Shown here: positions 1 through 64,000 of the stretch, in pieces
How the letters are laid out: every line of letters begins with the position of its first letter
How positions within the stretch are numbered: the stretch's first letter is position 1
Origin: a phage
Strand: one strand, 5' to 3'
Length of the DNA stretch: 64,000 bases
Sequence record: PZ583742.1
Made by a program: the position numbers and the translations under genes
The notes under the pieces: generated by a model
The model's input: the letters and a program-made list of their open reading frames with translations, nothing else
The model's database searches: none
Told to the model about the DNA's origin: nothing

Positions 1-2
1 AA

Positions 3-86
3 CCCGTTACGGAAGACCTGATTAAGTTGATGTGGGATTCTACTCGCAAACAAATTTGGGAAATCGTAAATGGCATTAGTAAATAA
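3..86 (+). CDS. 3' end of a gene that begins upstream of the window (partial)
   Basis: Open frame from window edge to TAA at 84-86; only 27 codons visible. Confidence 0.25.
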   Translation, partial: PVTEDLIKLMWDSTRKQIWEIVNGISK

Positions 87-270
87 ACCCTTTAAACGGC
101 TTCTTATTGGAGCCGCTTTCAGACTTCGCTCATATGGTAATATCTGTATCAAACAGACCGAAACCGAATACAAAATGATGGGCCAATATTCTGATGGTAT
201 TTTTAAGATTGAGCCTGTAGCCAAGGTTTGGGTCGATTCTCATCAACTTAAGAAATGGTGGCAACGATGA
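70..270 (+). CDS. hypothetical protein (66 aa)
   Basis: ATG ORF upstream of gene 47; no recognisable motif. Confidence 0.3.
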   Translation: MALVNKPFKRLLIGAAFRLRSYGNICIKQTETEYKMMGQYSDGIFKIEPVAKVWVDSHQLKKWWQR

Positions 271-328
271 TAACATGGACAGGTGGCTAATGAACGACGA
301 ACATCCAGATTTTTAAGAGGCTATATGA

Positions 329-502
329 ATGACGAATTCGACGGATTTTGATAAGATTAAATCTGACAAAAATGAGATGATACTTCAATTTGAAGCCGCT
401 CGCATTAAAGCAGAAAATGAAGGTACTATTACCTATAAGCCTATCAAGTTCAGGTCTTCTCATGAACCTCTGTATGGTGTATTAATTGAAAAGGAAGCCT
501 AG
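329..502 (+). CDS. hypothetical small protein (57 aa)
   Basis: ATG 329 with AAGAGG 8 nt upstream; stop sits inside a stem-loop terminator. Confidence 0.4.
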   Translation: MTNSTDFDKIKSDKNEMILQFEAARIKAENEGTITYKPIKFRSSHEPLYGVLIEKEA

Positions 503-515
503 TGCTTCCTTTTTT
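493..515 (+). terminator. intrinsic terminator
   Basis: Stem GGAAGC 493-498 / GCTTCC 504-509 followed by a T run. Confidence 0.55.
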
Positions 516-539
516 GCTTTATATTCGGGATGATAAAAT
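515..539 (+). promoter_or_regulatory. MotA-box middle promoter candidate
   Basis: TGCTTTA at 515-521 and TAAAAT at 534-539, 19 nt between TGCTT and -10 start. Confidence 0.45.
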
Positions 540-559
540 GAACCAACTGAGGAGAGTAT

Positions 560-703
560 ATGGAATTATTTTTAGGATATGTCGTGCTATTCATGGCATT
601 CTACACATTCACAAGAGCTTGTTGGATAGGATTCTTTTCTACTCCTGACGGGTTCATTTCAGTAATTTTATTTTGCATTGCGATAACGGTGCTTGGCTTA
701 TGA
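560..703 (+). CDS. small hydrophobic peptide (47 aa), predicted membrane
   Basis: GAGGAG SD upstream; stop overlaps gene 47 ATG (ATGA). Confidence 0.35.
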   Translation: MELFLGYVVLFMAFYTFTRACWIGFFSTPDGFISVILFCIAITVLGL

Positions 704-1719
704 AAATTTTAAATTTAGGTGATTGGCACTTAGGTGTCAAAGCTGACGACCCATGGGCTCAAAACATTCAACGCGATGGTATTTTACAGGCGATTGCATA
801 TTCCAAAGCGAATGGGATTAAAGTCTGGATTCAATATGGGGATATTTTTGACGTCCGTAAGGCCGTAACGCATAAGACGATGGAATTCAGCCGTGAGATT
901 ATGGAACTCCTTCGTGAAGCAGGAATTACTATGCACACGATAGTCGGGAACCATGACATGAATCTGAAGAATAAGATTCATCCTAATGCTATCACTGAAC
1001 TCCTGAATAAGTATGACCATGTTAAAATCTACGATAAGCCAACGACTGTTGATTTTGACGGTTGTCAGATTGATATGATTCCATGGATGTGTGACGAGAA
1101 CGCAACTGACATTCACCAACATATCAAAACTTCTGGGGCTGAATATTGCATCGGTCACTGGGAATTAACCGGGTTTTATTTCTATAAAGGATTGAAATCC
1201 CACGGACTTGAGCCTGATTTCCTTAAGAAGTACAAGCAAGTTTGGTCTGGTCACTTCCACACAATTTCAGAAGCTGCAAACGTTAAGTACATCGGGACAC
1301 CATGGACATTAACAGCAGGTGACGAGAACGACCCACGCGGGTTCTGGGAATTTGATACCGAAACCGAAGAGATGAAATTTATTCCGAATGAAACCACCTG
1401 GCATCGGAAGATTTTCTATCCAAACGAAACTATTAACTACGACGACTTCAAAGACTTATCAGTCCGTGTTATTGTAGAAAAAGTCGATAAAGACCTGACC
1501 AAGTTCGAATCTGAATTAGAAAAGCGTGTGCATGAATTGCGTGTTGTCAATAAGGTTGATAACAGTGTTGACACATCAGACTCTGATGAAGAGTTAGACA
1601 TAAAACGCTTAACAGATATGATGGCAGAATATATCGATGCATTACCTGACGCTAATGAGAAAGAATCAAAAGCTCTCAAAGCATTGGCCAATAAATTATA
1701 TCTTGAGGTGCAACCGTGA
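700..1719 (+). CDS. 47: recombination endonuclease subunit gp47 (Mre11/SbcD-like)
   Basis: N-terminal MKILNLGDWHLG and GNHD phosphoesterase motifs; 339 aa; followed by gp46. Confidence 0.95.
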   Translation: MKILNLGDWHLGVKADDPWAQNIQRDGILQAIAYSKANGIKVWIQYGDIFDVRKAVTHKTMEFSREIMELLREAGITMHTIVGNHDMNLKNKIHPNAITELLNKYDHVKIYDKPTTVDFDGCQIDMIPWMCDENATDIHQHIKTSGAEYCIGHWELTGFYFYKGLKSHGLEPDFLKKYKQVWSGHFHTISEAANVKYIGTPWTLTAGDENDPRGFWEFDTETEEMKFIPNETTWHRKIFYPNETINYDDFKDLSVRVIVEKVDKDLTKFESELEKRVHELRVVNKVDNSVDTSDSDEELDIKRLTDMMAEYIDALPDANEKESKALKALANKLYLEVQP

Positions 1720-1979
1720 GACTTTATGATTTTAATGAAGCGGGTCTTGAACATATCCGCGAATGTGCTGTGGTTGACGACGATAATCAACCGAATACTA
1801 TTAAGTATTGGTTTGAAGCTATCACTGACCGGGAAACTGGTCAACTTATCAAAGTCTATGTAGTCACCGATTGGGCCGTGGAATTTAGCTTTAATGTAAT
1901 GGAAGATGATACTCCAGAGACATTAATTCATATGGCTGAATCATGCATCAAGGATGCTTATTATGATGAAGACTTTTGA
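1716..1979 (+). CDS. hypothetical acidic protein (87 aa)
   Basis: GTG start overlapping gp47 stop; fills gap between 47 and 46. Confidence 0.35.
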   Translation: MRLYDFNEAGLEHIRECAVVDDDNQPNTIKYWFEAITDRETGQLIKVYVVTDWAVEFSFNVMEDDTPETLIHMAESCIKDAYYDEDF

Positions 1980-2172
1980 ATTTAATCTTGATGATGAATT
2001 TGTAGCAAATATTGATTATACCGAAGAAGATTCTAGATATGTCGGAATAATTTATATCACATCAAAAACGGCGCAGGGAGTGGTTTGCATGGCTGAATTT
2101 GATGAATGCTTTTTAGATTATGATGATATGATAGAATGGTCTAAAAGATACATTAAAAGGAATCTTTTGTGA
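1963..2172 (+). CDS. hypothetical acidic protein (69 aa)
   Basis: ATG with AAGGA upstream; stop overlaps gp46 start. Confidence 0.35.
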   Translation: MMKTFEFNLDDEFVANIDYTEEDSRYVGIIYITSKTAQGVVCMAEFDECFLDYDDMIEWSKRYIKRNLL

Positions 2173-3851
2173 AGACTTTTAAGCTTAAGAAAGTTATCTA
2201 TAAAAATATTATGTCGGTTGGTGCTCAACCGATTACTGTTGAACTGGATAAAGTCCAAAAAACTCTGGTCACCGGCAAGAATGGTGCGGGTAAATCTACG
2301 TTCCTTGAAGCGGTTACCTTTGCTATGTTCGGTAAGCCTTTCCGTGATGTAAAGAAAGGCCAGTTGATTAACTCGAGCAACAAAAAAGATATGCTCGTTG
2401 AATTGTGGATGGAATATGATGGAAAAGAATACTATATCAAACGCGGGCAAAAACCCAATGTTTTTGAAATCTCTTGTGGCGGTAAACGTCTTGATGAATC
2501 TGCCAGCAGTAAAGACTTCCAAGCGGAATTTGAACAGCTCATCGGAATGTCCTATGCAAGCTTCAAACAGATTGTCGTACTCGGCACAGCTGGATATACC
2601 CCTTTTATGGGCCTATCCACTCCTGCAAGAAGAAAACTTGTCGAAGACCTTTTAGAGGTTTCTGTACTGGCCGATATGGATAAGCTGAACAAATCTCTTA
2701 TCCGCGAAGTCAATAGTCAAATCCAGGTGATGGATGTGCAGCATGACGGGATTGTTCAACAGATTAAAATCTATCAGGACAACGAAGACCGTCAAAGAAA
2801 ATTATCAGGTGATAATCTGTTGCGGCTGCAAACGATGTATGATGAACTTGCCACAGAAGCACGTGGAATCAAGACAACTATCGAAGAAGCAACAACAAGA
2901 CTGACCGAGATAATCTTGGGAGAAGACCCTGAGCATGAACTCACGAAGCTAAAGCAGGAATCATTTCTGATTAAGTCGAAGATAGACGATTACCGAAAGG
3001 TTGTTGGTCTGTACGAGAAAGGTGGTTGTTGTCAGACTTGTGCCAGTCAGTTGCATCCAGGAGACCCTATTGTCGCCAGGATTGAGTCAAAGATTGAAGA
3101 ATGTAATGCATCAGCTGATAAGCATAAAGCTCGCCAGAATGCTGTTCAAGAGCAATTTGATACGTATTCTGCTGCAAGACAAAACCAGCGTACAATAGCC
3201 CAAGACATTCAAACTAAGAAACAAACCTTAATCCAGACTGTTGAAAAGGCTAAAAAGGTTAAAGCATTAATCGAGCAAGCTAAGTCAGAATTCATTGACC
3301 ATGCAGCAGACATTAAAATGCTTCAAGACCAGCTTGATAAAATAGTCAAACAGAAATCTGACCTTGTGATGGAAAAATATCAACGTGGCATCCTAACGGA
3401 TATGTTGAAAGATTCCGGTATCAAAGGCGCGATTATTAAGAAATATATTCCTATCTTTAATAAGCAGATAAACGCTTACCTTAAAGTTATGGAAGCTGAT
3501 TATAGCTTTACGTTAGATGAAGAGTTCAACGAAACTATTAAATCTCGTGGACGTGAAGACTTCAGCTATGCATCATTTAGCCAGGGTGAAAAAGCTCGTA
3601 TCGATATTGCATTGCTGTTTACATGGCGTGATATTGCTGCGAAAGTATCTGGTGTTAATATTAACACCTTGATTCTGGATGAAGTTTTTGACTCGGCCAC
3701 TGATGTAGAGGGTGTTAAAGCAATTGCTACCATCCTGAACAAATTGGAAGACACCAACATCTTTATTATCAGTCACCGAGACCATGACCCGGAAGCATAC
3801 GGGCAACATCTCCAGATGAAAAAAGTTGGTCGATTCACTGTTATGGAATAA
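2169..3851 (+). CDS. 46: recombination endonuclease subunit gp46 (Rad50/SbcC-like ATPase)
   Basis: Walker A GKNGAGKST, central coiled coil with CxxC zinc hook, Walker B LILDEVFD; 560 aa; GTG start. Confidence 0.95.
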   Translation: MKTFKLKKVIYKNIMSVGAQPITVELDKVQKTLVTGKNGAGKSTFLEAVTFAMFGKPFRDVKKGQLINSSNKKDMLVELWMEYDGKEYYIKRGQKPNVFEISCGGKRLDESASSKDFQAEFEQLIGMSYASFKQIVVLGTAGYTPFMGLSTPARRKLVEDLLEVSVLADMDKLNKSLIREVNSQIQVMDVQHDGIVQQIKIYQDNEDRQRKLSGDNLLRLQTMYDELATEARGIKTTIEEATTRLTEIILGEDPEHELTKLKQESFLIKSKIDDYRKVVGLYEKGGCCQTCASQLHPGDPIVARIESKIEECNASADKHKARQNAVQEQFDTYSAARQNQRTIAQDIQTKKQTLIQTVEKAKKVKALIEQAKSEFIDHAADIKMLQDQLDKIVKQKSDLVMEKYQRGILTDMLKDSGIKGAIIKKYIPIFNKQINAYLKVMEADYSFTLDEEFNETIKSRGREDFSYASFSQGEKARIDIALLFTWRDIAAKVSGVNINTLILDEVFDSATDVEGVKAIATILNKLEDTNIFIISHRDHDPEAYGQHLQMKKVGRFTVME

Positions 3852-3875
3852 TGCTTTAAACAAGGATGTTATAAT
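3852..3875 (+). promoter_or_regulatory. MotA-box middle promoter candidate
   Basis: TGCTTTA 3852-3858, TATAAT 3870-3875. Confidence 0.45.
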
Positions 3876-3885
3876 AGAGGCTATT

Positions 3886-4077
3886 ATGGCTGACTTCTTA
3901 ACCGGGCAGCATTTACTGGCTGTCCCTGAAATTAAACGGTATGTGTTAGTTAATACCTTTTCGAAAGATGAACACCTTGTTACTGAACGTGACTTACAAA
4001 ACGCTTTCGGTGAAGAATATGTTAAAATAATCGCGAACAGACACAATGCCTGGTTTGCATATGAATACTTTGATTAA
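3886..4077 (+). CDS. hypothetical protein (63 aa)
   Basis: ATG 3886 with AGAGG upstream, just after the middle promoter. Confidence 0.4.
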   Translation: MADFLTGQHLLAVPEIKRYVLVNTFSKDEHLVTERDLQNAFGEEYVKIIANRHNAWFAYEYFD

Positions 4078-4101
4078 TTGATAATGAATAGAGAGAATAT
4101 T

Positions 4102-4509
4102 ATGAACAACGTAACTGCTAAAGATATCCAAGTTAAAACCATCCGCACCGACGCTAACCCACACAACCAAAACCGCATCCGCAAATCCTGGGTCCTGGCA
4201 TGTGATGAAGCATCTGCTGCCCGTCTGCAGTCTCTGCCGCAAGAAATTAAATTCATGCTGTACGGTGTGATTGATACTGATGTATCTGATAAGTGGATTG
4301 AACTGATGCGTAATCACTACAACGATTCACTGGCTGCTGGTGCTAAACTGGTTATCGACCGTGACGGTTCCGAACGTCTCGAAGATGATTACTGTGTTGA
4401 CTTCGACGACCACCTGGTCCAAGCTGGTTCTATTATTGCTGCGCAACTTCCAGAGTATATTGAATCTCTTCCGGAAGCTATCCGCAAACAAATGGCAGTT
4501 GTTGCGTGA
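4102..4509 (+). CDS. RpbA-like protein (by position between 46 and 45 and by size)
   Basis: 135-aa ORF with strongly biased codon use; start choice (4084 vs 4102) uncertain. Confidence 0.4.
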   Translation: MNNVTAKDIQVKTIRTDANPHNQNRIRKSWVLACDEASAARLQSLPQEIKFMLYGVIDTDVSDKWIELMRNHYNDSLAAGAKLVIDRDGSERLEDDYCVDFDDHLVQAGSIIAAQLPEYIESLPEAIRKQMAVVA

Positions 4510-5393
4510 ATTTGATTTATAAAATAACCTTTATAACAAGGGAACAAAATAATGAATTCCCTTGTTATTATATTGGTTCAAAGGTTGATACGACATTTAA
4601 TGGCCAAAATATTCTCGATAAAAATAATAAAATTTATACAGGTTCTCCGAATTCAAAATATACTACGCTGTATAATGAATTAATTGATAGCGGTGACTAT
4701 ATTGTTACTATCATTGGGGAAACAAAACAGGACCCAAGGAAAATAGAAAATATTTTTCAAATGTCAGTTAAAGCTGTAACCAATGAGAAATACTTTAATA
4801 AAACGTATGCACACGACAAAAGCCGCTATGATGCTCCTGGATATGCTCCATACCGAAACTTGAAAACGGGTAAAGTTGTTAAATTACATCCATCTGAACT
4901 TACATCTGATTATGTTGGTGTTCGTAAAGATTGTTCAATTTCAGATAAGCACATTCAAGCAATTAAAGACTTCCAAAAAGAATATTGGACTGACGAAGCT
5001 CGACAAGCAAGGTCTGTTGAAGTCAAAAATCGTTATAAAGATGTTGAGTATGCTTTAAAATTCAAAGCTATAATGAATACATCTGAAGTATATGAAAAAT
5101 ATTTAAAATCAATTACTGAATATTGGAATAATTCAGATAATAGAATAAAGGCTTCAAAACGAGCAACCGAACGAAATGCCAACCCTGAATTTAAAGAAAA
5201 ATTTAGGAAATCTAAAGCAAGAGGAACCTGGTTACAGTATGAAGATGAACTTAAAGCATTGTGGAATGCTTTAGGCCAACCAGGGTATATTAAGTTTAGA
5301 AAACACGCCATTGAACATGGGTTTAATGATGAAAACTATCAGGGTGCAATCCGGTCCTGGTCAAATTATTATGTTAATAGGAAAATGAAATGA
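4506..5393 (+). CDS. GIY-YIG-like homing endonuclease (Seg-like), free-standing
   Basis: N-terminal LIYKITF...CYYIGSK motif pair; AT-rich ORF wedged between conserved genes; GTG start. Confidence 0.5.
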   Translation: MNLIYKITFITREQNNEFPCYYIGSKVDTTFNGQNILDKNNKIYTGSPNSKYTTLYNELIDSGDYIVTIIGETKQDPRKIENIFQMSVKAVTNEKYFNKTYAHDKSRYDAPGYAPYRNLKTGKVVKLHPSELTSDYVGVRKDCSISDKHIQAIKDFQKEYWTDEARQARSVEVKNRYKDVEYALKFKAIMNTSEVYEKYLKSITEYWNNSDNRIKASKRATERNANPEFKEKFRKSKARGTWLQYEDELKALWNALGQPGYIKFRKHAIEHGFNDENYQGAIRSWSNYYVNRKMK

Positions 5394-6085
5394 AATTTAG
5401 TCGTGACACCATCGCAGTTTTGAAAAACTTCACCTCCATCTACTCTGGCATTATGCTTAAACCAGGCAATACCATCCTAACTCGTTCTGTAACTGGAGCG
5501 TCATATGGTGAATCTGAAATCAATGATACAATCGACTTTGAAGCGGCAATTTATGACCTGAACGGCTTCTTAAGTATCCTGGGCCTGGTAACTGACCAAG
5601 CTGAAGTATCTCTGTCTGAAGATGCATCGAATATCATTATCAAAGACCAACGTTCAACGATTCACTGGCCTGCAGCTGACCCGAGCACTATCGTGTTCCC
5701 TGCTAAGAAGATTCCTTTCCCGGTAGCTAAGGTTATCTTCGACCTGAAAGGCAGTGACCTGCAGCAGCTTCTGCGTGTGGCTGGTGGTTTGTCTCTGGAC
5801 ACTTTTGCAATCACCAACAAAGACGGTAAGATTGTTATCCATGGTTATAACCAGCTCGAAGATAAAGAATTAGCGCGTCCATTGTATTCCCTGGTGTGTG
5901 GCGATTACGAAGGCGATGCAGCGTTTAAATTTATCATTAACAAACTGAATATGAAAATGATTCCGGCTGATTACCGTGTTATGCTTTGGGCGAAAGATGA
6001 TAAATTTGCTACGAAGTTTGAAGGCACACAAGCAAGCTATGTGATTGCAATGGAACAAGGCTCTAGCCACGAATTCCAAGATTAA
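5390..6085 (+). CDS. 45: sliding clamp gp45
   Basis: 231 aa, similar to T4 gp45 along its length (e.g. FPAKKIPFPVA, LWAKD). Confidence 0.95.
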   Translation: MKFSRDTIAVLKNFTSIYSGIMLKPGNTILTRSVTGASYGESEINDTIDFEAAIYDLNGFLSILGLVTDQAEVSLSEDASNIIIKDQRSTIHWPAADPSTIVFPAKKIPFPVAKVIFDLKGSDLQQLLRVAGGLSLDTFAITNKDGKIVIHGYNQLEDKELARPLYSLVCGDYEGDAAFKFIINKLNMKMIPADYRVMLWAKDDKFATKFEGTQASYVIAMEQGSSHEFQD

Positions 6086-6088
6086 TAA

Positions 6089-6106
6089 ATGGGGCTTCGG
6101 CCCCAT
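6089..6106 (+). other. UUCG-tetraloop hairpin (no T run)
   Basis: ATGGGGC-TTCG-GCCCCAT between genes 45 and 44. Confidence 0.5.
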
Positions 6107-6143
6107 GGAGTACAAAGTAGAAACTAATATGAGGAAAATAATA

Positions 6144-7121
6144 ATGGCAACAGTAATTAACGGTTTGACAGTCAATGAATCCGACTTCATGTGGGAACAA
6201 AAATATCGCCCAGGTACATTATCAGAGTGTATTCTCCCGGCCCATGATAAAGAAACATTAGAGGCGATTGTTAAAAAAGGTTTGATTCCTAACTTGATTC
6301 TGGTCAGTAGTTCCCCTGGTACTGGTAAGACAACAGTTGCAAAAGCTATGTGTGCAGATACGAATTCTGATATGCTGTTTGTTAACGGCTCCGATTGCCG
6401 AATTGACTTTGTGCGTAATGAATTGACTCGCTTTGCATCATCCAAATCAATCGAAGGTCGCCGCAAGGTAATCGTTATCGATGAGTTCGACCGTGCAGGT
6501 CTGGCTGAATCACAACGGCACCTCCGTAGCTTTATGGAAGCTTATTCGAGTAACTGTTCAATCATTATGACCGCGAACAATATCGATGGTATCATCACTC
6601 CGTTGCAGTCTCGTTGTCGCGTCATTAAATTCGGTGAAGCAACTCCGGCTGACCAGACTACCATGATGAAAGAGATGATTCATCGTGCAGTCGCGGTATG
6701 TAAAAACGAAGGCGTTGAAATCGAAGACCTGAAAGTTGTTGCTGCTCTGGTTAAGCATAACTTCCCGGACCTGCGTAAGACAATTAACGAGCTTGACCGT
6801 TACTCTGCAAAGGGTGTTATCGATTCTGGTATTCTGAGTATCGTGACAAACAATCGCACACCAATTGATGATGTGATTGATGCCCTTAAGGACCGTAACT
6901 TTAAAGTTCTCCGTGGCTTGGCTCCTAAGCATGCAAATGATTATTCAAGCTTCATTGCAAAGCTGGCTGATGAAATGTATGGCAAACTGACTGGTGCAAG
7001 TATCATCCGCATGTATGAGATTGTAGGTGAGAATAATCAGTATCATGGCATTGCGGCCAATACCGAAGTACACTTGACTTATCTGTTTGCTCAACTGGCT
7101 GGGGAAATGAAATGGCTGTAA
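6144..7121 (+). CDS. 44: clamp loader large subunit gp44 (AAA+)
   Basis: Walker A SPGTGKTT, Walker B VIVIDEFD, SRC motif; start at 6144 after AGGA SD (upstream extension of the ORF-track frame rejected). Confidence 0.95.
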   Translation: MATVINGLTVNESDFMWEQKYRPGTLSECILPAHDKETLEAIVKKGLIPNLILVSSSPGTGKTTVAKAMCADTNSDMLFVNGSDCRIDFVRNELTRFASSKSIEGRRKVIVIDEFDRAGLAESQRHLRSFMEAYSSNCSIIMTANNIDGIITPLQSRCRVIKFGEATPADQTTMMKEMIHRAVAVCKNEGVEIEDLKVVAALVKHNFPDLRKTINELDRYSAKGVIDSGILSIVTNNRTPIDDVIDALKDRNFKVLRGLAPKHANDYSSFIAKLADEMYGKLTGASIIRMYEIVGENNQYHGIAANTEVHLTYLFAQLAGEMKWL

Positions 7122-7690
7122 GTCTCTTTGATGATGACGTTCAATTAAACGAACATGAGGTTGCGTGGAAATCACGCGACTTTAACAAAATTCAGGAATT
7201 GTCCGATTCATACAAAGAGAAAGCAGAAAATGAATTGTTCGCGATTCTTAACGACATAACCGTTAGCAAAAAACCACGGAACCTTATTCAATCAGAAAAC
7301 TACAATAAATTCTGGCTGGATAACGCATTGAGTCAACATGTTGATTGCATCATGCAGGTGAACGTGATGAACTTAATCGGTTCCGGGTTAACAGACCAGC
7401 AGCATTATAATTATTTGTTGCATGCAGTTCCACAAGGCAAGCGTTATGGCAAATGGGCCAAGGCTGAACCGGATGTAGTCAACGTCCAGCTTGTGTTAAA
7501 GCTTTTGATGAAATATTATACAATTAATGCAGATGATGCTTTGATGTATATGGAAACATTGAAAGTCAAAGGTAGTCTTAAAGATGTTTTGAAAAAGACA
7601 AAAGGTCTGGTAACGGATGAATTCTTAAAGACCGTTACCAGTAATGTGAAAGAACAAAAAGAAATTAAAAAACAAATATTGGAATGGTAA
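7112..7690 (+). CDS. 62: clamp loader small subunit gp62
   Basis: 192 aa, start overlaps gp44 end; matches T4 gp62 (GKRYGKWAK). Confidence 0.9.
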   Translation: MAVSLFDDDVQLNEHEVAWKSRDFNKIQELSDSYKEKAENELFAILNDITVSKKPRNLIQSENYNKFWLDNALSQHVDCIMQVNVMNLIGSGLTDQQHYNYLLHAVPQGKRYGKWAKAEPDVVNVQLVLKLLMKYYTINADDALMYMETLKVKGSLKDVLKKTKGLVTDEFLKTVTSNVKEQKEIKKQILEW

Positions 7691-7691
7691 A

Positions 7692-8060
7692 ATGATTGAA
7701 ATTACATTAAAGCAACCTGAAGACTTCCTGAAAGTTAAAGAAACTCTGACCCGTATGGGCATCGCAAATAATAAAGACCGTGTACTGTACCAGAGCTGCC
7801 ACATCCTCCAAAAGCAAGGTCGTTACTATATTGTTCACTTCAAAGAAATGCTGCGCATGGATGGTCGTCAGGTGGATATTGACGGCGAAGACTATCAGCG
7901 CCGTGATTCCATTGCTCAACTGCTCGAAGACTGGGGCTTAATTGCTATCAAAGAAGAAGAGCATAATGAATTGTTCGCAGTAACAAACAACTTCCGTGTT
8001 ATCTCATTCAAACAAAAAGACGACTGGAAGCTCGTAGCCAAATATACAATTGGTAATTGA
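7692..8060 (+). CDS. regA: translational repressor RegA
   Basis: 122 aa; MIEITLK...FRVISFKQK close to T4 RegA. Confidence 0.95.
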   Translation: MIEITLKQPEDFLKVKETLTRMGIANNKDRVLYQSCHILQKQGRYYIVHFKEMLRMDGRQVDIDGEDYQRRDSIAQLLEDWGLIAIKEEEHNELFAVTNNFRVISFKQKDDWKLVAKYTIGN

Positions 8061-8061
8061 T

Positions 8062-8277
8062 ATGAAGCATGAAATTGAAACATGTGAACGCCTTAAAGAA
8101 GTATACGGACTTTCCCCAACTCAAACTATTTTTGACCTTTCCGAAGAACTTCAAATAGAATTTCAAAAGGAACTCAATAAATTATTGCATCCTGGTCAGA
8201 GAGTCTTCCAGGCTATGGTTAGAACTAAAGATGAAAATGGTAATCCGACTATCGAACGTCGTACAATAGAAATTTAA
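8062..8277 (+). CDS. hypothetical protein (71 aa)
   Basis: ORF between regA and gene 43, ends at terminator hairpin. Confidence 0.4.
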   Translation: MKHEIETCERLKEVYGLSPTQTIFDLSEELQIEFQKELNKLLHPGQRVFQAMVRTKDENGNPTIERRTIEI

Positions 8278-8282
8278 AGCAA

Positions 8283-8301
8283 AGGGACTTCGGTCCCTTT
8301 T
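8283..8301 (+). terminator. intrinsic terminator (UUCG tetraloop)
   Basis: AGGGAC-TTCG-GTCCCT then TTTT. Confidence 0.55.
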
Positions 8302-8362
8302 GTAGTATAATAGCGTCAAGTCATAAAACAAAAGTCAATCACTCGACTATAAAGGAAACCAA

Positions 8363-11077
8363 ATGCAAGAATTTTATTTAACTATCGAACAAATCGGTGA
8401 CAATCTGCTTGAACGATACATTGACAAGAACGGTCATGAACGTGTTCGTGAAATCCCTTATGCTCCATGCTTGTTTATGCACGCCCGGGAAGGCCAGGCT
8501 GCAAAGTATACAGACATCTATAATAAAGGTTGTGTGAAAAAAGAATTCGATTCCATGCGTGATGCATCCCAGTGGATGAAGCGAATGAATGACATGGGCC
8601 TCGAAGTTATGGGTATGGATGACTTTAAACTCGCATACTTGTCCGACCGTTACCCACACGAAATCAAATATGATTCAAGTAAAATCCGTGTTGCTAACTT
8701 CGATATCGAGGTGACATCTCCTGATGGGTTCCCTGAACCGTCTGAAGCACGTCACCCTATTGATGCCCTGACGCACTATGATTCGGTAGACGATAAATTC
8801 TATGTCTTTGACCTTTTGGGCTCACCATACGCCACTGTGGAGCAATGGTCTATTGATATTGCTGCTAAGCTGCAGGAAGACGGTGGTGATGAAGTCCCTG
8901 AAGAAATCCTGGAAAAAATTGTTTATATGGCTTTCGATTCAGAAGAAGAAATGCTCCAGCAGTATTTGGTATTCTGGAACGAGAAAACTCCGGTTATGTT
9001 AACCGGTTGGAACATCGAGAAGTTTGATATTCCATATATCTACAACCGTCTTAAAAATGTATTTGGTGAAGCTACGGCAAAACGTCTGAGCCCACATCGT
9101 CGTACAAAAGTTAAGGTCATTAACAACGGCTTTGGTGAAGAACAAGAAATCATTCAGATTCTGGGTATCTCTGTTCTGGATTATCTGGACCTGTATAAAA
9201 AGTTCAGCTTCACAAACCAACCGTCTTATTCGTTGGATTATGTTGCGGAATCTGAACTGGGTGTTGGTAAACTCCCGTATGATGGTCCGATTTCTAAACT
9301 GCGTGAATCAAATCACCAGCGGTATATTTCTTATAACATCATCGACGTTTATCGTGTTGTGCAGATTGACCGTAAGCGGCAGTTTATTAACCTGAGTCAG
9401 TCAATGGGTTATTACGCAAAAATGCAGATTCAGTCTGTATTCAGCCCAATCAAAACTTGGGATGCGATTATCTTTAACAGCCTGAAGACTCAAAACAAAG
9501 TCATTCCGGAAACCAAATCGCATGTTCGTCAATCGTTCCCTGGTGCATTTGTTAAGGAACCTATTCCGAACGCGTACAAATATGTGATGAGCTGTGACTT
9601 AACATCTCTGTATCCAAGCATCATCCGACAGATTAATATCAGTCCAGAAACGATTGCCGGTTCATTTGCCCCAGCGCCGATGTATGAATACATCGCAGGA
9701 ACTGCTGACCGTCCATCTGATACATTTAGTTGTGCTCCAAATGGTATGATGTATTTTAAAGATGTTGCGGGTATTATTCCGACAGAAGTCACCAAGGTGT
9801 TTAATCAGCGTAAAGAGCACAAAGGCTATATGCTTGCGGCTCAACGTAATGGTGAACTGATTAAGGAAGCTCTGCGTAATCCAGGAACTGGCACAACCGA
9901 ACCAGAAGTTGATTATCGTCATGACTTTGATGACAATATGAAAACGGCCCTGCATGGTCTGAATCAAACAGTCCTGAATGGTATGTTGTACAAAGCGCAG
10001 ATGGAAGAAGTTGCAGGCATGACCGCACAGATTAACCGTAAACTGCTTATCAACAGTTGTTATGGCGCTCTGGGCAATATCTGGTTCCGTTACTTTGACC
10101 TGCGAAATGCAACCGCGATTACATCTTTCGGACAACTTGCATTGCAGTGGATTGAGCGTAAAGTTAACGAATACTTCGATAGTGTCTGTGGGACAAGCGG
10201 CGAAACTTATGTGTTCTATGGCGATACTGACTCCATTTATATCCAGTGCGATAACCTGATTAAAAAGGTTGGTGGCGAATCTAAATTCCGTGATACAAAC
10301 CACCTGGTTGACTTCATGGACAAGTTTGCGAAAGACCGTCTGGAACCGGCAATCGATAAAGCTTTCCGTGAGCTGGCTGAATACATGAACAACAAACAGC
10401 ACCTTATGTTTATGGACCGTGAAGCGATTGCATGTCCTCCGCTGGGTTCTAAGGGTGTGGGTGGATTCTGGACGGCGAAGAAGCGTTATGCACTGAACGT
10501 GTACGATATGGAAGGCACACGATATGCTGTTCCGAAATTGAAAATCATGGGTCTGGAAACTCAAAAGTCGAGTACTCCAAAGGCATGTCAGAAAGCTCTG
10601 AAAGAATGTATCCGCCGTATGCTGCAAGAAGGTGAAGAATCTCTGCAGACATACTTCAAGGAATTCAATAAGGAATTTAATGAGCTTAACTACATGACCA
10701 TCGCAGGTGTATCATCGGTTAACAACATCCAGAAATATAATGAAGGCGGTTTCCCTGGATTTAAGTGCCCGGCTCATATCAAAGGTGTGCTTGCATATAT
10801 GCGTGCAACTAAAGGTCTGAAGACTGTTCCACAAATCATGGAAGGGGAAAAGGTGTATGTACTTCCTCTTAAAGTCGGTAACCCGTTTGGTGAAACCGTG
10901 ATTGCATGGCCATCTGGGATTGAACTCCCGATTGAAATCCGTGACCAGGTTCTGCAGTGGATGGACTACAACATACTGTTCCAGAAGACTTTTGTTAAGC
11001 CATTAACAGGTTTCTCTGAAGCTGCAAAGGTTGATTACGAAAAGAAAGCAACTCTTTTTGATATGTTTGACTTTTAA
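8363..11077 (+). CDS. 43: DNA polymerase gp43 (family B)
   Basis: Exo motif FDIE, motif A DLTSLYPSII, motif C YGDTDS; 904 aa. Confidence 0.97.
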   Translation: MQEFYLTIEQIGDNLLERYIDKNGHERVREIPYAPCLFMHAREGQAAKYTDIYNKGCVKKEFDSMRDASQWMKRMNDMGLEVMGMDDFKLAYLSDRYPHEIKYDSSKIRVANFDIEVTSPDGFPEPSEARHPIDALTHYDSVDDKFYVFDLLGSPYATVEQWSIDIAAKLQEDGGDEVPEEILEKIVYMAFDSEEEMLQQYLVFWNEKTPVMLTGWNIEKFDIPYIYNRLKNVFGEATAKRLSPHRRTKVKVINNGFGEEQEIIQILGISVLDYLDLYKKFSFTNQPSYSLDYVAESELGVGKLPYDGPISKLRESNHQRYISYNIIDVYRVVQIDRKRQFINLSQSMGYYAKMQIQSVFSPIKTWDAIIFNSLKTQNKVIPETKSHVRQSFPGAFVKEPIPNAYKYVMSCDLTSLYPSIIRQINISPETIAGSFAPAPMYEYIAGTADRPSDTFSCAPNGMMYFKDVAGIIPTEVTKVFNQRKEHKGYMLAAQRNGELIKEALRNPGTGTTEPEVDYRHDFDDNMKTALHGLNQTVLNGMLYKAQMEEVAGMTAQINRKLLINSCYGALGNIWFRYFDLRNATAITSFGQLALQWIERKVNEYFDSVCGTSGETYVFYGDTDSIYIQCDNLIKKVGGESKFRDTNHLVDFMDKFAKDRLEPAIDKAFRELAEYMNNKQHLMFMDREAIACPPLGSKGVGGFWTAKKRYALNVYDMEGTRYAVPKLKIMGLETQKSSTPKACQKALKECIRRMLQEGEESLQTYFKEFNKEFNELNYMTIAGVSSVNNIQKYNEGGFPGFKCPAHIKGVLAYMRATKGLKTVPQIMEGEKVYVLPLKVGNPFGETVIAWPSGIELPIEIRDQVLQWMDYNILFQKTFVKPLTGFSEAAKVDYEKKATLFDMFDF

Positions 11078-11080
11078 GTG

Positions 11081-11109
11081 TTTACAACGGCAATGGATTG
11101 CCGTATGAT
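11081..11109 (+). promoter_or_regulatory. early sigma70 promoter with stem-loop in spacer
   Basis: TTTACA 11081-11086, 17-nt spacer holding CGGCAAT/ATTGCCG hairpin, TATGAT 11104-11109. Confidence 0.55.
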
Positions 11110-11146
11110 TACCTCATCAACTGATGAATAACTTAAGGATATTAAA

Positions 11147-11389
11147 ATGGAAACATTAATTGCGGGTACTGTTGTTCTTGGTGCGGGTTCTTTCTTCCTG
11201 GCTGCACTGGCATATTTTCTGCCGTGGATTATCGCGCTGCTGCGTGGTACCAAAAGTAATTGTGGAATCTTCTTTGTTAACCTCCTGTTAGGTTGGACAA
11301 TGGTCGGATGGTTTATTGCATTTATCTGGGCACTCGTTGCTGAACGTAAATCAAACGCACAAGTAATTATCATCAAGGAAGCAAAATGA
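11147..11389 (+). CDS. imm: superinfection immunity protein Imm
   Basis: 80-aa two-TM protein with LPWIIALLRG...LLGWTMVGW motifs; position after gene 43. Confidence 0.7.
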   Translation: METLIAGTVVLGAGSFFLAALAYFLPWIIALLRGTKSNCGIFFVNLLLGWTMVGWFIAFIWALVAERKSNAQVIIIKEAK

Positions 11390-11529
11390 AGATAATTACA
11401 ATTATTGTACTGATTGCATTTTTTAGTATGTCAATCTATTGGGCAATAATGACTCCGCATATGATTCCAACTTTAATTTTGGGTTGGGTATTTTTGGGGC
11501 TCCAAGCCCGCTATGAATGTTTTAATTGA
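11386..11529 (+). CDS. small hydrophobic peptide (47 aa)
   Basis: ATGA overlap with imm stop; single predicted TM segment. Confidence 0.3.
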   Translation: MKIITIIVLIAFFSMSIYWAIMTPHMIPTLILGWVFLGLQARYECFN

Positions 11530-11539
11530 GGAAAATACA

Positions 11540-12043
11540 ATGAAAAAGTTAGCTATCGCAGCTGTTATGCTGCTATCTGGTTGTGCTTACCAGGGTGATG
11601 TTGTTAATGCCAACGAGATTGGTAAAGCGCGAATTGCTGCAGACCGTCAGGTGCATAATGGTTCCTTTGATTTCAAAGGCGGTACTGGACTTATCTACAA
11701 ACGCGACAACAATCAATGTGGAAACAACTGCGCGAAATATGCTCAACAAGAAATTGAGTACAAACGCGAGCAAGCTGCGAAGCATGACGAAATCATTGCC
11801 AAGCTGGAAGCAGAAACTAAGCGACAAAATGACCTGGATACTGTTAACCAGATTTCACAGGTCTGCATGTCATATATCAATATGCAGATAAACATCATGC
11901 GCGCAGAAGCTTATCAGGCAGCGGAGACGGGTTCTCCAAAAGCTAATGAGTACCGCGATATGTATCAGCGTTCTGCTCAAAACCGTCTGAGCTATATTAA
12001 TAAATGTGTGGCTAAAGAGAAAGCACGCCAAGGTATTAACTGA
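11540..12043 (+). CDS. predicted lipoprotein (167 aa)
   Basis: Signal peptide MKKLAIAAVMLLSGC with lipobox LSGC; GAGGA SD upstream. Confidence 0.5.
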   Translation: MKKLAIAAVMLLSGCAYQGDVVNANEIGKARIAADRQVHNGSFDFKGGTGLIYKRDNNQCGNNCAKYAQQEIEYKREQAAKHDEIIAKLEAETKRQNDLDTVNQISQVCMSYINMQINIMRAEAYQAAETGSPKANEYRDMYQRSAQNRLSYINKCVAKEKARQGIN

Positions 12044-12150
12044 TGTTATTATTACTTCTGATTGTTGTAACAGTAATTGGTTTGTTGCTATTAGAAAAGC
12101 GTAATAAGCATTTGAATGAAGAAAACTGGAAACGTGGTAACGTTTACTAA
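12043..12150 (+). CDS. small hydrophobic peptide (35 aa)
   Basis: TGATG overlap with lipoprotein stop; Leu-rich TM segment. Confidence 0.3.
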   Translation: MLLLLLIVVTVIGLLLLEKRNKHLNEENWKRGNVY

Positions 12151-12177
12151 ATTGCTCTGAACTGCGAGAAGAATATT

Positions 12178-12306
12178 ATGATTGGTATGTTATTGATTAG
12201 CCTATGGCTGTTGTCTGCATTTGGTATTGGGTTTATGTACTGGTGGGACAAACGTCAGACCCGGAAGATTGTTGAACGTGCAATTAATCGTGGATTCAAT
12301 CGTTAA
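12178..12306 (+). CDS. small hydrophobic peptide (42 aa)
   Basis: ATG after AGAAGAA purine run; TM segment then basic tail. Confidence 0.3.
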   Translation: MIGMLLISLWLLSAFGIGFMYWWDKRQTRKIVERAINRGFNR

Positions 12307-12307
12307 T

Positions 12308-12332
12308 TGCTCTAAAAATACAGTGATATAAT
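12308..12332 (+). promoter_or_regulatory. MotA-box-like middle promoter candidate for uvsX
   Basis: TGCTCTA 12308-12314 (one mismatch) and TATAAT 12327-12332. Confidence 0.35.
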
Positions 12333-12385
12333 TATCCTATCTTAAACCTGTGAGAAAAATATAATGGTGCCTATGGAAAAAATGA

Positions 12386-13564
12386 ATGTCTATTGCAGAT
12401 TTGAAATCCCGTTTGATTAAAGCTTCTACATCCAAAATGACCGCGACTCTTACCAAGTCCAAGTTTTTTAATGATAAAGATGTAGTTCGTACAAAAATCC
12501 CGATGCTGAACATTGCAATCAGCGGTGCACTAGATGGTGGTATGCAGTCAGGTTTGACTATTTTTGCTGGTCCGTCAAAACACTTTAAATCCAATATGGG
12601 TTTAACGATGGTCTCTGCATATATGAACAAATACCCCGATGCAATCTGTTTGTTCTATGATTCAGAATTTGGTATCACAGAAGCCTATCTTCGTGCAATG
12701 AAAGTTGACCCGGAACGTGTTATCCACACACCAATCCAGTCGGTTGAACAATTGAAAGTTGATATGGTTAACCAGCTTGAAGCAATTGAGCGTGGTGAAA
12801 AAGTCATTATCTTTATTGACTCAATCGGTAACATGGCATCGAAAAAAGAAACAGAAGATGCGATGAACGAAAAAGTCGTTGGCGATATGACTCGTGCTAA
12901 ATCCCTGAAATCTCTGTTCCGTATTGTTACCCCGTATTTTAGTATCAAGGATATTCCTTGTGTCGCGGTTAACCATACAATCGAGACGATTGAGATGTAT
13001 AGCAAAACCGTTATGACCGGTGGCACAGGTGTTATGTATTCCGCGGACACCGTATTCATTATCGGCAAACGTCAGATTAAAGAAACTGGTAAAGAACTTG
13101 AAGGCTTCCAATTTGTTCTGAACGCCGAAAAATCTCGTATGGTCAAAGAGAAAAGTAAATTCTTCATTGATGTAAAATTCGATGGCGGTATTGACCCGTA
13201 TTCTGGCCTGCTTGATATGGCAATGGAAATCGGATTTGTGGTGAAACCAAAAGTTGGTTGGTATAACCGTGAATATCTTGATGTTGAGACCGGTGAAATG
13301 GTCCGCGAAGAAAAATCATGGCGCGCAAAAGATACTAACTGCACCGAATTCTGGGGCCCATTGTTCAAACACGAACCTTTCCGTGACGCAATCAAACGCC
13401 ATTACCAACTGGGTGCAATCGATAGCAATGCTGTTGTTGATGCCGAAGTTGATGCGCTTATTGCCTCCAAGGTTGAAAAATACACTGCTCCTGAAGGTAA
13501 GACAAAACCGTCTGCTGCAGATATTGAAAACGATTTAGATATGATGGAAGACCTTGATGAATGA
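12386..13564 (+). CDS. uvsX: recombinase UvsX (RecA-like)
   Basis: Walker A GPSKHFKS; 392 aa; close to T4 UvsX throughout. Confidence 0.95.
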   Translation: MSIADLKSRLIKASTSKMTATLTKSKFFNDKDVVRTKIPMLNIAISGALDGGMQSGLTIFAGPSKHFKSNMGLTMVSAYMNKYPDAICLFYDSEFGITEAYLRAMKVDPERVIHTPIQSVEQLKVDMVNQLEAIERGEKVIIFIDSIGNMASKKETEDAMNEKVVGDMTRAKSLKSLFRIVTPYFSIKDIPCVAVNHTIETIEMYSKTVMTGGTGVMYSADTVFIIGKRQIKETGKELEGFQFVLNAEKSRMVKEKSKFFIDVKFDGGIDPYSGLLDMAMEIGFVVKPKVGWYNREYLDVETGEMVREEKSWRAKDTNCTEFWGPLFKHEPFRDAIKRHYQLGAIDSNAVVDAEVDALIASKVEKYTAPEGKTKPSAADIENDLDMMEDLDE

Positions 13565-13898
13565 TATCGATTTATCTGATTTAGATAATTTCGAGAAAGA
13601 TGCGGAGGGAGCTAAGGCTCCTTCTGTACCTTACTACGAAAAAAGTTTGGAGATTATCCGGCAATCCATGGGAACTGTACGACAGGAAATTCTGTTATCA
13701 CTCCCTGATGGGTCCAGTCACATTGTGTACGTAACCGGAATTAAAATTGAACCATCTGGAAAAGTTTCAGTTGATTTCGGCACCCCTTCTGAAGACCGCA
13801 AAGCGGAGCTTGCAGTGCATGTAGAAAAGTGTGTTACAATGCAAATACAAGATGAAATTGATAAGATTAAAATGAAAAAGAGGTGGTGGAAGTGGTAG
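13557..13898 (+). CDS. 40: gp40-like head vertex assembly chaperone
   Basis: 113-aa ORF between uvsX and gene 41, size and position as T4 gene 40. Confidence 0.55.
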   Translation: MNDIDLSDLDNFEKDAEGAKAPSVPYYEKSLEIIRQSMGTVRQEILLSLPDGSSHIVYVTGIKIEPSGKVSVDFGTPSEDRKAELAVHVEKCVTMQIQDEIDKIKMKKRWWKW

Positions 13899-15322
13899 AA
13901 ACTATTTTATCCCAGCTACTCTTTAACAAGGAATATTTTGTTAAAGTCTGGCCATATCTGAATAATACATATTTTGAAAAGGGTCCTGCAAAGACCCTTT
14001 TTAATACGATTAACGAACACGTAAAAGAATATCAAGCGGTACCAACTAAGACTGCACTTGATATCGCGCTCGACAGTTCTGACCTTTCTGAAGTCGAATA
14101 TGAAGGCACAAAGAAACTCTTAGGAGTCCTGGCCGATACTCCAGAAGACCAGGAATGGTTGGTTAAAGAAACCGAGAAGTATGTACAGAAGTCTGCGATG
14201 TTCAATGCCACATCCAGGATTATCGAAATCCAGAGTAATGCCGAACTTCCGAAAGATAAACGTGATAAACGAATCCCGGATATTGGTGCTATCACCGACA
14301 TCATGCGCGATGCATTGTCTATCTGTTTTGACTCTGCTCTGGGCCATGACTGGTTAAACGATTACGAAGCTCGATTCCAGACTTATCTGAACAAATCGAA
14401 GAAGGTTCCGTTCCGTATTAACATCCTGAATAAAATCACAAAGGGTGGGGTTGAGTACGGTACAGAGAACGTTTTACTGGCTGGGACAAACGTCGGCAAA
14501 TCCCTTGGACTTTGTTCGTTAGCGGCTGACTATCTTCAGACTGGTCATAACGTGCTTTATATAAGCATGGAAATGGCTGAAGAAGTATGTGCCAAACGTA
14601 TTGATGCCAACTTGCTGGATGTATCTCTGGATGATATTGATGAAGGTCATGTGTCATGGGCAGAATACAAAAGTAAGATGGAAAAATGGCGCGCAGCCGG
14701 GACTCTTGGGACTCTGAAGATAAAACAATATCCAACTGGTGGTGCTCATGCGGATACCTTCCGTGCATTATTGAATGAATACAAACTGAAACAAGGGTTT
14801 GTGCCGGATGTGATTATTGTTGACTACCTGGCAATCTGTGCAAGCTCAAGATTGAAAACGTTTACCGAAAACAGTTACGGCCTGATTAAAATGGTTGCAG
14901 AAGAACTTCGTGGCCTGGCGGTCGAGAAAAATGTGGTCCTGTGGACTGCAGCACAGACAACCAGGGGCGCGAACGTTGCAGCTGAGATTGATATGGCTGA
15001 CATTGCAGAATCCTTTGGTATTGCTCACACGGCCGATTTTATGTTGGGTGTTGTTGAGACTGAAGAATTCGCTCAAATGGGTCTGCAGTTAATCAAACAG
15101 CTTAAGTCTCGTTATGGTGATAAGAACTACTATAATAAATTCAAGATGGGTGTTAAGAAAGGTAATCAGCGCTGGTATGAGGTTGATGATGATTCGGCTC
15201 CTAAACAAGGCCCTACGGTTAAAGAAGCCACTGGTGAGATGAATCGCCAGGCTGAAATGAATAGACAAACCAGGGTCAACAGGAGCGACCTGGACGACCT
15301 TGCTGCTCAAATGAAATTCTAA
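13892..15322 (+). CDS. 41: replicative DNA helicase gp41 (DnaB-like)
   Basis: Walker A GTNVGKS; MVETILSQLLF aligns with the T4 gp41 N-terminus; GTG start 6 nt after GAGGTGG. Confidence 0.95.
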   Translation: MVETILSQLLFNKEYFVKVWPYLNNTYFEKGPAKTLFNTINEHVKEYQAVPTKTALDIALDSSDLSEVEYEGTKKLLGVLADTPEDQEWLVKETEKYVQKSAMFNATSRIIEIQSNAELPKDKRDKRIPDIGAITDIMRDALSICFDSALGHDWLNDYEARFQTYLNKSKKVPFRINILNKITKGGVEYGTENVLLAGTNVGKSLGLCSLAADYLQTGHNVLYISMEMAEEVCAKRIDANLLDVSLDDIDEGHVSWAEYKSKMEKWRAAGTLGTLKIKQYPTGGAHADTFRALLNEYKLKQGFVPDVIIVDYLAICASSRLKTFTENSYGLIKMVAEELRGLAVEKNVVLWTAAQTTRGANVAAEIDMADIAESFGIAHTADFMLGVVETEEFAQMGLQLIKQLKSRYGDKNYYNKFKMGVKKGNQRWYEVDDDSAPKQGPTVKEATGEMNRQAEMNRQTRVNRSDLDDLAAQMKF

Positions 15323-15340
15323 AGACCTTCGGGTCTTTTT
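15322..15340 (+). terminator. intrinsic terminator (UUCG tetraloop)
   Basis: AAGACC-TTCG-GGTCTT then TTTT, overlapping gp41 stop. Confidence 0.6.
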
Positions 15341-15350
15341 CATTTAGAGG

Positions 15351-15379
15351 TTTACAACACCATAAAAGGGGTGTACCAT
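15351..15379 (+). promoter_or_regulatory. early sigma70 promoter
   Basis: TTTACA, 17-nt spacer, TACCAT. Confidence 0.5.
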
Positions 15380-15380
15380 T

Positions 15381-15413
15381 ATCCCATCAACTACTGATGA
15401 GGATAATAAAATG
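15381..15413 (+). repeat. conserved 5' leader cassette, copy 1 of 3
   Basis: ATCCCATCAACTACTGATGAGGATAATAAAATG; near-identical copies at 24432-24463 and 28551-28583. Confidence 0.8.
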
Positions 15414-15659
15414 TTATTAGTTAATGTGCATTACCAGTTCAAATCTGAAGAAGCTCTCCAAAAGTATGCTGATATTTGTGAGCATAATAAAAGAACAGCT
15501 GCCATTGTTGGTCTGAAGCCTTTTAAAATTTTGGATTGCACCTTGAACAGAGCAAGGCGCTGGTGTAGTGTTGCCTGTCATGCTTCAGTTGAAGGGAATG
15601 ATTATTTTTTCATTACTTTCAATGCACAAGATTTTCATTTAATTAATGAATTAAAATAG
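15411..15659 (+). CDS. hypothetical protein (82 aa)
   Basis: ORF behind early promoter and conserved leader. Confidence 0.4.
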   Translation: MLLVNVHYQFKSEEALQKYADICEHNKRTAAIVGLKPFKILDCTLNRARRWCSVACHASVEGNDYFFITFNAQDFHLINELK

Positions 15660-15688
15660 TGTACAAGCCCCTTGACTTAGGACATAAT
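15660..15688 (+). promoter_or_regulatory. early sigma70 promoter
   Basis: TGTACA, 17-nt spacer, CATAAT; followed by CCACACTGAGTTAC leader. Confidence 0.55.
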
Positions 15689-15738
15689 GATTCCACACTG
15701 AGTTACACAATAAACCAACTGTTAAAAAGGAAAACCAT

Positions 15739-16041
15739 ATGTTTAATCAAACCGACATGAATCGTTACTATTTTGGACAATTCGCTCGCCGTGATGAAAA
15801 CTGTGCCGCTCTTATCGCATCAGGCATTCAAACTGGTAAATTAATAAAGCTCAAAAGCGATGTTCAACCTTCATCTGTTCGCAGCTCTCTTCGTGAGTAT
15901 CTGCTTGCAGGCGGTGAAGTGTACGTCATCGCCGAACCTTTTGTTAACGTGTGTGATGATTACACAATTAGTGTGACTGTTATGCACCCAACTACCGGGA
16001 AAATTCGTTGTCTGACTATGCGCAACTATGAGTTGGTGTAA
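15739..16041 (+). CDS. hypothetical protein (100 aa)
   Basis: ATG with AAAGGAAAACC upstream; ends at terminator. Confidence 0.4.
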   Translation: MFNQTDMNRYYFGQFARRDENCAALIASGIQTGKLIKLKSDVQPSSVRSSLREYLLAGGEVYVIAEPFVNVCDDYTISVTVMHPTTGKIRCLTMRNYELV

Positions 16042-16049
16042 GTGAATAA

Positions 16050-16071
16050 AGGGGCTTACAGCCCCTTTTTC
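16050..16071 (+). terminator. intrinsic terminator
   Basis: GGGGC-TTACA-GCCCC then TTTTT. Confidence 0.55.
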
Positions 16072-16109
16072 TTATGTTATAATGACTCTATCAACTACTG
16101 GAGAATAAA

Positions 16110-16427
16110 ATGAAAACCATTGATTGCAAGGCAGAATACAAAGTTTATTATCATGGGTCAAGCTCTAATGCTGGAATCCAAAATATGCTTTGCCCTCCTG
16201 ATGCAACTGGTGTTCTGTCAGAAGTTGGACGTAAGAAAAACCTGAATCGTGTGTTCTTTACTGAAGATATCGGTTTGGCTAAGATTTATGCTGGACGTGC
16301 AGCTCGTTCAGTGGGAGGAGAACCTCGTCTTTATCGTGTAATTGCTCCGGTAGATGTGGTTTGTTTAAATGATACTAAAGGCGCCACGGTTTATCATGCT
16401 GAATGGGCCTTCTGCGAGGAAATCTAA
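16110..16427 (+). CDS. hypothetical protein (105 aa)
   Basis: ORF preceded by TGTTATAAT extended -10 and ATCAACTACTGGAG leader; no confident domain. Confidence 0.4.
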   Translation: MKTIDCKAEYKVYYHGSSSNAGIQNMLCPPDATGVLSEVGRKKNLNRVFFTEDIGLAKIYAGRAARSVGGEPRLYRVIAPVDVVCLNDTKGATVYHAEWAFCEEI

Positions 16428-16430
16428 ATG
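16416..16430 (+). repeat. repeated gene-junction cassette GAGGAAATCTAAATG (copy 1)
   Basis: Identical 15-mer at 16626-16640; each encodes a C-terminal EEI, the stop, and the next start. Confidence 0.7.
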
Positions 16431-16637
16431 GAAGAGTTTGCTAAAGTAGTTTTTATCGGTTGGTTTGAAAATGATAGCATGTTTACCAAAGAAATCCGCA
16501 TGGATATATCAGACAAAGAGCATATCATGTGGGCGACCATGAGTTTTGCTGAAGTAAATAAAGCATTGGTAAAAGCCTTTGTCAACGATGTGAAAGTGTT
16601 TGAATGTGATTGGCGCAACAAGCCTGAGGAAATCTAA
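16428..16637 (+). CDS. dmd: Dmd-like antitoxin (discriminator of mRNA degradation)
   Basis: KVVFIGWFENDSMFTKEI...AEVNKALVKAF matches T4 Dmd as I recall it; lies next to gene 41 as T4 gene 61.5 does. Confidence 0.55.
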   Translation: MEEFAKVVFIGWFENDSMFTKEIRMDISDKEHIMWATMSFAEVNKALVKAFVNDVKVFECDWRNKPEEI

Positions 16638-16877
16638 ATGAATATTACCTTAATGAAACCAACTCCCGGTTCTTTTTGGAACAAATCTTTTGGTAAGCAT
16701 AATATGTTTATCCAACGCACTGTAAGCAACTGGGAACTAGTTCTTTCAGTCGGCCACAACGATTATGAACAAGAATACGTAGAGTTCTTCGATTTTCCTG
16801 TGAAGCCTACTAAGCGTCAGATTCGTCAGACAAAACGTAAATTCCGTAAAATTTATTTGGAAGACGCATTAAAATAG
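16638..16877 (+). CDS. hypothetical basic protein (79 aa)
   Basis: C-terminal PTKRQIRQTKRKFRK motif shared with ORF 18021-18242. Confidence 0.4.
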   Translation: MNITLMKPTPGSFWNKSFGKHNMFIQRTVSNWELVLSVGHNDYEQEYVEFFDFPVKPTKRQIRQTKRKFRKIYLEDALK

Positions 16878-16906
16878 TGTACAACAAAGGGATAATGCAG
16901 TATATT
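16878..16906 (+). promoter_or_regulatory. early promoter with stem-loop
   Basis: TGTACA, 17-nt spacer, TATATT; hairpin GGGATAAT/ATTATCCC spans the -10. Confidence 0.5.
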
Positions 16907-16934
16907 ATCCCTATCAACTACTGAGGAGATTGAA

Positions 16935-17228
16935 ATGAAAAAGTTATTAATCGCAGCAATTCTTACCGTAGCATCATGTGGTACAGCTCCAGTTACTGCT
17001 GGACTTGATAAAGACCTTTGTGAGTGGTCTATGACTGCGGACCAGACTGATGTTGAACATCAGATTTATGCCGATATCATGAATATTACTAAACGTGACC
17101 GCCCAGATATGGTTAAAGAAGTATCTGACCAATTGACTTCTGGTGACGTTATGCAGTATAACTATGTTCTGTATTGCGATGCTTCATTTGACAACAGCAA
17201 GATTGTTCAATGGGTTACAGGTGAATAA
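16935..17228 (+). CDS. secreted/lipoprotein-like protein, spackle-like by position and size
   Basis: 97 aa with signal peptide MKKLLIAAILTVASC; position corresponds to T4 sp (61.3). Confidence 0.4.
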   Translation: MKKLLIAAILTVASCGTAPVTAGLDKDLCEWSMTADQTDVEHQIYADIMNITKRDRPDMVKEVSDQLTSGDVMQYNYVLYCDASFDNSKIVQWVTGE

Positions 17229-17229
17229 A

Positions 17230-17667
17230 ATGATTAACAGAAATTTAGTTATCAAAAAACTTCGTTGTAAAAATCCAAATGCACAAGCATACAGGGCGTT
17301 TTGGAGCGACGACCATCAATACCTGGGTTATTTTCTTGTTGATAGTGATGATAGAATTACGTTTGCTCATAAACTTCTTAACAAAGAATTAAACCATTGG
17401 AAAGAACTTATTGCGGTCAAGTCCAAATTATTTTCTTGCAATACAATGCACCAATTGGTTTATTTTTTCGCTGATGGTATTCCTGACAAGGTTGAGTTTG
17501 ACGGGTTTGAATTTAAAGACATCAACCCTGATAATGAATTGAATGACAGTATTGTTAATATGGGTATCCCTGGCAAGTACATCAAAAACAGTCTTTTGAA
17601 AATTCTGGAAACCCCTGTTTATTCAGTTGACGACCAGATTTTTAATGCTTTCATGAAGCGAGATTAA
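17230..17667 (+). CDS. hypothetical protein (145 aa)
   Basis: ATG with GGTGA upstream; C-terminus SVDDQIFNAFMKRD shared with next ORF. Confidence 0.4.
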   Translation: MINRNLVIKKLRCKNPNAQAYRAFWSDDHQYLGYFLVDSDDRITFAHKLLNKELNHWKELIAVKSKLFSCNTMHQLVYFFADGIPDKVEFDGFEFKDINPDNELNDSIVNMGIPGKYIKNSLLKILETPVYSVDDQIFNAFMKRD

Positions 17668-17671
17668 TATG
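17626..17671 (+). repeat. 46-bp direct repeat, copy 1
   Basis: Matches 17978-18023 with 3 mismatches; spans a gene end, stop and next ATG. Confidence 0.8.
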
Positions 17672-18019
17672 AATGATTACAATTTTCTGAATTTTGAACT
17701 GGCGAGCAATAATGATGGTAATGCTCATTATGAATTCCGCGACCCTCGGTTTAATCAGGCGATTGGTTATATTATCGTTAAAGATGATATTATCATAAAG
17801 GCTCGCTCATTCCTGGTAATGAAAGGACCTTATGAAGATACTCGCGGTTATCCGTTTGATAAAAAGAATGTGCGTGATTGCGCCGCCTGGATAACGGGAA
17901 ATCCCAAAATTGGAGTCATGTTATCTGATGAAGCGAACGACATTTTGAATGGGGTAGGCAAAGCTCAAGAACAGTCTGTCGACGACCAGATTTTTAATGC
18001 CTTCATGAAGCGAGGTTAA
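17669..18019 (+). CDS. hypothetical protein (116 aa)
   Basis: Ends with SVDDQIFNAFMKRG, encoded by the second repeat copy. Confidence 0.4.
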   Translation: MNDYNFLNFELASNNDGNAHYEFRDPRFNQAIGYIIVKDDIIIKARSFLVMKGPYEDTRGYPFDKKNVRDCAAWITGNPKIGVMLSDEANDILNGVGKAQEQSVDDQIFNAFMKRG

Positions 18020-18023
18020 TATG
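17978..18023 (+). repeat. 46-bp direct repeat, copy 2
   Basis: See 17626-17671. Confidence 0.8.
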
Positions 18024-18242
18024 TTTGTTTTGACCCAATTCTCTAAAGCAATATATAGTTACTCTTGTCAATGGGAAGTCTTTATTGACACTCCGTCTCC
18101 CAAGTACGGAGTTTTTGGACGAGTAACTACTCAAGCTTACGTTGCTCGACCAACTAAACGCCAGATTCGTAAACTTAAAAAGGCACATCGTCAACTGATT
18201 AAAAGAAGGGAACAATATGAGTGCAATGTGTACGGGCTCTAA
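18021..18242 (+). CDS. hypothetical basic protein (73 aa)
   Basis: PTKRQIRKLKK motif paralogous to ORF 16638-16877. Confidence 0.4.
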   Translation: MFVLTQFSKAIYSYSCQWEVFIDTPSPKYGVFGRVTTQAYVARPTKRQIRKLKKAHRQLIKRREQYECNVYGL

Positions 18243-18408
18243 GATTTCTGTCTTCCAGATTTTTGAAGAATATGAAATCGTATCGCAAGACCAAGAAGCA
18301 ATCCATGTTATCGCTGATGATGGTGTTACCTGGATTATTCCGTTGTATCATGAAGACACTTATGAAGTGACTGATGCAAATGGTGATAAAGCTATCTTCG
18401 TTGTATAA
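18217..18408 (+). CDS. hypothetical acidic protein (63 aa)
   Basis: ATG with AAGGG upstream. Confidence 0.35.
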   Translation: MSAMCTGSKISVFQIFEEYEIVSQDQEAIHVIADDGVTWIIPLYHEDTYEVTDANGDKAIFVV

Positions 18409-18411
18409 ATA
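18404..18411 (+). promoter_or_regulatory. late promoter motif TATAAATA
   Basis: Exact TATAAATA, 17 nt upstream of ATG 18428. Confidence 0.4.
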
Positions 18412-18427
18412 GCGGAAAGGGGGTGTT

Positions 18428-18595
18428 ATGAAAACATTCAAAGATTTTATCAACGAAAATATGGTTGCCGGTGATGCGGGTGGAAACCCAACTAATATCG
18501 CAACAGGTACCACTTCCGGGGCAGTTGTCAATAAAGGCCCTGAACAAATCCCATCAAAAAAGCGTAAGAACAAAGACGATAAACCTACAGTATAA
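18428..18595 (+). CDS. small Gly/Thr-rich protein (55 aa) with basic tail
   Basis: ATG after AAAGGGGG; below the 60-aa ORF-track cutoff. Confidence 0.35.
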   Translation: MKTFKDFINENMVAGDAGGNPTNIATGTTSGAVVNKGPEQIPSKKRKNKDDKPTV

Positions 18596-18613
18596 TGGTC
18601 CTTCGGGGCCATT
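18594..18613 (+). other. UUCG-tetraloop hairpin before gene 61 SD (no T run)
   Basis: AATGGTCC-TTCG-GGGCCATT, 8-bp stem with one G-U pair. Confidence 0.45.
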
Positions 18614-18627
18614 GAAATGAGGAAACT

Positions 18628-19656
18628 ATGTCATATATTGATAAAGAATTTGCAGTCAGAGCTTTATCGTATCAACCACGTTATAGAGAAGTCACCGGGA
18701 GCACATTTAAAGCAAACTGTCGTTGCAAGGTTTGTGGGGACTCCCAGAAAGATTCACACAAGGCTCGATTCTGGGCGTATACTAATCCGACTGATGGCGC
18801 GGTTTACGTGAAATGTTTTAACTGTGACTACTCCACGCATATAAGCAAATACATAAAAGAGTTTGAGCCGGATTTACACCGGGAATATATGGTTGAGAAG
18901 TATAAGGAGAATGCATTTGGGCGACAACGCACTGAAGTTGCAGAAGCTCCGAAAGAACCAGAAAAAACTCCGGTTATTGAGCAGCTTGCTTTTTGTGAAA
19001 GACTCGATACTTTACCAGAAGCACATCCGATAATTAAGTATGTAAAAAGTCGGTGTATTCCGAGCAATGTTTGGAACCGGTTATGGTTTACAAACAAATG
19101 GCCTGCATTAGTTAACTCCGTTAATCCTGGGACGTATAAGAATGAAACGAATGAACCACGCTTGGTTATTCCTATCTTCAACGGCAAAAAAGAAATCGAA
19201 TCTTTCCAAGGACGAGCTCTTCGCAAAGATGCACCACAAAAATATATCACAATCAAAGCTCACCCAGAAGCTTCCAAAGTCTATGGCGTAGACAAGATTG
19301 ATGAGCGTAAACGCGTATGGGTAATGGAAGGTCCAATTGATAGTTTGTTTATCCCTAACAGCATTGCGATAACCGGTGGAACATTAGCATTGGAAGCTGT
19401 TCCTTACCCAGAAACCAGAGTATGGGTGATGGATTCAGAAGCAAGACATCCTGATACGATTAAACGTATGAAGAAATTAGTCGATGCAGGAGAAGCTGTT
19501 ATGTTCTGGGACAACGCACCGTGGCATACGAAAGATATAAATGAAATGATTAAATCGGAAGGAGCAACGCCTGAGCAAATTGAAGCCTATATGAATGATA
19601 ATATTGCACAAGGTTTAATGGCAAAACTTCGATTATCCAAATATGCAAAAATATGA
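18628..19656 (+). CDS. 61: DNA primase gp61
   Basis: Zinc ribbon CRCKVCGDS...CFNCDY; 342 aa; C-terminal LMAKLRLSKYAKI as in T4 gp61. Confidence 0.95.
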   Translation: MSYIDKEFAVRALSYQPRYREVTGSTFKANCRCKVCGDSQKDSHKARFWAYTNPTDGAVYVKCFNCDYSTHISKYIKEFEPDLHREYMVEKYKENAFGRQRTEVAEAPKEPEKTPVIEQLAFCERLDTLPEAHPIIKYVKSRCIPSNVWNRLWFTNKWPALVNSVNPGTYKNETNEPRLVIPIFNGKKEIESFQGRALRKDAPQKYITIKAHPEASKVYGVDKIDERKRVWVMEGPIDSLFIPNSIAITGGTLALEAVPYPETRVWVMDSEARHPDTIKRMKKLVDAGEAVMFWDNAPWHTKDINEMIKSEGATPEQIEAYMNDNIAQGLMAKLRLSKYAKI

Positions 19657-20420
19657 ATTATCTAAAATTATATAATAAATTAATAGACAAAGGCCTCGCA
19701 AGGGGCCTAAACAAAAAGAATATCCCATTTTATACGGAGTCCCATCATATACTACCAAGGTGTTTGGGTGGACCTGACACCGAAGATAATTTGGTATTGT
19801 TATCAGCAAGAGAACATTTTATTGCACATTTGTTACTTTTTAAAATTTATCGACTTTCTAAATTAATGTTTGCTATACACCGGATGTGCGGTGACAAATT
19901 TGATAGCGCAAAATATGAATGGATGCGAAAAGAACATAGTAAAGCCGTTAGTGAACATATGTCAAACTTATGGAGTCAATCCGAGTTTAAAGACAAAATG
20001 TTAATTGCTTTACACAAGCGACATAACGACCACCCTGTGTCTGATAAAACCAAAAGTAAAATAGCTAACTCATTAAAATTGTATTATCAAAATAATCCAG
20101 TTACTGATGAACAACGGCAAAAGAATCGCGATGCACAAATGAGAAGATTTAAAGAAAATCCGCAAACCGAAGAAACGAAAAAGTTGCGGCGAGAAGCATG
20201 CCGAAAGGCAACTGGAACACCGGTTTGTAGATGCGATGAATTTGGTAATATACTTGAAAAGTATAATTCGGGAGCTGAGGCAAAGGAATTATTACAATTG
20301 GCGGGCAATACTCAAAATATATACACAGCTTGTAAAAGAAATAAAAAGACAGGCCGAATGTATAGGTCAAACGGCCATTTTTGGAAGTATCAAGACGAGG
20401 AAGGGATTCCGGTAAAGTAA
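19653..20420 (+). CDS. HNH homing endonuclease with NUMOD-like DNA-binding repeats
   Basis: HNH core ESHHILPRCLGGPDTEDNLVLLSAREHFIAH; basic repeated C-terminal half; ATGA overlap with gene 61 stop. Confidence 0.7.
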   Translation: MNYLKLYNKLIDKGLARGLNKKNIPFYTESHHILPRCLGGPDTEDNLVLLSAREHFIAHLLLFKIYRLSKLMFAIHRMCGDKFDSAKYEWMRKEHSKAVSEHMSNLWSQSEFKDKMLIALHKRHNDHPVSDKTKSKIANSLKLYYQNNPVTDEQRQKNRDAQMRRFKENPQTEETKKLRREACRKATGTPVCRCDEFGNILEKYNSGAEAKELLQLAGNTQNIYTACKRNKKTGRMYRSNGHFWKYQDEEGIPVK

Positions 20421-20596
20421 CCGATGATGGAATGGATATGTTCCATTGTGACCTGGGGTAAGTGTACCCCTTGTGTTGCAGCGATAGGCACAACCAGTAA
20501 GTTCCACAGGAAAACATCAAGAGCTAAAAAGCCCATGATGAGCTTCTTGTCTTTCTTACTGGTTAATTTCCAAATCTGATAGAATAATGTTCCCAT
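20390..20596 (-). CDS. small single-pass membrane protein (68 aa), paralog A
   Basis: Minus-strand ORF; AGGTGG SD overlaps stop of upstream paralog; TM core FLWNLLVVPIAATQGV. Confidence 0.45.
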   Translation of the reverse strand: MGTLFYQIWKLTSKKDKKLIMGFLALDVFLWNLLVVPIAATQGVHLPQVTMEHIHSIIGYFTGIPSSS

Positions 20597-20604
20597 AGTT
20601 CCAC

Positions 20605-20802
20605 CTATATAAGGCCGATTAATGCCAGTGAAACATCTACAACTGATTCGAGCGCGACGACTGGTAATATAACACCATGTGCCATTGCAACTGGAGCAAC
20701 AATGAAGTTCCAGAGTAGAACTAAACAGAGTACCGAAAGGACCAGAATCGTTCGCTTACGACTGCCTTTGATGGCTTGAATTAGACTAGATAGTTTTAGC
20801 AT
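20605..20802 (-). CDS. small single-pass membrane protein (65 aa), paralog B
   Basis: Minus-strand ORF with GGGGGA SD; TM core LLWNFIVAPVAMAHGV paralogous to 20390-20596. Confidence 0.45.
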   Translation of the reverse strand: MLKLSSLIQAIKGSRKRTILVLSVLCLVLLWNFIVAPVAMAHGVILPVVALESVVDVSLALIGLI

Positions 20803-20824
20803 ACATCCCCCTTTCTTGTATTTA

Positions 20825-20848
20825 TGCTTTAAACCAATACGATATAAT
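20825..20848 (+). promoter_or_regulatory. MotA-box middle promoter candidate for gene 56
   Basis: TGCTTTA 20825-20831, TATAAT 20843-20848. Confidence 0.45.
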
Positions 20849-20886
20849 TAACATACAAACAACATGAATTGATAAGGAAAAATATA

Positions 20887-21405
20887 ATGGCTCATTTTAA
20901 TGAATGTTCTCAACTGATTGCTGGTGTTGATAAAGCTCAGGGCGCTTATGATAATGCAATTTTTGAAGGCACTGACCCACTGCAAGTTATGCTTGATATG
21001 CAGAAATCATTGCAGGTTCGTCTGGCTAAAGAAAAACCAGAATATAACGAACATCCTGATAACCTGGCGACTGCTGGTGAAGTTGTTACCTGGCTCCGCA
21101 ACCAGAAAGATTATATTGATGATGAATTCCGTGAACTGATTACTGCATTAGGTGGCATGTCCAATGGCGAGAAAGCTGCCTCGGCCGTATGGAAACCATG
21201 GAAAGCACAACATGGCGAAATGCAGCAAACCCTGATTAATGATTTATCTCCTGAAGACCAGCTCGAAATTAAATTTGAGATGATTGATATCCTGCACTTT
21301 GTCCTGAACATGTTCCACGGTCTTGGACTGACTGCAGAAGAAATCTTTAAATTGTATTATCTGAAAAATGCCGAAAACTTTGCTCGTCAAGACCGAGGTT
21401 ATTAA
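20887..21405 (+). CDS. 56: dCTP pyrophosphatase gp56 (all-alpha NTP-PPase)
   Basis: MAHFNEC...DPLQVMLDMQ...FKLYYLKNAENFARQDRGY close to T4 gp56; start at 20887 after AAGGA. Confidence 0.85.
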   Translation: MAHFNECSQLIAGVDKAQGAYDNAIFEGTDPLQVMLDMQKSLQVRLAKEKPEYNEHPDNLATAGEVVTWLRNQKDYIDDEFRELITALGGMSNGEKAASAVWKPWKAQHGEMQQTLINDLSPEDQLEIKFEMIDILHFVLNMFHGLGLTAEEIFKLYYLKNAENFARQDRGY

Positions 21406-21686
21406 TGGCTCGATTAAATAAACGTCAGCTTAAGAAAGCTCGCAAGAAATATATTAACGATATAATTGAAAATGTTAATACCGAAATCTTCGTAGAACTC
21501 TTATCTAATCAACTAAAACATTTATCTAAACATGAAATTGATACGAATACTGAAAATGCTAAAAATGTAATTGAAACTCATAATGCTTTTGCTAATGCAA
21601 CAGCAGAATGGATGGCGAATCCTACTGCTGAAAATCTAGCTAAAATGACTGAAGCCAATAAAGCAGTTCAAGCCATCAAATTGTAA
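21405..21686 (+). CDS. hypothetical protein (93 aa)
   Basis: ATGG overlap with gp56 stop; basic N-terminus. Confidence 0.4.
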   Translation: MARLNKRQLKKARKKYINDIIENVNTEIFVELLSNQLKHLSKHEIDTNTENAKNVIETHNAFANATAEWMANPTAENLAKMTEANKAVQAIKL

Positions 21687-21688
21687 GT

Positions 21689-21696
21689 TATAAATA
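21689..21696 (+). promoter_or_regulatory. late promoter TATAAATA for soc
   Basis: Exact TATAAATA 32 nt upstream of soc ATG. Confidence 0.55.
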
Positions 21697-21727
21697 CGCC
21701 TGTAATTAAACAACAAAGGAGTTAATT

Positions 21728-21961
21728 ATGGGTGGTTTCGTTAATATCAAAACCTTCACGCATCCAGCTGGTGAAGGTAAAGAAGTTAAAGGTGTTGAAG
21801 TATCTGTTCCGTTTGAAATCTATTCGAACGAGCACCGTATTGCTAATGCACACTATCAGACTTTTCCTTCCGAAAAGGCCGCTTATGTCACCGTAGCGTC
21901 TAGTGCAGCTGATTGGCGAACTAAGAACGCGGCGATGTTTACGCCTACCCCAGTAGTTTAA
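21728..21961 (+). CDS. soc: small outer capsid protein Soc
   Basis: 77 aa; VNIKTF...AHYQTFPSEKAAY matches T4 Soc; AGGAG SD. Confidence 0.85.
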   Translation: MGGFVNIKTFTHPAGEGKEVKGVEVSVPFEIYSNEHRIANAHYQTFPSEKAAYVTVASSAADWRTKNAAMFTPTPVV

Positions 21962-21966
21962 TTATA

Positions 21967-21989
21967 GGGAACCTTCGGGTTCCCTTTTT
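21967..21989 (+). terminator. intrinsic terminator (UUCG tetraloop)
   Basis: GGGAACC-TTCG-GGTTCCC then TTTTT. Confidence 0.6.
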
Positions 21990-22012
21990 GCTTTTAATAG
22001 AAGCGGTATAAT
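21989..22012 (+). promoter_or_regulatory. MotA-box middle promoter candidate
   Basis: TGCTTTT 21989-21995 and TATAAT 22007-22012. Confidence 0.4.
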
Positions 22013-22037
22013 TATTTCAATTACAGAGGAGAATACT

Positions 22038-22235
22038 ATGTTAAACCGTTGGATTAAACCGAACAAAGTTTTAGATGAAGTTATTGCTCATGATGTCCAT
22101 TTTAAGTATGGATTGGGTGTGTTTGATGAGGTTATCGTACATTCATTCATGATGCATGACGATGACTCTTTAGAATTCAATATTGAAATCCGTTGTGATG
22201 ATGGTAAAGTTGAATTTAAACGAGGTTTCCTATGA
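22038..22235 (+). CDS. hypothetical protein (65 aa)
   Basis: ATG with GAGGAG upstream. Confidence 0.4.
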   Translation: MLNRWIKPNKVLDEVIAHDVHFKYGLGVFDEVIVHSFMMHDDDSLEFNIEIRCDDGKVEFKRGFL

Positions 22236-22570
22236 TTAGTTGGCTCAAGAATTTATTCAAGACTAAACCGGGTGAAGGTGTGGTTCCTGTTAGCCTACCA
22301 GATGTTAAACTAAGAGAATATGTTTACATGGGTGATGGTATGATGGAAGAAGTTCGTCGACGACCAGAAAAAGCCGGTAATGTCGGACCAGGCGCATTAC
22401 CATTGAATTCGAAACAGTTAAAAGAGCATCTGGATTCAAGACGTTCTACAAGCCATGTCGATATGACTCCGATTGTAGTCGCTGCTGCCGTCAGTTCGTG
22501 GACTGGTGATTCGTCTTATTCCTCCTATGATTCAGGAAGCTGCGATTCGTCTTCCAGCTCGTGTGATTAA
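22232..22570 (+). CDS. hypothetical protein (112 aa) with Ser/Cys-rich tail
   Basis: N-terminus MISWLKNLF; C-terminal SSYSSYDSGSCDSSSSSCD. Confidence 0.4.
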   Translation: MISWLKNLFKTKPGEGVVPVSLPDVKLREYVYMGDGMMEEVRRRPEKAGNVGPGALPLNSKQLKEHLDSRRSTSHVDMTPIVVAAAVSSWTGDSSYSSYDSGSCDSSSSSCD

Positions 22571-22765
22571 ATGAGAATTACAAGTTGGCTTAAAGATTGG
22601 TTGGTTACCCCAGGGATTGATGATTCCTGGGTGGCCAGAGCCGAGGAAGAAATGCAGCGCGAAGCTGAAGAATGGGCTGCTACAGGGCTTAAAGCCATGC
22701 AGGAAAAGAAGACCGAACGAGCTGCGCTTAAACTGCTGCGTGATATCTACGGGGATAAATCATGA
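22571..22765 (+). CDS. hypothetical protein (64 aa)
   Basis: N-terminus [11 protein letters not shown] paralogous to preceding ORF. Confidence 0.4.
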
Positions 22766-22911
22766 CACAAGAAGAAGCCGAACGCCAGGCAAAAGAAGCA
22801 CTGGATTTGCTTTTGAAAATTGGCAGTAAAATGATGGAAGAAAATGAAAAGTACATCAAGGAAAATAAAGTTCCTGATGGTCCATTAGTTGGTAAGAGGA
22901 AATCATTATGA
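22762..22911 (+). CDS. hypothetical small protein (49 aa)
   Basis: ATGA overlaps on both sides; below ORF-track cutoff. Confidence 0.3.
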
Positions 22912-23390
22912 AAGTATACGAATTAGAATTCTATGTCCGTGATTCGGCTGGGCAAACACGACCTTACTATGCAACAGCCTGTCTTATCTTTGCATATAAT
23001 GGCATGGATTCGGTTACTGAGTTGGAAACAAAATTAATGAACCTGACGATGCCAGAAAACGTTATGCTGAAGGTATTTCATAGAAAAAACGTTAATGTGG
23101 CTGAAGGGTGTCCATTTACTGTTTCCGAAGCTCTGCATATCAAAGGCTATCGCCACCCGGACCTTTATGGCGAAGATACCATTTTCTATAAAGATAGAGA
23201 TAAAATGGCCACTGAACGTCTTCAAGGTCGCACATATCTGATTTCCACTACCGACGACCTTGCTGAAGTTGAACGTCAGATTTGGAAGCACTTTGATATC
23301 GGCTTGCGCTTTACTTTAACAGAAGAAGCTATTCAAGATACTAAAATGCGTGCTCGTATGTATGGTTACGGTCCTATCGGTGGCTACTAA
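22908..23390 (+). CDS. hypothetical protein (160 aa), Mrh-like by position and size only
   Basis: Lies between soc and the ADP-ribosyltransferase pair as T4 mrh does. Confidence 0.35.
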
Positions 23391-23569
23391 TGGATTTATT
23401 TGAACTTTTTGAAGAGCCTAAAGCTCCTACGGAAGCCCGTGTGGACCTAGTTGACGAACTTGATGCGATTATACAGAAGCATGGTTTTAGTCTCCCAATA
23501 GAAGTTCTGCGCGACCTGGCCTCATATTACGACGACCCACCTCCATGGGCACCATGGGTGAAACGATGA
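23390..23569 (+). CDS. hypothetical acidic protein (59 aa)
   Basis: Translationally coupled small ORF. Confidence 0.3.
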   Translation: MDLFELFEEPKAPTEARVDLVDELDAIIQKHGFSLPIEVLRDLASYYDDPPPWAPWVKR

Positions 23570-23799
23570 ACTGGTTAACAAATATTCCCACATCGGCGCT
23601 GGATATCGACCGTAAACAGGCTCATAAGGAAATTGAGCAACAAAAAATTAATCGCTTACAAAGGCTTAAGACTGAATCCGAGACAATTAAAGTCAAACGC
23701 CCGACAGAATCGAAAAGTTCTTACTCATCATATCAATCTCCGATTGGCATGGCCGTAGACATTGCAGTCTTTGGCGTCCCACTTGGAGTATTTAAGTAG
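23566..23799 (+). CDS. hypothetical protein (77 aa) with hydrophobic C-terminus
   Basis: ATGA overlap; C-terminal IGMAVDIAVFGVPLGVF. Confidence 0.35.
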   Translation: MNWLTNIPTSALDIDRKQAHKEIEQQKINRLQRLKTESETIKVKRPTESKSSYSSYQSPIGMAVDIAVFGVPLGVFK

Positions 23800-23855
23800 T
23801 TTACTTACTCCCCTCCTAATGACATAATGGCCTTTCTTACAACAGAGAGGCCATT

Positions 23856-24416
23856 ATGAACATCATCAAATCTGATACCGAACCCAACCAGTTAAAATTT
23901 AGTGAAATGGAGATAGCTTCATTATTTGAGTGTCGCACATCAAAGGTTGATAAGACCTTGCATTCAAACGTTAACTCAATCATCAAGTCAAGGTTATCTG
24001 TACCTGATACAGTCTTGTATCGTGGGGTTACCCAGCAAGAGATTGATTTGTTAGATGAAGCAAAAGAATCAATGCAACCTTTTGAATTTGGAAGGATAAC
24101 CTCCTTTACAGAAGACTATGGTATTGCCAGGGATTTTGCTGCAATGGAATATGTGTCAAGGACTATCATCAGATTGAATCATACAAAAGCTTTTTGTTAC
24201 CATGATGCGATGCGCAAAATCGCGCTTGACGTTCCACTGGAATTCTTCAATACTGCTTCTGGTTCCGAACAGGCAGCAACGTTAAGACGTGAAGAATACA
24301 TGGACATGATTGATTCTGAGCTTGAATGGTTTGTTCCAGTTGACCAGAAATTCGTGGTGGTTGATGCTGGATTTGTTGGTGATTATTATGTTCTTGACTG
24401 TGTACAAGAGCAATAA
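23856..24416 (+). CDS. ADP-ribosyltransferase (R-S-EXE type; ModB-like by position)
   Basis: LYRG Arg, SFT motif and ELE in SELEWFVPV; 186 aa. Confidence 0.55.
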   Translation: MNIIKSDTEPNQLKFSEMEIASLFECRTSKVDKTLHSNVNSIIKSRLSVPDTVLYRGVTQQEIDLLDEAKESMQPFEFGRITSFTEDYGIARDFAAMEYVSRTIIRLNHTKAFCYHDAMRKIALDVPLEFFNTASGSEQAATLRREEYMDMIDSELEWFVPVDQKFVVVDAGFVGDYYVLDCVQEQ

Positions 24417-24431
24417 GACACGTTAAGATGT

Positions 24432-24463
24432 TCCTATCAACTACTGATGAGGATAATAAAATG
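24432..24463 (+). repeat. conserved 5' leader cassette, copy 2 of 3
   Basis: See 15381-15413. Confidence 0.8.
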
Positions 24464-25075
24464 CTGTACACAAGTCACCAATTAGCAGAGTACATCAATG
24501 CAGTTAAATGTGAATATTTTCGTGAAAATACCCAGATTGAAATTGATGAAATTTACTCTGAGTTGGAACAGAGTACACTCTGGCAGTGTATGGAAAATAA
24601 GCCAGACACTATCCAGGAAACTTTGAACAAAATTATTCGTAAGAATTTGACTTCTGCTGTGCCTGGTAAGTTATATCGCGGGATTTCTAAGAAAACTTTG
24701 GCATATCTTGAAACCGTAGGATGTGTTGGTGCTACGATTGAGTTTGACCGTGTAATGAGTTTCTCCAAAGATTTCAGTGTTGCGCGTAACTTTGCTTCCT
24801 TTAGCTTCTATGGAACCAAAAATATTTTCTGTATTAATGATGCACCATTCGCATTTGATTATCAGGAAGCGATTTTTAAAATGATTTGTGCGGCACCTCC
24901 TGAAGAGTTCAACGGACTATATCCTGAAATAACTCGTTCTTCAAACTTGCAATTAGTAAATGATGAAGATGAGATGATGTTCCCTGCGGGAACTACGCTA
25001 CGCGTGGACTCTATTGAGAGCATTTATAGATGGGAAGACTATAAATTATGGAATCTTTCTGTTCTTTCTTACTGA
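24461..25075 (+). CDS. ADP-ribosyltransferase (R-S-EXE type; ModA-like by position)
   Basis: LYRG, SFS motif and EDE in DEDEMMFPAG; start at 24461 after the leader (ORF-track start 24428 lies inside the leader). Confidence 0.55.
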   Translation: MLYTSHQLAEYINAVKCEYFRENTQIEIDEIYSELEQSTLWQCMENKPDTIQETLNKIIRKNLTSAVPGKLYRGISKKTLAYLETVGCVGATIEFDRVMSFSKDFSVARNFASFSFYGTKNIFCINDAPFAFDYQEAIFKMICAAPPEEFNGLYPEITRSSNLQLVNDEDEMMFPAGTTLRVDSIESIYRWEDYKLWNLSVLSY

Positions 25076-25157
25076 AGTATTCTGGGTTAACAAAAGGCCA
25101 AAAACCTTAGAACCATTATACACAGTAAAAATAAAAGCGTTAAAGGTGAAAAAGTAG

Positions 25158-25185
25158 TGTACATAAAAGATGAATAGTGTATAAT
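25158..25185 (+). promoter_or_regulatory. early sigma70 promoter
   Basis: TGTACA, 16-nt spacer, TATAAT; TCATACTGAGTT leader. Confidence 0.55.
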
Positions 25186-25231
25186 GATTTCATACTGAGT
25201 TTTCAATCGTCCGTAAGATGAGAAAAATATC

Positions 25232-25978
25232 ATGACTTTATCAAAAACCAAAACGCTGAAAGTTAAACGTCGTCTGGAACACACTCAAGCTTCCGCTAAA
25301 CGTCGCGGTAAAGACTTTAACCTGGATTTTAATTATCTGGTTAACATTCTTGACCAAAAAGTTTGTGCTTATTCTGGTGAAGCATTTAACAACTCTATTG
25401 AAGGTGAGAAGTTATCATTAGAGCGTTTTAACAATGATATTGGTTATATCAAGGGTAATGTTATTCCTGTTAAAAAGAAATACAATACCATGCGTTCTGA
25501 TTGGTCCCTGGATGAGCTTAAACAACGTCGCGATGATGTTGCTGTAAAAATTGCTCGCCCGTCCGTCAAGAAGATTGAAAAGTTAAATCTGACAGCAGAG
25601 AAATGGGAACAGATTAAAAAGTCGTATACCCATATTAAGAACATCCAACACAAACGTGATAATCGCGTTAAGCATTATGCTCAAATGAGTAAATCAGAGC
25701 AGTCCAAAGAAAACCAATTAAAAATGATTGCTCTGAAGGCTCGCATTGATGGTTCCCGTGTTGCAGAAGGTCATGAGCTTACTAAATTGAATGTCCTGCT
25801 CAAAGGTAATGACTGGAAGGTTACCAAGAAATTAACTAATGCTGAAACGCTTTTTGATTGCTATGATAAAATCATTCAAGGTCTTGAGCGTTTTGAGAAG
25901 ATTGGTTTTATTGGTAAATTAAAACTGAAACGTGGTCTACCTTTGAACGCGTCAATTTTTAAACTGATTAGAGGTTAA
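25232..25978 (+). CDS. hypothetical basic protein (248 aa), Srd-like by position and size only
   Basis: Lies between the transferase pair and dda as T4 srd does. Confidence 0.3.
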   Translation: MTLSKTKTLKVKRRLEHTQASAKRRGKDFNLDFNYLVNILDQKVCAYSGEAFNNSIEGEKLSLERFNNDIGYIKGNVIPVKKKYNTMRSDWSLDELKQRRDDVAVKIARPSVKKIEKLNLTAEKWEQIKKSYTHIKNIQHKRDNRVKHYAQMSKSEQSKENQLKMIALKARIDGSRVAEGHELTKLNVLLKGNDWKVTKKLTNAETLFDCYDKIIQGLERFEKIGFIGKLKLKRGLPLNASIFKLIRG

Positions 25979-25982
25979 TGTG

Positions 25983-26279
25983 ATGTACTACGCATATGTG
26001 CTGGTTCACAAAGATAAAGATGGTTTTGAACGCCCATTGGAATACAATGGAAAGGTTACCTTATACACCACAAAAGCGGGTGCAGAATATGAACTTGCCA
26101 ACTATTCATATACCACAAACCGATATTTAAGTATGGGGCGTATTGAAACCATTTACATTCCTAGGAAGTGGTGGTTTGATAAGCGTGAAACAAAAACAGT
26201 TTTTCCTACTGAAGAACACGCACGAGAATTGAAACAGGTTTTATATACTTTATATGTTAAGCGAGTAAAATTGGCATGA
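25983..26279 (+). CDS. hypothetical protein (98 aa)
   Basis: ATG after GAGG; stop overlaps dda start. Confidence 0.4.
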   Translation: MYYAYVLVHKDKDGFERPLEYNGKVTLYTTKAGAEYELANYSYTTNRYLSMGRIETIYIPRKWWFDKRETKTVFPTEEHARELKQVLYTLYVKRVKLA

Positions 26280-27604
26280 TTAAATTTGAAGACTTGAACA
26301 CAGGACAAAAAGAAGCTTTTGATTATATCACCGAAGCTATTCAACGACGTTCAGGGGAATGTATTACTCTGAATGGTCCAGCTGGTACAGGTAAAACTAC
26401 TCTGACAAAATTTGTCATTGACCATCTGGTGCGTAATGGAGTTATGGGAATTGTGCTTGCCGCACCAACTCACCAGGCAAAAAAAGTTCTATCTAAATTG
26501 TCTGGTCAAACGGCGAATACAATCCATAGTATTCTGAAGATTAACCCGACCACATATGAAGACCAAAACGTTTTTGAACAGCGCGAAATGCCTGACATGT
26601 CAAAATGTAATGTTCTGGTTTGTGATGAAGCAAGTATGTATGACGGGTCTCTGTTTAAGATTATTCTTAACTCTGTTCCTGAATGGTGTACTATTCTTGG
26701 GATTGGTGATATGCACCAGCTGCAGCCAGTTGACCCAGGAAGCACACAACAAAAGATAAGCCCATTCTTTACGCATCCTAAGTTCAAACAGATTCATCTG
26801 ACTGAGGTTATGCGAAGCAATGCTCCTATCATTGAAGTAGCGACAGAAATTCGTAACGGGGGTTGGTTCCGCGACTGTATGTATGATGGTCATGGTGTAC
26901 AGGGTTTCACCTCACAAACCGCTTTAAAGGATTTCATGATAAACTATTTTGGTATTGTAAAAGATGCTGATATGTTGATGGAAAACAGGATGTATGCGTA
27001 CACGAATAAATCAGTTGAAAAACTGAACAATATTATTCGTCGCAAGCTCTATGAAACGGATAAAGCATTTTTACCGTATGAAGTCCTAGTTATGCAAGAG
27101 CCACACATGAAAGAGCTGGAATTTGAAGGCAAGAAATTCAGCGAAACCATTTTTAATAATGGTCAGTTGGTTCGCATCAAGGATTGCAAATACACTTCCA
27201 CAATTCTCCGTTGTAAAGGTGAATCACACCAGTTAGTGATTAATTACTGGGACCTGGAAGTTGAGTCAATTGATGAAGATGAAGAATATCAGGTTGACCG
27301 CATCAAAGTTTTACCTGAAGACCAGCAACCAAAATTCCAGGCATATCTGGCTAAAGTTGCTGACACATACAAACAGATGAAAGCCGCTGGTAAACGTCCA
27401 GAGTGGAAAGACTTCTGGAAAGCCCGCCGGACCTTCTTGAAAGTTCGTGCTCTTCCGGTTAGTACAATCCACAAGGCCCAGGGCGTTTCAGTAGACAAGG
27501 CATTCATCTATACTCCATGCATCCATATGGCCGAAGCTTCATTAGCGAGCCAGTTGGCTTATGTAGGAATCACACGAGCGAGGTACGACGCATATTATGT
27601 ATAA
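26276..27604 (+). CDS. dda: Dda DNA helicase (SF1B)
   Basis: Walker A GPAGTGKTT, Walker B VLVCDEASM; 442 aa. Confidence 0.95.
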   Translation: MIKFEDLNTGQKEAFDYITEAIQRRSGECITLNGPAGTGKTTLTKFVIDHLVRNGVMGIVLAAPTHQAKKVLSKLSGQTANTIHSILKINPTTYEDQNVFEQREMPDMSKCNVLVCDEASMYDGSLFKIILNSVPEWCTILGIGDMHQLQPVDPGSTQQKISPFFTHPKFKQIHLTEVMRSNAPIIEVATEIRNGGWFRDCMYDGHGVQGFTSQTALKDFMINYFGIVKDADMLMENRMYAYTNKSVEKLNNIIRRKLYETDKAFLPYEVLVMQEPHMKELEFEGKKFSETIFNNGQLVRIKDCKYTSTILRCKGESHQLVINYWDLEVESIDEDEEYQVDRIKVLPEDQQPKFQAYLAKVADTYKQMKAAGKRPEWKDFWKARRTFLKVRALPVSTIHKAQGVSVDKAFIYTPCIHMAEASLASQLAYVGITRARYDAYYV

Positions 27605-27836
27605 AGTACATAAAGAAGATTTAGATACTCTTATCTATGGTATTCAGGACGCGGTTGAATTTTTCGAAGATAATCCGACTATCGTCCAACAGGGTAATTA
27701 CGTTTTACTGGAACTGAGTCTTATTCAGAAACGTATGGCCGCGATTGAATATTTTAACAATGAAGAGCCAGGAATTTTTATCTCCGACTATGTTGCTGGT
27801 GAAATTCAGAAATTAAAAGAGATGTGCGATGATTGA
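27597..27836 (+). CDS. hypothetical acidic protein (79 aa)
   Basis: Overlaps dda stop; between dda and dexA. Confidence 0.4.
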   Translation: MYKVHKEDLDTLIYGIQDAVEFFEDNPTIVQQGNYVLLELSLIQKRMAAIEYFNNEEPGIFISDYVAGEIQKLKEMCDD

Positions 27837-28548
27837 TGCTATTATTGACTTTGAAACTCTGGGAAACGGCTCGAAGGGAGCCGTTATTGACTTGGCCCTG
27901 ATTACATTCGAATCTGACCCTGCTATTGTGGAATCATTCGAAACCCTGGTTAATCGCGGCAAACGTATTAAGTTCAGTCTCGAATACCAAAAAGGAAAAC
28001 GTCTGTTTGACACAACAACCATGGGTTGGTGGAAAAAACAATCAGCAGAAGCACGTGTTAACCTGGCCCCTTCTGCACATGATGTTGATACTCTGACCGG
28101 TATCCAACAGGCGATTGACTATCTGAATGGCAATGGAATTAACAAATACGAAAGCCTTATGTGGTGCCGTGGAATGTCTTTTGACTTCCCGTTGTTTGTT
28201 GACCTTATCCGTGACCTGCAGCGCAATGAGGGTATCCCTGAGCGTGAATTGAATACCTATGACCTGGAGCCGGTTGTATTCTGGAACCAGCGAGATATCA
28301 GGACGGCAATCGAAGCCTTGTCACTCGTCCGTAAGATGTGTGAAACCCCATTACCGAAAGGGACTTTAGATGGATTTGTGGCGCACGATTCAGTGCATGA
28401 CTGCGCGAAAGATATTCTTATGCTGAAGTATGCCCAGCGCTATGCTCTTGGTTTAGATGAAGTTCCTTCCGAAGAAGATGCAGACCCGTTATCTTTACCA
28501 AAAAAAAACGATAAAAGTAGTGTACAAGGCCAATGGAAAGAGACATAA
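27829..28548 (+). CDS. dexA: exonuclease A DexA (DnaQ-like 3'-5' exonuclease)
   Basis: Exo I motif IDFETLG near N-terminus; 239 aa; position after dda. Confidence 0.7.
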   Translation: MIDAIIDFETLGNGSKGAVIDLALITFESDPAIVESFETLVNRGKRIKFSLEYQKGKRLFDTTTMGWWKKQSAEARVNLAPSAHDVDTLTGIQQAIDYLNGNGINKYESLMWCRGMSFDFPLFVDLIRDLQRNEGIPERELNTYDLEPVVFWNQRDIRTAIEALSLVRKMCETPLPKGTLDGFVAHDSVHDCAKDILMLKYAQRYALGLDEVPSEEDADPLSLPKKNDKSSVQGQWKET

Positions 28549-28549
28549 T
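28521..28549 (+). promoter_or_regulatory. early sigma70 promoter (inside the dexA 3' end)
   Basis: TGTACA, 17-nt spacer, CATAAT. Confidence 0.55.
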
Positions 28550-28550
28550 T

Positions 28551-28583
28551 ATCTCATCAACTACTGATGAGGATAACAAAATG
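28551..28583 (+). repeat. conserved 5' leader cassette, copy 3 of 3
   Basis: See 15381-15413; one substitution. Confidence 0.8.
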
Positions 28584-28838
28584 ATTACTTCTTTTGAAAT
28601 TGGCCAACAATATGAAATGTCCGCTCTTCAAGCTGCTGAAGCAGGTCTGACCGAAGCGTTTGAATGTGCATTTACAAATATTCGTGGTAAAATCTTTACT
28701 GTCAATAAAATTGCGGTATATGATAAAGAAACAGACATGAACAAAGGCATCTACTTGAACGTGTCAAACGCAAAAGGTCGTCGTGAAATTATGGTTGTAC
28801 AACCTAATCAACTGGCGATGTTCAATAAGGTTGCATAA
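28581..28838 (+). CDS. hypothetical protein (85 aa)
   Basis: Start after the leader (ORF-track start 28533 rejected). Confidence 0.4.
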   Translation: MITSFEIGQQYEMSALQAAEAGLTEAFECAFTNIRGKIFTVNKIAVYDKETDMNKGIYLNVSNAKGRREIMVVQPNQLAMFNKVA

Positions 28839-29590
28839 TGAAACCAGAATTTATTGACTTTGATGTTGTAAGTATGTATGTTCGCCCAATTAAACCATTA
28901 AAACTTGAGAAACAAAATATGACTATTGAAATTAACAAAACTTATCAACTGATTGAACCTATTATTCAAAACGCAGCTATGGTTTCTGGGTATAATACTC
29001 TGACTGATGCTTTAGGTGAAGGTGAATTTATTGTTGAAACTTTTGTAAAAAGTAACTGGTTTGATAAAGCATATATTCTACATGCACGTCGCCTTGATAC
29101 AAATAAAGTAGAAAAAATTATGGTTTATGAAGCTGAGATTGAACTCTTCAAAGAAGTTGAAGAAACTCCTATCAAAGTTGACAAAACCTATCAACTTGTT
29201 GGATATGGTGATTTTGATAATACTAATGCATTGAATGCCGGTTGGCGGGTGCTGAAAGGTATTTTTGGATTTGCTCCATTTACCGTTAAAACAGTTAAGT
29301 ACCACAATCACCAAAGCATCTTTGAATTTACTGCGGTCAATGAATCAGGTGACAATCTTGAAGCTATCCTTTATCCACGTGAATCTGTACTGCTGGAAGA
29401 AGTTAGCGAACTGGGTGACCCTATTGACTTGCTGTGTAAACCAGTTCAAATCAAACGCCCATTTAACAGTTCCATTTGTGGTTGGGTAACAGACCAGTGG
29501 ATTGAAGAGAGTGTTGAACTCCTGAACGTTGTCCATGCTGGTGAATTTACTGTTGTACCACGTTCCATGGTTGTTGAAATTTTTAATTAA
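28838..29590 (+). CDS. hypothetical protein (250 aa) with internal duplication and a C-terminal module shared with 29670-30230
   Basis: Repeated KTYQL segments; C-terminal WVTDQWIEESVELLNVVHAGEFTVVP. Confidence 0.45.
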   Translation: MKPEFIDFDVVSMYVRPIKPLKLEKQNMTIEINKTYQLIEPIIQNAAMVSGYNTLTDALGEGEFIVETFVKSNWFDKAYILHARRLDTNKVEKIMVYEAEIELFKEVEETPIKVDKTYQLVGYGDFDNTNALNAGWRVLKGIFGFAPFTVKTVKYHNHQSIFEFTAVNESGDNLEAILYPRESVLLEEVSELGDPIDLLCKPVQIKRPFNSSICGWVTDQWIEESVELLNVVHAGEFTVVPRSMVVEIFN

Positions 29591-29596
29591 ATTTAA

Positions 29597-29640
29597 AGTG
29601 TACAAACTCTTGGGGTCAGAGTATAATGACCCCACTGGAG
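29597..29640 (+). repeat. 44-bp promoter/stem-loop cassette, copy 1
   Basis: Matches 40846-40889 with one mismatch; includes TGTACA, GGGGTCA/TGACCCC hairpin and TATAAT. Confidence 0.85.
29599..29627 (+). promoter_or_regulatory. early promoter with stem-loop across the -10
   Basis: TGTACA 29599-29604, TATAAT 29622-29627, stem 29612-29618/29627-29633. Confidence 0.55.
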
Positions 29641-29669
29641 AATAAACTTATTAACCAAGAGAGAAAATT

Positions 29670-30230
29670 ATGAAAGTTGAAGCTGGCGAAATCGTTCGCG
29701 TATCCAAAAAATCTCGTTCAAGAGCCGCTGGACGTTTTGTTGAGGTTGTCAGTATTCGTGCTGATATTTTTGTTGACCATCCTGATAATGAAGTAAAGGT
29801 GCGTATCATTCCCAAAAATGGTCAGACTGAAACTCAATTCGCTTATGTTCGTGCTAAATTCCTGGAATCAACTGCTATTACTGCCGCCAACCTCCCTGTG
29901 GTTGAAGAAGTTGAATCCCATGATGGATATGTGTGCGAAAGCAATGATATCCGTGGCGTAATTGCTCAAGACGTTGAAACCATTGACCAGTCTCATGTTG
30001 GGGTTGATTTTAAATGGAAATTGGGCAAAGGTGTCTTTTTTGTTTCACCTAAACCGTTTGAATATGTTGACGAACCTTTTGGTACTTATGAAACCACTAG
30101 CATGTCTGGTTACATCACAGACCAGTGGGTTGAAGAAGGCGTTAAGCTCTATAACATCGTGTTCCTTGGAACCTTTAAGGTGGTTCCTGAAAGCTTTATC
30201 GTTGAGTATGCTGATATTCATCGTGCCTAA
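29670..30230 (+). CDS. hypothetical protein (186 aa) sharing a C-terminal module with 28838-29590
   Basis: C-terminal YITDQWVEEGVKLYNIVFLGTFKVVP. Confidence 0.45.
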   Translation: MKVEAGEIVRVSKKSRSRAAGRFVEVVSIRADIFVDHPDNEVKVRIIPKNGQTETQFAYVRAKFLESTAITAANLPVVEEVESHDGYVCESNDIRGVIAQDVETIDQSHVGVDFKWKLGKGVFFVSPKPFEYVDEPFGTYETTSMSGYITDQWVEEGVKLYNIVFLGTFKVVPESFIVEYADIHRA

Positions 30231-30278
30231 ATTATAAAAATGATAGGGTAAAATTACCCTATCAATGAGGAGAATATT

Positions 30279-30509
30279 ATGTTTAATGAAAATTGTGTGA
30301 CCACTTCCCTGACTGCTGAAGAGTTCTGGGACACTGCTGAAAGTGATAAAGTGATTGTGAAGAAAAACATCAATGAATTTCTTTGTACCACTGACATCAT
30401 TTATGTGTACGCAGATAAAGATGCAGAACTACCTAGCTATGCGCTGTTCCGCGAAGAATCAGAAGATGGCACAGATTTTTGGAAGGAGACTTATCATGTT
30501 GAAATTTGA
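30279..30509 (+). CDS. hypothetical acidic protein (76 aa)
   Basis: ATG with GAGGAG upstream. Confidence 0.35.
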   Translation: MFNENCVTTSLTAEEFWDTAESDKVIVKKNINEFLCTTDIIYVYADKDAELPSYALFREESEDGTDFWKETYHVEI

Positions 30510-30870
30510 AACTGATAAATGGTATTATTTTAAAGATAATGTTGCTGAAAGCAGATTTCGTTTGTTATGCTCTGATAATGATAATATAGCTGATGCTATA
30601 ATCAATGGTGAAGGATTTAGACCAGTCGGAATTGAAGGTGGTGATGTATATCGGATAGAATTTTCGACCGGTGGAATAGAGAGAATATTCATAAAGGAAG
30701 ATGAGCGTCGTTTCTTTGAAGAAGAAAAAGATGACGATACTGAAGATGAATGCGAAGACGCTGATGAAGCATTTGAACCAAGCGAATTCCCTTTGACTAA
30801 AATCACCATTTCTAATAACTCTGAAGCCTGGACCGTTTACCAGATGTTGAAAGCACACTTTAAGGAATAA
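30496..30870 (+). CDS. hypothetical protein (124 aa) with acidic tract
   Basis: AAGGAG SD then ATG 30496; EEEKDDDTEDECEDADE run. Confidence 0.4.
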   Translation: MLKFETDKWYYFKDNVAESRFRLLCSDNDNIADAIINGEGFRPVGIEGGDVYRIEFSTGGIERIFIKEDERRFFEEEKDDDTEDECEDADEAFEPSEFPLTKITISNNSEAWTVYQMLKAHFKE

Positions 30871-30871
30871 C

Positions 30872-31045
30872 ATGCCACTTTATGATTACAAATGTCAATC
30901 CAATGACTGCGCGAAAGAATACGAAAAAATCAAGAAAATCTCTGAAAGAGATAATGATGTTTGTCCTGATTGCCATCGGCTGGCTGTTCGGTTAGTCTCG
31001 GCTCCTAAACATGTTAATGGCGGTTTTTACGACCTTTTGAAGTGA
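30872..31045 (+). CDS. zinc-ribbon protein (FmdB-like), 57 aa
   Basis: MPLYDYKC...C...CPDC layout; AAGGA SD; below ORF-track cutoff. Confidence 0.45.
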   Translation: MPLYDYKCQSNDCAKEYEKIKKISERDNDVCPDCHRLAVRLVSAPKHVNGGFYDLLK

Positions 31046-31051
31046 GGATAT

Positions 31052-31312
31052 ATGAAATACATTAATCGTTCTATTGCAGCACTGGTACTGGCGGTTTCAT
31101 TGGCTAGTTGTACTGATGCAGATAATGCCATTCGTGTATTAGATGCAAACGGCTATGAACAAATCCAAATCACCGGTTATAACTGGTTGGGTTGCTCTGA
31201 AGATGATTTCCAACACACAGGCTTTACGGCCGTAGGGCCAACTGGTAAGAAAGTTAAAGGAACTGTTTGTTCTGGATTGCTGTTTAAGAATTCAACCATT
31301 CGATTTGAATAA
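31052..31312 (+). CDS. predicted lipoprotein (86 aa)
   Basis: Signal peptide with lipobox LASC; GAGGA SD. Confidence 0.5.
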   Translation: MKYINRSIAALVLAVSLASCTDADNAIRVLDANGYEQIQITGYNWLGCSEDDFQHTGFTAVGPTGKKVKGTVCSGLLFKNSTIRFE

Positions 31313-31329
31313 GGCCTTCGGGCCTTTTT
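31312..31329 (+). terminator. intrinsic terminator (UUCG tetraloop)
   Basis: AGGCC-TTCG-GGCCT then TTTT. Confidence 0.55.
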
Positions 31330-31353
31330 GCTTTAAAATATGTGACTTATAAT
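31329..31353 (+). promoter_or_regulatory. MotA-box middle promoter candidate
   Basis: TGCTTTA 31329-31335, TATAAT 31348-31353. Confidence 0.45.
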
Positions 31354-31359
31354 ACCTCC

Positions 31360-32067
31360 ATGAACTTAAAACAATTTATTGAAGAAAATCTTTTAACTAA
31401 GAACCCGAATCGTCTTAACGGTAATTTGTTCAAAAATGATTTAGAATTTGCCAAGAAATTCTGGGAAAAATATCCAGAAGAAGCAAATGTCTTTAGAACA
31501 GAAGCACTGCATTGTCAAGGAGGTAAAAGAGACCAACATCCGTACAATGAGGTCTGCTACCGTATTTTACATGATATAAAAGGAAAAGTCTTATGTAAGT
31601 GTGGTAAACCTGTTAACTATCATACATTTGCTACTGGCTACCATGAATTTTGTTCCGTTAAATGTCAGGGTGGTGGTATATTTGAAGAAGAGCGTATTTG
31701 TCCTGTTTGCGATACTAAGTATATGGCTACGAATAGGACTCAAAAATATTGTTCAGATTCCTGTGGTAAAGAAGCAAGAGATACTCAATCACTGGACTTG
31801 CCATATAGTCATTCCATAAAGATGAAAAAGCGCGACGTTTTGAAGTTAATTGAGGATACTCCGTATTGTGAAATTTGTAAAATAAAACTAACAAACAATT
31901 CGACTTCTTTATCAAAAAGCACTTGGTTCAATGTAGACCATTGCCACTCGACTGGTAAAGTCCGAGGTATTTTATGTTCAAAATGCAACATAGGCCTAGG
32001 AATGTTTAAAGACAATATTGCTTCATTAGAAACTGCGATAGAATACTTGAAACAAAGCAAGGAATAA
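31360..32067 (+). CDS. endonuclease VII-like His-Me finger nuclease with N-terminal zinc fingers (putative homing endonuclease)
   Basis: C-terminal DHCHSTGKVRGILCSKCNIGLG; several Cys pairs; first ATG (31360) near the predicted transcript start, so start uncertain. Confidence 0.55.
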   Translation: MNLKQFIEENLLTKNPNRLNGNLFKNDLEFAKKFWEKYPEEANVFRTEALHCQGGKRDQHPYNEVCYRILHDIKGKVLCKCGKPVNYHTFATGYHEFCSVKCQGGGIFEEERICPVCDTKYMATNRTQKYCSDSCGKEARDTQSLDLPYSHSIKMKKRDVLKLIEDTPYCEICKIKLTNNSTSLSKSTWFNVDHCHSTGKVRGILCSKCNIGLGMFKDNIASLETAIEYLKQSKE

Positions 32068-32073
32068 TTGATT

Positions 32074-33906
32074 ATGATTGAAAATAAAATTGAAATGCTT
32101 TCAGATAAAGACCATTGTTTGAAACGTCCGGGAATGTACATCGGAAGTGTTTCATATGAAGAATACGAAAGATTTTTATTTGGTGAGTATACTAAAGTAT
32201 CTTATGTGGCGGGTGTATTAAAACTAGTTGATGAGATTATCGACAACTCGGTTGATGAAGCTATACGTACAAATTTCAAATTTGCCAATAAAATTTCCGT
32301 TGATATCTCTTTGACTGATAACAAAGTTACTGTTGAAGATAATGGTCGTGGTATTCCGCAGGCTGTTGTCATAACTCCAGAAGGTGAAGAATTACCTGGC
32401 CCTGTAGCGGCCTGGACGAAAACCAAAGCGGGTGGGAATTTCGGTGATGATAAAGAACGTGTAACCGGCGGCCAGAATGGTGTTGGTTCAAGTCTTACCA
32501 ATATTTTTTCAATCCTTTTTACTGGGACCACATCTGACGGTAAAAATGAGCTTCGTGTAAGTTGTTCAAATAATGCCGATAATGTATCATGGAAAACCAA
32601 ACCAACCAAATCCAATGGTACCAAGGTTGAGTTTATTCCAGACTTTAGTCATTTTGAAATGAACAGTTTTGATAAAATTTATCTGGATATTACACTTGAC
32701 CGTCTGCAGACTCTTGCTGTTGTTTATCCTGATATTGAATTCAAATTCAATGGTAAAAAGGTACAAGGTCAGTTTAAAAAGTTTGCTAAACAATATGATG
32801 ATGAAATCATTATCCAGGAACAAGATAATTGCTCAATTGCAATCGGTCGGTCACCTGACGGATTCAGACATCTGACATATGTCAACAACATCCACACAAA
32901 AAATGGTGGACACCATATTGAATGCGTTATGGATGAAATGTGTGATGTGTTAATCCCGGCGATTAAACGCAAGTATAAAATTGAAGTAACCAAAGCACGC
33001 GTTAAAGAATGTATTACATTGTTGATGTTTATTCGCAATATGAAGAACATGCGATTTGATTCCCAGACCAAGGAGCGATTGACTTCCACTGCCGGTGAAA
33101 TTAAATCACATATCCAGGTCAATGGCAAAAAGTTAGCTGGTTCGTTGTTAAAATCAGAAGCTATTCTGACGCCTATCATTGAAGCTGCATTGGCTCGTAA
33201 ATTGGCTGCAGAGAAAGCAGCAGAGACTAAAGCAAATAAGAAAGCTTCAAAGGCCAAGGTACAAAAGCATATCAAAGCCAACGAATGGGGTAATGATAAG
33301 CTGGAAACGACTCTATTCCTGACCGAAGGAGATTCTGCAACGGGTCCGTTTATCAAGGTTCGTGACCGTGAATTGCAAGGTGCTTATCCGTTACGTGGTA
33401 AGTTTAAAAACACATGGGGTCTGAAAGCTGTTGAAGTTATGAAGAACGCTGAAGCCTTTGATGTGTGTGCGATTACTGGTTTAACGATTGGACAACCGGC
33501 CGAGAATATGAATTACCGAAACATTGCTATCATGACAGATGCGGATGTGGATGGTGTTGGTAGTATCTATCCATCGTTATTGGCGTTTTTCAGTAACTGG
33601 CCAGAGCTGTTCCATGAAGGACGAATTCGCTTTGTGAAAACTCCTGTTATTATTGCACAGCTCAAAGATAAACAAGAATGGTTCTATTCTCTTCCTGATT
33701 ACGAAGAAGCTAAGGATAAACTTCCGAAGCATACCATTCGATATATCAAGGGGCTTGGTTCTCTGGAAGATTCAGAGTACAAACGCGTATTGCTCGAGCC
33801 AGTATTCGAAGTTGTTCAATTGCCCGACAATTGGAAAGAACTGTTCGAAATGCTATTCGGTAAAGATTCCCAGCAGCGTAAAGACTGGATGAATGCGACG
33901 CTATAA
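32074..33906 (+). CDS. 39: DNA topoisomerase II large subunit (gp39 with the gene-60 part contiguous)
   Basis: GyrB-like ATPase N-terminus, TOPRIM LTEGDSATGP; single 610-aa frame. Confidence 0.9.
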   Translation: MIENKIEMLSDKDHCLKRPGMYIGSVSYEEYERFLFGEYTKVSYVAGVLKLVDEIIDNSVDEAIRTNFKFANKISVDISLTDNKVTVEDNGRGIPQAVVITPEGEELPGPVAAWTKTKAGGNFGDDKERVTGGQNGVGSSLTNIFSILFTGTTSDGKNELRVSCSNNADNVSWKTKPTKSNGTKVEFIPDFSHFEMNSFDKIYLDITLDRLQTLAVVYPDIEFKFNGKKVQGQFKKFAKQYDDEIIIQEQDNCSIAIGRSPDGFRHLTYVNNIHTKNGGHHIECVMDEMCDVLIPAIKRKYKIEVTKARVKECITLLMFIRNMKNMRFDSQTKERLTSTAGEIKSHIQVNGKKLAGSLLKSEAILTPIIEAALARKLAAEKAAETKANKKASKAKVQKHIKANEWGNDKLETTLFLTEGDSATGPFIKVRDRELQGAYPLRGKFKNTWGLKAVEVMKNAEAFDVCAITGLTIGQPAENMNYRNIAIMTDADVDGVGSIYPSLLAFFSNWPELFHEGRIRFVKTPVIIAQLKDKQEWFYSLPDYEEAKDKLPKHTIRYIKGLGSLEDSEYKRVLLEPVFEVVQLPDNWKELFEMLFGKDSQQRKDWMNATL

Positions 33907-33909
33907 ATA
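33902..33909 (+). promoter_or_regulatory. late promoter motif TATAAATA
   Basis: Exact TATAAATA overlapping the gene 39 stop. Confidence 0.35.
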
Positions 33910-33912
33910 GAT

Positions 33913-33932
33913 ACGGGAGAATATTCTCCCGT
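33913..33932 (+). other. 20-bp perfect palindrome
   Basis: ACGGGAGAAT|ATTCTCCCGT, no T run. Confidence 0.6.
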
Positions 33933-33948
33933 CTTATAGGAGAAGTCC

Positions 33949-34101
33949 ATGAAAAAGTGGTGGGTTACGTTGTCAAATGGCGAATACGGTTATCTGTGGG
34001 CCGAGACTAAACCTCTGTTTGCATCCTTTGTCACCATTATGTGCGAGACCTGGGATGGTGAATACTATACCGCATATGGGCAAGTCTATAAAGTTGAGTA
34101 G
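33949..34101 (+). CDS. hypothetical small protein (50 aa)
   Basis: AGGAG SD then ATG; Trp/Tyr-rich. Confidence 0.35.
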   Translation: MKKWWVTLSNGEYGYLWAETKPLFASFVTIMCETWDGEYYTAYGQVYKVE

Positions 34102-34106
34102 CCAAA

Positions 34107-34128
34107 AGGACCTTCGGGTCCTTTTTTA
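34107..34128 (+). terminator. intrinsic terminator (UUCG tetraloop)
   Basis: AGGACC-TTCG-GGTCCT then TTTTTT. Confidence 0.6.
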
Positions 34129-34131
34129 TTA

Positions 34132-34160
34132 TGTACAAGCCACAAAAAGTGTGTTAATAT
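34132..34160 (+). promoter_or_regulatory. early sigma70 promoter
   Basis: TGTACA, 17-nt spacer, TAATAT with TG upstream. Confidence 0.5.
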
Positions 34161-34177
34161 GTCTTTGAGGTGAAAAT

Positions 34178-34462
34178 ATGATTATGTCTGACGGAAGTTT
34201 AGTTAATCTGCAAAATGTCGCACGGTGTATTATGGAAGCAGGCCTGAGGAAGGTGCAGGGGCTCCCAGATAACGACAGGAAGCGAAGTTACTTGTTAGCG
34301 GTAAGAACAACAGCCATGAGCATTAAGGCTGGCCAGAAGGTCCCTGAGGAGCGAATTGAAGCACTCCTTGCATTGATATACCATGGCCAAGAACATAAAG
34401 CTACCATGCGTAGTATGAGAAAAATATTGCAGGAGATTGGAAATGACGAACTTCAAAGTTAA
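34178..34462 (+). CDS. hypothetical protein (94 aa)
   Basis: GAGGTG SD then ATG. Confidence 0.4.
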   Translation: MIMSDGSLVNLQNVARCIMEAGLRKVQGLPDNDRKRSYLLAVRTTAMSIKAGQKVPEERIEALLALIYHGQEHKATMRSMRKILQEIGNDELQS

Positions 34463-34646
34463 TATGGAACTGTTTGATAAGGCTATCCATAAAGAATACC
34501 GTGTTATCCAACGATTTTTTGATATAAGAGAAGCTGAAGAGTTTAAAGAACGCTTCAAAGAAATCCGTATTAAAATAGCTTCAGACACCGCAACAAAGGA
34601 TGAACTTCTTGAAGTTGCAGAATTAATCAAACGTAACATAAAGTGA
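34443..34646 (+). CDS. hypothetical protein (67 aa)
   Basis: AGGAG SD then ATG 34443 (ORF-track TTG start 34437 less likely). Confidence 0.4.
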   Translation: MTNFKVNMELFDKAIHKEYRVIQRFFDIREAEEFKERFKEIRIKIASDTATKDELLEVAELIKRNIK

Positions 34647-34653
34647 GAAAAAC

Positions 34654-36888
34654 ATGATTTTAGAAACTGAAAAAGAAACAATCCTTGGTAATGGTGCCAA
34701 AGCATCAGCATTCACAATCCAGGCATCTCCAAAGGTGTTTAAGATTCTGACCAGCGACCTTTATACAAACAAGGTGCGCGCGGTTGTTCGTGAGCTGATT
34801 ACCAATATGATTGATGCTCATATGCTCAATGGCTGTCAGGATAAATTCATTGTTCAAGCTCCTGGCGAACTGGACCCACGTTTTGTATGTCGTGACTTTG
34901 GTCCAGGTATGAGTGATTTCCAGATTCGTGGTGATGAAAATACCCCAGGTCTGTATAACAGTTTCTTTGCATCATCCAAGGCTGAATCCAACGATTTTAT
35001 TGGTGGCTTTGGTCTGGGTTCTAAATCTCCGTTCAGTTATACAGAGACGTTTAGCCTGATTTCATATCATGATGGTCAAGTTAATGGTTATGTCGCTTAT
35101 ATGGACGGCGATGGTCCACAGATTAAGCCAACCTTTAGCGAACCAATGAAACCTGGCGACCGCACAGGGATTGAAGTTGTTGTCCCGGTTGATAGTAATG
35201 ATTTTGGTAAGTTCCGCCACGAGATTGCATATATCATGCGCCCATTTGCTGGACTGGCTGAAGTACAAGGCGTAGGCGAAATTAATTATTTCCCGGAATT
35301 TGATGATTATTATGCTCCAGAGCGTATTGATTATAGCAGCCCAGAACGTTATGGACTTTATGCAATTTATGGCGGAATTGTTTATCCGATTGATGGCGGG
35401 TATACAAAGAAAACCTGGATGACTGCCAAAAATGATGTTGTCTTTATTAAGTTCCCGATGGGTTCGCTGGATATCGCACCTTCTCGTGAAGCATTATCGC
35501 TGGACAAACGTACGGTCGCAAATATCGTTGAACGTATTGAAACCCTTGATAAGAAAGTCATGGAAGACGATTGTAAGAAATGGCAGGAATCAGAATGTCT
35601 CCGCCATACATATCGCGAATTGCAGAATCTGAATTATGAAGCTCGTAATTTTCTGAAAGCTCGTAATGCTGAAACGAAATTTACGAAATCACAATTGACC
35701 TTTAACCAGATGTACGAAATGTTCGAGCTGGACAAAGACCTTATTAATGCCGGGGTTGTTTATGATATCTATCGTGACACTCGTCTGAAACGTCTGCGCA
35801 ACTCAAGCTCAAACTCGAACACAGCAAGTCTGACGAGCATGTTTGGTATTCAGAATGATACCTTGAACATTGTTATTGATGATGTTAAAGGGCGAATTGC
35901 GATGATTCGCGGTATCAGTTCAATGTTGTATGATACCAGTGCAAAAGCCAAAAAGCTTATTGCATCTGGTAAAGTCCCGACTCGTCAGGGTAGTAGTTTA
36001 CTGTTTGTTGACCCGACCAGCGAAATTCAAACACGGTTGATGGTTCAACTCCAGGAACGATTTAAAGGCGATACAGTTAATATCTATCGTACGTCTGAAC
36101 TGACTGCCCTTGTAAAAGACTGGATTCCGGTTGCGGACCCGAAAGAGCGTGTTAAGTCAAAGACTCCATCGGTGATTCGTTGGACTAAAACTAATGGCAA
36201 ATGGCAGTCTGTTGAAGAATTTACATGTGCAGCTGATGCAGAGGAAATCGATGGTTATGCTGTATTCATTAACCGCAGTAGCATTTCCCCGTTGAATCAG
36301 GAATATGGCACCACGACCTTCGGGACCCAGACATTGTGTAAACTGGCAAACCTGTTGGAAATCAATGAATTCTGTGTTATTCGTCCACAGCTTCAGAAAA
36401 AGGTTACCAAGCTGGCGCAGTGTGATTGTCTGATTGAAGCTGCGGTCAATCGTTATGTAGAATTGATTGATGCGGTTGATGTGGACCAGTACATTGCCGC
36501 TTCAAGCCGTTCGCGTTATTATATTCCTATCCTGTCTGAATATGCAGAACTGAATTTTATGTTCAAGTATTTTTATGCAAAAGATGTTCAGAAAGATGTG
36601 AATACTGACTATGCCGAACTAATGCAGTTCAATAAGTTCTTTGCTTATAACGCATATAACAGTGGAACGGTTGATAAAACCATGCAGGAAACACTGGTCC
36701 TTTGTAATAAGATTTATTACGACCTGACCAAAAACGCTTCAGTAACAAGCGATAAAATGGTTTTTGAATTTGAAAAGAATCACCCGATTGTTTCACACTT
36801 TTTATATAACCGTAACGCTATGTCAACTGAACAAGTACAGAACGTTGCTCAAATCATGAAGGCCGTGGAAGCGGCCAATAAGGAATAA
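34654..36888 (+). CDS. rIIA: rIIA protein (GHKL-type ATPase fold)
   Basis: N-terminus MILETEKETILGNG and N-box VRELITNMIDA match T4 rIIA; 744 aa. Confidence 0.9.
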   Translation: MILETEKETILGNGAKASAFTIQASPKVFKILTSDLYTNKVRAVVRELITNMIDAHMLNGCQDKFIVQAPGELDPRFVCRDFGPGMSDFQIRGDENTPGLYNSFFASSKAESNDFIGGFGLGSKSPFSYTETFSLISYHDGQVNGYVAYMDGDGPQIKPTFSEPMKPGDRTGIEVVVPVDSNDFGKFRHEIAYIMRPFAGLAEVQGVGEINYFPEFDDYYAPERIDYSSPERYGLYAIYGGIVYPIDGGYTKKTWMTAKNDVVFIKFPMGSLDIAPSREALSLDKRTVANIVERIETLDKKVMEDDCKKWQESECLRHTYRELQNLNYEARNFLKARNAETKFTKSQLTFNQMYEMFELDKDLINAGVVYDIYRDTRLKRLRNSSSNSNTASLTSMFGIQNDTLNIVIDDVKGRIAMIRGISSMLYDTSAKAKKLIASGKVPTRQGSSLLFVDPTSEIQTRLMVQLQERFKGDTVNIYRTSELTALVKDWIPVADPKERVKSKTPSVIRWTKTNGKWQSVEEFTCAADAEEIDGYAVFINRSSISPLNQEYGTTTFGTQTLCKLANLLEINEFCVIRPQLQKKVTKLAQCDCLIEAAVNRYVELIDAVDVDQYIAASSRSRYYIPILSEYAELNFMFKYFYAKDVQKDVNTDYAELMQFNKFFAYNAYNSGTVDKTMQETLVLCNKIYYDLTKNASVTSDKMVFEFEKNHPIVSHFLYNRNAMSTEQVQNVAQIMKAVEAANKE

Positions 36889-36889
36889 T

Positions 36890-37861
36890 ATGTTTAATAT
36901 CAAATGTATGTCTAAAGCCGAACAAGCTGATGTGGTCCAGATGTATTCAACAGGCAATTATACCCAGCCTGAATTGGCAGAATATTTTGCCGTGTCCGTC
37001 GACACCATTCGCCGCGTTTTGAAAAATGATAAAGAATCAAAATTAGCTAAAACCATTTCTGCATCACTGAAAGCAGCTGTTGGCGTGGCGATTAATGCTC
37101 CGGTGACAGTAACGGTTGAAGTCCCGGTTACTGATACAATCGGTGGAAGCCGCCCGGAAATCGTATGGAACGCATCGAGTAAATTCGTTTCCATCACTGA
37201 AGGCCGTACAGTCTGGAACGCAACAAAAGACCATAAACACTTTGATGATATTATTCAGGCATTGATTGAATTCCGTTATGAAGATGCTATCGAGTTTATC
37301 TCAATCAAAGCTGCAGTACAAAAATATGTGAAAGGTGATGTGCGTATTGAAGGTGGTAGTTTGTTCTATCAGGGAATTGAACTGCGCTCTGGCCTGGTTA
37401 CTCGTATCATTGATTCAATGCAAAATGGTGAAGACTTTGAATTCTATCTGCCGTTCCTTGAGAATCTCCTTGAGAATCCGAGTGAGAAAGCTGTACAGCG
37501 TTTGTTTGACTTCCTGGTTGCAAACGATATCGAAATCACCGAAGACGGTCATTTCATCGCATGGAAAATGGTTCGTGCAACTTACAAAGATTGTCACTCA
37601 AACACATTCGACAACAGCCCTGGTCAATATGTTAAAATGCCGCGCTCTCGTGTGAATGACAATGACGAACAGACCTGTTCAACCGGGTTGCATGTTTGCT
37701 CTAAAGGCTATATCGGAAGTGGTTTTGGTCATGGTGATGGACGCATCGTATCCTGTAAAGTTCACCCGCGTGATGTTGTAAGTATCCCGGTGGATTATGG
37801 GGATAGTAAGATGAGGGTCTGTGGTTACCTGGTCCTTGATGATGTAACTGAACAATTTTAA
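36890..37861 (+). CDS. rIIB: rIIB protein
   Basis: MFNIKCMSKAEQ...VSVDTIRRVLKN and C-terminal HVCSK...VHPRDVVSIP match T4 rIIB. Confidence 0.9.
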   Translation: MFNIKCMSKAEQADVVQMYSTGNYTQPELAEYFAVSVDTIRRVLKNDKESKLAKTISASLKAAVGVAINAPVTVTVEVPVTDTIGGSRPEIVWNASSKFVSITEGRTVWNATKDHKHFDDIIQALIEFRYEDAIEFISIKAAVQKYVKGDVRIEGGSLFYQGIELRSGLVTRIIDSMQNGEDFEFYLPFLENLLENPSEKAVQRLFDFLVANDIEITEDGHFIAWKMVRATYKDCHSNTFDNSPGQYVKMPRSRVNDNDEQTCSTGLHVCSKGYIGSGFGHGDGRIVSCKVHPRDVVSIPVDYGDSKMRVCGYLVLDDVTEQF

Positions 37862-37868
37862 ATTAATC

Positions 37869-37882
37869 GGGGCTTCGGCCCC
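37869..37882 (+). other. UUCG-tetraloop hairpin (no T run) before next SD
   Basis: GGGGC-TTCG-GCCCC, same element as 6091-6104. Confidence 0.5.
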
Positions 37883-37894
37883 TAATGAGGCTTT

Positions 37895-38092
37895 ATGTTA
37901 GGTTTCCAAGCACGTGTAGTTGAAGAATACGACCAGCTGGTTTTGAAAATCAATGCTCTTGAAGAATTTATTAAGGGCGGTGTTTTTGAAACTCTTGACA
38001 TCCGTCAACAAGGTCTTTTGATTGCACAACTCGACGCGATGGGCGCTTATGCTCATATACTGGCAGTTCGTATCTCTTATTTTGGTGAATAA
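37895..38092 (+). CDS. hypothetical protein (65 aa)
   Basis: GAGG SD then ATG. Confidence 0.4.
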   Translation: MLGFQARVVEEYDQLVLKINALEEFIKGGVFETLDIRQQGLLIAQLDAMGAYAHILAVRISYFGE

Positions 38093-38095
38093 ATT

Positions 38096-38416
38096 ATGAT
38101 TAACTATATGAACGTTGGTGATGAATCTATTAACGAAATTCGGTTGCATGGTAATCATGTTGCGGATATTGTTTATTGTGTTGATTGCCATTATGCTTCT
38201 ACAAAGTCAACTGGCCGGTTATATGCGAGAGACATCATTCTTGCAACGAAAGAAGAACTTCGTAGTCTGGACCATTCCACTCTAGCCGAAAGTGCCAGAA
38301 TTTATTATGGCGTCGTTCATGTAGACAAAGTTTATATTGGCAGTGATTATCAAGAGCAAGCTGAGCAAAATTCTTTGGATATTGTCGAAAAATCCGATAT
38401 GTATTTTAAAGGATGA
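38096..38416 (+). CDS. hypothetical protein (106 aa)
   Basis: ATG 3 nt after preceding stop. Confidence 0.4.
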   Translation: MINYMNVGDESINEIRLHGNHVADIVYCVDCHYASTKSTGRLYARDIILATKEELRSLDHSTLAESARIYYGVVHVDKVYIGSDYQEQAEQNSLDIVEKSDMYFKG

Positions 38417-38420
38417 GCTG

Positions 38421-39014
38421 ATGATTCAGAAGAGTAAAACATGGGAGCATCTGAAAAAGATGCCCTCCTTTCTTTATACAAAGGAAGACTTAACCCCTGA
38501 ATCCCTGCAAAAGATTGTAGACACGGCTAGGTATTCATTGCGTAAAGACCCAGGTCAGGACCGTGAGCAAGTCATGCAAAGATGTATGGTGGCCACAATG
38601 GCTGAACAAGCTATTGCTAAATGGACCTCCGGTTTTTTATGTGGCGGTGATGAAGATTACGATAATCCTTATTCCTTTGCATTTGATGTAGTTTCGAAGG
38701 AAGGGGTAAGAATCGAAGTCAAGACTCATCAGTCTGGTTCCAAATGGATATCCGTGCATACTGGTCACCAGGGTGATTATCCGCATGGTTACGGGGTCAA
38801 TCTTGGTCCTTTTATGCAACACAAGCTTGCTGACCTTATGATTATGTTTAATGTAAAAGAGACTCTCAAAGGTTATAGATTTAAACCAAAATTCCTTGCT
38901 GGACCTGGTGCTTTCGTTCCTGAGTCTGGTCTTGTGCAGAAGTCACAAGGGGATGGTTGGTACCTCCGTTCTTGTTCAGAAGAAAAATTTCCCTATCACC
39001 GGTTTACAAGCTGA
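38421..39014 (+). CDS. hypothetical protein (197 aa), possible PD-(D/E)xK nuclease
   Basis: FAFDVV...RIEVKT resembles a D...E-x-K core; lies where T4 denB sits, but I cannot confirm similarity. Confidence 0.35.
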   Translation: MIQKSKTWEHLKKMPSFLYTKEDLTPESLQKIVDTARYSLRKDPGQDREQVMQRCMVATMAEQAIAKWTSGFLCGGDEDYDNPYSFAFDVVSKEGVRIEVKTHQSGSKWISVHTGHQGDYPHGYGVNLGPFMQHKLADLMIMFNVKETLKGYRFKPKFLAGPGAFVPESGLVQKSQGDGWYLRSCSEEKFPYHRFTS

Positions 39015-39026
39015 ACCAACTGTGTA

Positions 39027-39060
39027 ATAATGTCCTCATACCAACAAATGAGGACATTAT
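39027..39060 (+). promoter_or_regulatory. SD-sequestering hairpin (translational control element)
   Basis: 13-bp perfect stem ATAATGTCCTCAT/ATGAGGACATTAT; 3' arm contains GAGGA SD and ends 2 nt before ATG 39062. Confidence 0.5.
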
Positions 39061-39061
39061 C

Positions 39062-39337
39062 ATGGAACACGTTACTACTCACAACATCAAACAAATCCTT
39101 ATCCAAGCACTCAAAAACAACAACATCAATTTTCCAACCCATGAAATTTTTGATGTGGCATTCAACGAAGTCCAGGGTCAAGTTGCATATTATGACGTTA
39201 TCATTTATCTTTCAGAATTTGAAGTATACCACCTGACTGAAATTGCTTTCTATCTATATCGTGGGACTGCAGATTTTACTGGGGTCGTGAATGCAGTTGG
39301 CGCATATAAAGAAGTTAAAGAACAAATGCACAATTAA
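39062..39337 (+). CDS. hypothetical protein (91 aa)
   Basis: ATG directly after the hairpin. Confidence 0.4.
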   Translation: MEHVTTHNIKQILIQALKNNNINFPTHEIFDVAFNEVQGQVAYYDVIIYLSEFEVYHLTEIAFYLYRGTADFTGVVNAVGAYKEVKEQMHN

Positions 39338-39348
39338 TTAAAAAGTAG

Positions 39349-39378
39349 TGTACATCAGTATGGAGTCTATTGTATAAT
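39349..39378 (+). promoter_or_regulatory. early sigma70 promoter
   Basis: TGTACA, 18-nt spacer, TATAAT; CCATACTGAGTTAC leader. Confidence 0.55.
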
Positions 39379-39416
39379 GATTCCATACTGAGTTACCAAA
39401 CAGACTGGAGAATAAA

Positions 39417-39572
39417 ATGAAACCTGCTCAATATGCAATGACTTTATACCTTGAAGTTAATGGCGATATTACTGAATTTTTTAAATTAATGCAACAGCGC
39501 GGAAAAAGTTTTGCAGTTACTGAGCGTCAATTTTACGCGTGTCGCAAAAATACATACAATCGTTATGCATGA
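39417..39572 (+). CDS. hypothetical small protein (51 aa)
   Basis: GGAGAATAAA SD region then ATG. Confidence 0.35.
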   Translation: MKPAQYAMTLYLEVNGDITEFFKLMQQRGKSFAVTERQFYACRKNTYNRYA

Positions 39573-39582
39573 GGAAAACAAA

Positions 39583-39780
39583 ATGGATATCAAATTATAT
39601 TACGCCAAGCACAAAGTTACAGGTATGGTTGTTGCTGCCATGTATGATGCGTCAGGTGATGGTGATGATATTACTACAGAATTGTCTCTTTCTGAATGTA
39701 AATTTCTTCGCCCGCTAGTTGCATCAAAGCGTGATTTAAAAAGCTTATTGATGGAAAACTGGATAATGTTGATGGCATAG
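39583..39780 (+). CDS. hypothetical protein (65 aa)
   Basis: GAGGA SD then ATG. Confidence 0.35.
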   Translation: MDIKLYYAKHKVTGMVVAAMYDASGDGDDITTELSLSECKFLRPLVASKRDLKSLLMENWIMLMA

Positions 39781-39940
39781 ATATTCTTTATGACCTTCGC
39801 ACCGCATTGCACAGGGGTCTGATTGAAATAAAAGAGGTGATATTTTGAGCAGCAAAACCTGGTGTCTTATCTGGATGTTGTGTATCCCAGTAATTTGCGT
39901 TTGTTTTAGTTTATTATTAATGAAACTTGCATAAAAGAGT

Positions 39941-39968
39941 TGTACATCTCCGGTGGTTGTAGTATAAT
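39941..39968 (+). promoter_or_regulatory. early sigma70 promoter
   Basis: TGTACA, 16-nt spacer, TATAAT. Confidence 0.5.
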
Positions 39969-39994
39969 GAACCTATCAACTGCTGGAGATGATT

Positions 39995-40105
39995 ATGAAA
40001 AAGTTACTTAAAGTCATTTGGAACATGTTTGTGTTGTTAATGGTATTGAGCATTTTCCCAATCGTTTTTATGATTGACCATGTACGTGTATTCTTTAACT
40101 TCTGA
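39995..40105 (+). CDS. small hydrophobic peptide (36 aa)
   Basis: GGAGA SD then ATG; single TM segment. Confidence 0.3.
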   Translation: MKKLLKVIWNMFVLLMVLSIFPIVFMIDHVRVFFNF

Positions 40106-40115
40106 GGAAAATATT

Positions 40116-40262
40116 ATGGGTAATCGAATTTATAAAGTAAAGCTGCACGGTAAAGTGATTGCAACCCTTAGCTTTAATGCTTATATCAGTGCTGATTGTG
40201 CTCGTGATATCCTCATTGAGGAAGGTTATAGCAAATACATCCAAATTGAAGAAATTCTTTAA
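40116..40262 (+). CDS. hypothetical small protein (48 aa)
   Basis: Leader AACTTCTGAGGAAAATATTATG, repeated before 40280. Confidence 0.35.
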   Translation: MGNRIYKVKLHGKVIATLSFNAYISADCARDILIEEGYSKYIQIEEIL

Positions 40263-40279
40263 CTTCTGAGGAAAACATT

Positions 40280-40492
40280 ATGAAACTTTTTAAAGATGTG
40301 GTAGTCGGCGAGAGCTTTGTATTACATAATGGCCAACAACTGATTCGCATTTCTCCTTTGCAAGTTGGGACCGAATTACAACCTGTTAATGCTACGGACC
40401 TTTATGATTCAACTAAGCGTTTTTGTGTAGGCCCTAGTGTACAGTGCCTTACCGTTGATGAACTGATGGCTATTTCTGTTGACGCTGAATAA
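40280..40492 (+). CDS. hypothetical protein (70 aa)
   Basis: Same leader as previous ORF. Confidence 0.4.
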   Translation: MKLFKDVVVGESFVLHNGQQLIRISPLQVGTELQPVNATDLYDSTKRFCVGPSVQCLTVDELMAISVDAE

Positions 40493-40502
40493 GGAAAATA
40501 TT

Positions 40503-40847
40503 ATGTCTAAAGTATTTTTTGGTAATCGCAACATTATGTTCTTTAAACAGATTAGCGTATCAGAAGCATTTGATTTAAGTTATTCAGGTGGTACAAAGGC
40601 TGTTAACCTTAAAAATTTGATGTCTGCAGAATTTGCATTCTATCAGGACCCTGAAACTGGTTTCTACAAATTTATTAAGTTCCGCATGACTATGGACCGC
40701 GATTATCGCGATGTTTATTATACAAGTTATGAAAGTGTTATCAATGCAATTCGTGAAGCTTATGGATTGGATTCGTTATCTCTTGACCGCCTGTATAATG
40801 CAAGCCTTTACACCAGCGGATTTATTTTAGAACAACTTCAAAAATAG
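40503..40847 (+). CDS. hypothetical protein (114 aa)
   Basis: AAGGA SD then ATG 40503. Confidence 0.4.
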   Translation: MSKVFFGNRNIMFFKQISVSEAFDLSYSGGTKAVNLKNLMSAEFAFYQDPETGFYKFIKFRMTMDRDYRDVYYTSYESVINAIREAYGLDSLSLDRLYNASLYTSGFILEQLQK

Positions 40848-40889
40848 TGTACAAACTCATGGGGTCAGAGTATAATGACCCCACTGGAG
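40846..40889 (+). repeat. 44-bp promoter/stem-loop cassette, copy 2
   Basis: See 29597-29640. Confidence 0.85.
40848..40876 (+). promoter_or_regulatory. early promoter with stem-loop across the -10
   Basis: TGTACA, TATAAT 40871-40876, GGGGTCA/TGACCCC stem. Confidence 0.55.
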
Positions 40890-40920
40890 CACAAAACTTT
40901 AACTTACTGAGGAAATTAAT

Positions 40921-41370
40921 ATGACTACTTACATGACCCGTCGTGACGTACTGAATGCTGGCGCTACCACTGTTGCTTACATCCATAATGGCAATTATGT
41001 TGCAGGGCGTCCAACTAAAGAAGCTATCACTCAACCAGGTTTTTATTTCGTGGTTAAAGGTGAAGGTGAATCACGTATTGTTGCCGCACGTTTTTATGTT
41101 GGTAACCAACGTTCACAACAAGGGTTTGACACTGTATTAAGTCACATCCGCAAACAGCGTTCTCAACTGTCTCGCACAATGGCGAACAATGGGGTTATCT
41201 ATGAAGTCCTGTTTGTCCCAGTTTCTAAAATGAAACCTCTGACAACTGGTTACGGTAAAGGTCAAATTGCGATGGCGTTCACTCGCTCACATAATTCTGA
41301 TTGTCAGACCCTTTCAGAAATGAATCGCATGCTTGCTGATAACTTTAAATTCATTCTGCAGAGCTATTAA
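40921..41370 (+). CDS. hypothetical protein (149 aa); Ndd-like by position and size only
   Basis: GAGGAAA SD then ATG; no motif I can verify. Confidence 0.35.
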
Positions 41371-41431
41371 TATGAGTAATTTCCATAATGAGCACGTGAT
41401 GCAATGGCATCGTCATAATCTGAAATTAACT

Positions 41432-41447
41432 GGCGTCTTTGGACGCC
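41432..41447 (+). other. hairpin immediately upstream of an SD
   Basis: GGCGTC-TTTG-GACGCC followed by CCTGAGGAAAACATG. Confidence 0.4.
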
Positions 41448-41459
41448 CCTGAGGAAAAC

Positions 41460-41624
41460 ATGCAATCAGTTTTTACTTTTATCTGGCTCGTAGCTGTTAT
41501 CGTTGCTGTGACTCTTTTTGCTACAGGTGTATGGGTCCCAAGTACTCTTTTTGCAGGATTTATTTGCACATGGTTTGTACTGGATGCCTTAGTTAAATTT
41601 CTTGAATCGGCTATTAATAAATGA
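41460..41624 (+). CDS. small membrane protein (54 aa)
   Basis: TM segment FIWLVAVIVAVTLFATGVW. Confidence 0.35.
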   Translation: MQSVFTFIWLVAVIVAVTLFATGVWVPSTLFAGFICTWFVLDALVKFLESAINK

Positions 41625-41761
41625 TTAAGAAAATCCTGGGCTACTCGTTAGCCCTTGCTGCCTTATTGGTAGCGCTGTATTATGGAGTTGTATTTGCATT
41701 AGTGCAGGTTGTGCTTTTTATTTCTGATGCTATAATGGCAGTACATTCGTTAATCTGGTAA
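41621..41761 (+). CDS. small membrane protein (46 aa)
   Basis: ATGA overlap; hydrophobic throughout. Confidence 0.3.
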   Translation: MIKKILGYSLALAALLVALYYGVVFALVQVVLFISDAIMAVHSLIW

Positions 41762-41769
41762 GGTGATAT

Positions 41770-43149
41770 ATGTCTGACGTTTTAAGTATGATGTCCAAAC
41801 AGTTCAGTGATTCCGTGGGGACCCTTAACCCACGCAGTCTAAAAGACATTATTGATGTGGAAGCATTGTCATATGCTATCTACACTGTGGAAGGTCGTGC
41901 CATCCCAAACATGATTGATGGTTTTAAACCAGTTCACAGATTTGTTATGGCGAGAGCATTAGACCTGGCTCGTGGTGATAAGAATAAATTCCATAAGGTT
42001 GCATCCATCGCAGGTGGCGTAGCTGATTATGGTTATCACCATGGCGAAGCATCAGCGGAAGAAGCAACTTCTGGTCTGGTCGCAACATATAAAAATGAAT
42101 ACCCCATGTTTGATGGACAAGGCAACTTTGGTTCCAGAATGGTGCCAGAAGCATCATCAGCTCGTTATGTATTCGCAAGGGTTTCAAAGAACTTTTATAA
42201 CTTGTTTAAGGATACAGAATATGCTCCGGTCCATCCTGATGAAGAACATAAGCCTCCTGCTTTTTATCTTCCTGTTATTCCTACTGTATTACTTAACGCC
42301 ACTTCTGGGATTGCTGTTGGCTTCGCTACTGATATACTTCCTCATTCGTTCCAGGACGTCAAGGAAGCTGTTAAAGCTATCGTGGAAGGTCGTGAGCCGG
42401 TTGCTCCGAAAGTAAAATATCCAGAATTCCGCGGTGAAGTTGTTGAGCTGGAAGAGCCTGGTAAGTATGAGCTTCATGGCACATACAAAATGACTTCCCG
42501 GACTCAAATGGAAATTACTGAAATCCCGGTCCAATGGAACCTGGAAAAATATACAAGTAAAATACTTGACCCGCTGGAAGAGAAAGGTTTTATCACCTGG
42601 AAAGATAACTGCGGTGAACATGGTTTTGGGTTTAAGATTAAATTCCGCAAAGAATACAAGTTGGATGGCACTGAAGAAGAGAATCATGAGAAAATCATGA
42701 AAGACTTTGGTCTGATTGAGAAACTCTCCCAGAACTTAACTGTGCTTAATCACAAAGGCAAATTAGCTGAATACACCAACACGCTTGACCTGATTCGCGA
42801 TTTCGTGGATGTCCGTAAGACCTATGTTCAAGTGCGAATTGACAGCAAGATTAAAGAAACTGAAGCGGCATTTAAACTGGCCCGTGCGAAAGTCTTCTTT
42901 ATTAAAGAAGTGATTGATGGTAAGGTTATTATCCAGGGGAAACCTCGTAAGAAGTTGATTGAGGAACTCCAGGCGAGTGAAATATATGGCGATTATGCAG
43001 AGAAGTTAGTGGCGATGAACATCTACCATATGACCTCTGATGAAGCCAAGAAGCTTGCAGACGAAGCAAAGGCTAAGAAAGCTGAGCATGAGTACTGGAA
43101 GACAACTGATGTTAAAACTGAATACCTTAATGATTTGGAGGCTCTATGA
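41770..43149 (+). CDS. 52: DNA topoisomerase II medium subunit gp52 (GyrA-like)
   Basis: AIPNMIDGFKPVHRFVMARALDL and C-terminal EYWKTTDV match T4 gp52; 459 aa. Confidence 0.92.
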   Translation: MSDVLSMMSKQFSDSVGTLNPRSLKDIIDVEALSYAIYTVEGRAIPNMIDGFKPVHRFVMARALDLARGDKNKFHKVASIAGGVADYGYHHGEASAEEATSGLVATYKNEYPMFDGQGNFGSRMVPEASSARYVFARVSKNFYNLFKDTEYAPVHPDEEHKPPAFYLPVIPTVLLNATSGIAVGFATDILPHSFQDVKEAVKAIVEGREPVAPKVKYPEFRGEVVELEEPGKYELHGTYKMTSRTQMEITEIPVQWNLEKYTSKILDPLEEKGFITWKDNCGEHGFGFKIKFRKEYKLDGTEEENHEKIMKDFGLIEKLSQNLTVLNHKGKLAEYTNTLDLIRDFVDVRKTYVQVRIDSKIKETEAAFKLARAKVFFIKEVIDGKVIIQGKPRKKLIEELQASEIYGDYAEKLVAMNIYHMTSDEAKKLADEAKAKKAEHEYWKTTDVKTEYLNDLEAL

Positions 43150-43244
43150 GTTTTGGAGTTGAGTTTGCATTGCTTTGTATTTTCGCGGCAATCGCAGGTG
43201 TGATTGTTGGTATGTTTATTGGTAATAAGATAGATAAAGACTAG
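43146..43244 (+). CDS. small hydrophobic peptide (32 aa)
   Basis: ATGA overlap with gp52 stop. Confidence 0.3.
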   Translation: MSFGVEFALLCIFAAIAGVIVGMFIGNKIDKD

Positions 43245-43265
43245 GACCCTTCGGGGTCCTTTTTT
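43243..43265 (+). terminator. intrinsic terminator (UUCG tetraloop)
   Basis: AGGACCC-TTCG-GGGTCCT then TTTTT. Confidence 0.6.
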
Positions 43266-43281
43266 ATTTTAAAAAAAGTAG

Positions 43282-43310
43282 TGTACAATCCCCTTGACCC
43301 GCTGCATAAT
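43282..43310 (+). promoter_or_regulatory. early sigma70 promoter
   Basis: TGTACA 43282-43287, 17-nt spacer, CATAAT 43305-43310. Confidence 0.55.
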
Positions 43311-43359
43311 GATTCCATACTGAGTTACACAATGAATCACAAAAACTTTGGAGAATAAA

Positions 43360-43575
43360 ATGTTTACTGCACAACAGAATGAAGGTCAAGAATACATTAA
43401 CGCTAAATTCAAATCTAATAAAGAAGCTTGTTATTACTACTTTGACATGTTCAAACTGGCAAACTCTAAAGAAGAACGTAAACAAGCGATTGATGTGATT
43501 GTTTCTACTTCCCATATGAAACGTACTGTGGTACAATCATATGCATCAAATTATATGAAATCTATTAAGGGATAA
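43360..43575 (+). CDS. hypothetical protein (71 aa)
   Basis: GGAGAATAAA then ATG. Confidence 0.4.
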   Translation: MFTAQQNEGQEYINAKFKSNKEACYYYFDMFKLANSKEERKQAIDVIVSTSHMKRTVVQSYASNYMKSIKG

Positions 43576-43577
43576 TT

Positions 43578-44186
43578 GTGAACAAGTTAAATTATATCGT
43601 TAAATGCTCCCAGAACGCTCTACATGAGACTGATGTTAATGCTCTGGTGTTTGTATACAAAAACAACTTTGTGAGTCCAGAAGTTGTTTTAGACCAGCAG
43701 AACACATCAATTGATAGTGTACAGACATTGTTGAATAACAACTATGTTGAAGCTTCCGGTGATGGTTTGATGGTTACAGAAAAAGGTGTTGACCTTATTC
43801 TGGATGCAGCAGAATTGTGGGCGAATGAAAATAATCCCGACCTTCTGGAAGTGAAGAAGACAAGAACAAAACGCGGTGTGACTGATGAAATGGAAGCGAC
43901 TGCAGAATATATCAAAGAGCAATTATTGTCTATTGGTATTGACTTTAAGAGCATTTCAGAAGACCGCAGCAATCTGATTGTGAAGTTCAAGCGTATCAAG
44001 ACATTAAAACAGATTGATGTACGTCGTGATGGTCAGATTCGTGTGCATGCGTATAATACTGAACAAAAGATAGTAAAACAGTTTACAGACGTGGGATTTA
44101 GCGTTAAAGTAGGTGGATTGAATACCTACATTGACAATCATATGTCAACTGAAAACATTCAACATGTTATTAACATCTTAAAGTGA
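43578..44186 (+). CDS. motA: middle-transcription activator MotA
   Basis: ASGDGLMVTEKG and C-terminal VKQFTDVGFSVKV...TENIQHVINIL match T4 MotA; GTG start. Confidence 0.8.
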   Translation: MNKLNYIVKCSQNALHETDVNALVFVYKNNFVSPEVVLDQQNTSIDSVQTLLNNNYVEASGDGLMVTEKGVDLILDAAELWANENNPDLLEVKKTRTKRGVTDEMEATAEYIKEQLLSIGIDFKSISEDRSNLIVKFKRIKTLKQIDVRRDGQIRVHAYNTEQKIVKQFTDVGFSVKVGGLNTYIDNHMSTENIQHVINILK

Positions 44187-44193
44187 GGAAATT

Positions 44194-44526
44194 ATGAATA
44201 AGCTGAATATTGTTAATGAATTGCGTGCTTGTGCGGAACCTACTCAAGAGGGTTGGGATGTTTGGTATCATGGCGCTTACCTTGGAACTATTGTCAAGGT
44301 CAAAGCTGGTCAGTATCTTATTCATCGTCAGGATGATGCGACAGCACCGTTTGGCGTCCGCAAGAACTTCATGGCAGCGATTGGTGCTTTTGTTCCAGCA
44401 GCATATGAAGTATATAAAGCTGACTATAAAGAATACCAGGAATCACAACCAGTTATTCGCTCAATTGGTGTTAATAAAGCTCAACAGAAAAGTCTGTGGC
44501 AACGTGTTAAAGGTTGGTTCAAATGA
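44194..44526 (+). CDS. hypothetical protein (110 aa)
   Basis: GAGGAAATT SD then ATG. Confidence 0.4.
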
Positions 44527-45011
44527 ATCCATTAAAAGGTAAAGAATTATCCTTTAAAGACCGTATGGCTTTATTAGATAAAGCTCTTTCTCGTGAAACT
44601 CCAGAAAGTCTAGCAGCTAAATTACAGGCCTATGGTGACTACACCGAATATACGGAAGAGGATGTTTTAGAAGAAGTTCCTGAAATCTGTTGGCAGATTG
44701 CTCATTGGAACAATAATGAAAAATATCAGCGACGGATTGTATGTGCAGCCAACCGCTTTAAGTTAAAAGATGGTGGGACTCTGGTTATTCCTGGTGCCAG
44801 ACATTATTCCAAGGATATGGCAGAAGTGCTTGACCAGGTAAGTGATAAACTTGTGTCGGACCATGTTTGTGGTGACGACCAAGGATTCATTGACCAATAC
44901 AGCAATTACTGGACCCGCGAAGAAGCAATGATTATTGCGACTTATGCAAATCAGGTGCGTATTGAACGTGGCGGTAGCGAAAAAGAACTTTATTCAGAGG
45001 ACCTTTACTAA
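44523..45011 (+). CDS. hypothetical protein (162 aa)
   Basis: ATGA overlap; contains [15 protein letters not shown] and HVCGDDQGF. Confidence 0.4.
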
Positions 45012-45292
45012 TGAACCTTAAACAACTCCAGATTGATGCAATCGAAACCCATATCAATCATATCAAACGTCTGAACACTATGATGGAAGACAACTGGGGA
45101 ACTTATGTTAACCAACCTGCATGGATAGCCTTAGACCATGAATATATAAAGGATATTAGTTCTAAGACATTTCATGAAAGCATGGTAGGATTGAAGCCTT
45201 TCCTGCGTGATATGTATATAGCAACCAATAAAGAAATTATTAGTTCTCTTGAATATCAATTAAGGAAATTGCATGAACAATCTGGTAGCTAA
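45011..45292 (+). CDS. hypothetical protein (93 aa)
   Basis: Position and size recall T4 arn, but the sequence is not obviously acidic. Confidence 0.35.
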   Translation: MNLKQLQIDAIETHINHIKRLNTMMEDNWGTYVNQPAWIALDHEYIKDISSKTFHESMVGLKPFLRDMYIATNKEIISSLEYQLRKLHEQSGS

Positions 45293-45381
45293 GCACGATT
45301 TCAATAAGGCGTCTGTCCATAAGGACAAGAAGAAAACCAAAATGCAGTCCAAACGTAAGCAGAAGCACAAAGGGAATCATT

Positions 45382-45546
45382 ATGAGTCATAACTTAGAGA
45401 ACACCATCACCGGTCAACGTACACGCGAGCTGGCTTGCTTTGAGGAATTCCTTGGAGCTGATTTTAAGTTCCAGGAACCAGTTGAACAGATGTATCAGGA
45501 ATATGTTGTACACATGGAAAATCATGTGTACAACCCAGAGGAATAA
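45382..45546 (+). CDS. hypothetical small protein (54 aa)
   Basis: AAGGG SD then ATG; 3' end overlaps the asiA promoter. Confidence 0.3.
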   Translation: MSHNLENTITGQRTRELACFEEFLGADFKFQEPVEQMYQEYVVHMENHVYNPEE

Positions 45547-45555
45547 TAGTATAAT
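45527..45555 (+). promoter_or_regulatory. early sigma70 promoter for asiA
   Basis: TGTACA, 17-nt spacer, TATAAT. Confidence 0.55.
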
Positions 45556-45604
45556 ACCCTTACTGAATAATTGAATGTCTTATTGAATACTTGAGTAAAT
45601 TAAA

Positions 45605-45880
45605 ATGACTAAATTTGAAATCGTTTCTGAAATTGTTACTATAACTTCAATTTTGATTAAAACCGACCGGGAAGATATTACGATGAAGCGTGATGTGTTT
45701 ATCGCGTTTTTGAATGAGTTGGGATTGAGAAATGAGAATGGGAATGAGTTAAACAATGTATCGTTTAACAAGTTGTTTAAAAGTTTATCTGAAGATGAAA
45801 TTGAACAAATCATTGAACAATTTAACGAAGGATTCGAAGATATACACCGTTATCTTATGATGTATACCTCCGGATTCTAA
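45605..45880 (+). CDS. asiA: anti-sigma70 factor AsiA
   Basis: SEIVTITSILIKTDREDI...FIAFLNELG...FNEGFEDIHRYLMMYT matches T4 AsiA. Confidence 0.85.
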   Translation: MTKFEIVSEIVTITSILIKTDREDITMKRDVFIAFLNELGLRNENGNELNNVSFNKLFKSLSEDEIEQIIEQFNEGFEDIHRYLMMYTSGF

Positions 45881-46530
45881 CGTGTACGCCCAAGCGTACG
45901 ACCTGCTTGTCCACACATAGCAGAAAGCCTATCAAAACCAAGGTTAGGTTTTTGCTTATACCAGTACAGTGAGACTGTACCTGCATAAACGTTTTCCAAA
46001 TTAAAGAATGGGCAGCTGAACATATATGAGAAGCTGCTTTTTTTCTTTGTTGGTAAGAATACAGATTCCGTACTGGATTCAAAATAATTACCATTAACCC
46101 CCGCCAAATATTCCGCCGAAGTTTTATCTATTGGAAACCCACCTAAATTTTTTTCGTCGACTGTATCAGGCAATATCCCCTCGTATCCCACCATATCCAC
46201 AAAGTAGTTAAGGTTAGTTGGTCTAAAAGAATATATTGCTGTAAAGTCTGCCCCACTTGACGAGTGGACTATCTGGATTTGCTCGATAGCTGCAATTTTA
46301 AATCTGTTGTCCTGGTCTTGCCTTATCATTTCTGTGTATGAGGCATATGAAGCATCCCTGTACGCATCTAAAAGTGCATCACCTTTATACCAGATTACCG
46401 CCATTAAAAATAATAGAACAATAACTAGTACCCGGGAAAAAACAACTTTCCCGGTCGCATTATCTTTAAAAATTCTATCAAGAAGTCCAAAAAGTAGGTC
46501 GGGTATTGATATTCCTACTTTTGGTTCCAT
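45877..46530 (-). CDS. t: holin T
   Basis: LLDRIFKDNATGKV and FSCPFFNLENVYAGT match T4 holin; 217 aa. Confidence 0.9.
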   Translation of the reverse strand: MEPKVGISIPDLLFGLLDRIFKDNATGKVVFSRVLVIVLLFLMAVIWYKGDALLDAYRDASYASYTEMIRQDQDNRFKIAAIEQIQIVHSSSGADFTAIYSFRPTNLNYFVDMVGYEGILPDTVDEKNLGGFPIDKTSAEYLAGVNGNYFESSTESVFLPTKKKSSFSYMFSCPFFNLENVYAGTVSLYWYKQKPNLGFDRLSAMCGQAGRTLGRTR

Positions 46531-46548
46531 ACTTTTCTCCTTTAAAGA

Positions 46549-46556
46549 TATTTATA
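46549..46556 (-). promoter_or_regulatory. late promoter TATAAATA for t
   Basis: Plus strand reads TATTTATA; about 20 nt upstream of GGAG SD. Confidence 0.5.
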
Positions 46557-46567
46557 GCGCTTATGTA

Positions 46568-47350
46568 CTATAGCCAGGAGCCGTAGATAGTGCCTGTAGC
46601 GCCCCATGAAGGAGAACTTCCGAATACAGCTCGTCCAGCTCCGCCTTGTGAGCCGTATGTAACGCGTCGTCCGTAAGCGCCGCCACCAGCCCCACCCGCG
46701 TCGCCGCCATTACCACCACCCCACTGTCCACCAAAGCTACCACCGCCACCTGGTCCGGTATAACTAGCGTTGCCGCCTGGGTTTACGGCGCCATTAGTAC
46801 CACCTAATCCATATGGTCTACCGCCACCGCCACCAGCTGTACCCGCCACAAGCCAAGAGTTATTTGAAGCACATCCGGCACCGCCGCCGCCCCCTGAAGC
46901 TATAACGCCATAGTTCCAGATACGGAGTCTGCCACCAATGTCGTTTTGAATTACATCACCACCATTTGTACCCGCTACCCAAACACGGGTCCCACCGTTA
47001 CCACCACGGCCCCACATATGGACCCCGCCGTGAATATTCAAAGTAACGTATTCATTAGGGGTATCGCCATACATAAAGAACAACGGAACATCTTTAGTAT
47101 AAGATACTAAATCACCTGTGATATTAAACACAATAGGGGCAGCACCGGCTTCAAAACAACGGTCTCTAAACCATTGCCCGTTAAAGTTATGGTCGGCTCC
47201 AAGTGTGTGAATTATTTCAACAGACCGACCTACCATATTACTCATCCAAAACGGAATACCCATTCTCAATCGTTGGGCAGCGCCGCCCATCCAAGGGTCC
47301 CCAGTTTGTACCCTCGCAGACCACCCTACCCACGGTCCTACTACTGCCAT
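46568..47350 (-). CDS. 38: gp38 receptor-binding adhesin (T2-type, glycine-rich motifs)
   Basis: C-terminal half has poly-Gly blocks separated by short variable segments; GGAGG SD before ATG at 47350. Confidence 0.8.
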
Positions 47351-47361
47351 ATAAACCTCCA

Positions 47362-47377
47362 AGGGGCCGAAGCCCCT
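47362..47377 (-). other. UUCG-tetraloop hairpin between genes 37 and 38
   Basis: Minus-strand RNA AGGGGC-UUCG-GCCCCU just upstream of gene 38 SD. Confidence 0.5.
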
Positions 47378-47381
47378 CTTA

Positions 47382-50300
47382 TTATTTTAACAATGATTTA
47401 ATTAATGCTTTAAGTTCTTCAATCTCTGACTTAAGTTCTGCAATTTCTGCAGTATGCTCATTGATTGCAGCTGTATTTAAACCAATTACACCGTTATAGT
47501 TTAAACGAAGTAAAGCTTCACCATCAGGGTCGCCTTCAACCAATTCAGGTAAAATAGATTGAACTTCTTGAGCAATTAAACCAGCGTTAGGTTCCCATTT
47601 CTGATTACCTTCTTCATCCAGGCCACGTTTCTGCATATAAGTGTAACCGTTAATTTTAGAAAGCTTCTGAGAAGCATTTTCAAATTTAACAAGGTCTTTT
47701 TTAACACGAATATCAGAACGGACATAAACATCTCGAACATATGTAGAATAGCTGTCGTTTGCCTGAACAAGATGACCATAAGACATAATAGCTCTTCCTT
47801 GCTCAGTCCACAAAGCACCATTGGTATCCCAAAGACCTTCATGGATATGATAAGCGCTAGACCAAGATGCAATATGCATACCATTGGCAACCATATTGAT
47901 TCGGCCGTCACCACCATGAACTAATCCTGTATCATTATCACCAATAACAAGACACGGGCCGGTCCATACAGGGTCACCACCACCAGCTGATAATCTTGCT
48001 CCAGTTTTAACCATGTTAGGAACATACAGAACTCCATTGTGGTGGAATTCATAGATAGCTTGTGGGTCAGAACCGTTTTCCTGGTTACCTACACGAATAA
48101 TACCTTGCGCCCAGTTATTAGTGATACGACGCATACCGAAATCTACACCTGATATGAATCCTTCGTTAGTAATACCAGATTTTCCTTTGATAATCGGATA
48201 ATAACTATCATTACCAACATTACCAAAATCAACAAATACCGGTGCTTCTTGCTTCCATTGGTTTCCCCAATCGCCGGCCTGGTGGGATGCCCAGACAGAG
48301 CCATTAATAAAAAGACGGTCCCTATTAAAATTAAAAGTGGCTGAACCTTGTGGGTTTAAAGCAATATCGCCGTCTGCATTAATATTTACGCCTGAATTAG
48401 TTTGAAAACTATAAATTGATACAGCATTATCGGCACCGCCGTTACCTACATACCAGTTATCAATACCAGCTTTTTGTCCTTTCATATAACCAGATTCGGT
48501 TGCAGCACTGTTAATAACAATAGCATCCGAGTTTGCATTAAGAGTTAAACGCCCGGTCATTGTGTCACCACTTTTACCGACACGAGTATTCACTGCTGCA
48601 TCAAGGTTAGTAGCACCGCTATACTTTTTCCAAATAGAACCTGCAATATTACCATCGGTATTCATATAAGCTGTACCGGCATATAAGCGGTTCTGAGCCA
48701 TGAAGTTACCTTCTTTGGTAAAGCGCCAATATTTTAATCCTGTAGCATCACCATCACCAAGCAAATCGCCTTGAGCAACAATTCGGTATTCGCTTGTAGC
48801 GCGGTCCATACCTTGAGTAATAGTTACATTAGAAACTGTATTTTTCTGCTTGGTAATTGGATAGAATGCTTGGGTTGCTGCACCAAGTGTTTGATACAAC
48901 GGAGCTTTAGTCGTATTCTGGTTGGCATAAGATGCACCATTACCAGCAGGGAATTCTAATACGCTGTTAGCAATAAAAGAAACTTGGTCAGCCGCTAAAT
49001 TAGGGATTTTAACTTGACCAGTGTCTAACGTAATACTTAATGGGCGTAATGGGCCTAATCCGCCACTTTCGCCGGCATTAACATTGGTCGGGATAATATG
49101 CAGCTGGTCTTCCGAATTTCGAAAAATAACACCGTACTTATCGTTCCAAATACGAAGACCACTAGCAGCGCGAACTTTAATTTCATTGGAAACATACAGA
49201 TTGCGTTTTAAGGATGTATCTTGATTGACAGTCAATCCTTCAATTACATTCATGGTACCATTTAAATAGGATTCGACTTTACCTGCTGTAGTTCGTTGAA
49301 TATAATGCATCCAGCCGGTAGCATCAGATGTTTCCATTACGTTTTTACGAGAACCATCTACCGTATTAAAAGTGTCACCCCAAACTTTGAGCTCTATATT
49401 ATCAACTGAACTACTTCCTGTTGTATTTCCTTTAAAAAGCACTGTCGAAGCATTACTGAGACCATCAATATTAACCGAACCACCACGGACTTCAACGTTA
49501 CCAGGAGTAACCAACAACCCACCATCGGTGTTAACGTTTGTTACACCTTTGCCACGAAAATAATGGTGATATTTGCCACTTTGGTGATATCCTAAAAGAG
49601 TTTGACCGTCACCGAAGCCGTTTTTATCATTAGTAGTATTAACAATAACTAATGGATAGTTTTGGGTTGTAGGGAGAATTAAATCAGAACCGTTGGTTGA
49701 ATAACCCGCAACTAACTGTTTAAGGCTTGTAACTTCAGTCGGAGTTGTAAGTAAAGTATAAGCTCCATTATTAACTATATGGAACTGGCCGTCTTGTCTC
49801 CATTTCAAACCTGTGTTATTGTCGCCAAGTGCGATAGCAGACGGACCTAATGTTGAGTATCCTGAGCTATCCCCAGGTAGGCCAACGGAAAGAGAATTTG
49901 ATGTTTTGACATCTCCATCTGCATTAAATGACCAAAGATACTTAGCTGTTCCGGCTGTAGAAATAGAATGCCATGAAATACCATTTACATTATTAAGTTC
50001 ACGATACCTAATTCCATCGACAGCGTGTCTACTTATTCTAAGATAGTTAATAGCTGTTGCACTTGAACTTGCAGGATTATTATTTGCCAATGAAGATATA
50101 TCATAATCAAGAGCTGATTTATTACCGGTATCAACGGTATTAGTATAAATTACCGGAGATTTTATTGATGTTCCACCGGAAATAGATGGAGCATAAAATA
50201 AACCGTCGCCGTTGAATGCAAAAATATTAGATGTTGAATTAGTATAATCCTGGACACGAACGTTCAAGATTTGCTTGGTATCCCCAGTACGGTTTTGAGA

Positions 50301-50711
50301 ATAAATTATACCTCTTTCGCGAGCATCAGCCAAATCCTGGAATCGAACATGAGTGGTTCCTGTACCTCGTACAAGAACTTCACCGTTATCTGTCATTAAA
50401 CGGGCTTTTGCAGTAATATCACCATTTGCTGTTATATTACCAGTAGTAGTAAAATGTCCAGACGTTTGTGAAATATCTCCGGCTATAGTATAGGCGCCGG
50501 TTTGATTGTAATTTCCTTTATGAATAACGTTACCGTCAATATTACCACCTTTAGCAAAGCCAAGGTCGATGATGGCGCCGGTGTCATCTTTAGTAAAAAG
50601 TAAGCGGTCTTTCAGGTTGATAGCCAGTTCACCTTCAGCAAGAACTGTTGGCGCCGGACGAACGCCGGCAACCTTACTTCTTTTAAATTGTATTTGTTTT
50701 AAAGTAGCCAT
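47382..50711 (-). CDS. 37: long tail fibre distal subunit gp37 with C-terminal autoproteolytic chaperone domain
   Basis: N-terminus [13 protein letters not shown] as T4 gp37; C-terminal SDIRVKKDL...[15 protein letters not shown] plus coiled coil. Confidence 0.9.
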
Positions 50712-50719
50712 AATGCCTC

Positions 50720-51367
50720 TTAATAATATCCAAAATCTTGTACGGAGTCTTTAAGAACGATTTGGTCAAAACGGGGCACGTGAGCCGGGTCTGATGCTGG
50801 GTTCCTAGAGAAGAAATTAGGTGCTGACAAGTTACCTGTCATTGTTTGCAATGTACTATTATTTAGTTCCACCTGTTGCTGGTTAGTTACATTACCAAGA
50901 CCAACTTGAGCTTTTGACGGAGTATTCCCTGGAGAAAATACACGCCCTGTTTCATCATAAATCTGTCGAGCTAACGTATCACCCATAACAATAAGACGTT
51001 TTACTCCCGTCGTAGTGTCAGGGTCAAAAATAACGAATGGTGTTCCCGTTTCAGTCTCAAATCCAAACGGCCCTTTAATACGGAAAGATGCAGTAAATGG
51101 TGCACCACCTGTTCTCGCTCCCAACTTAATCCCGTAACCATTTGAATCGTTAAATGTCAGGCCTTGTTCGAAATATACGTTTGCTTTATAATTACCACCA
51201 AGAGCTTTAGAAACGAAATCGTTATCGACTGCTTGTGGCTTGTTATATTCGGAATAAATTTTATAAGTTTTGAAATATAAGTCATTACTGACTGGTGTTA
51301 ATGGGAAATTACCCTGGTGCCAGAGGACCGAACCTCCGGCTGTTGAGCCTAGTTTTAAATCTGCCAT
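50720..51367 (-). CDS. 36: long tail fibre distal connector gp36
   Basis: 215 aa; position between 35 and 37. Confidence 0.85.
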   Translation of the reverse strand: MADLKLGSTAGGSVLWHQGNFPLTPVSNDLYFKTYKIYSEYNKPQAVDNDFVSKALGGNYKANVYFEQGLTFNDSNGYGIKLGARTGGAPFTASFRIKGPFGFETETGTPFVIFDPDTTTGVKRLIVMGDTLARQIYDETGRVFSPGNTPSKAQVGLGNVTNQQQVELNNSTLQTMTGNLSAPNFFSRNPASDPAHVPRFDQIVLKDSVQDFGYY

Positions 51368-51402
51368 TTATAAGTCCTCTTCAACCGGCATATGATATTT
51401 TG

Positions 51403-51410
51403 TATTTATA
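51403..51410 (-). promoter_or_regulatory. late promoter TATAAATA for gene 36
   Basis: Plus strand reads TATTTATA, about 36 nt upstream of the gene 36 start. Confidence 0.5.
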
Positions 51411-51418
51411 ACGAAAAA

Positions 51419-51436
51419 AGGACTCCGAAGAGTCCT
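51419..51436 (-). terminator. intrinsic terminator after gene 35
   Basis: AGGACTC-loop-GAGTCCT with T run downstream on the minus strand; overlaps gene 35 stop. Confidence 0.5.
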
Positions 51437-52565
51437 ATTGTTTTTCTCGTAGTTCGGCTGCGTATATCTTGCCGGCTCTCGGAGCTTGTGCATCTGGTAA
51501 TGTTACAATTGTATTGCCTGTATTTGTTGCATCGTTTGCATATGACATCCTTATGCCGTTGACACCAAATTCAGCTGGTTTGAATGCCGAGTCACCTCTG
51601 GTTATCTCACCAATAACAATATTACGTATTGACCCAGTTCCCACAGCTACAGTCCTTGATGTTACTACTGTAAAGCCATCGGCTCCCGCTGGAATCTCAA
51701 CATATCTTTCGAAACTTACCCATGCACCAGCTGGAACGTTTGCTGCAATATCGATGTTTGTATTTGATATCGGAGAAGTGCTAGGACTTTTAAAGAATCG
51801 AACCGAAGTCCTTACAGTCCCGGCGGCTTTCAGTTCAGCGTCAAATGACATCTGAAACTTCAGGTAAAGCACATCCAAAGGTAAAAGGTTATATGTGCTC
51901 ATAGGAGTCACCAGGTCCTCTGTGGGGAACCTTCTAATTGAGGTTGATGTTCCATCACCTGTTGATGAATACGTGCTCTCGTCTTCCGTTATGCGCACAG
52001 GATAGCCTGTTGCTCCTATATCACTAAAGGTATCATAAACGACTTCAAGCGGAGTCGAAACATCCTCAACTAACTTCCCGTCATTATACTTAACATGCTC
52101 CGAAACAATTACGTTCCGGCCGGTTATGTAAAAAGCCGAGTACGATGTATCAACTTTATCAATCAGCCATTTCTCGGGGAATGCTCTTGAGCCACATTTA
52201 CGAAGCCAGTCAATTAATGTTTGCGAGGCATTTAGTTTCCCAGAAGAAATAAAAGCAATCAATCTTCCAGCTGGAACAGATTCCACAAAGGTGATTAATG
52301 CCTGACTGATTACATCATGTGTGCTGGTCAATGAATAGTTTTTCGTGTTAACAATTTTATTCGTAGTTGTATCAATTTCTAATAGAGTCAAACCATTGCC
52401 AAAAGTAGTTGGTCCGATTTGTTCATCCTGAAATTTGATATACGATTTCACCGTGGAAAGAGTACAGCTCCCTGCTATACTCATTTTAAATTTAACGGCA
52501 TTATTTTCTGATATAACTGGCGTTTGGACGTATCCTTGTCCAAACTCTGCCATAAATTTTTCCAT
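51435..52565 (-). CDS. 35: long tail fibre proximal connector (hinge) gp35
   Basis: 376 aa; position between 34 and 36. Confidence 0.85.
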   Translation of the reverse strand: MEKFMAEFGQGYVQTPVISENNAVKFKMSIAGSCTLSTVKSYIKFQDEQIGPTTFGNGLTLLEIDTTTNKIVNTKNYSLTSTHDVISQALITFVESVPAGRLIAFISSGKLNASQTLIDWLRKCGSRAFPEKWLIDKVDTSYSAFYITGRNVIVSEHVKYNDGKLVEDVSTPLEVVYDTFSDIGATGYPVRITEDESTYSSTGDGTSTSIRRFPTEDLVTPMSTYNLLPLDVLYLKFQMSFDAELKAAGTVRTSVRFFKSPSTSPISNTNIDIAANVPAGAWVSFERYVEIPAGADGFTVVTSRTVAVGTGSIRNIVIGEITRGDSAFKPAEFGVNGIRMSYANDATNTGNTIVTLPDAQAPRAGKIYAAELREKQ

Positions 52566-52573
52566 ATTACCTC

Positions 52574-55500
52574 TTATTCAACCCATTCAAACTTAACGGA
52601 TTTAGTGGTCGGGTCTGGGATGATGCGCACGTTACCGATACGCAACCAATCGAGAATGGTTAAGTTCCCCATTGTTGTGTTGTCGGCCGGTAATGCACCA
52701 ACATCCTCTGCAGACGGAGGGTTATCCGCGGTGTAAACCATTGCAAAAGTCGTCCATGCAGATTTATTTTTCTGCCATGTACGAGTATAACGAATAGTAC
52801 CACCGTTCAATCCAGTTGGATAACACACCCAATCCTGATAACATGAATCCAATGTATTACCAAACTGAGTTAACGTACCAGGGTATTTAACTTCCTTATC
52901 ACGAACCGAATAGTCAAACCAGGTTCCGCGCAGTTTTTGGCCAGAGCTACCTAATACTTCATCACCGAGTGTACCATCGTCATTACGATAACGAATAACA
53001 GGCGAGGCGAAAGTTCCATTTTCAGTTAACCAACCAGAAGCATTCCAAACTTCATCAGTTACCCCAGCAGGTTTAGTTTGAACTGTATCAATGTTTACCT
53101 GACGTTTTAACTTCATTGTCCAATAACCAGGGAACTGACTATAAGTCGGTTCATCATTGATATCGACAGACCAGAAGCCAACAGTATCTGCAGTCGGAGC
53201 TTGTGCGATAAGACTTGGTTTCGTACCGAATACACGGACCGGAGCATTCACATGGAGCACACCAGACATTGTATCACCGCCTTGGTTAACAAAGTTTCTA
53301 TCTACAATCTCAACAGCGTTTTTCTCGGTCAGGACTTTAAATGCACCGCCACCATTTGCTATGATATTACCAGCATCAAGAGTTTTAAGCACTAAATTCT
53401 GCGAGTTATCACCCAGAGCCAGAGTTGCACCAGAAGCTTCACCCGTTGTGGTTGCGATAGTACGACCATTTAGAACGTAATTATTTTTGGCTTGAACATC
53501 ATTTCCGGCGCTAAGGTTGTTCAGTACAGCAGCATTACCCGAGGCGGTGTTTAATGTCAATACGTTAGTCGTATCGCCAATAGTCATTGTCGTTCCGGTG
53601 GAAGGAGCGGTGATTTTCCACTTGTTAGTTCCGTTAACAACGTTCACAGTTCCGAACGTCGAAGTGCCAGCCGTTACATCAGTAAACACTGCAGTGCTCG
53701 TCGATACAACCGGAGCAGATATATTTGTCTGTTTGGTAAGAGTTAACACACCTTCAACAGTCTGAGCAATATCACGACGAATAAACTGGGTCGAATCAAG
53801 GTTATCCAGTTTTTCAGCATTAACAGCCATCGCATTTATCGGTAGGAAGTTTTGCAATACGCGGTTTAATTCGTAAGGTGAAACTGCATATCCAGATTTT
53901 GCGTAGCTAACCAGTTTACTTGGGTCCGGAGTATACACGCCATTTGCATATGTAAATCCTGCACCAGTCGTTGTAGTTGCGGCCGAAGTAGCTGTACCAG
54001 AAGATAAACGAACAAATCCACGTAGGGTTTCAGATGCTTCCCAGGTTGTTTCCGTTTGTGCAATATATTTCAGCGCTGACGGACTGATGGCCAAGACTTT
54101 TGATGTACCTGCTGTTGCTTCTGCGTTTGTCGCGATGCGAACAATACCTTCGGCATTTTCAGTGGCTTTTTTCGACATCAATTTAAGCGGGGTAACGATT
54201 GTTTTATCGTCAGTGCCGGTATTGACTTCACCCTGAGTTGCTAATCTTGCCGTACCACGCTGAGTCTCATTTGCTTCAAGAATATTCAGGCTATAATGGT
54301 CCCAGAGCGTCCCTGTTTCTACTAAACCACTTAATGCATTAACAGAAGTACGAGCAGTATTATTAAATCTATTTTTAATTTTTAATGGAGTTGAGATACG
54401 AGTATCATCAGTTCCAGTATCAAATTCTGATTGCGTAGCAATCTCGGCTATGCCGGTTAACGTTTCTGATGCTTTACGGTCATTTAACGTTTTAGGAGTC
54501 ACAGCTCTGGTATAATCGGTTCCTGCATCTGTTTCCACTTGAGTTGCAATCTCGATTAAACCGATACGGGAATCAAGAGCAGTTTTGCGATGTAACATTT
54601 CTGGAGTAACGACTGCGTTTGCCCATCCAGATTGAGAAGTACCAGCAATTACTTCACTTTCAACCGCAAGAATAACCGCACCTTGTTGGGTGTAAGTAGC
54701 TTTGTACTGGTCAAGAGCTTTCGGAGAAACAACCAGATTAACCGTATTTTTATTATAAACGTTTGTACCATTTAATTCACGCGAAGCAGCAGGAGTTGCA
54801 CCGGTTGTTGAAACGTAAGTTACAATACCAGATAGCGATTCTGAGCCCTGGCGCGCTTGTAGTTTCTTCGGAGTGATAATTGTGGTATCATCTACACCTG
54901 CATCGGTTTCTTGCTGTGTGGCGAGTTCTGCGAGCCCACGTCTCGTTTCTGTTGCCGTACGTTCATTGAGTTTTTTCGGAGAAATAATTACATCATCAAC
55001 AAATGCAAAATCGCTGTTCTGATTTACTTGAGCAGTCGTTGCGATTCTGGCAATACCTCGTTGGTTCTCTTTAGCAACACGGTTGGCCAAAGTCTGAGGG
55101 GTAATTGCAAGTTCTTTCTCTGGGTTATTTTCATGGTCAACGTTTGCCTGAGTCTGGTTTGCCAGAGCAATAACACCAAGACGTGCGCGCGTGGAATCAT
55201 TTAATGAGTCAACTCGTTCGACAGTCGGGACGTTCTGAGCGACAACCCAATAACTTGTTCCAGACACTGTATCTTCTGCATATGATAATTCAATAACCGG
55301 AGTATAACTGATGTTGCCATTAAAGGTCAATGAATCAACCAACACCCAAGTTGTATCTGGTGGATACTCGGAACGTTTAGGGAATTGCAGCAATTTAATG
55401 TCAGATGCAATCTTATCGCCAACAGCAGCTCTTATATTAACAGTCTGCGATTTACGGAGATAGTTCAATGCAATTTTAACAATGTCACCTTGTAAAACAT

Positions 55501-56530
55501 CAGTCGGTAAATCGATATTAATCGTTGCCGGAGTTGAGTTATCTTCGCCAAATACAATGACGCTTTCGTTTGGTAAAAGTTTAACGCTGTCACGAATAAC
55601 GCGCAGACGAGTTTTAAAATCACCGTCCCAAACATGCCAGAGTTTTTCGGCAGCATCATAAACGAAGAAACCATCACCTGTGGTACGGAATTCCATTTGA
55701 TGCTGACCAGCTTTATCAAGACTGGAACTAGTGTCAAAGGTTTCAACCATCAGGTGGAACGTTGGTCCCATACCATCGATATCAACAGATTTGACAATAT
55801 CACCCTGGTTTGCATACTTAGGAAGAATGAAAGTAATCGGTGCACCAGTTGTATAACGACGCATAATAAAGTCGCCAGCTTGTGCATGGAAACGTCCGGT
55901 CGACGGTTCTACTCTGATACCACGTTCTTCGTTACCTGCTTCCCAAAATTGCCATAAGCGGTTTGAAAAGATAAGCATGTTATAAGAGAATGGTTTGGTA
56001 ATTAAAACTTCTGAATACTGATTACCAAAGCGAACAATCTTTTGGTTACCTTGACCAGGCACATTGCTCGATTGAACTTTAATTTCATTATAACCGGTAT
56101 TACCGCCGATATCTTTAATAACGATGGTATCACCATCAGTCGGGTTCGGAGGCAATGTAAATGTGGTAAAGCTTGCAGCTGAGTCGACTGCGATAAATTC
56201 CCCGGAGCTAAGCTGACGAGTTGGAGATGCAACAGTTTCCCATTTAGGGTCAGTACGAGTTGCTAACCAATACTGAGGGGTAAATGCTCCAGCTGGTGCC
56301 GGAATATCACGTTGAGCAACCCAAATACGGTTATCATTAATAACCGCAAAGTTCTTTTTGTATCCGCGCGTCGCATCATATTGTTGAATTGTGTTTTCTT
56401 CTATAAAGAAACCTACGTTAACGCCGTCTGATAAAACTGAGTAATCAGCTTTTGCGACATTAATGACTTTCTCACCAGCAGCATCGAGACCGGATGTTGC
56501 TCTGAATGCTGGTTTTAAAATATCGGCCAT
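52574..56530 (-). CDS. 34: long tail fibre proximal subunit gp34
   Basis: 1318 aa; start of the late fibre block. Confidence 0.9.
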   Translation of the reverse strand: MADILKPAFRATSGLDAAGEKVINVAKADYSVLSDGVNVGFFIEENTIQQYDATRGYKKNFAVINDNRIWVAQRDIPAPAGAFTPQYWLATRTDPKWETVASPTRQLSSGEFIAVDSAASFTTFTLPPNPTDGDTIVIKDIGGNTGYNEIKVQSSNVPGQGNQKIVRFGNQYSEVLITKPFSYNMLIFSNRLWQFWEAGNEERGIRVEPSTGRFHAQAGDFIMRRYTTGAPITFILPKYANQGDIVKSVDIDGMGPTFHLMVETFDTSSSLDKAGQHQMEFRTTGDGFFVYDAAEKLWHVWDGDFKTRLRVIRDSVKLLPNESVIVFGEDNSTPATINIDLPTDVLQGDIVKIALNYLRKSQTVNIRAAVGDKIASDIKLLQFPKRSEYPPDTTWVLVDSLTFNGNISYTPVIELSYAEDTVSGTSYWVVAQNVPTVERVDSLNDSTRARLGVIALANQTQANVDHENNPEKELAITPQTLANRVAKENQRGIARIATTAQVNQNSDFAFVDDVIISPKKLNERTATETRRGLAELATQQETDAGVDDTTIITPKKLQARQGSESLSGIVTYVSTTGATPAASRELNGTNVYNKNTVNLVVSPKALDQYKATYTQQGAVILAVESEVIAGTSQSGWANAVVTPEMLHRKTALDSRIGLIEIATQVETDAGTDYTRAVTPKTLNDRKASETLTGIAEIATQSEFDTGTDDTRISTPLKIKNRFNNTARTSVNALSGLVETGTLWDHYSLNILEANETQRGTARLATQGEVNTGTDDKTIVTPLKLMSKKATENAEGIVRIATNAEATAGTSKVLAISPSALKYIAQTETTWEASETLRGFVRLSSGTATSAATTTTGAGFTYANGVYTPDPSKLVSYAKSGYAVSPYELNRVLQNFLPINAMAVNAEKLDNLDSTQFIRRDIAQTVEGVLTLTKQTNISAPVVSTSTAVFTDVTAGTSTFGTVNVVNGTNKWKITAPSTGTTMTIGDTTNVLTLNTASGNAAVLNNLSAGNDVQAKNNYVLNGRTIATTTGEASGATLALGDNSQNLVLKTLDAGNIIANGGGAFKVLTEKNAVEIVDRNFVNQGGDTMSGVLHVNAPVRVFGTKPSLIAQAPTADTVGFWSVDINDEPTYSQFPGYWTMKLKRQVNIDTVQTKPAGVTDEVWNASGWLTENGTFASPVIRYRNDDGTLGDEVLGSSGQKLRGTWFDYSVRDKEVKYPGTLTQFGNTLDSCYQDWVCYPTGLNGGTIRYTRTWQKNKSAWTTFAMVYTADNPPSAEDVGALPADNTTMGNLTILDWLRIGNVRIIPDPTTKSVKFEWVE

Positions 56531-56560
56531 GTGCTTTATCCTTATTGATTGGTATATGTG

Positions 56561-56568
56561 TATTTATA
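56561..56568 (-). promoter_or_regulatory. late promoter TATAAATA for gene 34
   Basis: Plus strand reads TATTTATA, about 31 nt upstream of gene 34 ATG. Confidence 0.55.
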
Positions 56569-56569
56569 T

Positions 56570-56597
56570 TGCTTTAAAAATTTTATGCTAATATAAT
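56570..56597 (+). promoter_or_regulatory. MotA-box middle promoter candidate for rnh
   Basis: TGCTTTA 56570-56576, TAATAT/TATAAT 56589-56597. Confidence 0.45.
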
Positions 56598-56625
56598 CGA
56601 GTCAACTAATTGAACAGAGGTTCAT

Positions 56626-57570
56626 ATGAATTTAGATTTTTTACTCCCTGAAGAAGACCGTCAAAAAGAAGGTTTTCAGTTACTCGATTTTAGTCAGCTC
56701 ATCATGGCTGCAGCCTTTCAGGAATTCGGCAAAGACGCAGGCTTTCCGAAAGTAACAACTGCAATGACCAGACACTTGGTTCTGAACTCTATCCGAAAAA
56801 ATATCGTACAGTTCAAAAAGCTTGGTTATACAATTCCAATTATTTGTGTTGATAACTCGAAGAATGGCTATTGGCGCCGGACTAAATCTTATTATTATAA
56901 GAAAAACCGTGCAAAGGCTCGTGAAGAGTCTCAATTCGATTGGGAAGGTCTACATGCTGCCATGCACATCATCATCGATGAAATGGAAAAATACATGCCT
57001 TACATCGTGATGAATATGGATAAAGTCGAGGCTGATGACCATATTGCAGTATTAACGAAGTTGCTCACTAGTCTAGGACATCCGGTTATGATTGTTTCTT
57101 CGGATGGTGACTTTACACAGTTGCATAAATTCCCTGGGGTGAAACAATGGTCCCCGATGCAGAAAAAATATGTCAAAACTAAATCAGGCGATGCCCTTAT
57201 GGATTGCGTGACAAAGGTTGTTAAAGGTGACAAAAAAGATAACGTGTCAAGCATCAAGGTTCGTGGTGATTTTTATTATACTCATGAAGAAGGTGAACGT
57301 ACTCCACCAACCCGTGCAGCCGAGCTTGAACAAATTGCTCTCAACTATTACGACCATGACGTGCTGAAAACGCTTTTAACAGAAGAGCAATATAATAGAT
57401 TCTGTGAAAACCAATTGTTGATTGATATGGACTTTATCCCAACGGAAATATCCGCTTCAATCTTAGAACGATATAATAATTACGTTATCCCAGCCAAAAG
57501 TAAAGTTTATCCTTACTTTGTTAAGTCTGGTTTGTCTAAACTAACTGCAAACATTGCTGAATTTTATTAA
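56626..57570 (+). CDS. rnh: RNase H (5'-3' exonuclease, FEN family)
   Basis: GYWRR...YYYKKNR, EADDHIAV, SSDGDFTQLH match T4 RNase H. Confidence 0.9.
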   Translation: MNLDFLLPEEDRQKEGFQLLDFSQLIMAAAFQEFGKDAGFPKVTTAMTRHLVLNSIRKNIVQFKKLGYTIPIICVDNSKNGYWRRTKSYYYKKNRAKAREESQFDWEGLHAAMHIIIDEMEKYMPYIVMNMDKVEADDHIAVLTKLLTSLGHPVMIVSSDGDFTQLHKFPGVKQWSPMQKKYVKTKSGDALMDCVTKVVKGDKKDNVSSIKVRGDFYYTHEEGERTPPTRAAELEQIALNYYDHDVLKTLLTEEQYNRFCENQLLIDMDFIPTEISASILERYNNYVIPAKSKVYPYFVKSGLSKLTANIAEFY

Positions 57571-57578
57571 GGTATATT

Positions 57579-57848
57579 ATGAAAGAGAAAAAAGTGAAAG
57601 TTGAATTTTGTCCTGATACTCATGGTGCTGAACTGGCCAAGCTGATTAAAGCTGCTTCCGATACCAAATTAAAAATGGAAGCATATGCAGACGAAATTAA
57701 AGACCTTAAAGACAAGGCAAAAACCGAATTAGGCGTTGACGGTAAGATGTTCAATACACAGCTCGGCCTGTATCATAAAGGCACTCGTGAGCGTTTTGAA
57801 GATGAAAAAACCGAAGCTGTGGAGCTCTATGATGTCCTCTTTAGTTAA
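57579..57848 (+). CDS. dsbA: DsbA-like dsDNA-binding protein
   Basis: 89 aa, the size of T4 DsbA, between rnh and gene 33. Confidence 0.55.
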   Translation: MKEKKVKVEFCPDTHGAELAKLIKAASDTKLKMEAYADEIKDLKDKAKTELGVDGKMFNTQLGLYHKGTRERFEDEKTEAVELYDVLFS

Positions 57849-58122
57849 TTTTGATACACAGAAAACTGAATCGCCTTCCGGGGCGATTAGTAAGCAGCAA
57901 AACGGGCTTGATATTGAAGCCATGGTCGAGTCAACTGAAATGTCTTATCTGGAAGCTGCGACTGCCTGGTTGGAAGAACGTGGAATTCCTGAAGGTAATT
58001 TTGCGCGATATATCCCTGCGGGAATCGTCGATAAGATTATGAATGAAGCATATGATGATAACTTGCTTCGTCCTAGTATGTCTCGTACACAGAAAACTAA
58101 TACGCTGGACTTTTTGTTATGA
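57829..58122 (+). CDS. 33: late transcription co-activator gp33
   Basis: C-terminal LRPSMSRTQKTNTLDFLL and NGLDIEAMVESTEMSYLEA match T4 gp33. Confidence 0.8.
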   Translation: MMSSLVNFDTQKTESPSGAISKQQNGLDIEAMVESTEMSYLEAATAWLEERGIPEGNFARYIPAGIVDKIMNEAYDDNLLRPSMSRTQKTNTLDFLL

Positions 58123-58787
58123 TTACGATTCGCATGCCTCCAAATAACAACCGATATATAAATGGTAAATCAGTATACCAACTGTACTTATCCATCAAAC
58201 AGCATTTTTCGGGTCGTTATGATATTATCAAATATAACTGGACCATGCGAATCTCCGATAGTGCTTATCAAAAACGTCGCGATAAGTATTTTTTCGAAAA
58301 GCTTAGCGATAAGTACACTCTTAAAGAATTAACGTTAATATTCATGTCAAACCTGGTTGCAAACCAGGATGCATGGATAGGCGATATAAGTGATGCCGAT
58401 GCTCTGATATTTTATAGAGAATACATTGGCCGACTTAAAAGAATTAGACAAGTATACGAAGATGATATAAAGAACATCTATTACTTCAGTAAGAAAGTCG
58501 AAGTCAAATCGCTCCAAGAGATTTTCGAGTATAATACTAAAGTGAATACAAGTTATATTTTCAAACTTCTCCAATCGAATGTTATCTCATTTGAAACGTT
58601 TTGTTTGCTTGATTCATTTTTAGGTATTATAAATAAACATGATGAACAGACTAACGACTTGGTTTGGGAAAAGTATTCAACCAAACTAAATGCCTATAAG
58701 AAAATCTTAAATATAGATTCTCTTGAAGCTCGTAAATTGTTCATCGAGACCGTTAAAAACTGTCAAATAACGCTTCAATCACTTTGA
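58119..58787 (+). CDS. 59: helicase loader gp59
   Basis: RYINGKSVYQLYL...ANQDAWIGDISDADAL match T4 gp59; 222 aa. Confidence 0.92.
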   Translation: MITIRMPPNNNRYINGKSVYQLYLSIKQHFSGRYDIIKYNWTMRISDSAYQKRRDKYFFEKLSDKYTLKELTLIFMSNLVANQDAWIGDISDADALIFYREYIGRLKRIRQVYEDDIKNIYYFSKKVEVKSLQEIFEYNTKVNTSYIFKLLQSNVISFETFCLLDSFLGIINKHDEQTNDLVWEKYSTKLNAYKKILNIDSLEARKLFIETVKNCQITLQSL

Positions 58788-58847
58788 AGTATAATTAATA
58801 CGTAATCAAAACAACTGCTAAAAATCAAATAATCTAAGGAAAATCAT

Positions 58848-59759
58848 ATGTCTATGTTTAAACGTAAAAACCCTGCTGACCTGGCTGCTTCCCTTAACGC
58901 TCTGAAAGGTGGTGCTGGTTTCTCTTCTGACGATAAAAAAGAATGGAAACTGAAAGATACTGATGGCGTCGGCTCTGCGGTTATTCGTTTCCTACCTTCT
59001 AAGAATGAAGAAAATCCATCTCCATTCATCAAGCTCGTTAACCACGGCTTTAAAAATGCTGGTCAATGGTATATTGAAAACTGTACTTCTACTCACGGTG
59101 ATTATGAAAACTGCCCTGTGTGTGCGTACATGAATAAGAATGACCTGTACAATACAAACGAATCCGAATATCGTAAACTGAAGCGTAATACTTCTTACTG
59201 GGCTAACATCCTGGTCATTAAAGACCCTGCAGTTCCGTCTAACGAAGGTCAAGTATTCAAATATCGCTTCGGCAAGAAAATCATGGACAAAATCAACCAG
59301 ATGGTTGAAGTTGATGTTGACATGGGCGAAACAGCTATTGATGTAACTTGTCCGTTTGAAGGTGCGAACTTCGTACTGAAATCTAAAATGGTTTCCGGTT
59401 ATAAAAATTACGATGATTCCAAATTCATGAACCAGTCTGAAATCGCTGGTATCAATGATGAAGCATTCCAGAAAAAACTTTGGGACGAAATGTCTGACCT
59501 GAATGAATTGCTGACATTTAAATCCCTTGAAGAGAATCAGAAGAAATTCTCTAAAGTAATGGGTACAGCTGCTCTCGGTGGTGCTGCTTCTAAAGCTGCT
59601 GCGCAAGCCGATAAACTGGGCGCTGACCTGGACGATTTTGATAAAGATATGGAAGACTTCACTTCCAGCAAACCTGCTAAGTCTGAACGCACTGCGACCG
59701 CTCCAAGCACTCCAGAGCCTTCTGATGATGGTCTTGACGACCTTCTGGCTGGCCTTTAA
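58848..59759 (+). CDS. 32: ssDNA-binding protein gp32
   Basis: Zn-site [26 protein letters not shown], acidic C-terminus; 303 aa. Confidence 0.95.
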
Positions 59760-59765
59760 TATAAG

Positions 59766-59788
59766 GGGACCTTCGGGTCCCTTTTTTA
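59766..59788 (+). terminator. intrinsic terminator (UUCG tetraloop)
   Basis: GGGACC-TTCG-GGTCCC then TTTTTT. Confidence 0.6.
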
Positions 59789-59802
59789 TTTTCAAAAAGT
59801 AG

Positions 59803-59831
59803 TGTACAAGTCCTTTGAGCTAAGGCATAAT
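59803..59831 (+). promoter_or_regulatory. early sigma70 promoter
   Basis: TGTACA, 17-nt spacer, CATAAT. Confidence 0.55.
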
Positions 59832-59869
59832 GATTCCATCAACTACTGATAACAACTGAGGAAATAAAA

Positions 59870-60232
59870 ATGGAAATCGGCAAAAAATATGAGTTCAATC
59901 CACATCGTATTAAATCTTTCATTGATATTAGTTCATCGAATGCTAGTATGGTCGACATCATCCAAGAAAATGGCGGTTGGTTTGAAGTTAAATCAATATC
60001 AAGTGCAGACGGCTATGATTATGTAACCGAAATCATTTGTGCTAATGGTGCAATCTATAATGATGATGGCATGGGTGATGATTATTTTGAACTTAGTGAA
60101 GAAGAGTTTTATTGCTTCCGTGAATACTCCAATTATACGAAAACACCTTCGGGGGCGGTTTCTATTAATTGTGTTGTAGATGCTAATAACGTCGACCAAA
60201 TCATTGAACTTCTACAAAAAGCTTTCAAATAG
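59870..60232 (+). CDS. hypothetical acidic protein (120 aa), paralog of 60581-60955
   Basis: Shares MEIGKKYEF, DDYFELSEEEF and C-terminal IIELLQKAF with the paralog. Confidence 0.45.
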   Translation: MEIGKKYEFNPHRIKSFIDISSSNASMVDIIQENGGWFEVKSISSADGYDYVTEIICANGAIYNDDGMGDDYFELSEEEFYCFREYSNYTKTPSGAVSINCVVDANNVDQIIELLQKAFK

Positions 60233-60235
60233 CAG

Positions 60236-60265
60236 TTTACAACGGGTCTATGATTATGTTATTAT
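60236..60265 (+). promoter_or_regulatory. early promoter with stem-loop
   Basis: TTTACA; GGTCTAT/ATAGACC hairpin; TATTAT. Confidence 0.45.
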
Positions 60266-60294
60266 AGACCTATCAACTACATGAGGAAAATAAA

Positions 60295-60522
60295 ATGGCT
60301 AAGGTTAATATTGATATCGTTGATTTTGAATACACTTACGAAGTTATCCGTAATCGCTATCCTTCTTTGAGTATGACTTACATTAAAGATACGCAATTCT
60401 TTAGTATTCAAATTGAAGTTCAAGGTCCTCTTGAAGACCTTACTCGCTTTATGGCTGATGAGTATTGTGACGGTATGCATGCTGAAGACGCTGAATTTTA
60501 TATGGGCTTAATTCAAGCGTAG
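60295..60522 (+). CDS. hypothetical acidic protein (75 aa)
   Basis: ATG after CATGAGGAAAATAAA leader. Confidence 0.4.
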
Positions 60523-60551
60523 TATACAAACCAATGGGAACATATTATCAT
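60523..60551 (+). promoter_or_regulatory. early promoter with stem-loop
   Basis: TATACA; GGGAACAT/ATGTTCCC hairpin; TATCAT. Confidence 0.45.
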
Positions 60552-60580
60552 GTTCCCTCAACAAAAATGAGGAAATTAAA

Positions 60581-60955
60581 ATGGAAACCGGTAAATTTTA
60601 CGTATTGGACCCTGCTGCTAAAAAACAATTCATCACTTCTGCCATTGCTGATGATAATTATAATTCATGCATGGTCAAGTTGATGGAACAACACGGCAAT
60701 TCCTTCAAAGTCCTGGATATGAGTTATATTGAAGGTGATTATTTTGTTGAAAAAGTTGAAATGAAAGATGGCACTATCCTGAATAGTATGGGTGGGCCTG
60801 ATGAGTACTTTGAACTCGCTGAATGGGAATTCCGTCACTTCCTGGAAGTTGATGGCGATGCTCCTGATGTTGATACCCAAACCATTCATGTGCAAGTCAA
60901 TCACAAAAATGCCGCAGAAGTCATTGCGCTGATTAAAGCAACTTTTGGGGTCTAA
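60581..60955 (+). CDS. hypothetical acidic protein (124 aa), paralog of 59870-60232
   Basis: See 59870-60232. Confidence 0.45.
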   Translation: METGKFYVLDPAAKKQFITSAIADDNYNSCMVKLMEQHGNSFKVLDMSYIEGDYFVEKVEMKDGTILNSMGGPDEYFELAEWEFRHFLEVDGDAPDVDTQTIHVQVNHKNAAEVIALIKATFGV

Positions 60956-60956
60956 C

Positions 60957-61211
60957 ATGACTAAAGATGATTTCCTGGATGCAGTAGAAAAAGCAAGCGA
61001 TCAATTTGAAGTAATGGGTGTACGAGTTCATAAAGACAGAAATTATGGTCTGGATGTTCAAACATACTCATTATGGCTTGTTGGTGAACACAGTCTTGCA
61101 ACCAATCTTGTTATGGGGGTTGATACTCATCCTTTATTAGTTAAGTTCAGAAGTATGGAAAAAGCCACCAAGGAAATGATTAAACTTGGCAAATGGCTTG
61201 ATAAAATTTAA
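60957..61211 (+). CDS. hypothetical protein (84 aa)
   Basis: ATG 60957 after GGGG (ORF-track TTG start 60945 less likely). Confidence 0.4.
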   Translation: MTKDDFLDAVEKASDQFEVMGVRVHKDRNYGLDVQTYSLWLVGEHSLATNLVMGVDTHPLLVKFRSMEKATKEMIKLGKWLDKI

Positions 61212-61218
61212 AAAGTAG

Positions 61219-61247
61219 TGTACAACCAAATGGGGCTATGACATAAT
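61219..61247 (+). promoter_or_regulatory. early sigma70 promoter
   Basis: TGTACA, 17-nt spacer, CATAAT; CCATACTGAGTTAAC leader. Confidence 0.55.
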
Positions 61248-61288
61248 GGTCCCATACTGAGTTAACAACTAAAACACTGGAGAATAAA

Positions 61289-61528
61289 ATGAAATTACAA
61301 CGTGAGAGCATCAAAGATTCAGAAGTTAAAGGCAAATGGTACTTTACAATCCAGGGTAACAATCCAGAAGCCCTGGAAAAAGCTGAAGAAACTTTATGTG
61401 CGATGGGTTGGAAAGATGAGTGTGATGGTTGTCCTCTTTATGAAGATGGTAGCTCATCTGGTTTCTGGATTCACCACTCTGATGTTGACCAATTTAAAGC
61501 TGACTGGAAAGTCGCTAAGAAAGCGTGA
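61289..61528 (+). CDS. hypothetical protein (79 aa)
   Basis: GGAGAATAAA then ATG. Confidence 0.4.
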   Translation: MKLQRESIKDSEVKGKWYFTIQGNNPEALEKAEETLCAMGWKDECDGCPLYEDGSSSGFWIHHSDVDQFKADWKVAKKA

Positions 61529-61538
61529 GGAAAATATA

Positions 61539-63314
<1,776 letters not shown>

Positions 63315-63315
<1 letters not shown>

Positions 63316-63512
63316 TGAATATTCGTATAGTAAACAATAGATACGGCGCCAATGAGGTGCTGTTTGAAAAAATGAACATAAGTCTCGATGAACTGCCTAA
63401 AGAGAAAACAACGATTTTTGTCCAGGGTAAAGAACTTTATGTTATGCGTGTAATTAAATCGTATGAATATGATGATTTCAATCGGTCTATCTGGTTTATT
63501 GTCGAGGTCTAA
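63315..63512 (+). CDS. hypothetical protein (65 aa)
   Basis: ATG overlapping td stop. Confidence 0.4.
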
Positions 63513-63573
63513 TGAAAATTCAAATTGTCGGTATTTTATTTCTGGCCGTAATGGTCGGGCTTAACTTCCTATT

Positions 63574-63873
63574 ATGAAAGCCTGTCGGGTTGTTAACAAA
63601 TATCAATCCGACTTTGATGTGAATATTCAACGGGGTACCATGTGGGGAAACCCATATAAAGATGGTACCCGAGAAGAAAACATAAAGAACTTTAAAGAAT
63701 ATTTCATAGCAAAGATTAAATCGGGTGAAATCAAAAGAGAACACCTTGAAACCCTTCGTGGAATGCGATTAGCCTGCACATGCAAACCGAAGTCATGTCA
63801 TGGCGACGTTATCGCTCTGGTCGTTAACAAACTTTTCAAAGACACCTTTTCGCTCGAGGATTTGGGTACATAA
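63574..63873 (+). CDS. DUF4326-like protein (99 aa)
   Basis: WGNPYKDG ... LACTCKPKSCHGDV signature. Confidence 0.4.
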   Translation: MKACRVVNKYQSDFDVNIQRGTMWGNPYKDGTREENIKNFKEYFIAKIKSGEIKREHLETLRGMRLACTCKPKSCHGDVIALVVNKLFKDTFSLEDLGT

Positions 63874-63932
63874 ATACGATTCCGCTTCAGGGCACTGTGA
63901 TATAATTATTTAAAATTTAATGAGAGGAAATT

Positions 63933-64000
63933 ATGAATTTACGATTTAAACGCCAGTCAGGCGAAGTCATTTTTGAAATGCCACAATTTACCGAACAGGA
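63933..64000 (+). CDS. 5' end of a gene continuing past the window (partial)
   Basis: GAGAGGAAATT SD then ATG 63933; runs to window end. Confidence 0.3.
   Translation, partial: MNLRFKRQSGEVIFEMPQFTEQ

Follow-up and report, generated by a model that had tools for sequence, protein, structure and literature searches.

Between soc and dda, phage genome PZ583742.1 carries two adjacent genes whose products display short motifs of ADP-ribosyltransferases, raising the question of whether they encode such enzymes and which of the T4 proteins ModA, ModB and Alt they correspond to. The window analyzed here is a stretch of 64,000 nucleotides of this genome. Gene 1 (23856–24416, plus strand; 186 aa) occupies the modB position and gene 2 (24461–25075, plus strand; 204 aa) the modA position; both are putative ADP-ribosyltransferase genes. 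An earlier sequence-only reading had described tandem ORFs with an Arg in LYRG, an SFT or SFS motif and an E-x-E (ELE, EDE), and direct reading of the codons on the plus strand recovers all of them: L-Y-R56-G (Arg codon 24021–24023), S83-F-T85 (24102–24110) and E155-L-E157 (24318–24326) in gene 1, and the LYRG residue R73 (24677–24679), S100-F-S102 (24758–24766) and E169-D-E171 (24965–24973) in gene 2. The two proteins are indeed diverged from each other, as had been stated, with 34% identity over 122 aa.

The ORF originally given for gene 2 ends correctly at 25075, but its start at ATG 24428, yielding 215 aa, is probably 11 codons too long. ATG 24461 is the most likely start, since GAGG lies 8 nt upstream of it, 8 of 12 database homologues are 204 aa long (all fall within 185–204 aa), M12 of the longer form aligns with Met1 of both T4 ModA and T4 ModB, and the family HMM match begins exactly at this methionine. 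Published annotations differ on this point: SP18 uses the long 215-aa start, in which the motifs are numbered R84, S111-F-S113 and E180-D-E182, and P479 the 204-aa one. With the shorter form, the gap between the genes (stop 24416, start 24461) amounts to 44 nt.

The flanking genes soc (21728–21961; PF16855, E 3e-19) and dda (26276–27604; Dda SH3 domain, E 2e-33) confirm the proposed placement of the pair between soc and dda as in T4. The order soc ... modA.3, modA.2, gene 1, gene 2, srd, dda.1, dda is that of T4 and also matches Shigella phage SP18, placing the pair between modA.2 and srd within the early region; an extra 84-aa ORF (23545–23799) is inserted ahead of gene 1. Judged by its sequence, the window belongs to a Gaprivervirus, with 97–99% DNA identity to SP18, vB_EcoM_RZ and P479. 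Across 23500–25400, the Gaprivervirus genomes (Shigella phage SP18; Escherichia phages vB_EcoM_RZ, P479 and DK-13) share 97–99% nucleotide identity and the same gene order, and their modB and modA proteins are 99–99.5% identical to the products of genes 1 and 2, essentially without difference. SP18 names gene 1 modB and gene 2 modA, and the genes of the relatives are already recorded as ADP-ribosylases. Published phage genomes already contain annotated, near-identical copies, so the finding, though correct, is an ordinary one and already known; little changes for genome annotation, with the genes named there and the family studied in T4 for decades.

Short motifs alone are weak evidence, and it is the matches over whole proteins that exclude chance. 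Profile searches assign both proteins to phrog_832, "RNA polymerase ADP-ribosylase" (E 2.8e-28 for gene 1 and 2.4e-42 for gene 2), and all database homologues of both carry the precomputed label PF26816. In BLASTP, the gene 1 protein matches T4 ModB with an E value of 1e-23 (33% identity, 80 bits) and T4 ModA with 4e-12 (49 bits); the corresponding values for gene 2 are 7e-25 (36%, 84 bits) and 9e-21 (38%, 73 bits). Identity to the T4 enzymes is only 27–38% overall, which does not make the mod genes unusually diverged (33–38%, compared with 29–83% for their neighbors). In the alignment to T4 ModA and ModB, which the sequence-only reading had proposed as a check, R, S-x-S/T and both Glu fall in invariant columns, the triads of genes 1 and 2 sharing columns with R73/E171/E173 of ModB and R72/E163/E165 of ModA. 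Among 63 family members, found by searching 1.84 billion representative proteins, the Arg and Gly are kept in 63/63, the first Ser and the following Ser/Thr in 62/63 each, and each Glu in 61/63. Scans of both proteins against Pfam-A and NCBIfam returned sub-threshold hits only (DRAT, E 0.02; Sld5; XopAI, E 0.16), the Pfam copy used apparently lacking PF26816. Likewise, phmmer searches of PDB sequences gave chance matches only (a light-harvesting protein, truncated haemoglobins), and the family profile recovered there just a 34-residue E-x-E stretch of XopAI (E 0.4); neither search found ModA/ModB relatives among PDB sequences.

In toxin ADP-ribosyltransferases, the STS motif lies on a beta-strand that leads into a helix. 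The models predict the same strand and helix for the S-F-T and S-F-S segments, which are kept in 62/63 relatives, in agreement with their assignment as the "S" motif. A review table gives Ser109 for T4 ModA (PMC8120803); this residue aligns to a helix position conserved in just 27/63 family members. For the other elements, mutational data on the T4 enzymes are available: exchange of ModB R73A, made together with G74A, is described as abolishing both ADP-ribosylation and RNAylation (PMC10468400), and ModA E165A as abolishing ADP-ribosylation (PMC11404850). ModB R73 occupies the LYRG Arg column of the family, that is, R56 of gene 1 and R73 of gene 2.

AlphaFold2 models of both proteins are confident (pLDDT 88 and pTM 0.81 for gene 1; 90.7 and 0.85 for gene 2). 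In Foldseek searches of the PDB, all 50 matches listed for gene 1 (including HopU1, iota Ia, C3, CDTa, VIP2 and Tre1) and all 50 listed for gene 2 (HopU1, XopAI, Certhrax, C3 and Tre1 at the top) are ADP-ribosyltransferases, with a probability of 1.00 and E values of 5e-7 to 1e-4 for both models; similarity to the solved toxins is moderate (TM 0.4–0.6) at 8–19% sequence identity. Predicted phage structures (BFVD) are closer to the gene 2 model, with TM 0.86–0.88, a ModB scoring 0.87 and a ModA 0.86. In this model LYRG lies on strand 70–74, MSFS forms strand 99–102 followed by helix 105–112, and E-D-E stands at the start of strand 171–174; the LYRG, S-F-T and E-L-E elements of the gene 1 model have an equivalent layout. 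Placement of the triad in three dimensions is based on secondary-structure position combined with sequence alignment. Both proteins are thus predicted to adopt the R-S-E toxin-type (ARTC, cholera-toxin-like) ADP-ribosyltransferase fold with its split beta-sheet core. The same predicted fold is shared with the toxins and effectors HopU1 (3u0j), C3bot (2c89) and iota toxin Ia (4h03), as well as CDTa, VIP2, Certhrax and Tre1 (6drh), whose R, S-x-S and E-x-E motifs occupy equivalent secondary-structure elements in the same succession. Unlike these toxins, the phage Mod proteins possess an N-terminal helical region specific to the family, marked by an invariant E..L..C...K signature; the toxins are secreted, whereas the products of genes 1 and 2 would be cytoplasmic early phage proteins.

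Sequence, synteny, family-wide triad conservation and predicted fold agree on the ModA/ModB-type identity that had been suggested. The pair very probably encodes two small enzymes of the T4 ModA/ModB family, mono-ADP-ribosyltransferases that are specific for arginine and expressed early. This reading is built on homology, synteny, triad conservation and predicted fold, and within it we infer activity as enzymes, specificity for arginine, expression early in infection and action on host targets. As is established for R-S-EXE enzymes, the LYRG Arg on the first core strand and the S-x-S/T strand would hold NAD+, the second Glu of E-x-E would stabilize the oxocarbenium-like transition state once nicotinamide leaves, and the first Glu would direct transfer to the arginine guanidinium of a host protein.

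We considered whether one of the two could be a catalytically dead or repurposed paralogue, for instance a binding protein or a decoy. Degenerate copies are frequent in tandem paralogues, and the gene 1 protein would be the candidate: it is the shortest member, missing about 20 N-terminal residues of T4 ModB, its first 11 residues are predicted to be disordered, and its clade is isolated and fast-evolving. However, every invariant family position (R, G, S-x-S/T and both Glu) is kept in both proteins, relatives of the gene 1 subfamily at 62–97% identity (P0016 and P0017) retain these positions as well, and both models are confidently folded, making such a loss of function highly unlikely. A non-protein acceptor, such as DNA or RNA bases in the manner of Scabin/pierisin or DarT, instead of protein arginine, appears even less plausible. 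The R-S-E fold does include nucleic-acid modifiers, SCO5461 and Scabin in a review table (PMC8120803), and T4 ModB is itself described as accepting an NAD-capped RNA donor (PMC10468400), an unusual nucleic-acid chemistry; but the same two sources treat an ARTT motif of the E-x-E form as characteristic of arginine-specific enzymes. Moreover, the nearest characterized relatives, T4 ModA and ModB, modify protein arginines, and the PDB matches listed are, from general knowledge, toxins and effectors acting on proteins.

The sequence-only reading had also named Alt among the related types, and this part is not supported at the sequence level. T4 Alt (NP_049811, 682 aa) is placed in phrog_832 too, a profile of 1480 positions of which the proteins of genes 1 and 2 match about 1240–1440. 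In a profile comparison (hhalign), the alignment to T4 Alt is not significant and confined to the E-x-E stretch (22 columns, E 0.29), where both share E-x-E followed by a P-x-G stretch; beyond it, no sequence relation to Alt is detectable. In addition, Alt is three times larger, is annotated as capsid-borne, entering with the DNA, and is encoded at a distant T4 locus, unlike the mod pair. Within the window, no Alt-like ORF was found, nor did the family HMM detect a third ADP-ribosyltransferase gene in six-frame translations.

The closest counterparts of the pair are T4 ModB (NP_049636, 207 aa) and T4 ModA (NP_049635, 200 aa), both NAD+:protein-arginine ADP-ribosyltransferases of the same size class. 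The likeness comprises the R / S-x-S(T) / E-x-E columns, the predicted fold, the tandem arrangement between modA.2 and srd, and a promoter-hairpin upstream of the first mod gene. As to differences, T4 modB and modA overlap by 4 nt, whereas genes 1 and 2 are separated; the middle residue of E-x-E is L in gene 1 and D in gene 2, instead of the Q of the T4 enzymes; and the gene 1 protein is about 20 residues shorter than ModB at its N terminus. In T4, ModA targets Arg265 of RNA polymerase alpha and ModB targets S1, EF-Tu and trigger factor; ModB, and not ModA, also performs RNAylation. If T4 is a guide, host proteins of transcription or translation may be modified by one enzyme of the pair, or by both, shortly after the onset of infection.

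A stricter correspondence would make gene 1 a functional ModB (S1, L2, EF-Tu and trigger factor, plus RNAylation) and gene 2 a functional ModA (both RNA polymerase alpha subunits, Arg265). It is implied by the GenBank names in SP18 and by position, as the order from modA.2 to srd matches modB then modA of T4; the gene 1 protein also finds its best T4 match in ModB (80 against 49 bits), and gene 2 identity is slightly higher to ModA (38% against 36%). Nevertheless, the bit score of gene 2 is higher to ModB (84 against 73), its best predicted-structure match is named "modB", and one of its homologues is called "modB" in UniRef but modA in SP18. A neighbor-joining tree places gene 1, gene 2, T4 ModB and T4 ModA in four separate clades, the nodes between them having less than 65% bootstrap. 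T4 ModA is an outlier with at most 80 bits to every other Mod protein compared, and the gene 1 protein has no match above 81 bits outside its own genus, its subfamily at ≥90% identity comprising 33 phage records only. With gene 2 scoring higher to ModB and gene 1 lacking a close outside partner, function-by-orthology is weak. Since Jiaodavirus JD18 and Gelderlandvirus STP4-a have one mod gene only at this locus, the division of labor is not fixed in the subfamily. We therefore consider strict functional orthology possible but doubtful. One-to-one orthology of gene 1 with T4 ModB and of gene 2 with ModA is not demonstrable from these comparisons, the names being supported only by synteny; the T4 targets cannot be transferred to the pair, and which protein, if either, would do the ModA or the ModB job cannot be read from sequence. 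The earlier suggestion that the two proteins may have different targets is reasonable.

As material for comparison, the pair is of modest value. ModB-type enzymes are of current interest through RNAylation, in which T4 ModB is described as using NAD-capped RNA as donor and attaching RNA chains to host proteins (PMC10468400). With an intact triad at 27–38% identity to the T4 enzymes, the two proteins are natural variants for mapping the residues of target and donor specificity.

The region upstream of gene 1 displays a feature of its own: an early-type promoter runs into a strong hairpin in which the Shine-Dalgarno of the first mod gene is sequestered, an arrangement conserved in five Tevenvirinae genera. 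The early-type sigma-70 promoter-like site (23799–23828, plus strand), directly upstream of gene 1, consists of GTTTACT (-35), a 17-nt spacer with TG, and CATAAT (-10). A consensus scan matches 9/12 positions with TG at 23800–23828, the scan overall not being enriched over shuffles, and the arrangement GTTTAC-17-TAT(G/A)AT also precedes the first mod gene of T4, JD18, STP4-a and Mosigvirus; we infer promoter activity for this site. A 12-bp hairpin (23826–23855, plus strand) has its 5′ arm starting in the -10 hexamer, and its 3′ arm contains the Shine-Dalgarno GAGAGG and extends to the base immediately preceding the gene 1 AUG. Its predicted RNA fold is -17.5 kcal/mol (z -4.96; 0/200 shuffles as stable), and an extended form reaches -23.5 kcal/mol (z -7). 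Across 13 distinct sequences from the five genera, 94% of cells are paired, compared with 30–53% when partners are slid, and compensatory changes occur at 5 pairs.

This arrangement resembles the PeSL (promoter-early stem-loop) cassettes known from RB49/phi1 (Arbiol et al. 2010, PMC2839356), fitting their definition by sequence: a sigma-70-type early promoter whose -10 is overlapped or directly followed by a stable stem-loop, with the Shine-Dalgarno and ATG of the downstream gene behind it. PeSL stems are typically of G-tract/C-tract type and precede the Shine-Dalgarno, whereas here the 3′ arm is the Shine-Dalgarno-to-AUG segment itself, as in the translational hairpins of T4 e, soc, 49 and I-TevI (PMC3014915). 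The PeSL stems have been interpreted as terminators/attenuators and recombination sites (PMC2839356); no U-tract follows the gene 1 hairpin.

Two further readings are speculative, and we regard them as rather unlikely on present evidence: that the Gaprivervirus pair differs in function from T4 ModB/ModA, and that the promoter-in-hairpin acts as a translational gate. Under the first, the gene 1 subfamily may act on another host target or prefer another donor, NAD-capped RNA for example, and RNA polymerase alpha may be modified by the gene 2 clade or by neither protein. Under the second, read-through transcripts would bury the Shine-Dalgarno and AUG of the first mod gene, and only transcripts begun at the embedded early promoter would be translated; if true, a toxic enzyme would be made only in a short burst early on. 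For such cassettes, the PeSL paper puts forward roles in termination and recombination, not such a gate (PMC2839356). The conserved promoter and hairpin may account for the way in which phages hold down production of an enzyme whose over-expression is reportedly lethal.

An apparent inverted repeat of 137 nt on either side of the mod genes, suggested by a blastn match, was rejected: the match is the modA.4 homologue, 83% identical to that of T4 at the amino acid level, and the repeat appeared because SP18 and T4 were compared together in opposite orientations. A repeat search found no inverted repeats in 22000–26500, and within 23300–25400 neither intrinsic-terminator-like sites nor Rfam matches were detected. 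The 156 nt separating gene 2 from srd contain a promoter-like site, TGTACA-16-TATAAT (25158–25185, plus strand; 10/12 in the consensus scan), which marks the downstream edge of the mod pair.

Two neighbouring genes on the plus strand, gene 1 (23856–24416, 186 aa) and gene 2 (24428–25075 as originally delimited, 215 aa, adjoining gene 1), encode ADP-ribosyltransferase homologs in tandem, as the sequence-only reading had proposed. Both match phrog_832, "RNA polymerase ADP-ribosylase" (PHROG; E 2.8e-28 for gene 1 and 2.4e-42 for gene 2), and T4 synteny, motif conservation and predicted fold agree with this assignment. The mutual divergence noted for the two proteins is confirmed at 34% identity across 122 residues. 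They lie between soc (21728–21961) and dda (26276–27604) as in T4, and the context of the pair is fixed by these two genes together with an Mrh-family gene (22908–23390), srd (25232–25978) and a Y01A/dda.1 gene (25980–26279); the order agrees with that of T4 (soc, mrh.2, mrh.1, mrh, srh, modA.4, modA.3, modA.2, modB, modA, srd, dda.1, dda). Megablast with positions 23500–25400 gave full-length matches to Escherichia phage vB_EcoM_RZ (98.9%), DK-13 (98.1%) and Shigella phage SP18 (97.4%), a Gaprivervirus of the Tevenvirinae whose record labels the first ORF modB and the second modA. Proteins annotated as "ADP-ribosylase" in phage P479 are 99.5% and 99% identical to the window pair, which is thus already in databases under the name proposed for it. 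These are ordinary, already annotated members of a well-studied family; the reading was right except for the start of gene 2 and a loose mention of Alt.

The R / S-x-S / E-x-E signatures coincide with invariant columns in an alignment with T4 ModB and ModA (NC_000866). In gene 1 and gene 2 (215-aa numbering), respectively, R56 and R84 correspond to ModB R73 and ModA R72, S83 and S111 to ModB S99 and ModA S96, and E155/E157 and E180/E182 to ModB E171/E173 and ModA E163/E165. Mutating ModB R73 together with G74 inactivates both ADP-ribosylation and RNAylation (PMC10468400), and ModA is inactivated by E165A (PMC11404850). When 1.84 billion representative proteins were searched with a profile, 114 relatives emerged at E ≤ 1e-3, 42 of them at E ≤ 1e-10. 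All 63 of the small family members aligned carry the Arg and the Gly after it; the first Ser of S-x-S/T and the Ser/Thr two positions on each occur in 62, and each Glu of E-x-E in 61, at least one exception being a truncated sequence. A review table gives the "S" of T4 ModA as Ser109 (PMC8120803), a position conserved in only 27/63 relatives and predicted to lie in the helix after the strand, whereas S-x-S/T falls on a predicted β-strand followed by a helix. Because of this strand-then-helix placement and its conservation, we regard S-x-S/T as a better counterpart of STS in the toxins, as far as the predicted structure can be relied on. By analogy with R-S-EXE enzymes and T4 work, both proteins would bind NAD+ via the Arg and the S-x-S strand and transfer ADP-ribose to host-protein arginines, the second Glu of E-x-E being the probable catalytic residue; both are presumably made early in infection.

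AlphaFold2 models built on a 19-sequence alignment reached pLDDT 90.7 and pTM 0.85 for gene 2, and 88.0 and 0.81 for gene 1, where confidence is low at residues 1–11 only. For each model, ADP-ribosyltransferases account for 50/50 among the Foldseek PDB matches listed (E 5e-7 to 1e-4, TM-scores 0.4–0.6), including HopU1, XopAI, Certhrax, VahC, C3bot, iota toxin Ia, CDTa, VIP2, SpvB, ExoS/T and Tre1. Sequence and profile searches of the PDB found no ModA/ModB relative among its sequences. The "ModA/ModB/Alt-type" label holds for its ModA/ModB part; likeness to T4 Alt (682 aa, annotated as in the capsid, encoded at 123.5–125.5 kb of T4) is confined to the shared R-S-E superfamily level, as profile comparison aligned only 22 columns around E-x-E (E 0.29). 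The family HMM detected no further ADP-ribosyltransferase ORF in the window.

Gene 2 likely begins at ATG 24461 and not at ATG 24428, judging from the sequence, because the former is preceded by a GAGG at a distance of 8 nt, homologs measure 185–204 aa (204 aa in 8 of the 12 found), Met12 of the 215-aa version aligns with Met1 of both T4 ModA and T4 ModB, and the family HMM match begins exactly there. The SP18 record also uses the longest ORF, whose ATG precedes the probable true start by 11 codons.

For the window pair, only position supports the names modB and modA. Against T4 ModB and T4 ModA, respectively, gene 1 scores 80 and 49 bits and gene 2 scores 84 and 73; the gene 2 model resembles the predicted structures of "ModB" from Serratia phage CBH8 (TM 0.87) and "ModA" from Shigella phage Sf22 (TM 0.86) about equally. 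A neighbor-joining tree of 37 family members contains four well-supported separate clades, namely gene 1 with its subfamily relatives P0016 and P0017, gene 2 with database homologs P0001–P0012, T4 ModB, and T4 ModA; deep nodes have bootstrap values <65%. When first- and second-position mod genes from several genera were all compared with one another, gene 2 grouped with second-position genes (232 bits to Mosigvirus; 358 bits to L023, an IMG/VR contig of a T4-like phage with two mod genes), no protein beyond the genus of gene 1 scored more than 81 bits against it, and T4 ModA is an outlier to every protein compared, at most 80 bits. Between modA.2 and srd, Tequatrovirus, Mosigvirus (locus L005, 844–2091) and Gaprivervirus carry two mod genes; Jiaodavirus (Klebsiella phage JD18, locus L003, 748–1437) and Gelderlandvirus (Salmonella phage STP4-a, locus L004, 811–1443) carry a single one, "central" in similarity at 138–165 bits to members of several clades. 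Database naming is inconsistent, a gene 2 homolog being "modB" in UniRef. With separate clades, mixed scores, single-gene genera and such names, the T4 targets, RNA polymerase alpha Arg265 for ModA and S1, EF-Tu and trigger factor, along with RNAylation, for ModB (PMC10468400, PMC8120803, PMC3014915), cannot be assigned from sequence to either protein individually. Given ModB-catalysed RNAylation, which diverged paralog has which function is of residual interest, as is a conserved promoter/hairpin sequestering the Shine-Dalgarno at the first mod gene.

Directly upstream of gene 1, an early-type promoter-like site (GTTTACT-17 nt-CATAAT, 23799–23828) is followed by a 12-bp hairpin (23826–23855), whose 5′ arm starts within the -10 hexamer and whose 3′ arm comprises the Shine-Dalgarno GAGAGG and the spacer as far as the AUG. 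Its folding energy is -17.5 kcal/mol (z -5; 0/200 shuffles equally stable), or -23.5 kcal/mol (z -7) in an extended form. The second mod gene has no hairpin of this kind. An equivalent layout with other stem sequences precedes the first mod gene in T4, JD18, STP4-a, Mosigvirus and further IMG/VR contigs (GTTTAC-17-TATNAT promoter plus hairpin at 4617–4690, minus strand, in comparison locus L002; 678–762 in L003; 753–825 in L004; 789–858 in L005); five Tevenvirinae genera retain the arrangement, with compensatory changes. Pairing in the consensus helix reaches 94% over 13 distinct sequences, versus 30–53% with partners slid by 1–3 columns; 5 of its 12 pairs show compensatory changes, and no shuffle reached the observed covariation score. 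If transcription begins some 7 nt downstream of the -10, the RNA would be missing most of the 5′ arm, which suggests a model where read-through transcripts would be translationally silent and only promoter-proximal ones translated. The same logic is known from the translational hairpins of T4 e, soc, 49 and I-TevI (PMC3014915; modB is missing from the hairpin-gene list of this review), which the element resembles; it may act as a translational gate on a toxic enzyme. It also resembles PeSLs, promoter plus stem-loop cassettes described in T4-type phages and read as terminators and recombination sites (PMC2839356), which makes it a variant within a described class and not a novel element.

Several minor features lie nearby. 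An 84-aa ORF between modA.2 and gene 1 (23545–23799) matches phrog_14077 (E 4e-47; no assigned function); the T4 proteins of the region include no equivalent. The SP18 record lists two soc genes (soca, socb) but the window has one clear soc, so this region varies between close relatives; the preceding 93-aa ORF (21405–21686) matches phrog_5782, "virion structural protein", over its first 45 residues only. The mrh.1-like gene carries at its 3′ end a short direct repeat of 25 nt (22508–22568; 76% identical copies, spaced by 36 nt), which falls in the Ser-rich C-terminal tail of the gene product (...SSYSSYDSGSCDSSSSSCD). The modA.4 homolog (22762–22911, 49 aa) shares 83% protein and ~86% DNA identity with T4, far above its neighbors (29–68%) and unusual for a tiny ORF without assigned function.

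Follow-up and report, generated by a model that had tools for sequence, protein, structure and literature searches.

The two adjacent open reading frames at 28838..29590 (+) and 29670..30230 (+) are the T-even early genes motB.1 and motB. With high confidence, the best overall explanation is that they encode paralogs with a common C-terminal barrel and different N-terminal barrels. The window, i.e., the whole stretch of 64,000 nucleotides analysed here (record PZ583742.1), belongs to a Gaprivervirus-like T-even phage. Its DNA is 96.9% identical to vB_EcoM_RZ and 94% identical to SP18, with gene order conserved in both, and the order dexA–motB.1–motB–cef–goF is that of T4 and SP18. An earlier note on this DNA had placed both frames correctly; its remark that no known family could be recognised does not hold. 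The 186-aa product of the second frame covers the whole profile of Pfam PF17613 (MotB) with 193.6 bits (E 2.6e-57; gathering threshold 25 bits) and matches PHROG 1671 (E 3.5e-69). It consists of a basic KOW-like barrel, an acidic disordered linker, and the shared C-terminal barrel. The 250-aa product of the first frame matches PHROG 2333 (MotB.1) over residues 2–250 (E 6.1e-77) and is 99.2% identical to a vB_EcoM_RZ protein, and the SP18 gene at this position carries the annotation motB.1. It is composed of a leader peptide, barrel A, barrel B, and the shared C-terminal barrel, and its ATG overlaps the stop codon of the upstream gene (TAATG). Its C-terminus also passes the Pfam MotB threshold (30.6 bits, 3.7e-7), at profile positions 118–154 only. 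This frame lacks the KOW-like barrel and is therefore not a MotB ortholog.

T4 MotB binds DNA tightly and without sequence specificity, in the manner of nucleoid-associated proteins (Patterson-West et al. 2018, PMC6070864; Son et al. 2021, PMC7827196). It copurifies with H-NS/StpA, alters the H-NS footprint, and increases burst size (PMC6070864; PMC7827196). DNA binding and the influence on H-NS–DNA complexes are documented for the T4 protein alone. T4 motB.1 is non-essential (Kim et al. 2025, PMC12152347), and no activity is known for it in the literature. The window MotB resembles T4 MotB in its two-domain layout and genomic position and shares ~51% of its residues with the T4-type cluster P0191; the product of 28838–29590 resembles T4 MotB in its last ~53 residues only. 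The latter agrees with the T4 MotB.1 group in its full PHROG 2333 match, its C-terminal domain, and its site upstream of motB. T4 MotB.1 and its group correspond to categories 2–4 of Son et al. 2021 (PMC7827196). That study had already described the C-terminal domain common to both proteins, and its homolog table includes SP18_gp012, the SP18 gene at the motB.1 position. The small N-terminal barrel of MotB.1 and its relationship to GoF and Frd.2 have also been described, as an "LSm-like fold" (Kim et al. 2025, PMC12152347). Because the shared domain and the barrel family are published, the observation of the earlier note is correct but not new, and it has little weight as a discovery, both genes being annotated in close relatives. 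The present analysis adds an SH3/Tudor-like model of the module, its acidity and its standing as the most conserved segment, the tandem of A and B subtypes, and a module-linked peptide. These details could help work on T4 host takeover.

The shared C-terminal module occupies 29429..29587 (+) in motB.1 (aa 198–250), where it forms a five-strand small barrel, and 30018..30215 (+) in motB (aa 117–182), where the first hairpin is ~14 residues longer. BLASTP aligns residues 201–247 of the first protein with 128–179 of the second at 24 identities in 52 positions (46%, E 5e-12). In hhalign, the MotB.1 and MotB families have this region as their sole common one (53 columns, probability 98.7%, E 3.8e-16). 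The module reported earlier is thus real and its quoted motif (TDQWxEEGVxLxNxV..G.F.VVP.S) is accurate, while its length is ~53 residues by hhalign rather than ~40. An alignment of 23 diverse members of both families leaves D, W, E, L, N, V, and V unchanged throughout; in all, seven columns of the module are invariant across them and five more nearly so. The MotB.1-type C-terminal domain (DPxDLLC...GWVTDQWIEDGVELLNVVH) is present in the frame at 28838–29590, with 17 invariant residues from C214 to G235 in an alignment of 31 family members, and residues 194–250 are 63–70% identical to other MotB.1 proteins. Conservation is highest in the shared core in both families, with an identity of 0.89 in MotB.1 (against 0.60) and 0.67 in MotB (against 0.55). 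At the DNA level, the two cores appear as a 60-nt direct repeat with 72% identity at 29473 and 30101.

A profile of the module, scanned against 1.84 billion representatives, gave 36 matches at E<=1e-3, and the 21 matches at E<=1e-10 were all MotB/MotB.1-type proteins. Among the 36, 28 appear genuine. Seven long proteins (P0260–P0262 and P0264–P0267, 361–862 aa) match 20–25 profile positions in 4–7 repeated stretches and were judged spurious repeat-protein matches; P0267, the one inspected, is a tandem-repeat protein. The remaining match, P0236, comes from a frameshifted fragment of MotB and stops short of the shared core. When the 1055 window ORFs of >= 30 aa were all scanned by HMM, no third copy of the module was found. 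A weak match at 62066–62233 (−) was rejected, and another at 45599–45877 (+) belongs to an anti-sigma-factor PHROG and is a chance match. The possibility that the common C-terminus is a chance or compositional match, or a coiled-coil or low-complexity segment, is negligible. It is opposed by the pairwise and profile–profile E values, by the invariant and nearly invariant columns, by the small number and uniform identity of the profile matches, and by the beta-rich globular model (pLDDT 86–94 in MotB). The low-complexity or coiled-coil pattern that the earlier note had named as the result that would undo its claim was not found, and the module models as five beta strands.

The same module is joined to different N-terminal domains, as had been noted for the two proteins of the window, and this arrangement is more general than that. 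Among 275 cluster representatives, it is preceded by a KOW-like barrel, an A-type barrel, a B-type barrel, an A+B tandem, or an extra N-terminal domain followed by A. It is found on at least four N-terminal architectures, in T4-like phages only. MotB and MotB.1 are old paralogs that arose by domain shuffling.

The AF2 models of MotB.1 and MotB have pLDDT values of 74.9 and 70.6 and are based on shallow alignments of 27–31 sequences from T-even phages only. Every domain of both proteins is modelled as a five-strand meander with a 3-10 turn preceding the last strand. In the module, the predicted strands are 202–205, 213–223, 226–233, 236–241, and, after the 3-10 turn, 245–247 in MotB.1, and 121–134, 138–155, 158–165, 168–173, and, after the turn, 177–180 in MotB. 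Son et al. 2021 proposed a nucleic-acid-binding OB-fold for the C-terminal domain of MotB, with an HHpred relationship of T4 MotB residues 69–149 to eIF5A OB domains (PMC7827196). An OB-fold has a meander of strands 1–3, a crossover, usually a helix, between strands 3 and 4, and pairing of strand 1 with strand 4. This topology was not found in the AF2 models of the module, which are all-hairpin meanders. In contrast to the published OB-fold of T4 MotB, the C-terminal domain of the window MotB models as an SH3/Tudor-like barrel, and on these models the published assignment is probably wrong. The likeness to SH3-like small beta-barrels (Tudor, chromo, PWWP, KOW, and EF-P domain I) is at the fold level only, with 8–20% identity, so membership in those families is not established, and no sequence relationship between them and the module was found. 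PDB sequence searches with both proteins and the module profile revealed no solved relative; the profile search with the module gave no match at E<=10, and the single PDB match, 2b25 (E 0.57), is noise. A BFVD fold search, which returned mostly relatives of MotB.1 and unnamed phage proteins with several barrels, gave no functional lead.

The MotB N-terminal five-strand barrel (aa 1–68; 29670..29873, +) is basic, with a family mean net charge of +5.2 and a pI of 9.7. Its strands are predicted at 8–11, 23–29, 41–46, 56–61, and, after a 3-10 turn, 65–67, and it carries the invariant VS..S.S...G loop, with G6, V11, S12, S15, S17, and G21 invariant. The acidic linker that follows (aa 69–107; 29874..29990, +) is predicted to be disordered, with pLDDT < 50 throughout. 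It holds a variable acidic insert of 23–27 aa, which occurs in 25 MotB cluster representatives and is absent from T4 and SP18 MotB. The hhalign comparisons of the KOW barrel with the shared C-terminal domain and with the MotB.1 repeats were not significant (E 0.28–0.8); therefore, the barrels are described as alike in fold, and homology of all of them is not claimed.

The charge of the shared module differs from that of the MotB N-terminal barrel. The MotB.1 C-terminal domain has a mean net charge of -4.1 and a pI of 4.4, and the shared core within MotB has a mean net charge of -2.0. The invariant residues D, Q, W, E, G, L, and N include no basic one. The first strand is locally basic in both proteins, with three basic residues each (CKPVQIKRPF and FKWKLGKGV). 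Given its acidity and its standing as the best-conserved part of both proteins, a role in protein interaction or assembly is favoured for the module, and the common partner or localisation signal suggested by the earlier note is plausible on these sequence grounds. The same two properties suggest that DNA is contacted by the basic KOW barrel. It is tentatively proposed, at slightly less than even confidence, that the N-terminal barrel of MotB acts on DNA while the shared C-terminal barrel makes protein contacts. The basic barrel would contact DNA, and the acidic conserved barrel, perhaps with the DxDVxSMY peptide, would be a protein–protein module serving self-assembly, heteromer formation, or docking onto a common host target. 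Different nucleic-acid-binding barrels could be brought to the same complex in this way. In the literature, no MotB truncation data were found, nor an experiment that maps DNA binding to one of the two domains.

A rather doubtful alternative is that the shared barrel is itself the nucleic-acid-binding domain, OB-fold or cold-shock-like as proposed by Son et al. 2021 (PMC7827196). In that case, MotB.1 would also bind DNA or RNA, through the contact surface that MotB uses. The tight, non-specific DNA binding of MotB, the HHpred link to eIF5A, and the basic residues on the first strand are consistent with this alternative. However, the module is acidic, no basic residue is conserved between the MotB and MotB.1 families, the modelled topology is SH3-like, and it is in the N-terminal barrel that MotB is clearly basic.

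The internal duplication of MotB.1 that had been noticed was verified. The protein contains two homologous 82-residue repeats, each with the KTYQL motif (aa 34–38 and 116–120). Residues 30–111 and 112–193 are 29% identical over 82 aa (E 8e-5), a profile of the second repeat matches the first (i-E 4.3e-4), and hhalign joins the two over 75 columns (E 3e-10). Each repeat alone maps to the same positions of PHROG 2333 (42/44–129), with E 2.7e-23 for repeat A at 42–129. Barrel A (aa 28–111; 28919..29170, +) is a small beta-barrel whose first and second strands are linked by a helix, and barrel B (aa 112–196; 29171..29425, +) is its divergent paralog. In the AF2 models, repeat A has strands at 35–38, 63–71, 78–85, 91–97, and 104–106, with a helix at 46–59 and a short one at 98–103. 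Repeat B has strands at 117–120, 148–156, 161–168, 173–178, and 186–189, with a helix at 130–143 and a short one at 180–185. The order of strands and helices is identical in both.

Barrels of the A type were found by tblastn in 387 phage records, and barrel B of the window type in 34 only. A occurs alone in ~105 cluster representatives, and B alone in T4 MotB.1, P0110, and P0252. The A+B tandem occurs in 7 cluster representatives and is confined to 34 phage records of one lineage. Most T-even MotB.1 proteins have a leader and one A barrel, to which the window protein adds B, whereas T4 MotB.1 has one B-like barrel and no leader; the best alignment of its N-terminal domain is with repeat B (E 0.003). 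A and B are two divergent subtypes, each single in other T-even phages, and not the product of a recent duplication. What has been published as two N-terminal "categories" of MotB.1 is a pair of paralogous barrels, which stand in tandem in one lineage; the tandem form was not found described in PMC7827196 or PMC12152347. It is very improbable that the repeats are a recent in-place duplication of the window genome or an assembly artefact without wider meaning. Such an origin would fit the 33-nt DNA repeat (79% identity) at the repeat starts, the period of 246 nt, and the limitation of the tandem to one lineage. However, the repeats share only 29% of their residues, the lone barrel of JS98/T6/RB32-type MotB.1 matches repeat A at 60–67% identity, the one barrel of P0110 and, more weakly, that of T4 MotB.1 are similar to repeat B, and the A+B arrangement is kept at 77–100% identity in 34 independent phage genomes. 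The low identity, the single-barrel relatives, and the conservation in 34 genomes therefore indicate an old combination of subtypes or an ancestral pair that was reduced elsewhere. Two candidates for a further repeat copy, the upstream 85/101-aa ORF (28533/28581–28838) and the extra N-terminal domain of 247-aa MotB.1 variants (P0008 type), were unsupported (hhalign E 0.0068–0.44). The best alignment in this comparison, Nx against repeat A, had a probability of 5.6% over 19 columns. Homologs of the upstream ORF form 6 near-identical clusters only, too few for a profile.

The frame at 30496..30870 (+) is a goF homolog and a possible remote paralog of the MotB.1 barrels. It matches PHROG 622 (2.9e-29) and, weakly, goF PHROGs, and SP18 has a gene annotated goF at the corresponding site. 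As in the Tevenvirinae GoF/Frd.2/MotB.1 "LSm-like fold" family, each MotB.1 repeat models as a bent five-strand antiparallel barrel (35–106 and 117–189; block pLDDT 70–89). Repeat A has a weak full-length match to PHROG 622 (Frd.2/GoF; E 6.4e-3) and a weak hhalign match to the window GoF/Frd.2 set (E 1.4e-3, probability 17%, 77 columns); repeat B has no match to GoF/Frd.2. A specific structural resemblance of the MotB.1 barrels to Sm/LSm/Hfq was sought and not found. A dimer band has been reported beside the monomer for MotB.1, and GoF also shows one (Kim et al. 2025, PMC12152347). GoF does so without the module, so the dimer band is uninformative on the role of the module.

The C-terminal barrel often comes with a conserved linear peptide, DxDVxSMY, and the two move together. 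In the window MotB.1, the peptide forms the leader IDFDVVSMYVRPIKPLK (aa 6–22; 28853..28903, +), which is predicted to be disordered (AF2 pLDDT < 50 for residues 1–27). The leader motif occurs in ~120 of the 275 family proteins, and its position relative to the barrels varies. It is conceivable, although improbable, that the barrel and the DxDVxSMY..P.KPL peptide form a portable assembly or targeting cassette that joins MotB and MotB.1 or a host factor. MotB, with its DNA-binding KOW barrel, and MotB.1, with one to three GoF-like and possibly RNA-binding barrels, would then co-assemble, or both might dock onto the same host factor, e.g., the H-NS/StpA nucleoprotein. If true, motB.1–motB would be a two-component module for nucleoid takeover, with the variable N-terminal barrels as exchangeable payloads.

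The spacer between motB.1 and motB contains a promoter-like site, TGTACA-17-TATAAT (29599..29627, +), identified by consensus match only. It is the best such match within 27500–31400 (10/12) and overlaps a GGGGTCAG/TGACCCC hairpin. The spacer RNA has a predicted folding energy of -19.3 kcal/mol (z -2.5).

The two adjacent genes lie at 28838..29590 (+, 250 aa; ORF1) and 29670..30230 (+, 186 aa; ORF2) in the ORF listing, and the ATG of ORF1 overlaps the stop codon of an upstream 101-aa ORF (TAATG). The window comes from a T-even phage; its 3.9-kb neighbourhood here shares 96.9% identity with Escherichia phage vB_EcoM_RZ and ~94% with Shigella phage SP18 of the genus Gaprivervirus. The gene order of the window (dda, dda.1, dexA, a small ORF, ORF1, ORF2, cef, goF, 39.2, 39.1, gp39) matches the dexA–motB.2–motB.1–motB–cef–goF order of T4. 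ORF2 scores 193.6 bits with the Pfam motB profile PF17613 (cutoff 25) and hits PHROG 1671 at 3.5e-69. ORF1 matches PHROG 2333 over its full length (6.1e-77), and its last 40 residues score 30.6 bits, above the Pfam motB threshold. The corresponding SP18 genes are annotated motB.1 and motB. Because of these matches and this annotation, the earlier note, which recognised no known family, was wrong on this point.

Several other elements were observed in this region. The small ORF at 28533-28838 (+; likely start 28581; PHROG 17795) sits at the position of T4 motB.2. It has only 6 clusters among 5.8 billion proteins, all at least 89% identical, and profile-profile comparison detected no similarity to the MotB.1 repeats. 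The motB.1-motB spacer holds at 29599-29640 (+) the top sigma-70-like site of the region, TGTACA-17-TATAAT, predicted from its consensus match and overlapping an 8-bp GC-rich hairpin. Another hairpin, of 10 bp, is located at 30241-30264 between motB and cef (z -2.9). A 241-aa ORF at 31342-32067 (+), flanked by gene 39.1 and topoisomerase gene 39, carries an Endonuclease_7 domain (PF02945, 5.5e-18) and also matches homing-endonuclease PHROGs. SP18 encodes another ORF, of 132 aa, at this position, and the window ORF probably represents an inserted mobile nuclease. In the T4 record KJ477684.1 (strain wild), the motB.1 ORF at 3510-3941 encodes 143 aa and is not annotated. T4 MotB.1 has 119 aa (13.8 kDa) in UniProt P39415; therefore, its start or end differs by source.

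The feature is already known, because GenBank relatives at 99% identity are annotated and the domain common to both proteins has been described in the literature, also for the SP18 gene at this position. Son et al. 2021 (PMC7827196) described a C-terminal domain common to MotB and MotB.1 homologs, grouped 102 phage homologs by the type of their N-terminus into four categories, noted both genes in 40 other genomes and included SP18_gp012, the SP18 gene at the position of ORF1, in a supplementary table. The present analysis confirms the observation of the earlier note and partly supports its interpretation. Its additions are modest: the reading of two tandem barrels, a probable SH3-like fold, an argument from charge and conservation, extra architectures and a leader peptide that appears to travel with the module.

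The C-terminal module common to both proteins is similar far beyond chance. Residues 201-247 of ORF1 and 128-179 of ORF2 are identical at 24/52 positions (BLASTP, E 5e-12), the motif TDQW.EEGV.L.N.V..G.F.VVP.S is present as quoted, and the DNA carries a direct repeat of 60 nt at 29473 and 30101 (72% identity). Profiles of 31 MotB.1-type and 27 MotB-type sequences have just one region in common, which aligns ORF1 198-250 with MotB 117-182 over 53 columns (probability 98.7%, E 3.8e-16). The first hairpin of the module is roughly 14 residues longer in MotB. In a set of 23 diverse modules drawn from the two families, seven positions never vary (D, W, E, L, N, V and V) and five more are almost fixed (L, G, Q, G and G). 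PDB searches with ORF1, ORF2 and the module profile found no solved relative by sequence. AlphaFold2 models (mean pLDDT 74.9 for ORF1 and 70.6 for MotB, with 86-94 in the MotB C-terminal domain) suggest that the fold is probably SH3-like rather than OB.

The internal duplication of ORF1 was also correctly noted. KTYQL occurs at residues 34-38 and 116-120, and the two 82-residue segments that it opens share 29% identity (E 8e-5); in their DNA, 33 nt recur at 79% identity with a period of 246 nt (28923/29169). The AlphaFold2 model comprises a disordered leader (residues 1-27), barrel A (35-106), barrel B (117-189) and the C-terminal barrel (202-247). The order of elements is identical in A and B, namely strand, helix, three strands, short helix and strand. 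A-type and B-type sequences align cleanly by profile-profile comparison (E 3e-10, 75 columns), and in PHROG 2333 the positions matched by A alone and by B alone coincide. The single barrel of JS98, T6 and RB32-type MotB.1 shares 60-67% identity with A, which is present in 387 phage records, whereas B could be detected in just 34, all from the lineage of the window phage. The single barrel of cluster representative P0110 resembles B, as does that of T4 MotB.1, weakly (E 0.003). Judged from these comparisons, A and B do not stem from a recent duplication, since A occurs singly elsewhere and B resembles the P0110 and T4 MotB.1 barrels. The two N-terminal types, separate categories in the literature, are probably paralogous barrels, because A and B are homologous and each has single-barrel relatives. 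The window lineage carries both types in tandem, an arrangement of paralogous categories not found in Son et al. 2021 or Kim et al. 2025 (PMC12152347). Repeat A of ORF1 also gives weak but full-length matches to Frd.2/GoF (E 6.4e-3 to PHROG 622; 1.4e-3 by hhalign), whereas repeat B gave none. PHROG 622 holds the window goF (30496-30870) and two FRD2-family genes that lie next to each other at 59870-60229 (+; PF03197, 8.8e-36) and 60578-60952 (+; PF03197, 9.6e-33) and probably also belong to the small-barrel paralog family.

A search of 1.84 billion cluster representatives with the module profile gave 36 proteins at E<=1e-3, and 28 of these are phage MotB or MotB.1-type proteins. Seven are long repeat proteins matched over just 20-25 positions and were regarded as spurious; P0236 is a MotB fragment with a frameshift, where its match ends (profile positions 1-37) before the shared core is reached. 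Carriers are T4-like phages of Enterobacterales only. The module occurs at 1407 places in 779 records, and most genomes have two copies. Classification of 275 collected family sequences bore out its presence on different N-terminal domains, with six architectures: KOW–CTD (122), (leader)–A–CTD (about 105), extra N-domain–(leader)–A–CTD (9), leader–A–B–CTD (7), KOW–(leader)–MotB.1-type CTD (6, including Edwardsiella phage PEi26) and B–CTD variants (3). In the 43-aa representative P0259, the MotB.2 N-terminus (MKIYRVESSFSIL.YED) is joined in frame to the final 27 residues of the MotB.1 C-terminal barrel. This protein is apparently a deletion remnant, and thus the motB.2/motB.1 region has been rearranged in some phages; it may correspond to the 29-aa peptide that forms "category 3" in Son et al. 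2021.

MotB reportedly compacts DNA, with several MotB molecules said to lie at the centre of the complexes in a 2021 NAR paper. T4 MotB is a tight DNA binder that shows no sequence specificity; it copurifies with H-NS/StpA, modifies the footprint of H-NS and increases burst size about twofold (PMC6070864, PMC7827196). The N-terminal KOW barrel of MotB is strongly basic (family mean net charge +5.2, pI 9.7) and contains an invariant VS..S.S...G loop. The module is acidic (-4.1 and pI 4.4 for the MotB.1 C-terminal domain; -2.0 for the MotB core) and shows the highest conservation within each protein (identity 0.89 vs 0.60 in MotB.1; 0.67 vs 0.55 in MotB). The main rival proposal, that the module itself binds nucleic acid (Son et al. 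2021), has on its side a first strand that is locally basic in ORF1 and MotB alike and related barrels, such as PWWP and KOW, that can bind nucleic acid; we consider it rather unlikely. No basic residue is conserved between the two families in the 23 diverse modules compared. Because of this, the basic KOW barrel and the acidic, most conserved module, we tentatively favour a division in which the KOW barrel would contact DNA and the shared barrel would act between proteins, through self-assembly, heteromer formation or docking on a common host target. Such a protein-protein role would make more specific the common partner or localisation signal suggested in the earlier note.

The peptide [IV]DxD[VI]xS[MT]Y..P[IV]KPL, at ORF1 residues 6-22 (28853-28903, +) and predicted to be disordered, is found in about 120 of the 275 MotB.1/MotB-type proteins. 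Its position relative to the barrels varies: it precedes them in most carriers and lies immediately N-terminal to the C-terminal barrel in the KOW hybrids and in cluster representative P0252. It behaves like a linear motif travelling with the module. The window MotB also contains an acidic linker insert of 23-27 residues (VVEEVESHDGYVCESNDIRGVIAQDVE) at aa ~77-103 (29898-29978, +), which SP18 MotB and T4 MotB lack and about 25 MotB cluster representatives contain. Within it, the stretch DGYV..(E/D)(S/T)(N/D)D resembles the sequence beside the leader motif in the KOW-leader-CTD hybrids.

Follow-up and report, generated by a model that had tools for sequence, protein, structure and literature searches.

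Near-identical promoter and stem-loop cassettes of the PeSL type upstream of motB and ndd in a T4-like Gaprivervirus phage

The DNA analyzed here, referred to as the window, is a stretch of 64,000 nucleotides (sequence record PZ583742.1) from a T4-like myovirus of the genus Gaprivervirus, in which the early genes lie on the plus strand; its closest record is the phage vB_EcoM_RZ (RZ), with 96.8% identity over 4 kb. Two intergenic sites in the window, copy 1 (29597-29640) and copy 2 (40846-40889), carry almost the same 44-mer, AGTGTACAAACTC(T/A)TGGGGTCAGAGTATAATGACCCCACTGGAG, in direct orientation and 11,249 bp apart. The copies are identical at 43 of 44 bases, the sole difference being a T at 29610 and an A at 40859, and a search of the window allowing up to three mismatches identified just these two sites, with none in 100 dinucleotide-preserving shuffles. 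Each copy is located between a stop codon and the ribosome-binding site of the ortholog of a T4 early gene, motB for copy 1 and ndd for copy 2 (Table 1). The TAA stop codon of the motB.1-like gene (29588-29590) is located 8 nt 5′ of the −35 hexamer of copy 1, and the TAG stop codon of the open reading frame (ORF) at the ndd.1 position (40845-40847) overlaps the start of copy 2. The interval of 11.2 kb between the copies contains motB, cef, a goF-like gene, a gene for a putative endonuclease, gene 39, rIIA, rIIB and denB, together with the small ORFs of the denB-ndd region.

Table 1. Positions of the cassette elements and neighboring genes in the window
Feature	Coordinates	Strand	Evidence
motB.1-like paralog of motB, 250 aa, upstream of copy 1	28838..29590	+	ORF list, PHROG 2333, MotB-like C-terminal match, RZ annotation
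AT-rich (UP-like) tract 5′ of −35, copy 1	29576..29598	+	sequence
−35 hexamer TGTACA, copy 1	29599..29604	+	promoter scan
Stem 5′ arm TGGGGTCA, in spacer, −24 to −17, copy 1	29611..29618	+	folding, covariation in 21 relatives
−10 hexamer TATAAT, copy 1	29622..29627	+	sequence, folding, promoter scan
Stem 3′ arm TGACCCCA, over discriminator, copy 1	29627..29634	+	folding
Leader motif GGAGAATAAAC, motB copy	29637..29647	+	RegB/S1 consensus, 10/11 positions
motB, 186 aa, gene served by copy 1	29670..30230	+	PHROG 1671, E = 3.5e-69
ORF at ndd.1 position, 114 aa, upstream of copy 2	40503..40847	+	PHROG 10053
A-rich tract 5′ of −35, copy 2	40825..40847	+	sequence
−35 hexamer TGTACA, copy 2	40848..40853	+	promoter scan
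Stem 5′ arm, copy 2	40860..40867	+	sequence, folding, covariation
−10 hexamer TATAAT, copy 2	40871..40876	+	promoter scan
Stem 3′ arm, copy 2	40876..40883	+	folding
Leader motif GGAGCACAAAA, ndd copy	40886..40896	+	RegB/S1 consensus, 10/11 positions
ndd, 149 aa, gene served by copy 2	40921..41370	+	PHROG 1102, E = 1.1e-59; RZ annotation

A promoter scan of both copies identified hexamers that agree with the consensus at 10 of 12 positions and are separated by a 17-bp spacer, a geometry of the sigma-70 type; the TGn of an extended −10 element is absent from both copies, in which positions −15 to −13 read GAG. The −35 hexamer is preceded by an AT-rich tract, GAAATTTTTAATTAAATTTAAAG in copy 1 and TTTTAGAACAACTTCAAAAATAG in copy 2, and a tract of this kind belongs to the definitions of both the promoter-early stem-loop (PeSL) elements and the T4 early promoters (PMC2839356; PMC1524935). 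The characteristics of T4-type early promoters (Pe) are also present, in that GTGTAC fits the GTTTAC-like −35 sequence at five of six positions, the −10 sequence is TATAAT with A at −11 and T at −7, the region around −40 is A-rich, and the units precede the orthologs of motB and ndd. The orthologous site at T4 motB has the same frame, TAGTTTACAAACTCTTGGGACCAGAGTATAATGGTCCC, and shares 29 of 32 bases; no promoter features are annotated in the T4 GenBank record, and the motB promoter was not mapped in the published MotB paper. From these features, we infer that each unit is a strong early promoter of the sigma-70 type. The predicted transcription start sites, placed by the usual 6-nt gap 3′ of the −10 hexamer, are A29634 and A40883, and in both copies the 3′ arm of the stem ends at the predicted start.

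For comparison, 14 early promoters of the window were placed in one register. The motB and ndd copies share 43 of 44 positions, compared with 23.4 ± 4.2 (maximum 36) for the other 90 promoter pairs; after removal of both hexamers, the values are 31 of 32 for this pair and 13.4 ± 3.8 for the other pairs. The identity of the pair is so far above that of the other pairs that a common promoter function is insufficient as an explanation. Directly 3′ of the GGAG sequence, the two leaders diverge (AATAAACTT versus CACAAAACTT).

The stem within each copy comprises 8 bp, TGGGGTCA/TGACCCCA, and its loop, GAGTATAA, holds the sequence TATAA, with the final T of the −10 hexamer opening the 3′ arm. The predicted RNA folding energies of 61-nt segments are −19.3 kcal/mol for copy 1 and −17.3 kcal/mol for copy 2 (z-scores of −3.5 and −3.1 against shuffled sequences), and the fold adds a lower helix in which CUCU in the spacer (29607-29610) pairs with GGAG in the leader (29637-29640). 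A preliminary description of this DNA had reported a 44-bp unit duplicated approximately 11 kb apart with one base different, each copy carrying a TGTACA −35 element and a hairpin whose loop contains the TATAAT −10 element; the coordinates and the 43/44 match were verified, and the elements were found as described, with the loop holding five bases of the −10 hexamer and the 3′ arm its sixth, a T. The proposed combination of promoter and hairpin is also borne out by the placement of the units 5′ of motB and ndd, by their sigma-70-type geometry, and by compensatory changes in the stems of relatives.

These changes were identified in a family alignment of 21 distinct sequences, which consisted of the matches from an IMG/VR scan for TACAAACTCNT-N6-AGAGTATAAT, a pattern in which CTC is fixed, together with the window and GenBank loci. 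In the 8-pair helix, 98.8% of the cells are paired; pairing was 87% when the letters of the 3′ arm were shuffled, with none of 500 shuffles as high as the observed value, and 34-54% when the partners were slid by one to three columns. Three of the stem pairs show compensatory changes, one of them occurring as CG, GC, UA, AU, GU and UG. The wobble cells comprise 16 of the G.U or U.G type, representing at least seven independent events by our own tally of variants, and none of the A.C type, indicating that the plus strand is the strand that must pair. This asymmetry points to the sense RNA or the non-template DNA strand as the folding molecule, and argues against a cruciform and against a protein site with two-fold symmetry. 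As a background control, a broad IMG/VR scan was performed with the pattern TACA-N13-AGAGTATAAT, and the matches listed were mostly chance occurrences in unrelated contigs, in which the complementarity of the arms centered on 2-3 of six positions. No Rfam family was matched at E ≤ 1 by either cassette in a search of 29000-41500.

Hairpins with different sequences occupy the same place in other phages and at other promoters. The stem of the T4 motB promoter is GGGACC/GGTCCC, and the ndd promoter of Mosigvirus has the same frame with the stem GAGAGC/GCTCTC. The T4 ndd site has an unrelated hairpin, GGCCG...CGGCC, and a GGAG leader without a recognizable −35 or −10 element; the hairpin is thus kept without a promoter, and it seems to matter independently of the promoter. 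Within the window, 7 of 23 candidate early promoters (16878, 29599, 39349, 40848, 60236, 60523 and 61219) carry a hairpin around the −10 element with z ≤ −4, and their stems are unrelated in sequence and located at the same place. A hairpin surrounding the −10 element is a general architecture in this phage.

The distribution of stem types among Gaprivervirus genomes bears on the similarity of the two copies. At the ndd copy, the stem is GGGGTC/GACCCC in all 12 of the genomes. At the motB copy, this ndd-type stem is found in six genomes (the window, RZ, IMG contig ...408, TH55, phage 212 and P479), the stem GGGGCC/GGTCCC in VR26, IMG contig ...401 and PSD2001, GGGGCC/GGCCCC in DK-13, and the T4-like GGGACC/GGTCCC in CJ20. 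The distances of the upstream flanks form two clusters and both stem types occur in each, suggesting that the ndd-type stem reached the motB site repeatedly or was spread by recombination. In CJ20, a private A-to-T substitution, giving TACATACTC in place of TACAAACTC, is present in both copies, and TACATACTC is found in no other genome examined; in addition, the T/A polymorphism of the window is on the opposite copy in P479. These observations indicate short-tract gene conversion, a non-reciprocal exchange, between the motB and ndd copies. Ordinary compensatory point mutation also occurs, as seen in DK-13, and the change of the motB stem requires just two pair changes, so that some of the identity could be convergent.

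Several breakpoints of homology were identified at the cassettes. In Mosigvirus and in two other distant groups, all homology to the window is lost 5′ of 40841/40842, at the first bases of copy 2. At copy 1, the window and RZ show 0-3 differences per 60 nt from TH55, DK-13, P479 and PSD2001 across the cassette and leader; against these four genomes, motB of the window diverges by 20-38% from position 29671, with 6-23 differences per 60 nt from the start codon to 29910. This region is followed by a window-specific segment of approximately 60 nt (29911-29970), and beyond 29970 only 0-2 differences per 60 nt remain against TH55 and DK-13, the recovery being less clean against P479 and PSD2001 (16-17 differences at 30031-30090). 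The 5′ 300 nt of motB represents a divergent allele that the window shares with RZ alone. A replacement that begins within the ribosome-binding site affects the 5′ half of the gene following a sister cassette in JS98-type genomes, and in another genome this gene is deleted exactly from ATG to ATG. VR26 and DK-13 possess an extra cassette 412 bp 5′ of the ndd copy, forming a cassette-ORF-cassette unit, whereas the window lacks a cassette at the corresponding site and has another ORF upstream, with 97% identity resuming at the ribosome-binding site. The genes that follow the cassette frame in the different genomes belong to at least seven protein families, namely MotB, Ndd and five of unknown function.

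The preliminary description had proposed that identical units flanking different cargo genes would allow homologous recombination to swap modules, and this proposal holds in part. Segments that are divergent or replaced do start at the 3′ edge of the cassette or its leader, as seen in VR26 and DK-13, at the JS98-type loci and in the motB allele, and these breakpoints, the exchange between copies and the variety of downstream families all speak in its favor. A swap of modules between the motB and ndd copies themselves is not supported: the 11.2 kb between them consists of conserved early genes and is not a small cargo module flanked by cassettes, and a chimeric query composed of the motB.1 end, the cassette and the ndd leader identified no motB.1-cassette-ndd deletion junction in 50,697 phage records. 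Indels bounded by promoters had been expected to be typical in the comparison with RZ, and this expectation was rejected, as only one of four touches a promoter (16620-16873, at promoter 16878); of the other three, one is located at a terminator hairpin and two are at microhomologies of start and stop codons. With three of the four indels bounded otherwise, the cassettes are one of several junction types, and several kinds of conserved regulatory sequence, not this cassette alone, mark junctions. In addition, breakpoints may fall at conserved regulatory elements for no other reason than that conservation stops there. The idea of recombination at such units is not new, since it is the published PeSL model (PMC2839356; PMC4122927).

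PeSL elements were described as sigma-70-like early promoters with an AT-rich upstream tract, positioned between a stop codon and a Shine-Dalgarno sequence (Arbiol 2010, PMC2839356). The PeSLs of RB49 and phi1 showed promoter activity and terminator-like activity in lacZ fusions, mini-circles were found between neighboring copies, and PeSL-like sequences in JS98 were noted in the same study (PMC2839356); the class was later extended to T4/PST and KVP40/nt-1, with the ndd region as an example (Comeau 2014, PMC4122927). The motB and ndd units are PeSL elements and hence of a published kind, real but ordinary. They share with this class the AT-rich tract, the sigma-70-like boxes, and a stem-loop of a G-run and a C-run that overlaps the −10 element, its stability and pairing being evident from folding and covariation. 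They are likewise intergenic, between stop codon and Shine-Dalgarno sequence, occur in several copies per genome (up to four of this subfamily), and are associated with replaced, inserted or deleted ORFs, including those of the hyperplastic denB-ndd region, which is also an example in PMC4122927. They differ in their genus, Gaprivervirus, in their −35 sequence, which is TGTACA instead of TTGACA (RB49) or TTTACW (T4/PST), and in that the motB and ndd copies serve conserved genes 11 kb apart and do not flank a single ORFan. Whereas the stem-loops of the PST/T4 PeSLs were described just 5′ of the promoter, the stems of the window and of T4 motB embrace the −10 element, as in RB49. A term search of the two PeSL papers (PMC2839356; PMC4122927) found no mention of compensatory stem evolution, of a sense-strand wobble pattern or of exchange between copies.

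The units also resemble the T4 early promoters (Hinton 2010, PMC2988021; Nolan 2006, PMC1524935) in their strong match to host sigma-70, A-rich or UP-like tract, GTTTAC-like −35 sequence and early-gene position, the T4 motB site being an ortholog; moreover, positions −3 to −1 are C-rich, as noted for RB69, RB49 and 44RR. In contrast to those promoters, the cassettes have no TGn extended −10 element, their −35 region reads GTGTAC, and the reviews of T4 early promoters (PMC2988021; PMC1524935) do not treat a hairpin as part of the promoter. A further likeness is to the morons of lambdoid phages, which consist of a promoter, an ORF and a terminator, in that self-contained transcription signals travel with accessory ORFs; morons, however, are whole insertions of foreign GC content acquired by illegitimate recombination, whereas here the regulatory cassette alone is repeated and the exchange appears to be based on homology (contrast in PMC1524935). 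The current picture of the evolution of T4-type genomes is unchanged by these results. The PeSL architecture extends to coliphages of the genera Gaprivervirus, Dhakavirus, Mosigvirus and Tequatrovirus, which are common in phage-therapy collections; in comparisons or engineering of T4-like genomes, the cassettes flag probable mosaic junctions, and as short direct repeats they could give rise to rare deletions.

Taken together, we consider it likely that each unit is a composite early cassette of the PeSL type, in which a promoter is combined with a stem formed in the sense strand, the copies are matched by conversion, and the sequence serves as a homology patch for recombination; the specific role of the hairpin in RNA is much less certain than this composite explanation. 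In the proposed scheme, host RNA polymerase would start the motB or ndd transcript immediately after infection, at approximately A29634 or A40883. With a start predicted at the 3′ foot of the stem, the transcript of the cassette itself would be devoid of the hairpin, and folding would be confined to sense RNA entering by read-through from the upstream gene. There, the hairpin would most likely mark or insulate the point at which the upstream unit ends, through attenuation, pausing or protection of the 3′ end. The stem arms occupy the spacer and the discriminator, the least constrained parts of the promoter, presumably because these positions tolerate any sequence, leaving the AT-rich −10 element as the loop; a compact genome may thus superimpose the signal that ends one unit on the signal that starts the following one. 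The motB and ndd copies would be paralogs that are kept identical by gene conversion, and across the family as a whole the homology provided by the conserved cassette and leader would be the patch at which recombination joins unrelated or divergent downstream sequences.

Other explanations account for parts of these observations. The two units might be independent strong promoters that became alike through selection for polymerase binding, with no transfer of DNA, and it is true that the TGTACA/TATAAT frame and some leader motifs are common to the early promoters of the window and that conservation of the frame TACAAACTCTTG...AGAGTATAAT extends across genera. This reading is nevertheless highly improbable in view of the 43 shared positions, against the 23.4 ± 4.2 of 44 in other promoter pairs, of stem positions that are free to vary between genomes and yet are identical within the window genome, of the private CJ20 substitution shared by both copies, and of a motB stem state that is at odds with the phylogeny of the flanks. 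Similarly, GGGGTCA-N8-TGACCCC might be a palindromic operator, to which a dimeric phage or host protein would bind across the −10 element and shut off early transcription; the potential to pair would then be a by-product of its two-fold symmetry. The repeat straddles the −10 element, a classic position for a repressor, symmetric changes in the half-sites would imitate covariation, and the authors of the PeSL studies speculated on GGGG...CCCC as a protein target; however, the 16 cells of the G.U type break the symmetry of the DNA while keeping the pairing of the RNA, with none of the A.C type, the coexistence of several stems in single genomes (for example, GGGGTC with GGGAGC, or GGGAGC with GGGACC) is unlike the specificity of one protein, and unrelated stems are located at the same place in other promoters of the window. 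We therefore regard an operator as having only a slim chance of being correct.

A cruciform or hairpin in the DNA could alternatively be cut by a structure-specific nuclease or recombinase, such as endonuclease VII, making the cassette an active hot spot of recombination instead of a passive patch with homology. Breakpoints do cluster at the cassette, one crossover in RB49 was mapped inside the loop, and the authors of the PeSL studies left open "homologous or site-specific recombination", but most breakpoints are located at the leader or the ribosome-binding site and not in the loop. In addition, a stem of 8 bp with a loop of 8 nt makes a poor cruciform, the G.U versus A.C asymmetry implies that only one strand needs to pair, and a homology of less than 50 bp suffices for T4-type recombination (Singer 1982, cited in PMC2839356), so that no special enzyme is required; an active hot spot is thus very unlikely. 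Finally, the hairpin could be a classical Rho-independent terminator of the upstream gene that overlaps the next promoter by chance, a view with which the GC-rich stem 21 nt 3′ of the upstream stop codon is compatible, as is the finding that one RB49 PeSL stem-loop cut lacZ expression as much as rrnB T1. The sequence directly 3′ of the stem is nevertheless ACTGGAG, with no T-run, and a terminator scan passed over the cassette hairpins while calling 31311-31326, 34104-34125 and 43243-43260, which have a UUCG loop and a T-run; the lack of both a T-run and a terminator call makes a classical termination role unlikely, and the explanation as a whole is extremely improbable. A MITE or IS-like element was also considered and rejected: the unit has neither terminal repeats, its sole inverted repeat being the internal 8-bp stem, nor a target-site duplication, the flanks are orthologous, and the site holds a promoter in every genus examined.

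Another early phage promoter with an integral hairpin is known from phage N4, whose early promoters contain an extruded DNA hairpin with a 3-nt loop that is recognized by the virion RNA polymerase. The cassettes share with these promoters a short GC stem as an integral part, but differ in that the host sigma-70 enzyme is the predicted polymerase, the −10 element is contained in the loop, and the asymmetry between the strands is a sign of RNA folding and not of promoter recognition.

In T4 early mRNAs, strong sites for the RegB/S1 endoribonuclease follow the consensus GG*AG-RAYARAA (Uzan and Miller 2010, PMC3014915), and the leaders of both cassettes contain a sequence that matches it at 10 of 11 positions. 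Judged by this consensus, both cassettes appear to have the same type of site, although the cassette motif is distinct from the Shine-Dalgarno sequence of the gene, being located 4 nt past the predicted start and approximately 30 nt before the ATG. A speculative and rather unlikely possibility is that the cassette sorts transcripts by origin, the sensitivity to RegB being set by where a transcript started. In read-through RNA, the stem would form and the CUCU:GGAG lower helix would hide the predicted RegB/S1 motif; in promoter-initiated RNA, the 5′ arm would be missing and GGAG-RAYARAA would be unpaired 4 nt from the 5′ end. Cleavage by RegB followed by the action of T4 polynucleotide kinase could then convert a triphosphate end into a decay-prone monophosphate end. 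If this were true, the same 44 bp would determine where one class of transcripts begins and also its programmed early decay, while sparing the other class, and gene conversion would keep the two copies matched. A relaxed RegB-like motif occurs 10 times in the window, compared with 1.6 expected, and on the plus strand only, and the leaders of relatives read GGAG or GGAT followed by an ATAAAA-like sequence.

The gene 5′ of the motB cassette (28838–29590) is a tandem paralog of motB (29670–30230); the two share a C-terminal domain, both are matched by PHROG 1671, and a 60-nt repeat (29473–29532 in the paralog, 30101–30160 in motB) retains 72% DNA identity. The cassette (29597–29640) therefore lies between two related genes. 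The 5′-half of motB (29671–29970) is a divergent allele found in the window and in its closest relative, vB_EcoM_RZ (RZ), which differs by 20–38% from other Gaprivervirus genomes, and the segments flanking it differ from those genomes by 0–5%. Within this allele lies a window-specific insertion of approximately 60 nt (29911–29970), and the predicted MotB is 186 aa in length, compared with 160–167 aa in other Gaprivervirus genomes.

Comparison with RZ identified a total of four ORF-sized indels, which are listed below together with the other features located in this analysis. The putative endonuclease ORF, labeled in RZ as endonuclease VII or “putative endonuclease,” appears to act as an optional insertion, possibly of the homing type, because homology to the window ends at approximately 31362 in most relatives. 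The rIIA gene forms one intact ORF of 744 aa in the window (34654–36888); the RefSeq annotation of RZ splits it into two CDS (21065–23294).

Positions of indels, hairpins, promoters and motifs (window coordinates unless a locus is named)
Feature	Position	Strand	Context
Indel vs RZ	16620–16873		Window-only ORF; end falls in promoter at 16878
Indel vs RZ	21405–21684		Window-only ORF; TAA/GTTAT junction
Indel vs RZ	31314		RZ-only ORF; immediately 5′ of terminator hairpin 31311–31326
Indel vs RZ	44530		RZ-only ORF; ATGA start/stop overlap
Putative endonuclease ORF	31342–32067		Between goF-side ORFs and gene 39
T4 ndd-site hairpin	L007:3540–3600	–	T4-type phage RB55, 5′ of ndd
RegB-consensus-like motif GGAKNAYARAA	16100, 39407, 43350, 61279 (examples)	+	
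Early promoter with –10 hairpin	39349–39400		5′ of ORF at 39417; 13-bp stem around –10
Terminator-then-promoter composites	43243–43310, 34104–34160, 59770–59830		

In phage CJ20 (L159), TACATACTC replaces TACAAACTC in both the motB and the ndd cassettes (1690–1760 and 12690–12760), a substitution absent from every other genome examined. The stems of these two copies are unlike each other, being GGGACC in one and GGGGTC in the other; hence, any conversion tract in CJ20 is short. A strong hairpin (GGCCG...CGGCC; the segment folds at –23 kcal/mol) is retained at the T4 ndd site, as represented by RB55, with TTGGAG and the same ribosome-binding site 3′ of it. Since neither a –35 nor a –10 element is present at this site, it resembles the “half PeSL” form of the promoter-early stem-loop (Comeau 2014, PMC4122927). 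Complementary arms also flank the –10 element in promoters of the form TTTACAAT...AAGTCT-AGAGTATAAT-AGATTT in IMG/VR metagenomic viral contigs (L057, L100, L117, L127, L135, and L148), suggesting that coliphages may not be the only group with this layout.

The RegB-consensus-like motif is confined to the + strand, with 10 occurrences in the whole window against 1.6 expected, and in most of them it functions as a ribosome-binding site (GGAGAATAAAATG). [quoted passage not shown]

In the terminator-then-promoter composites, a UUCG-tetraloop hairpin and T-run are followed directly by AAAGTAGTGTACAA, and the promoters carry no hairpin around the –10 element; this arrangement represents an alternative PeSL layout, with the stem-loop located 5′ of the promoter. 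The window also contains a second paralogous pair of early-promoter cassettes (15653–15717 and 43275–43339; 83% identity over 65 nt, 36/44 in the promoter register, the 44-nt alignment of the early promoters), which lack a –10 hairpin and share a long leader, GATTCCAYACTGAGTTACACAAT, the start of which recurs near 25175, 39368, and 61237. The strongest –10 hairpin in the window (–19.2 kcal/mol, z = –6.5 relative to shuffled sequences) is that of the promoter 5′ of the ORF at 39417, in which the conserved leader GATTCCATACTG forms the 3′ arm of the stem.
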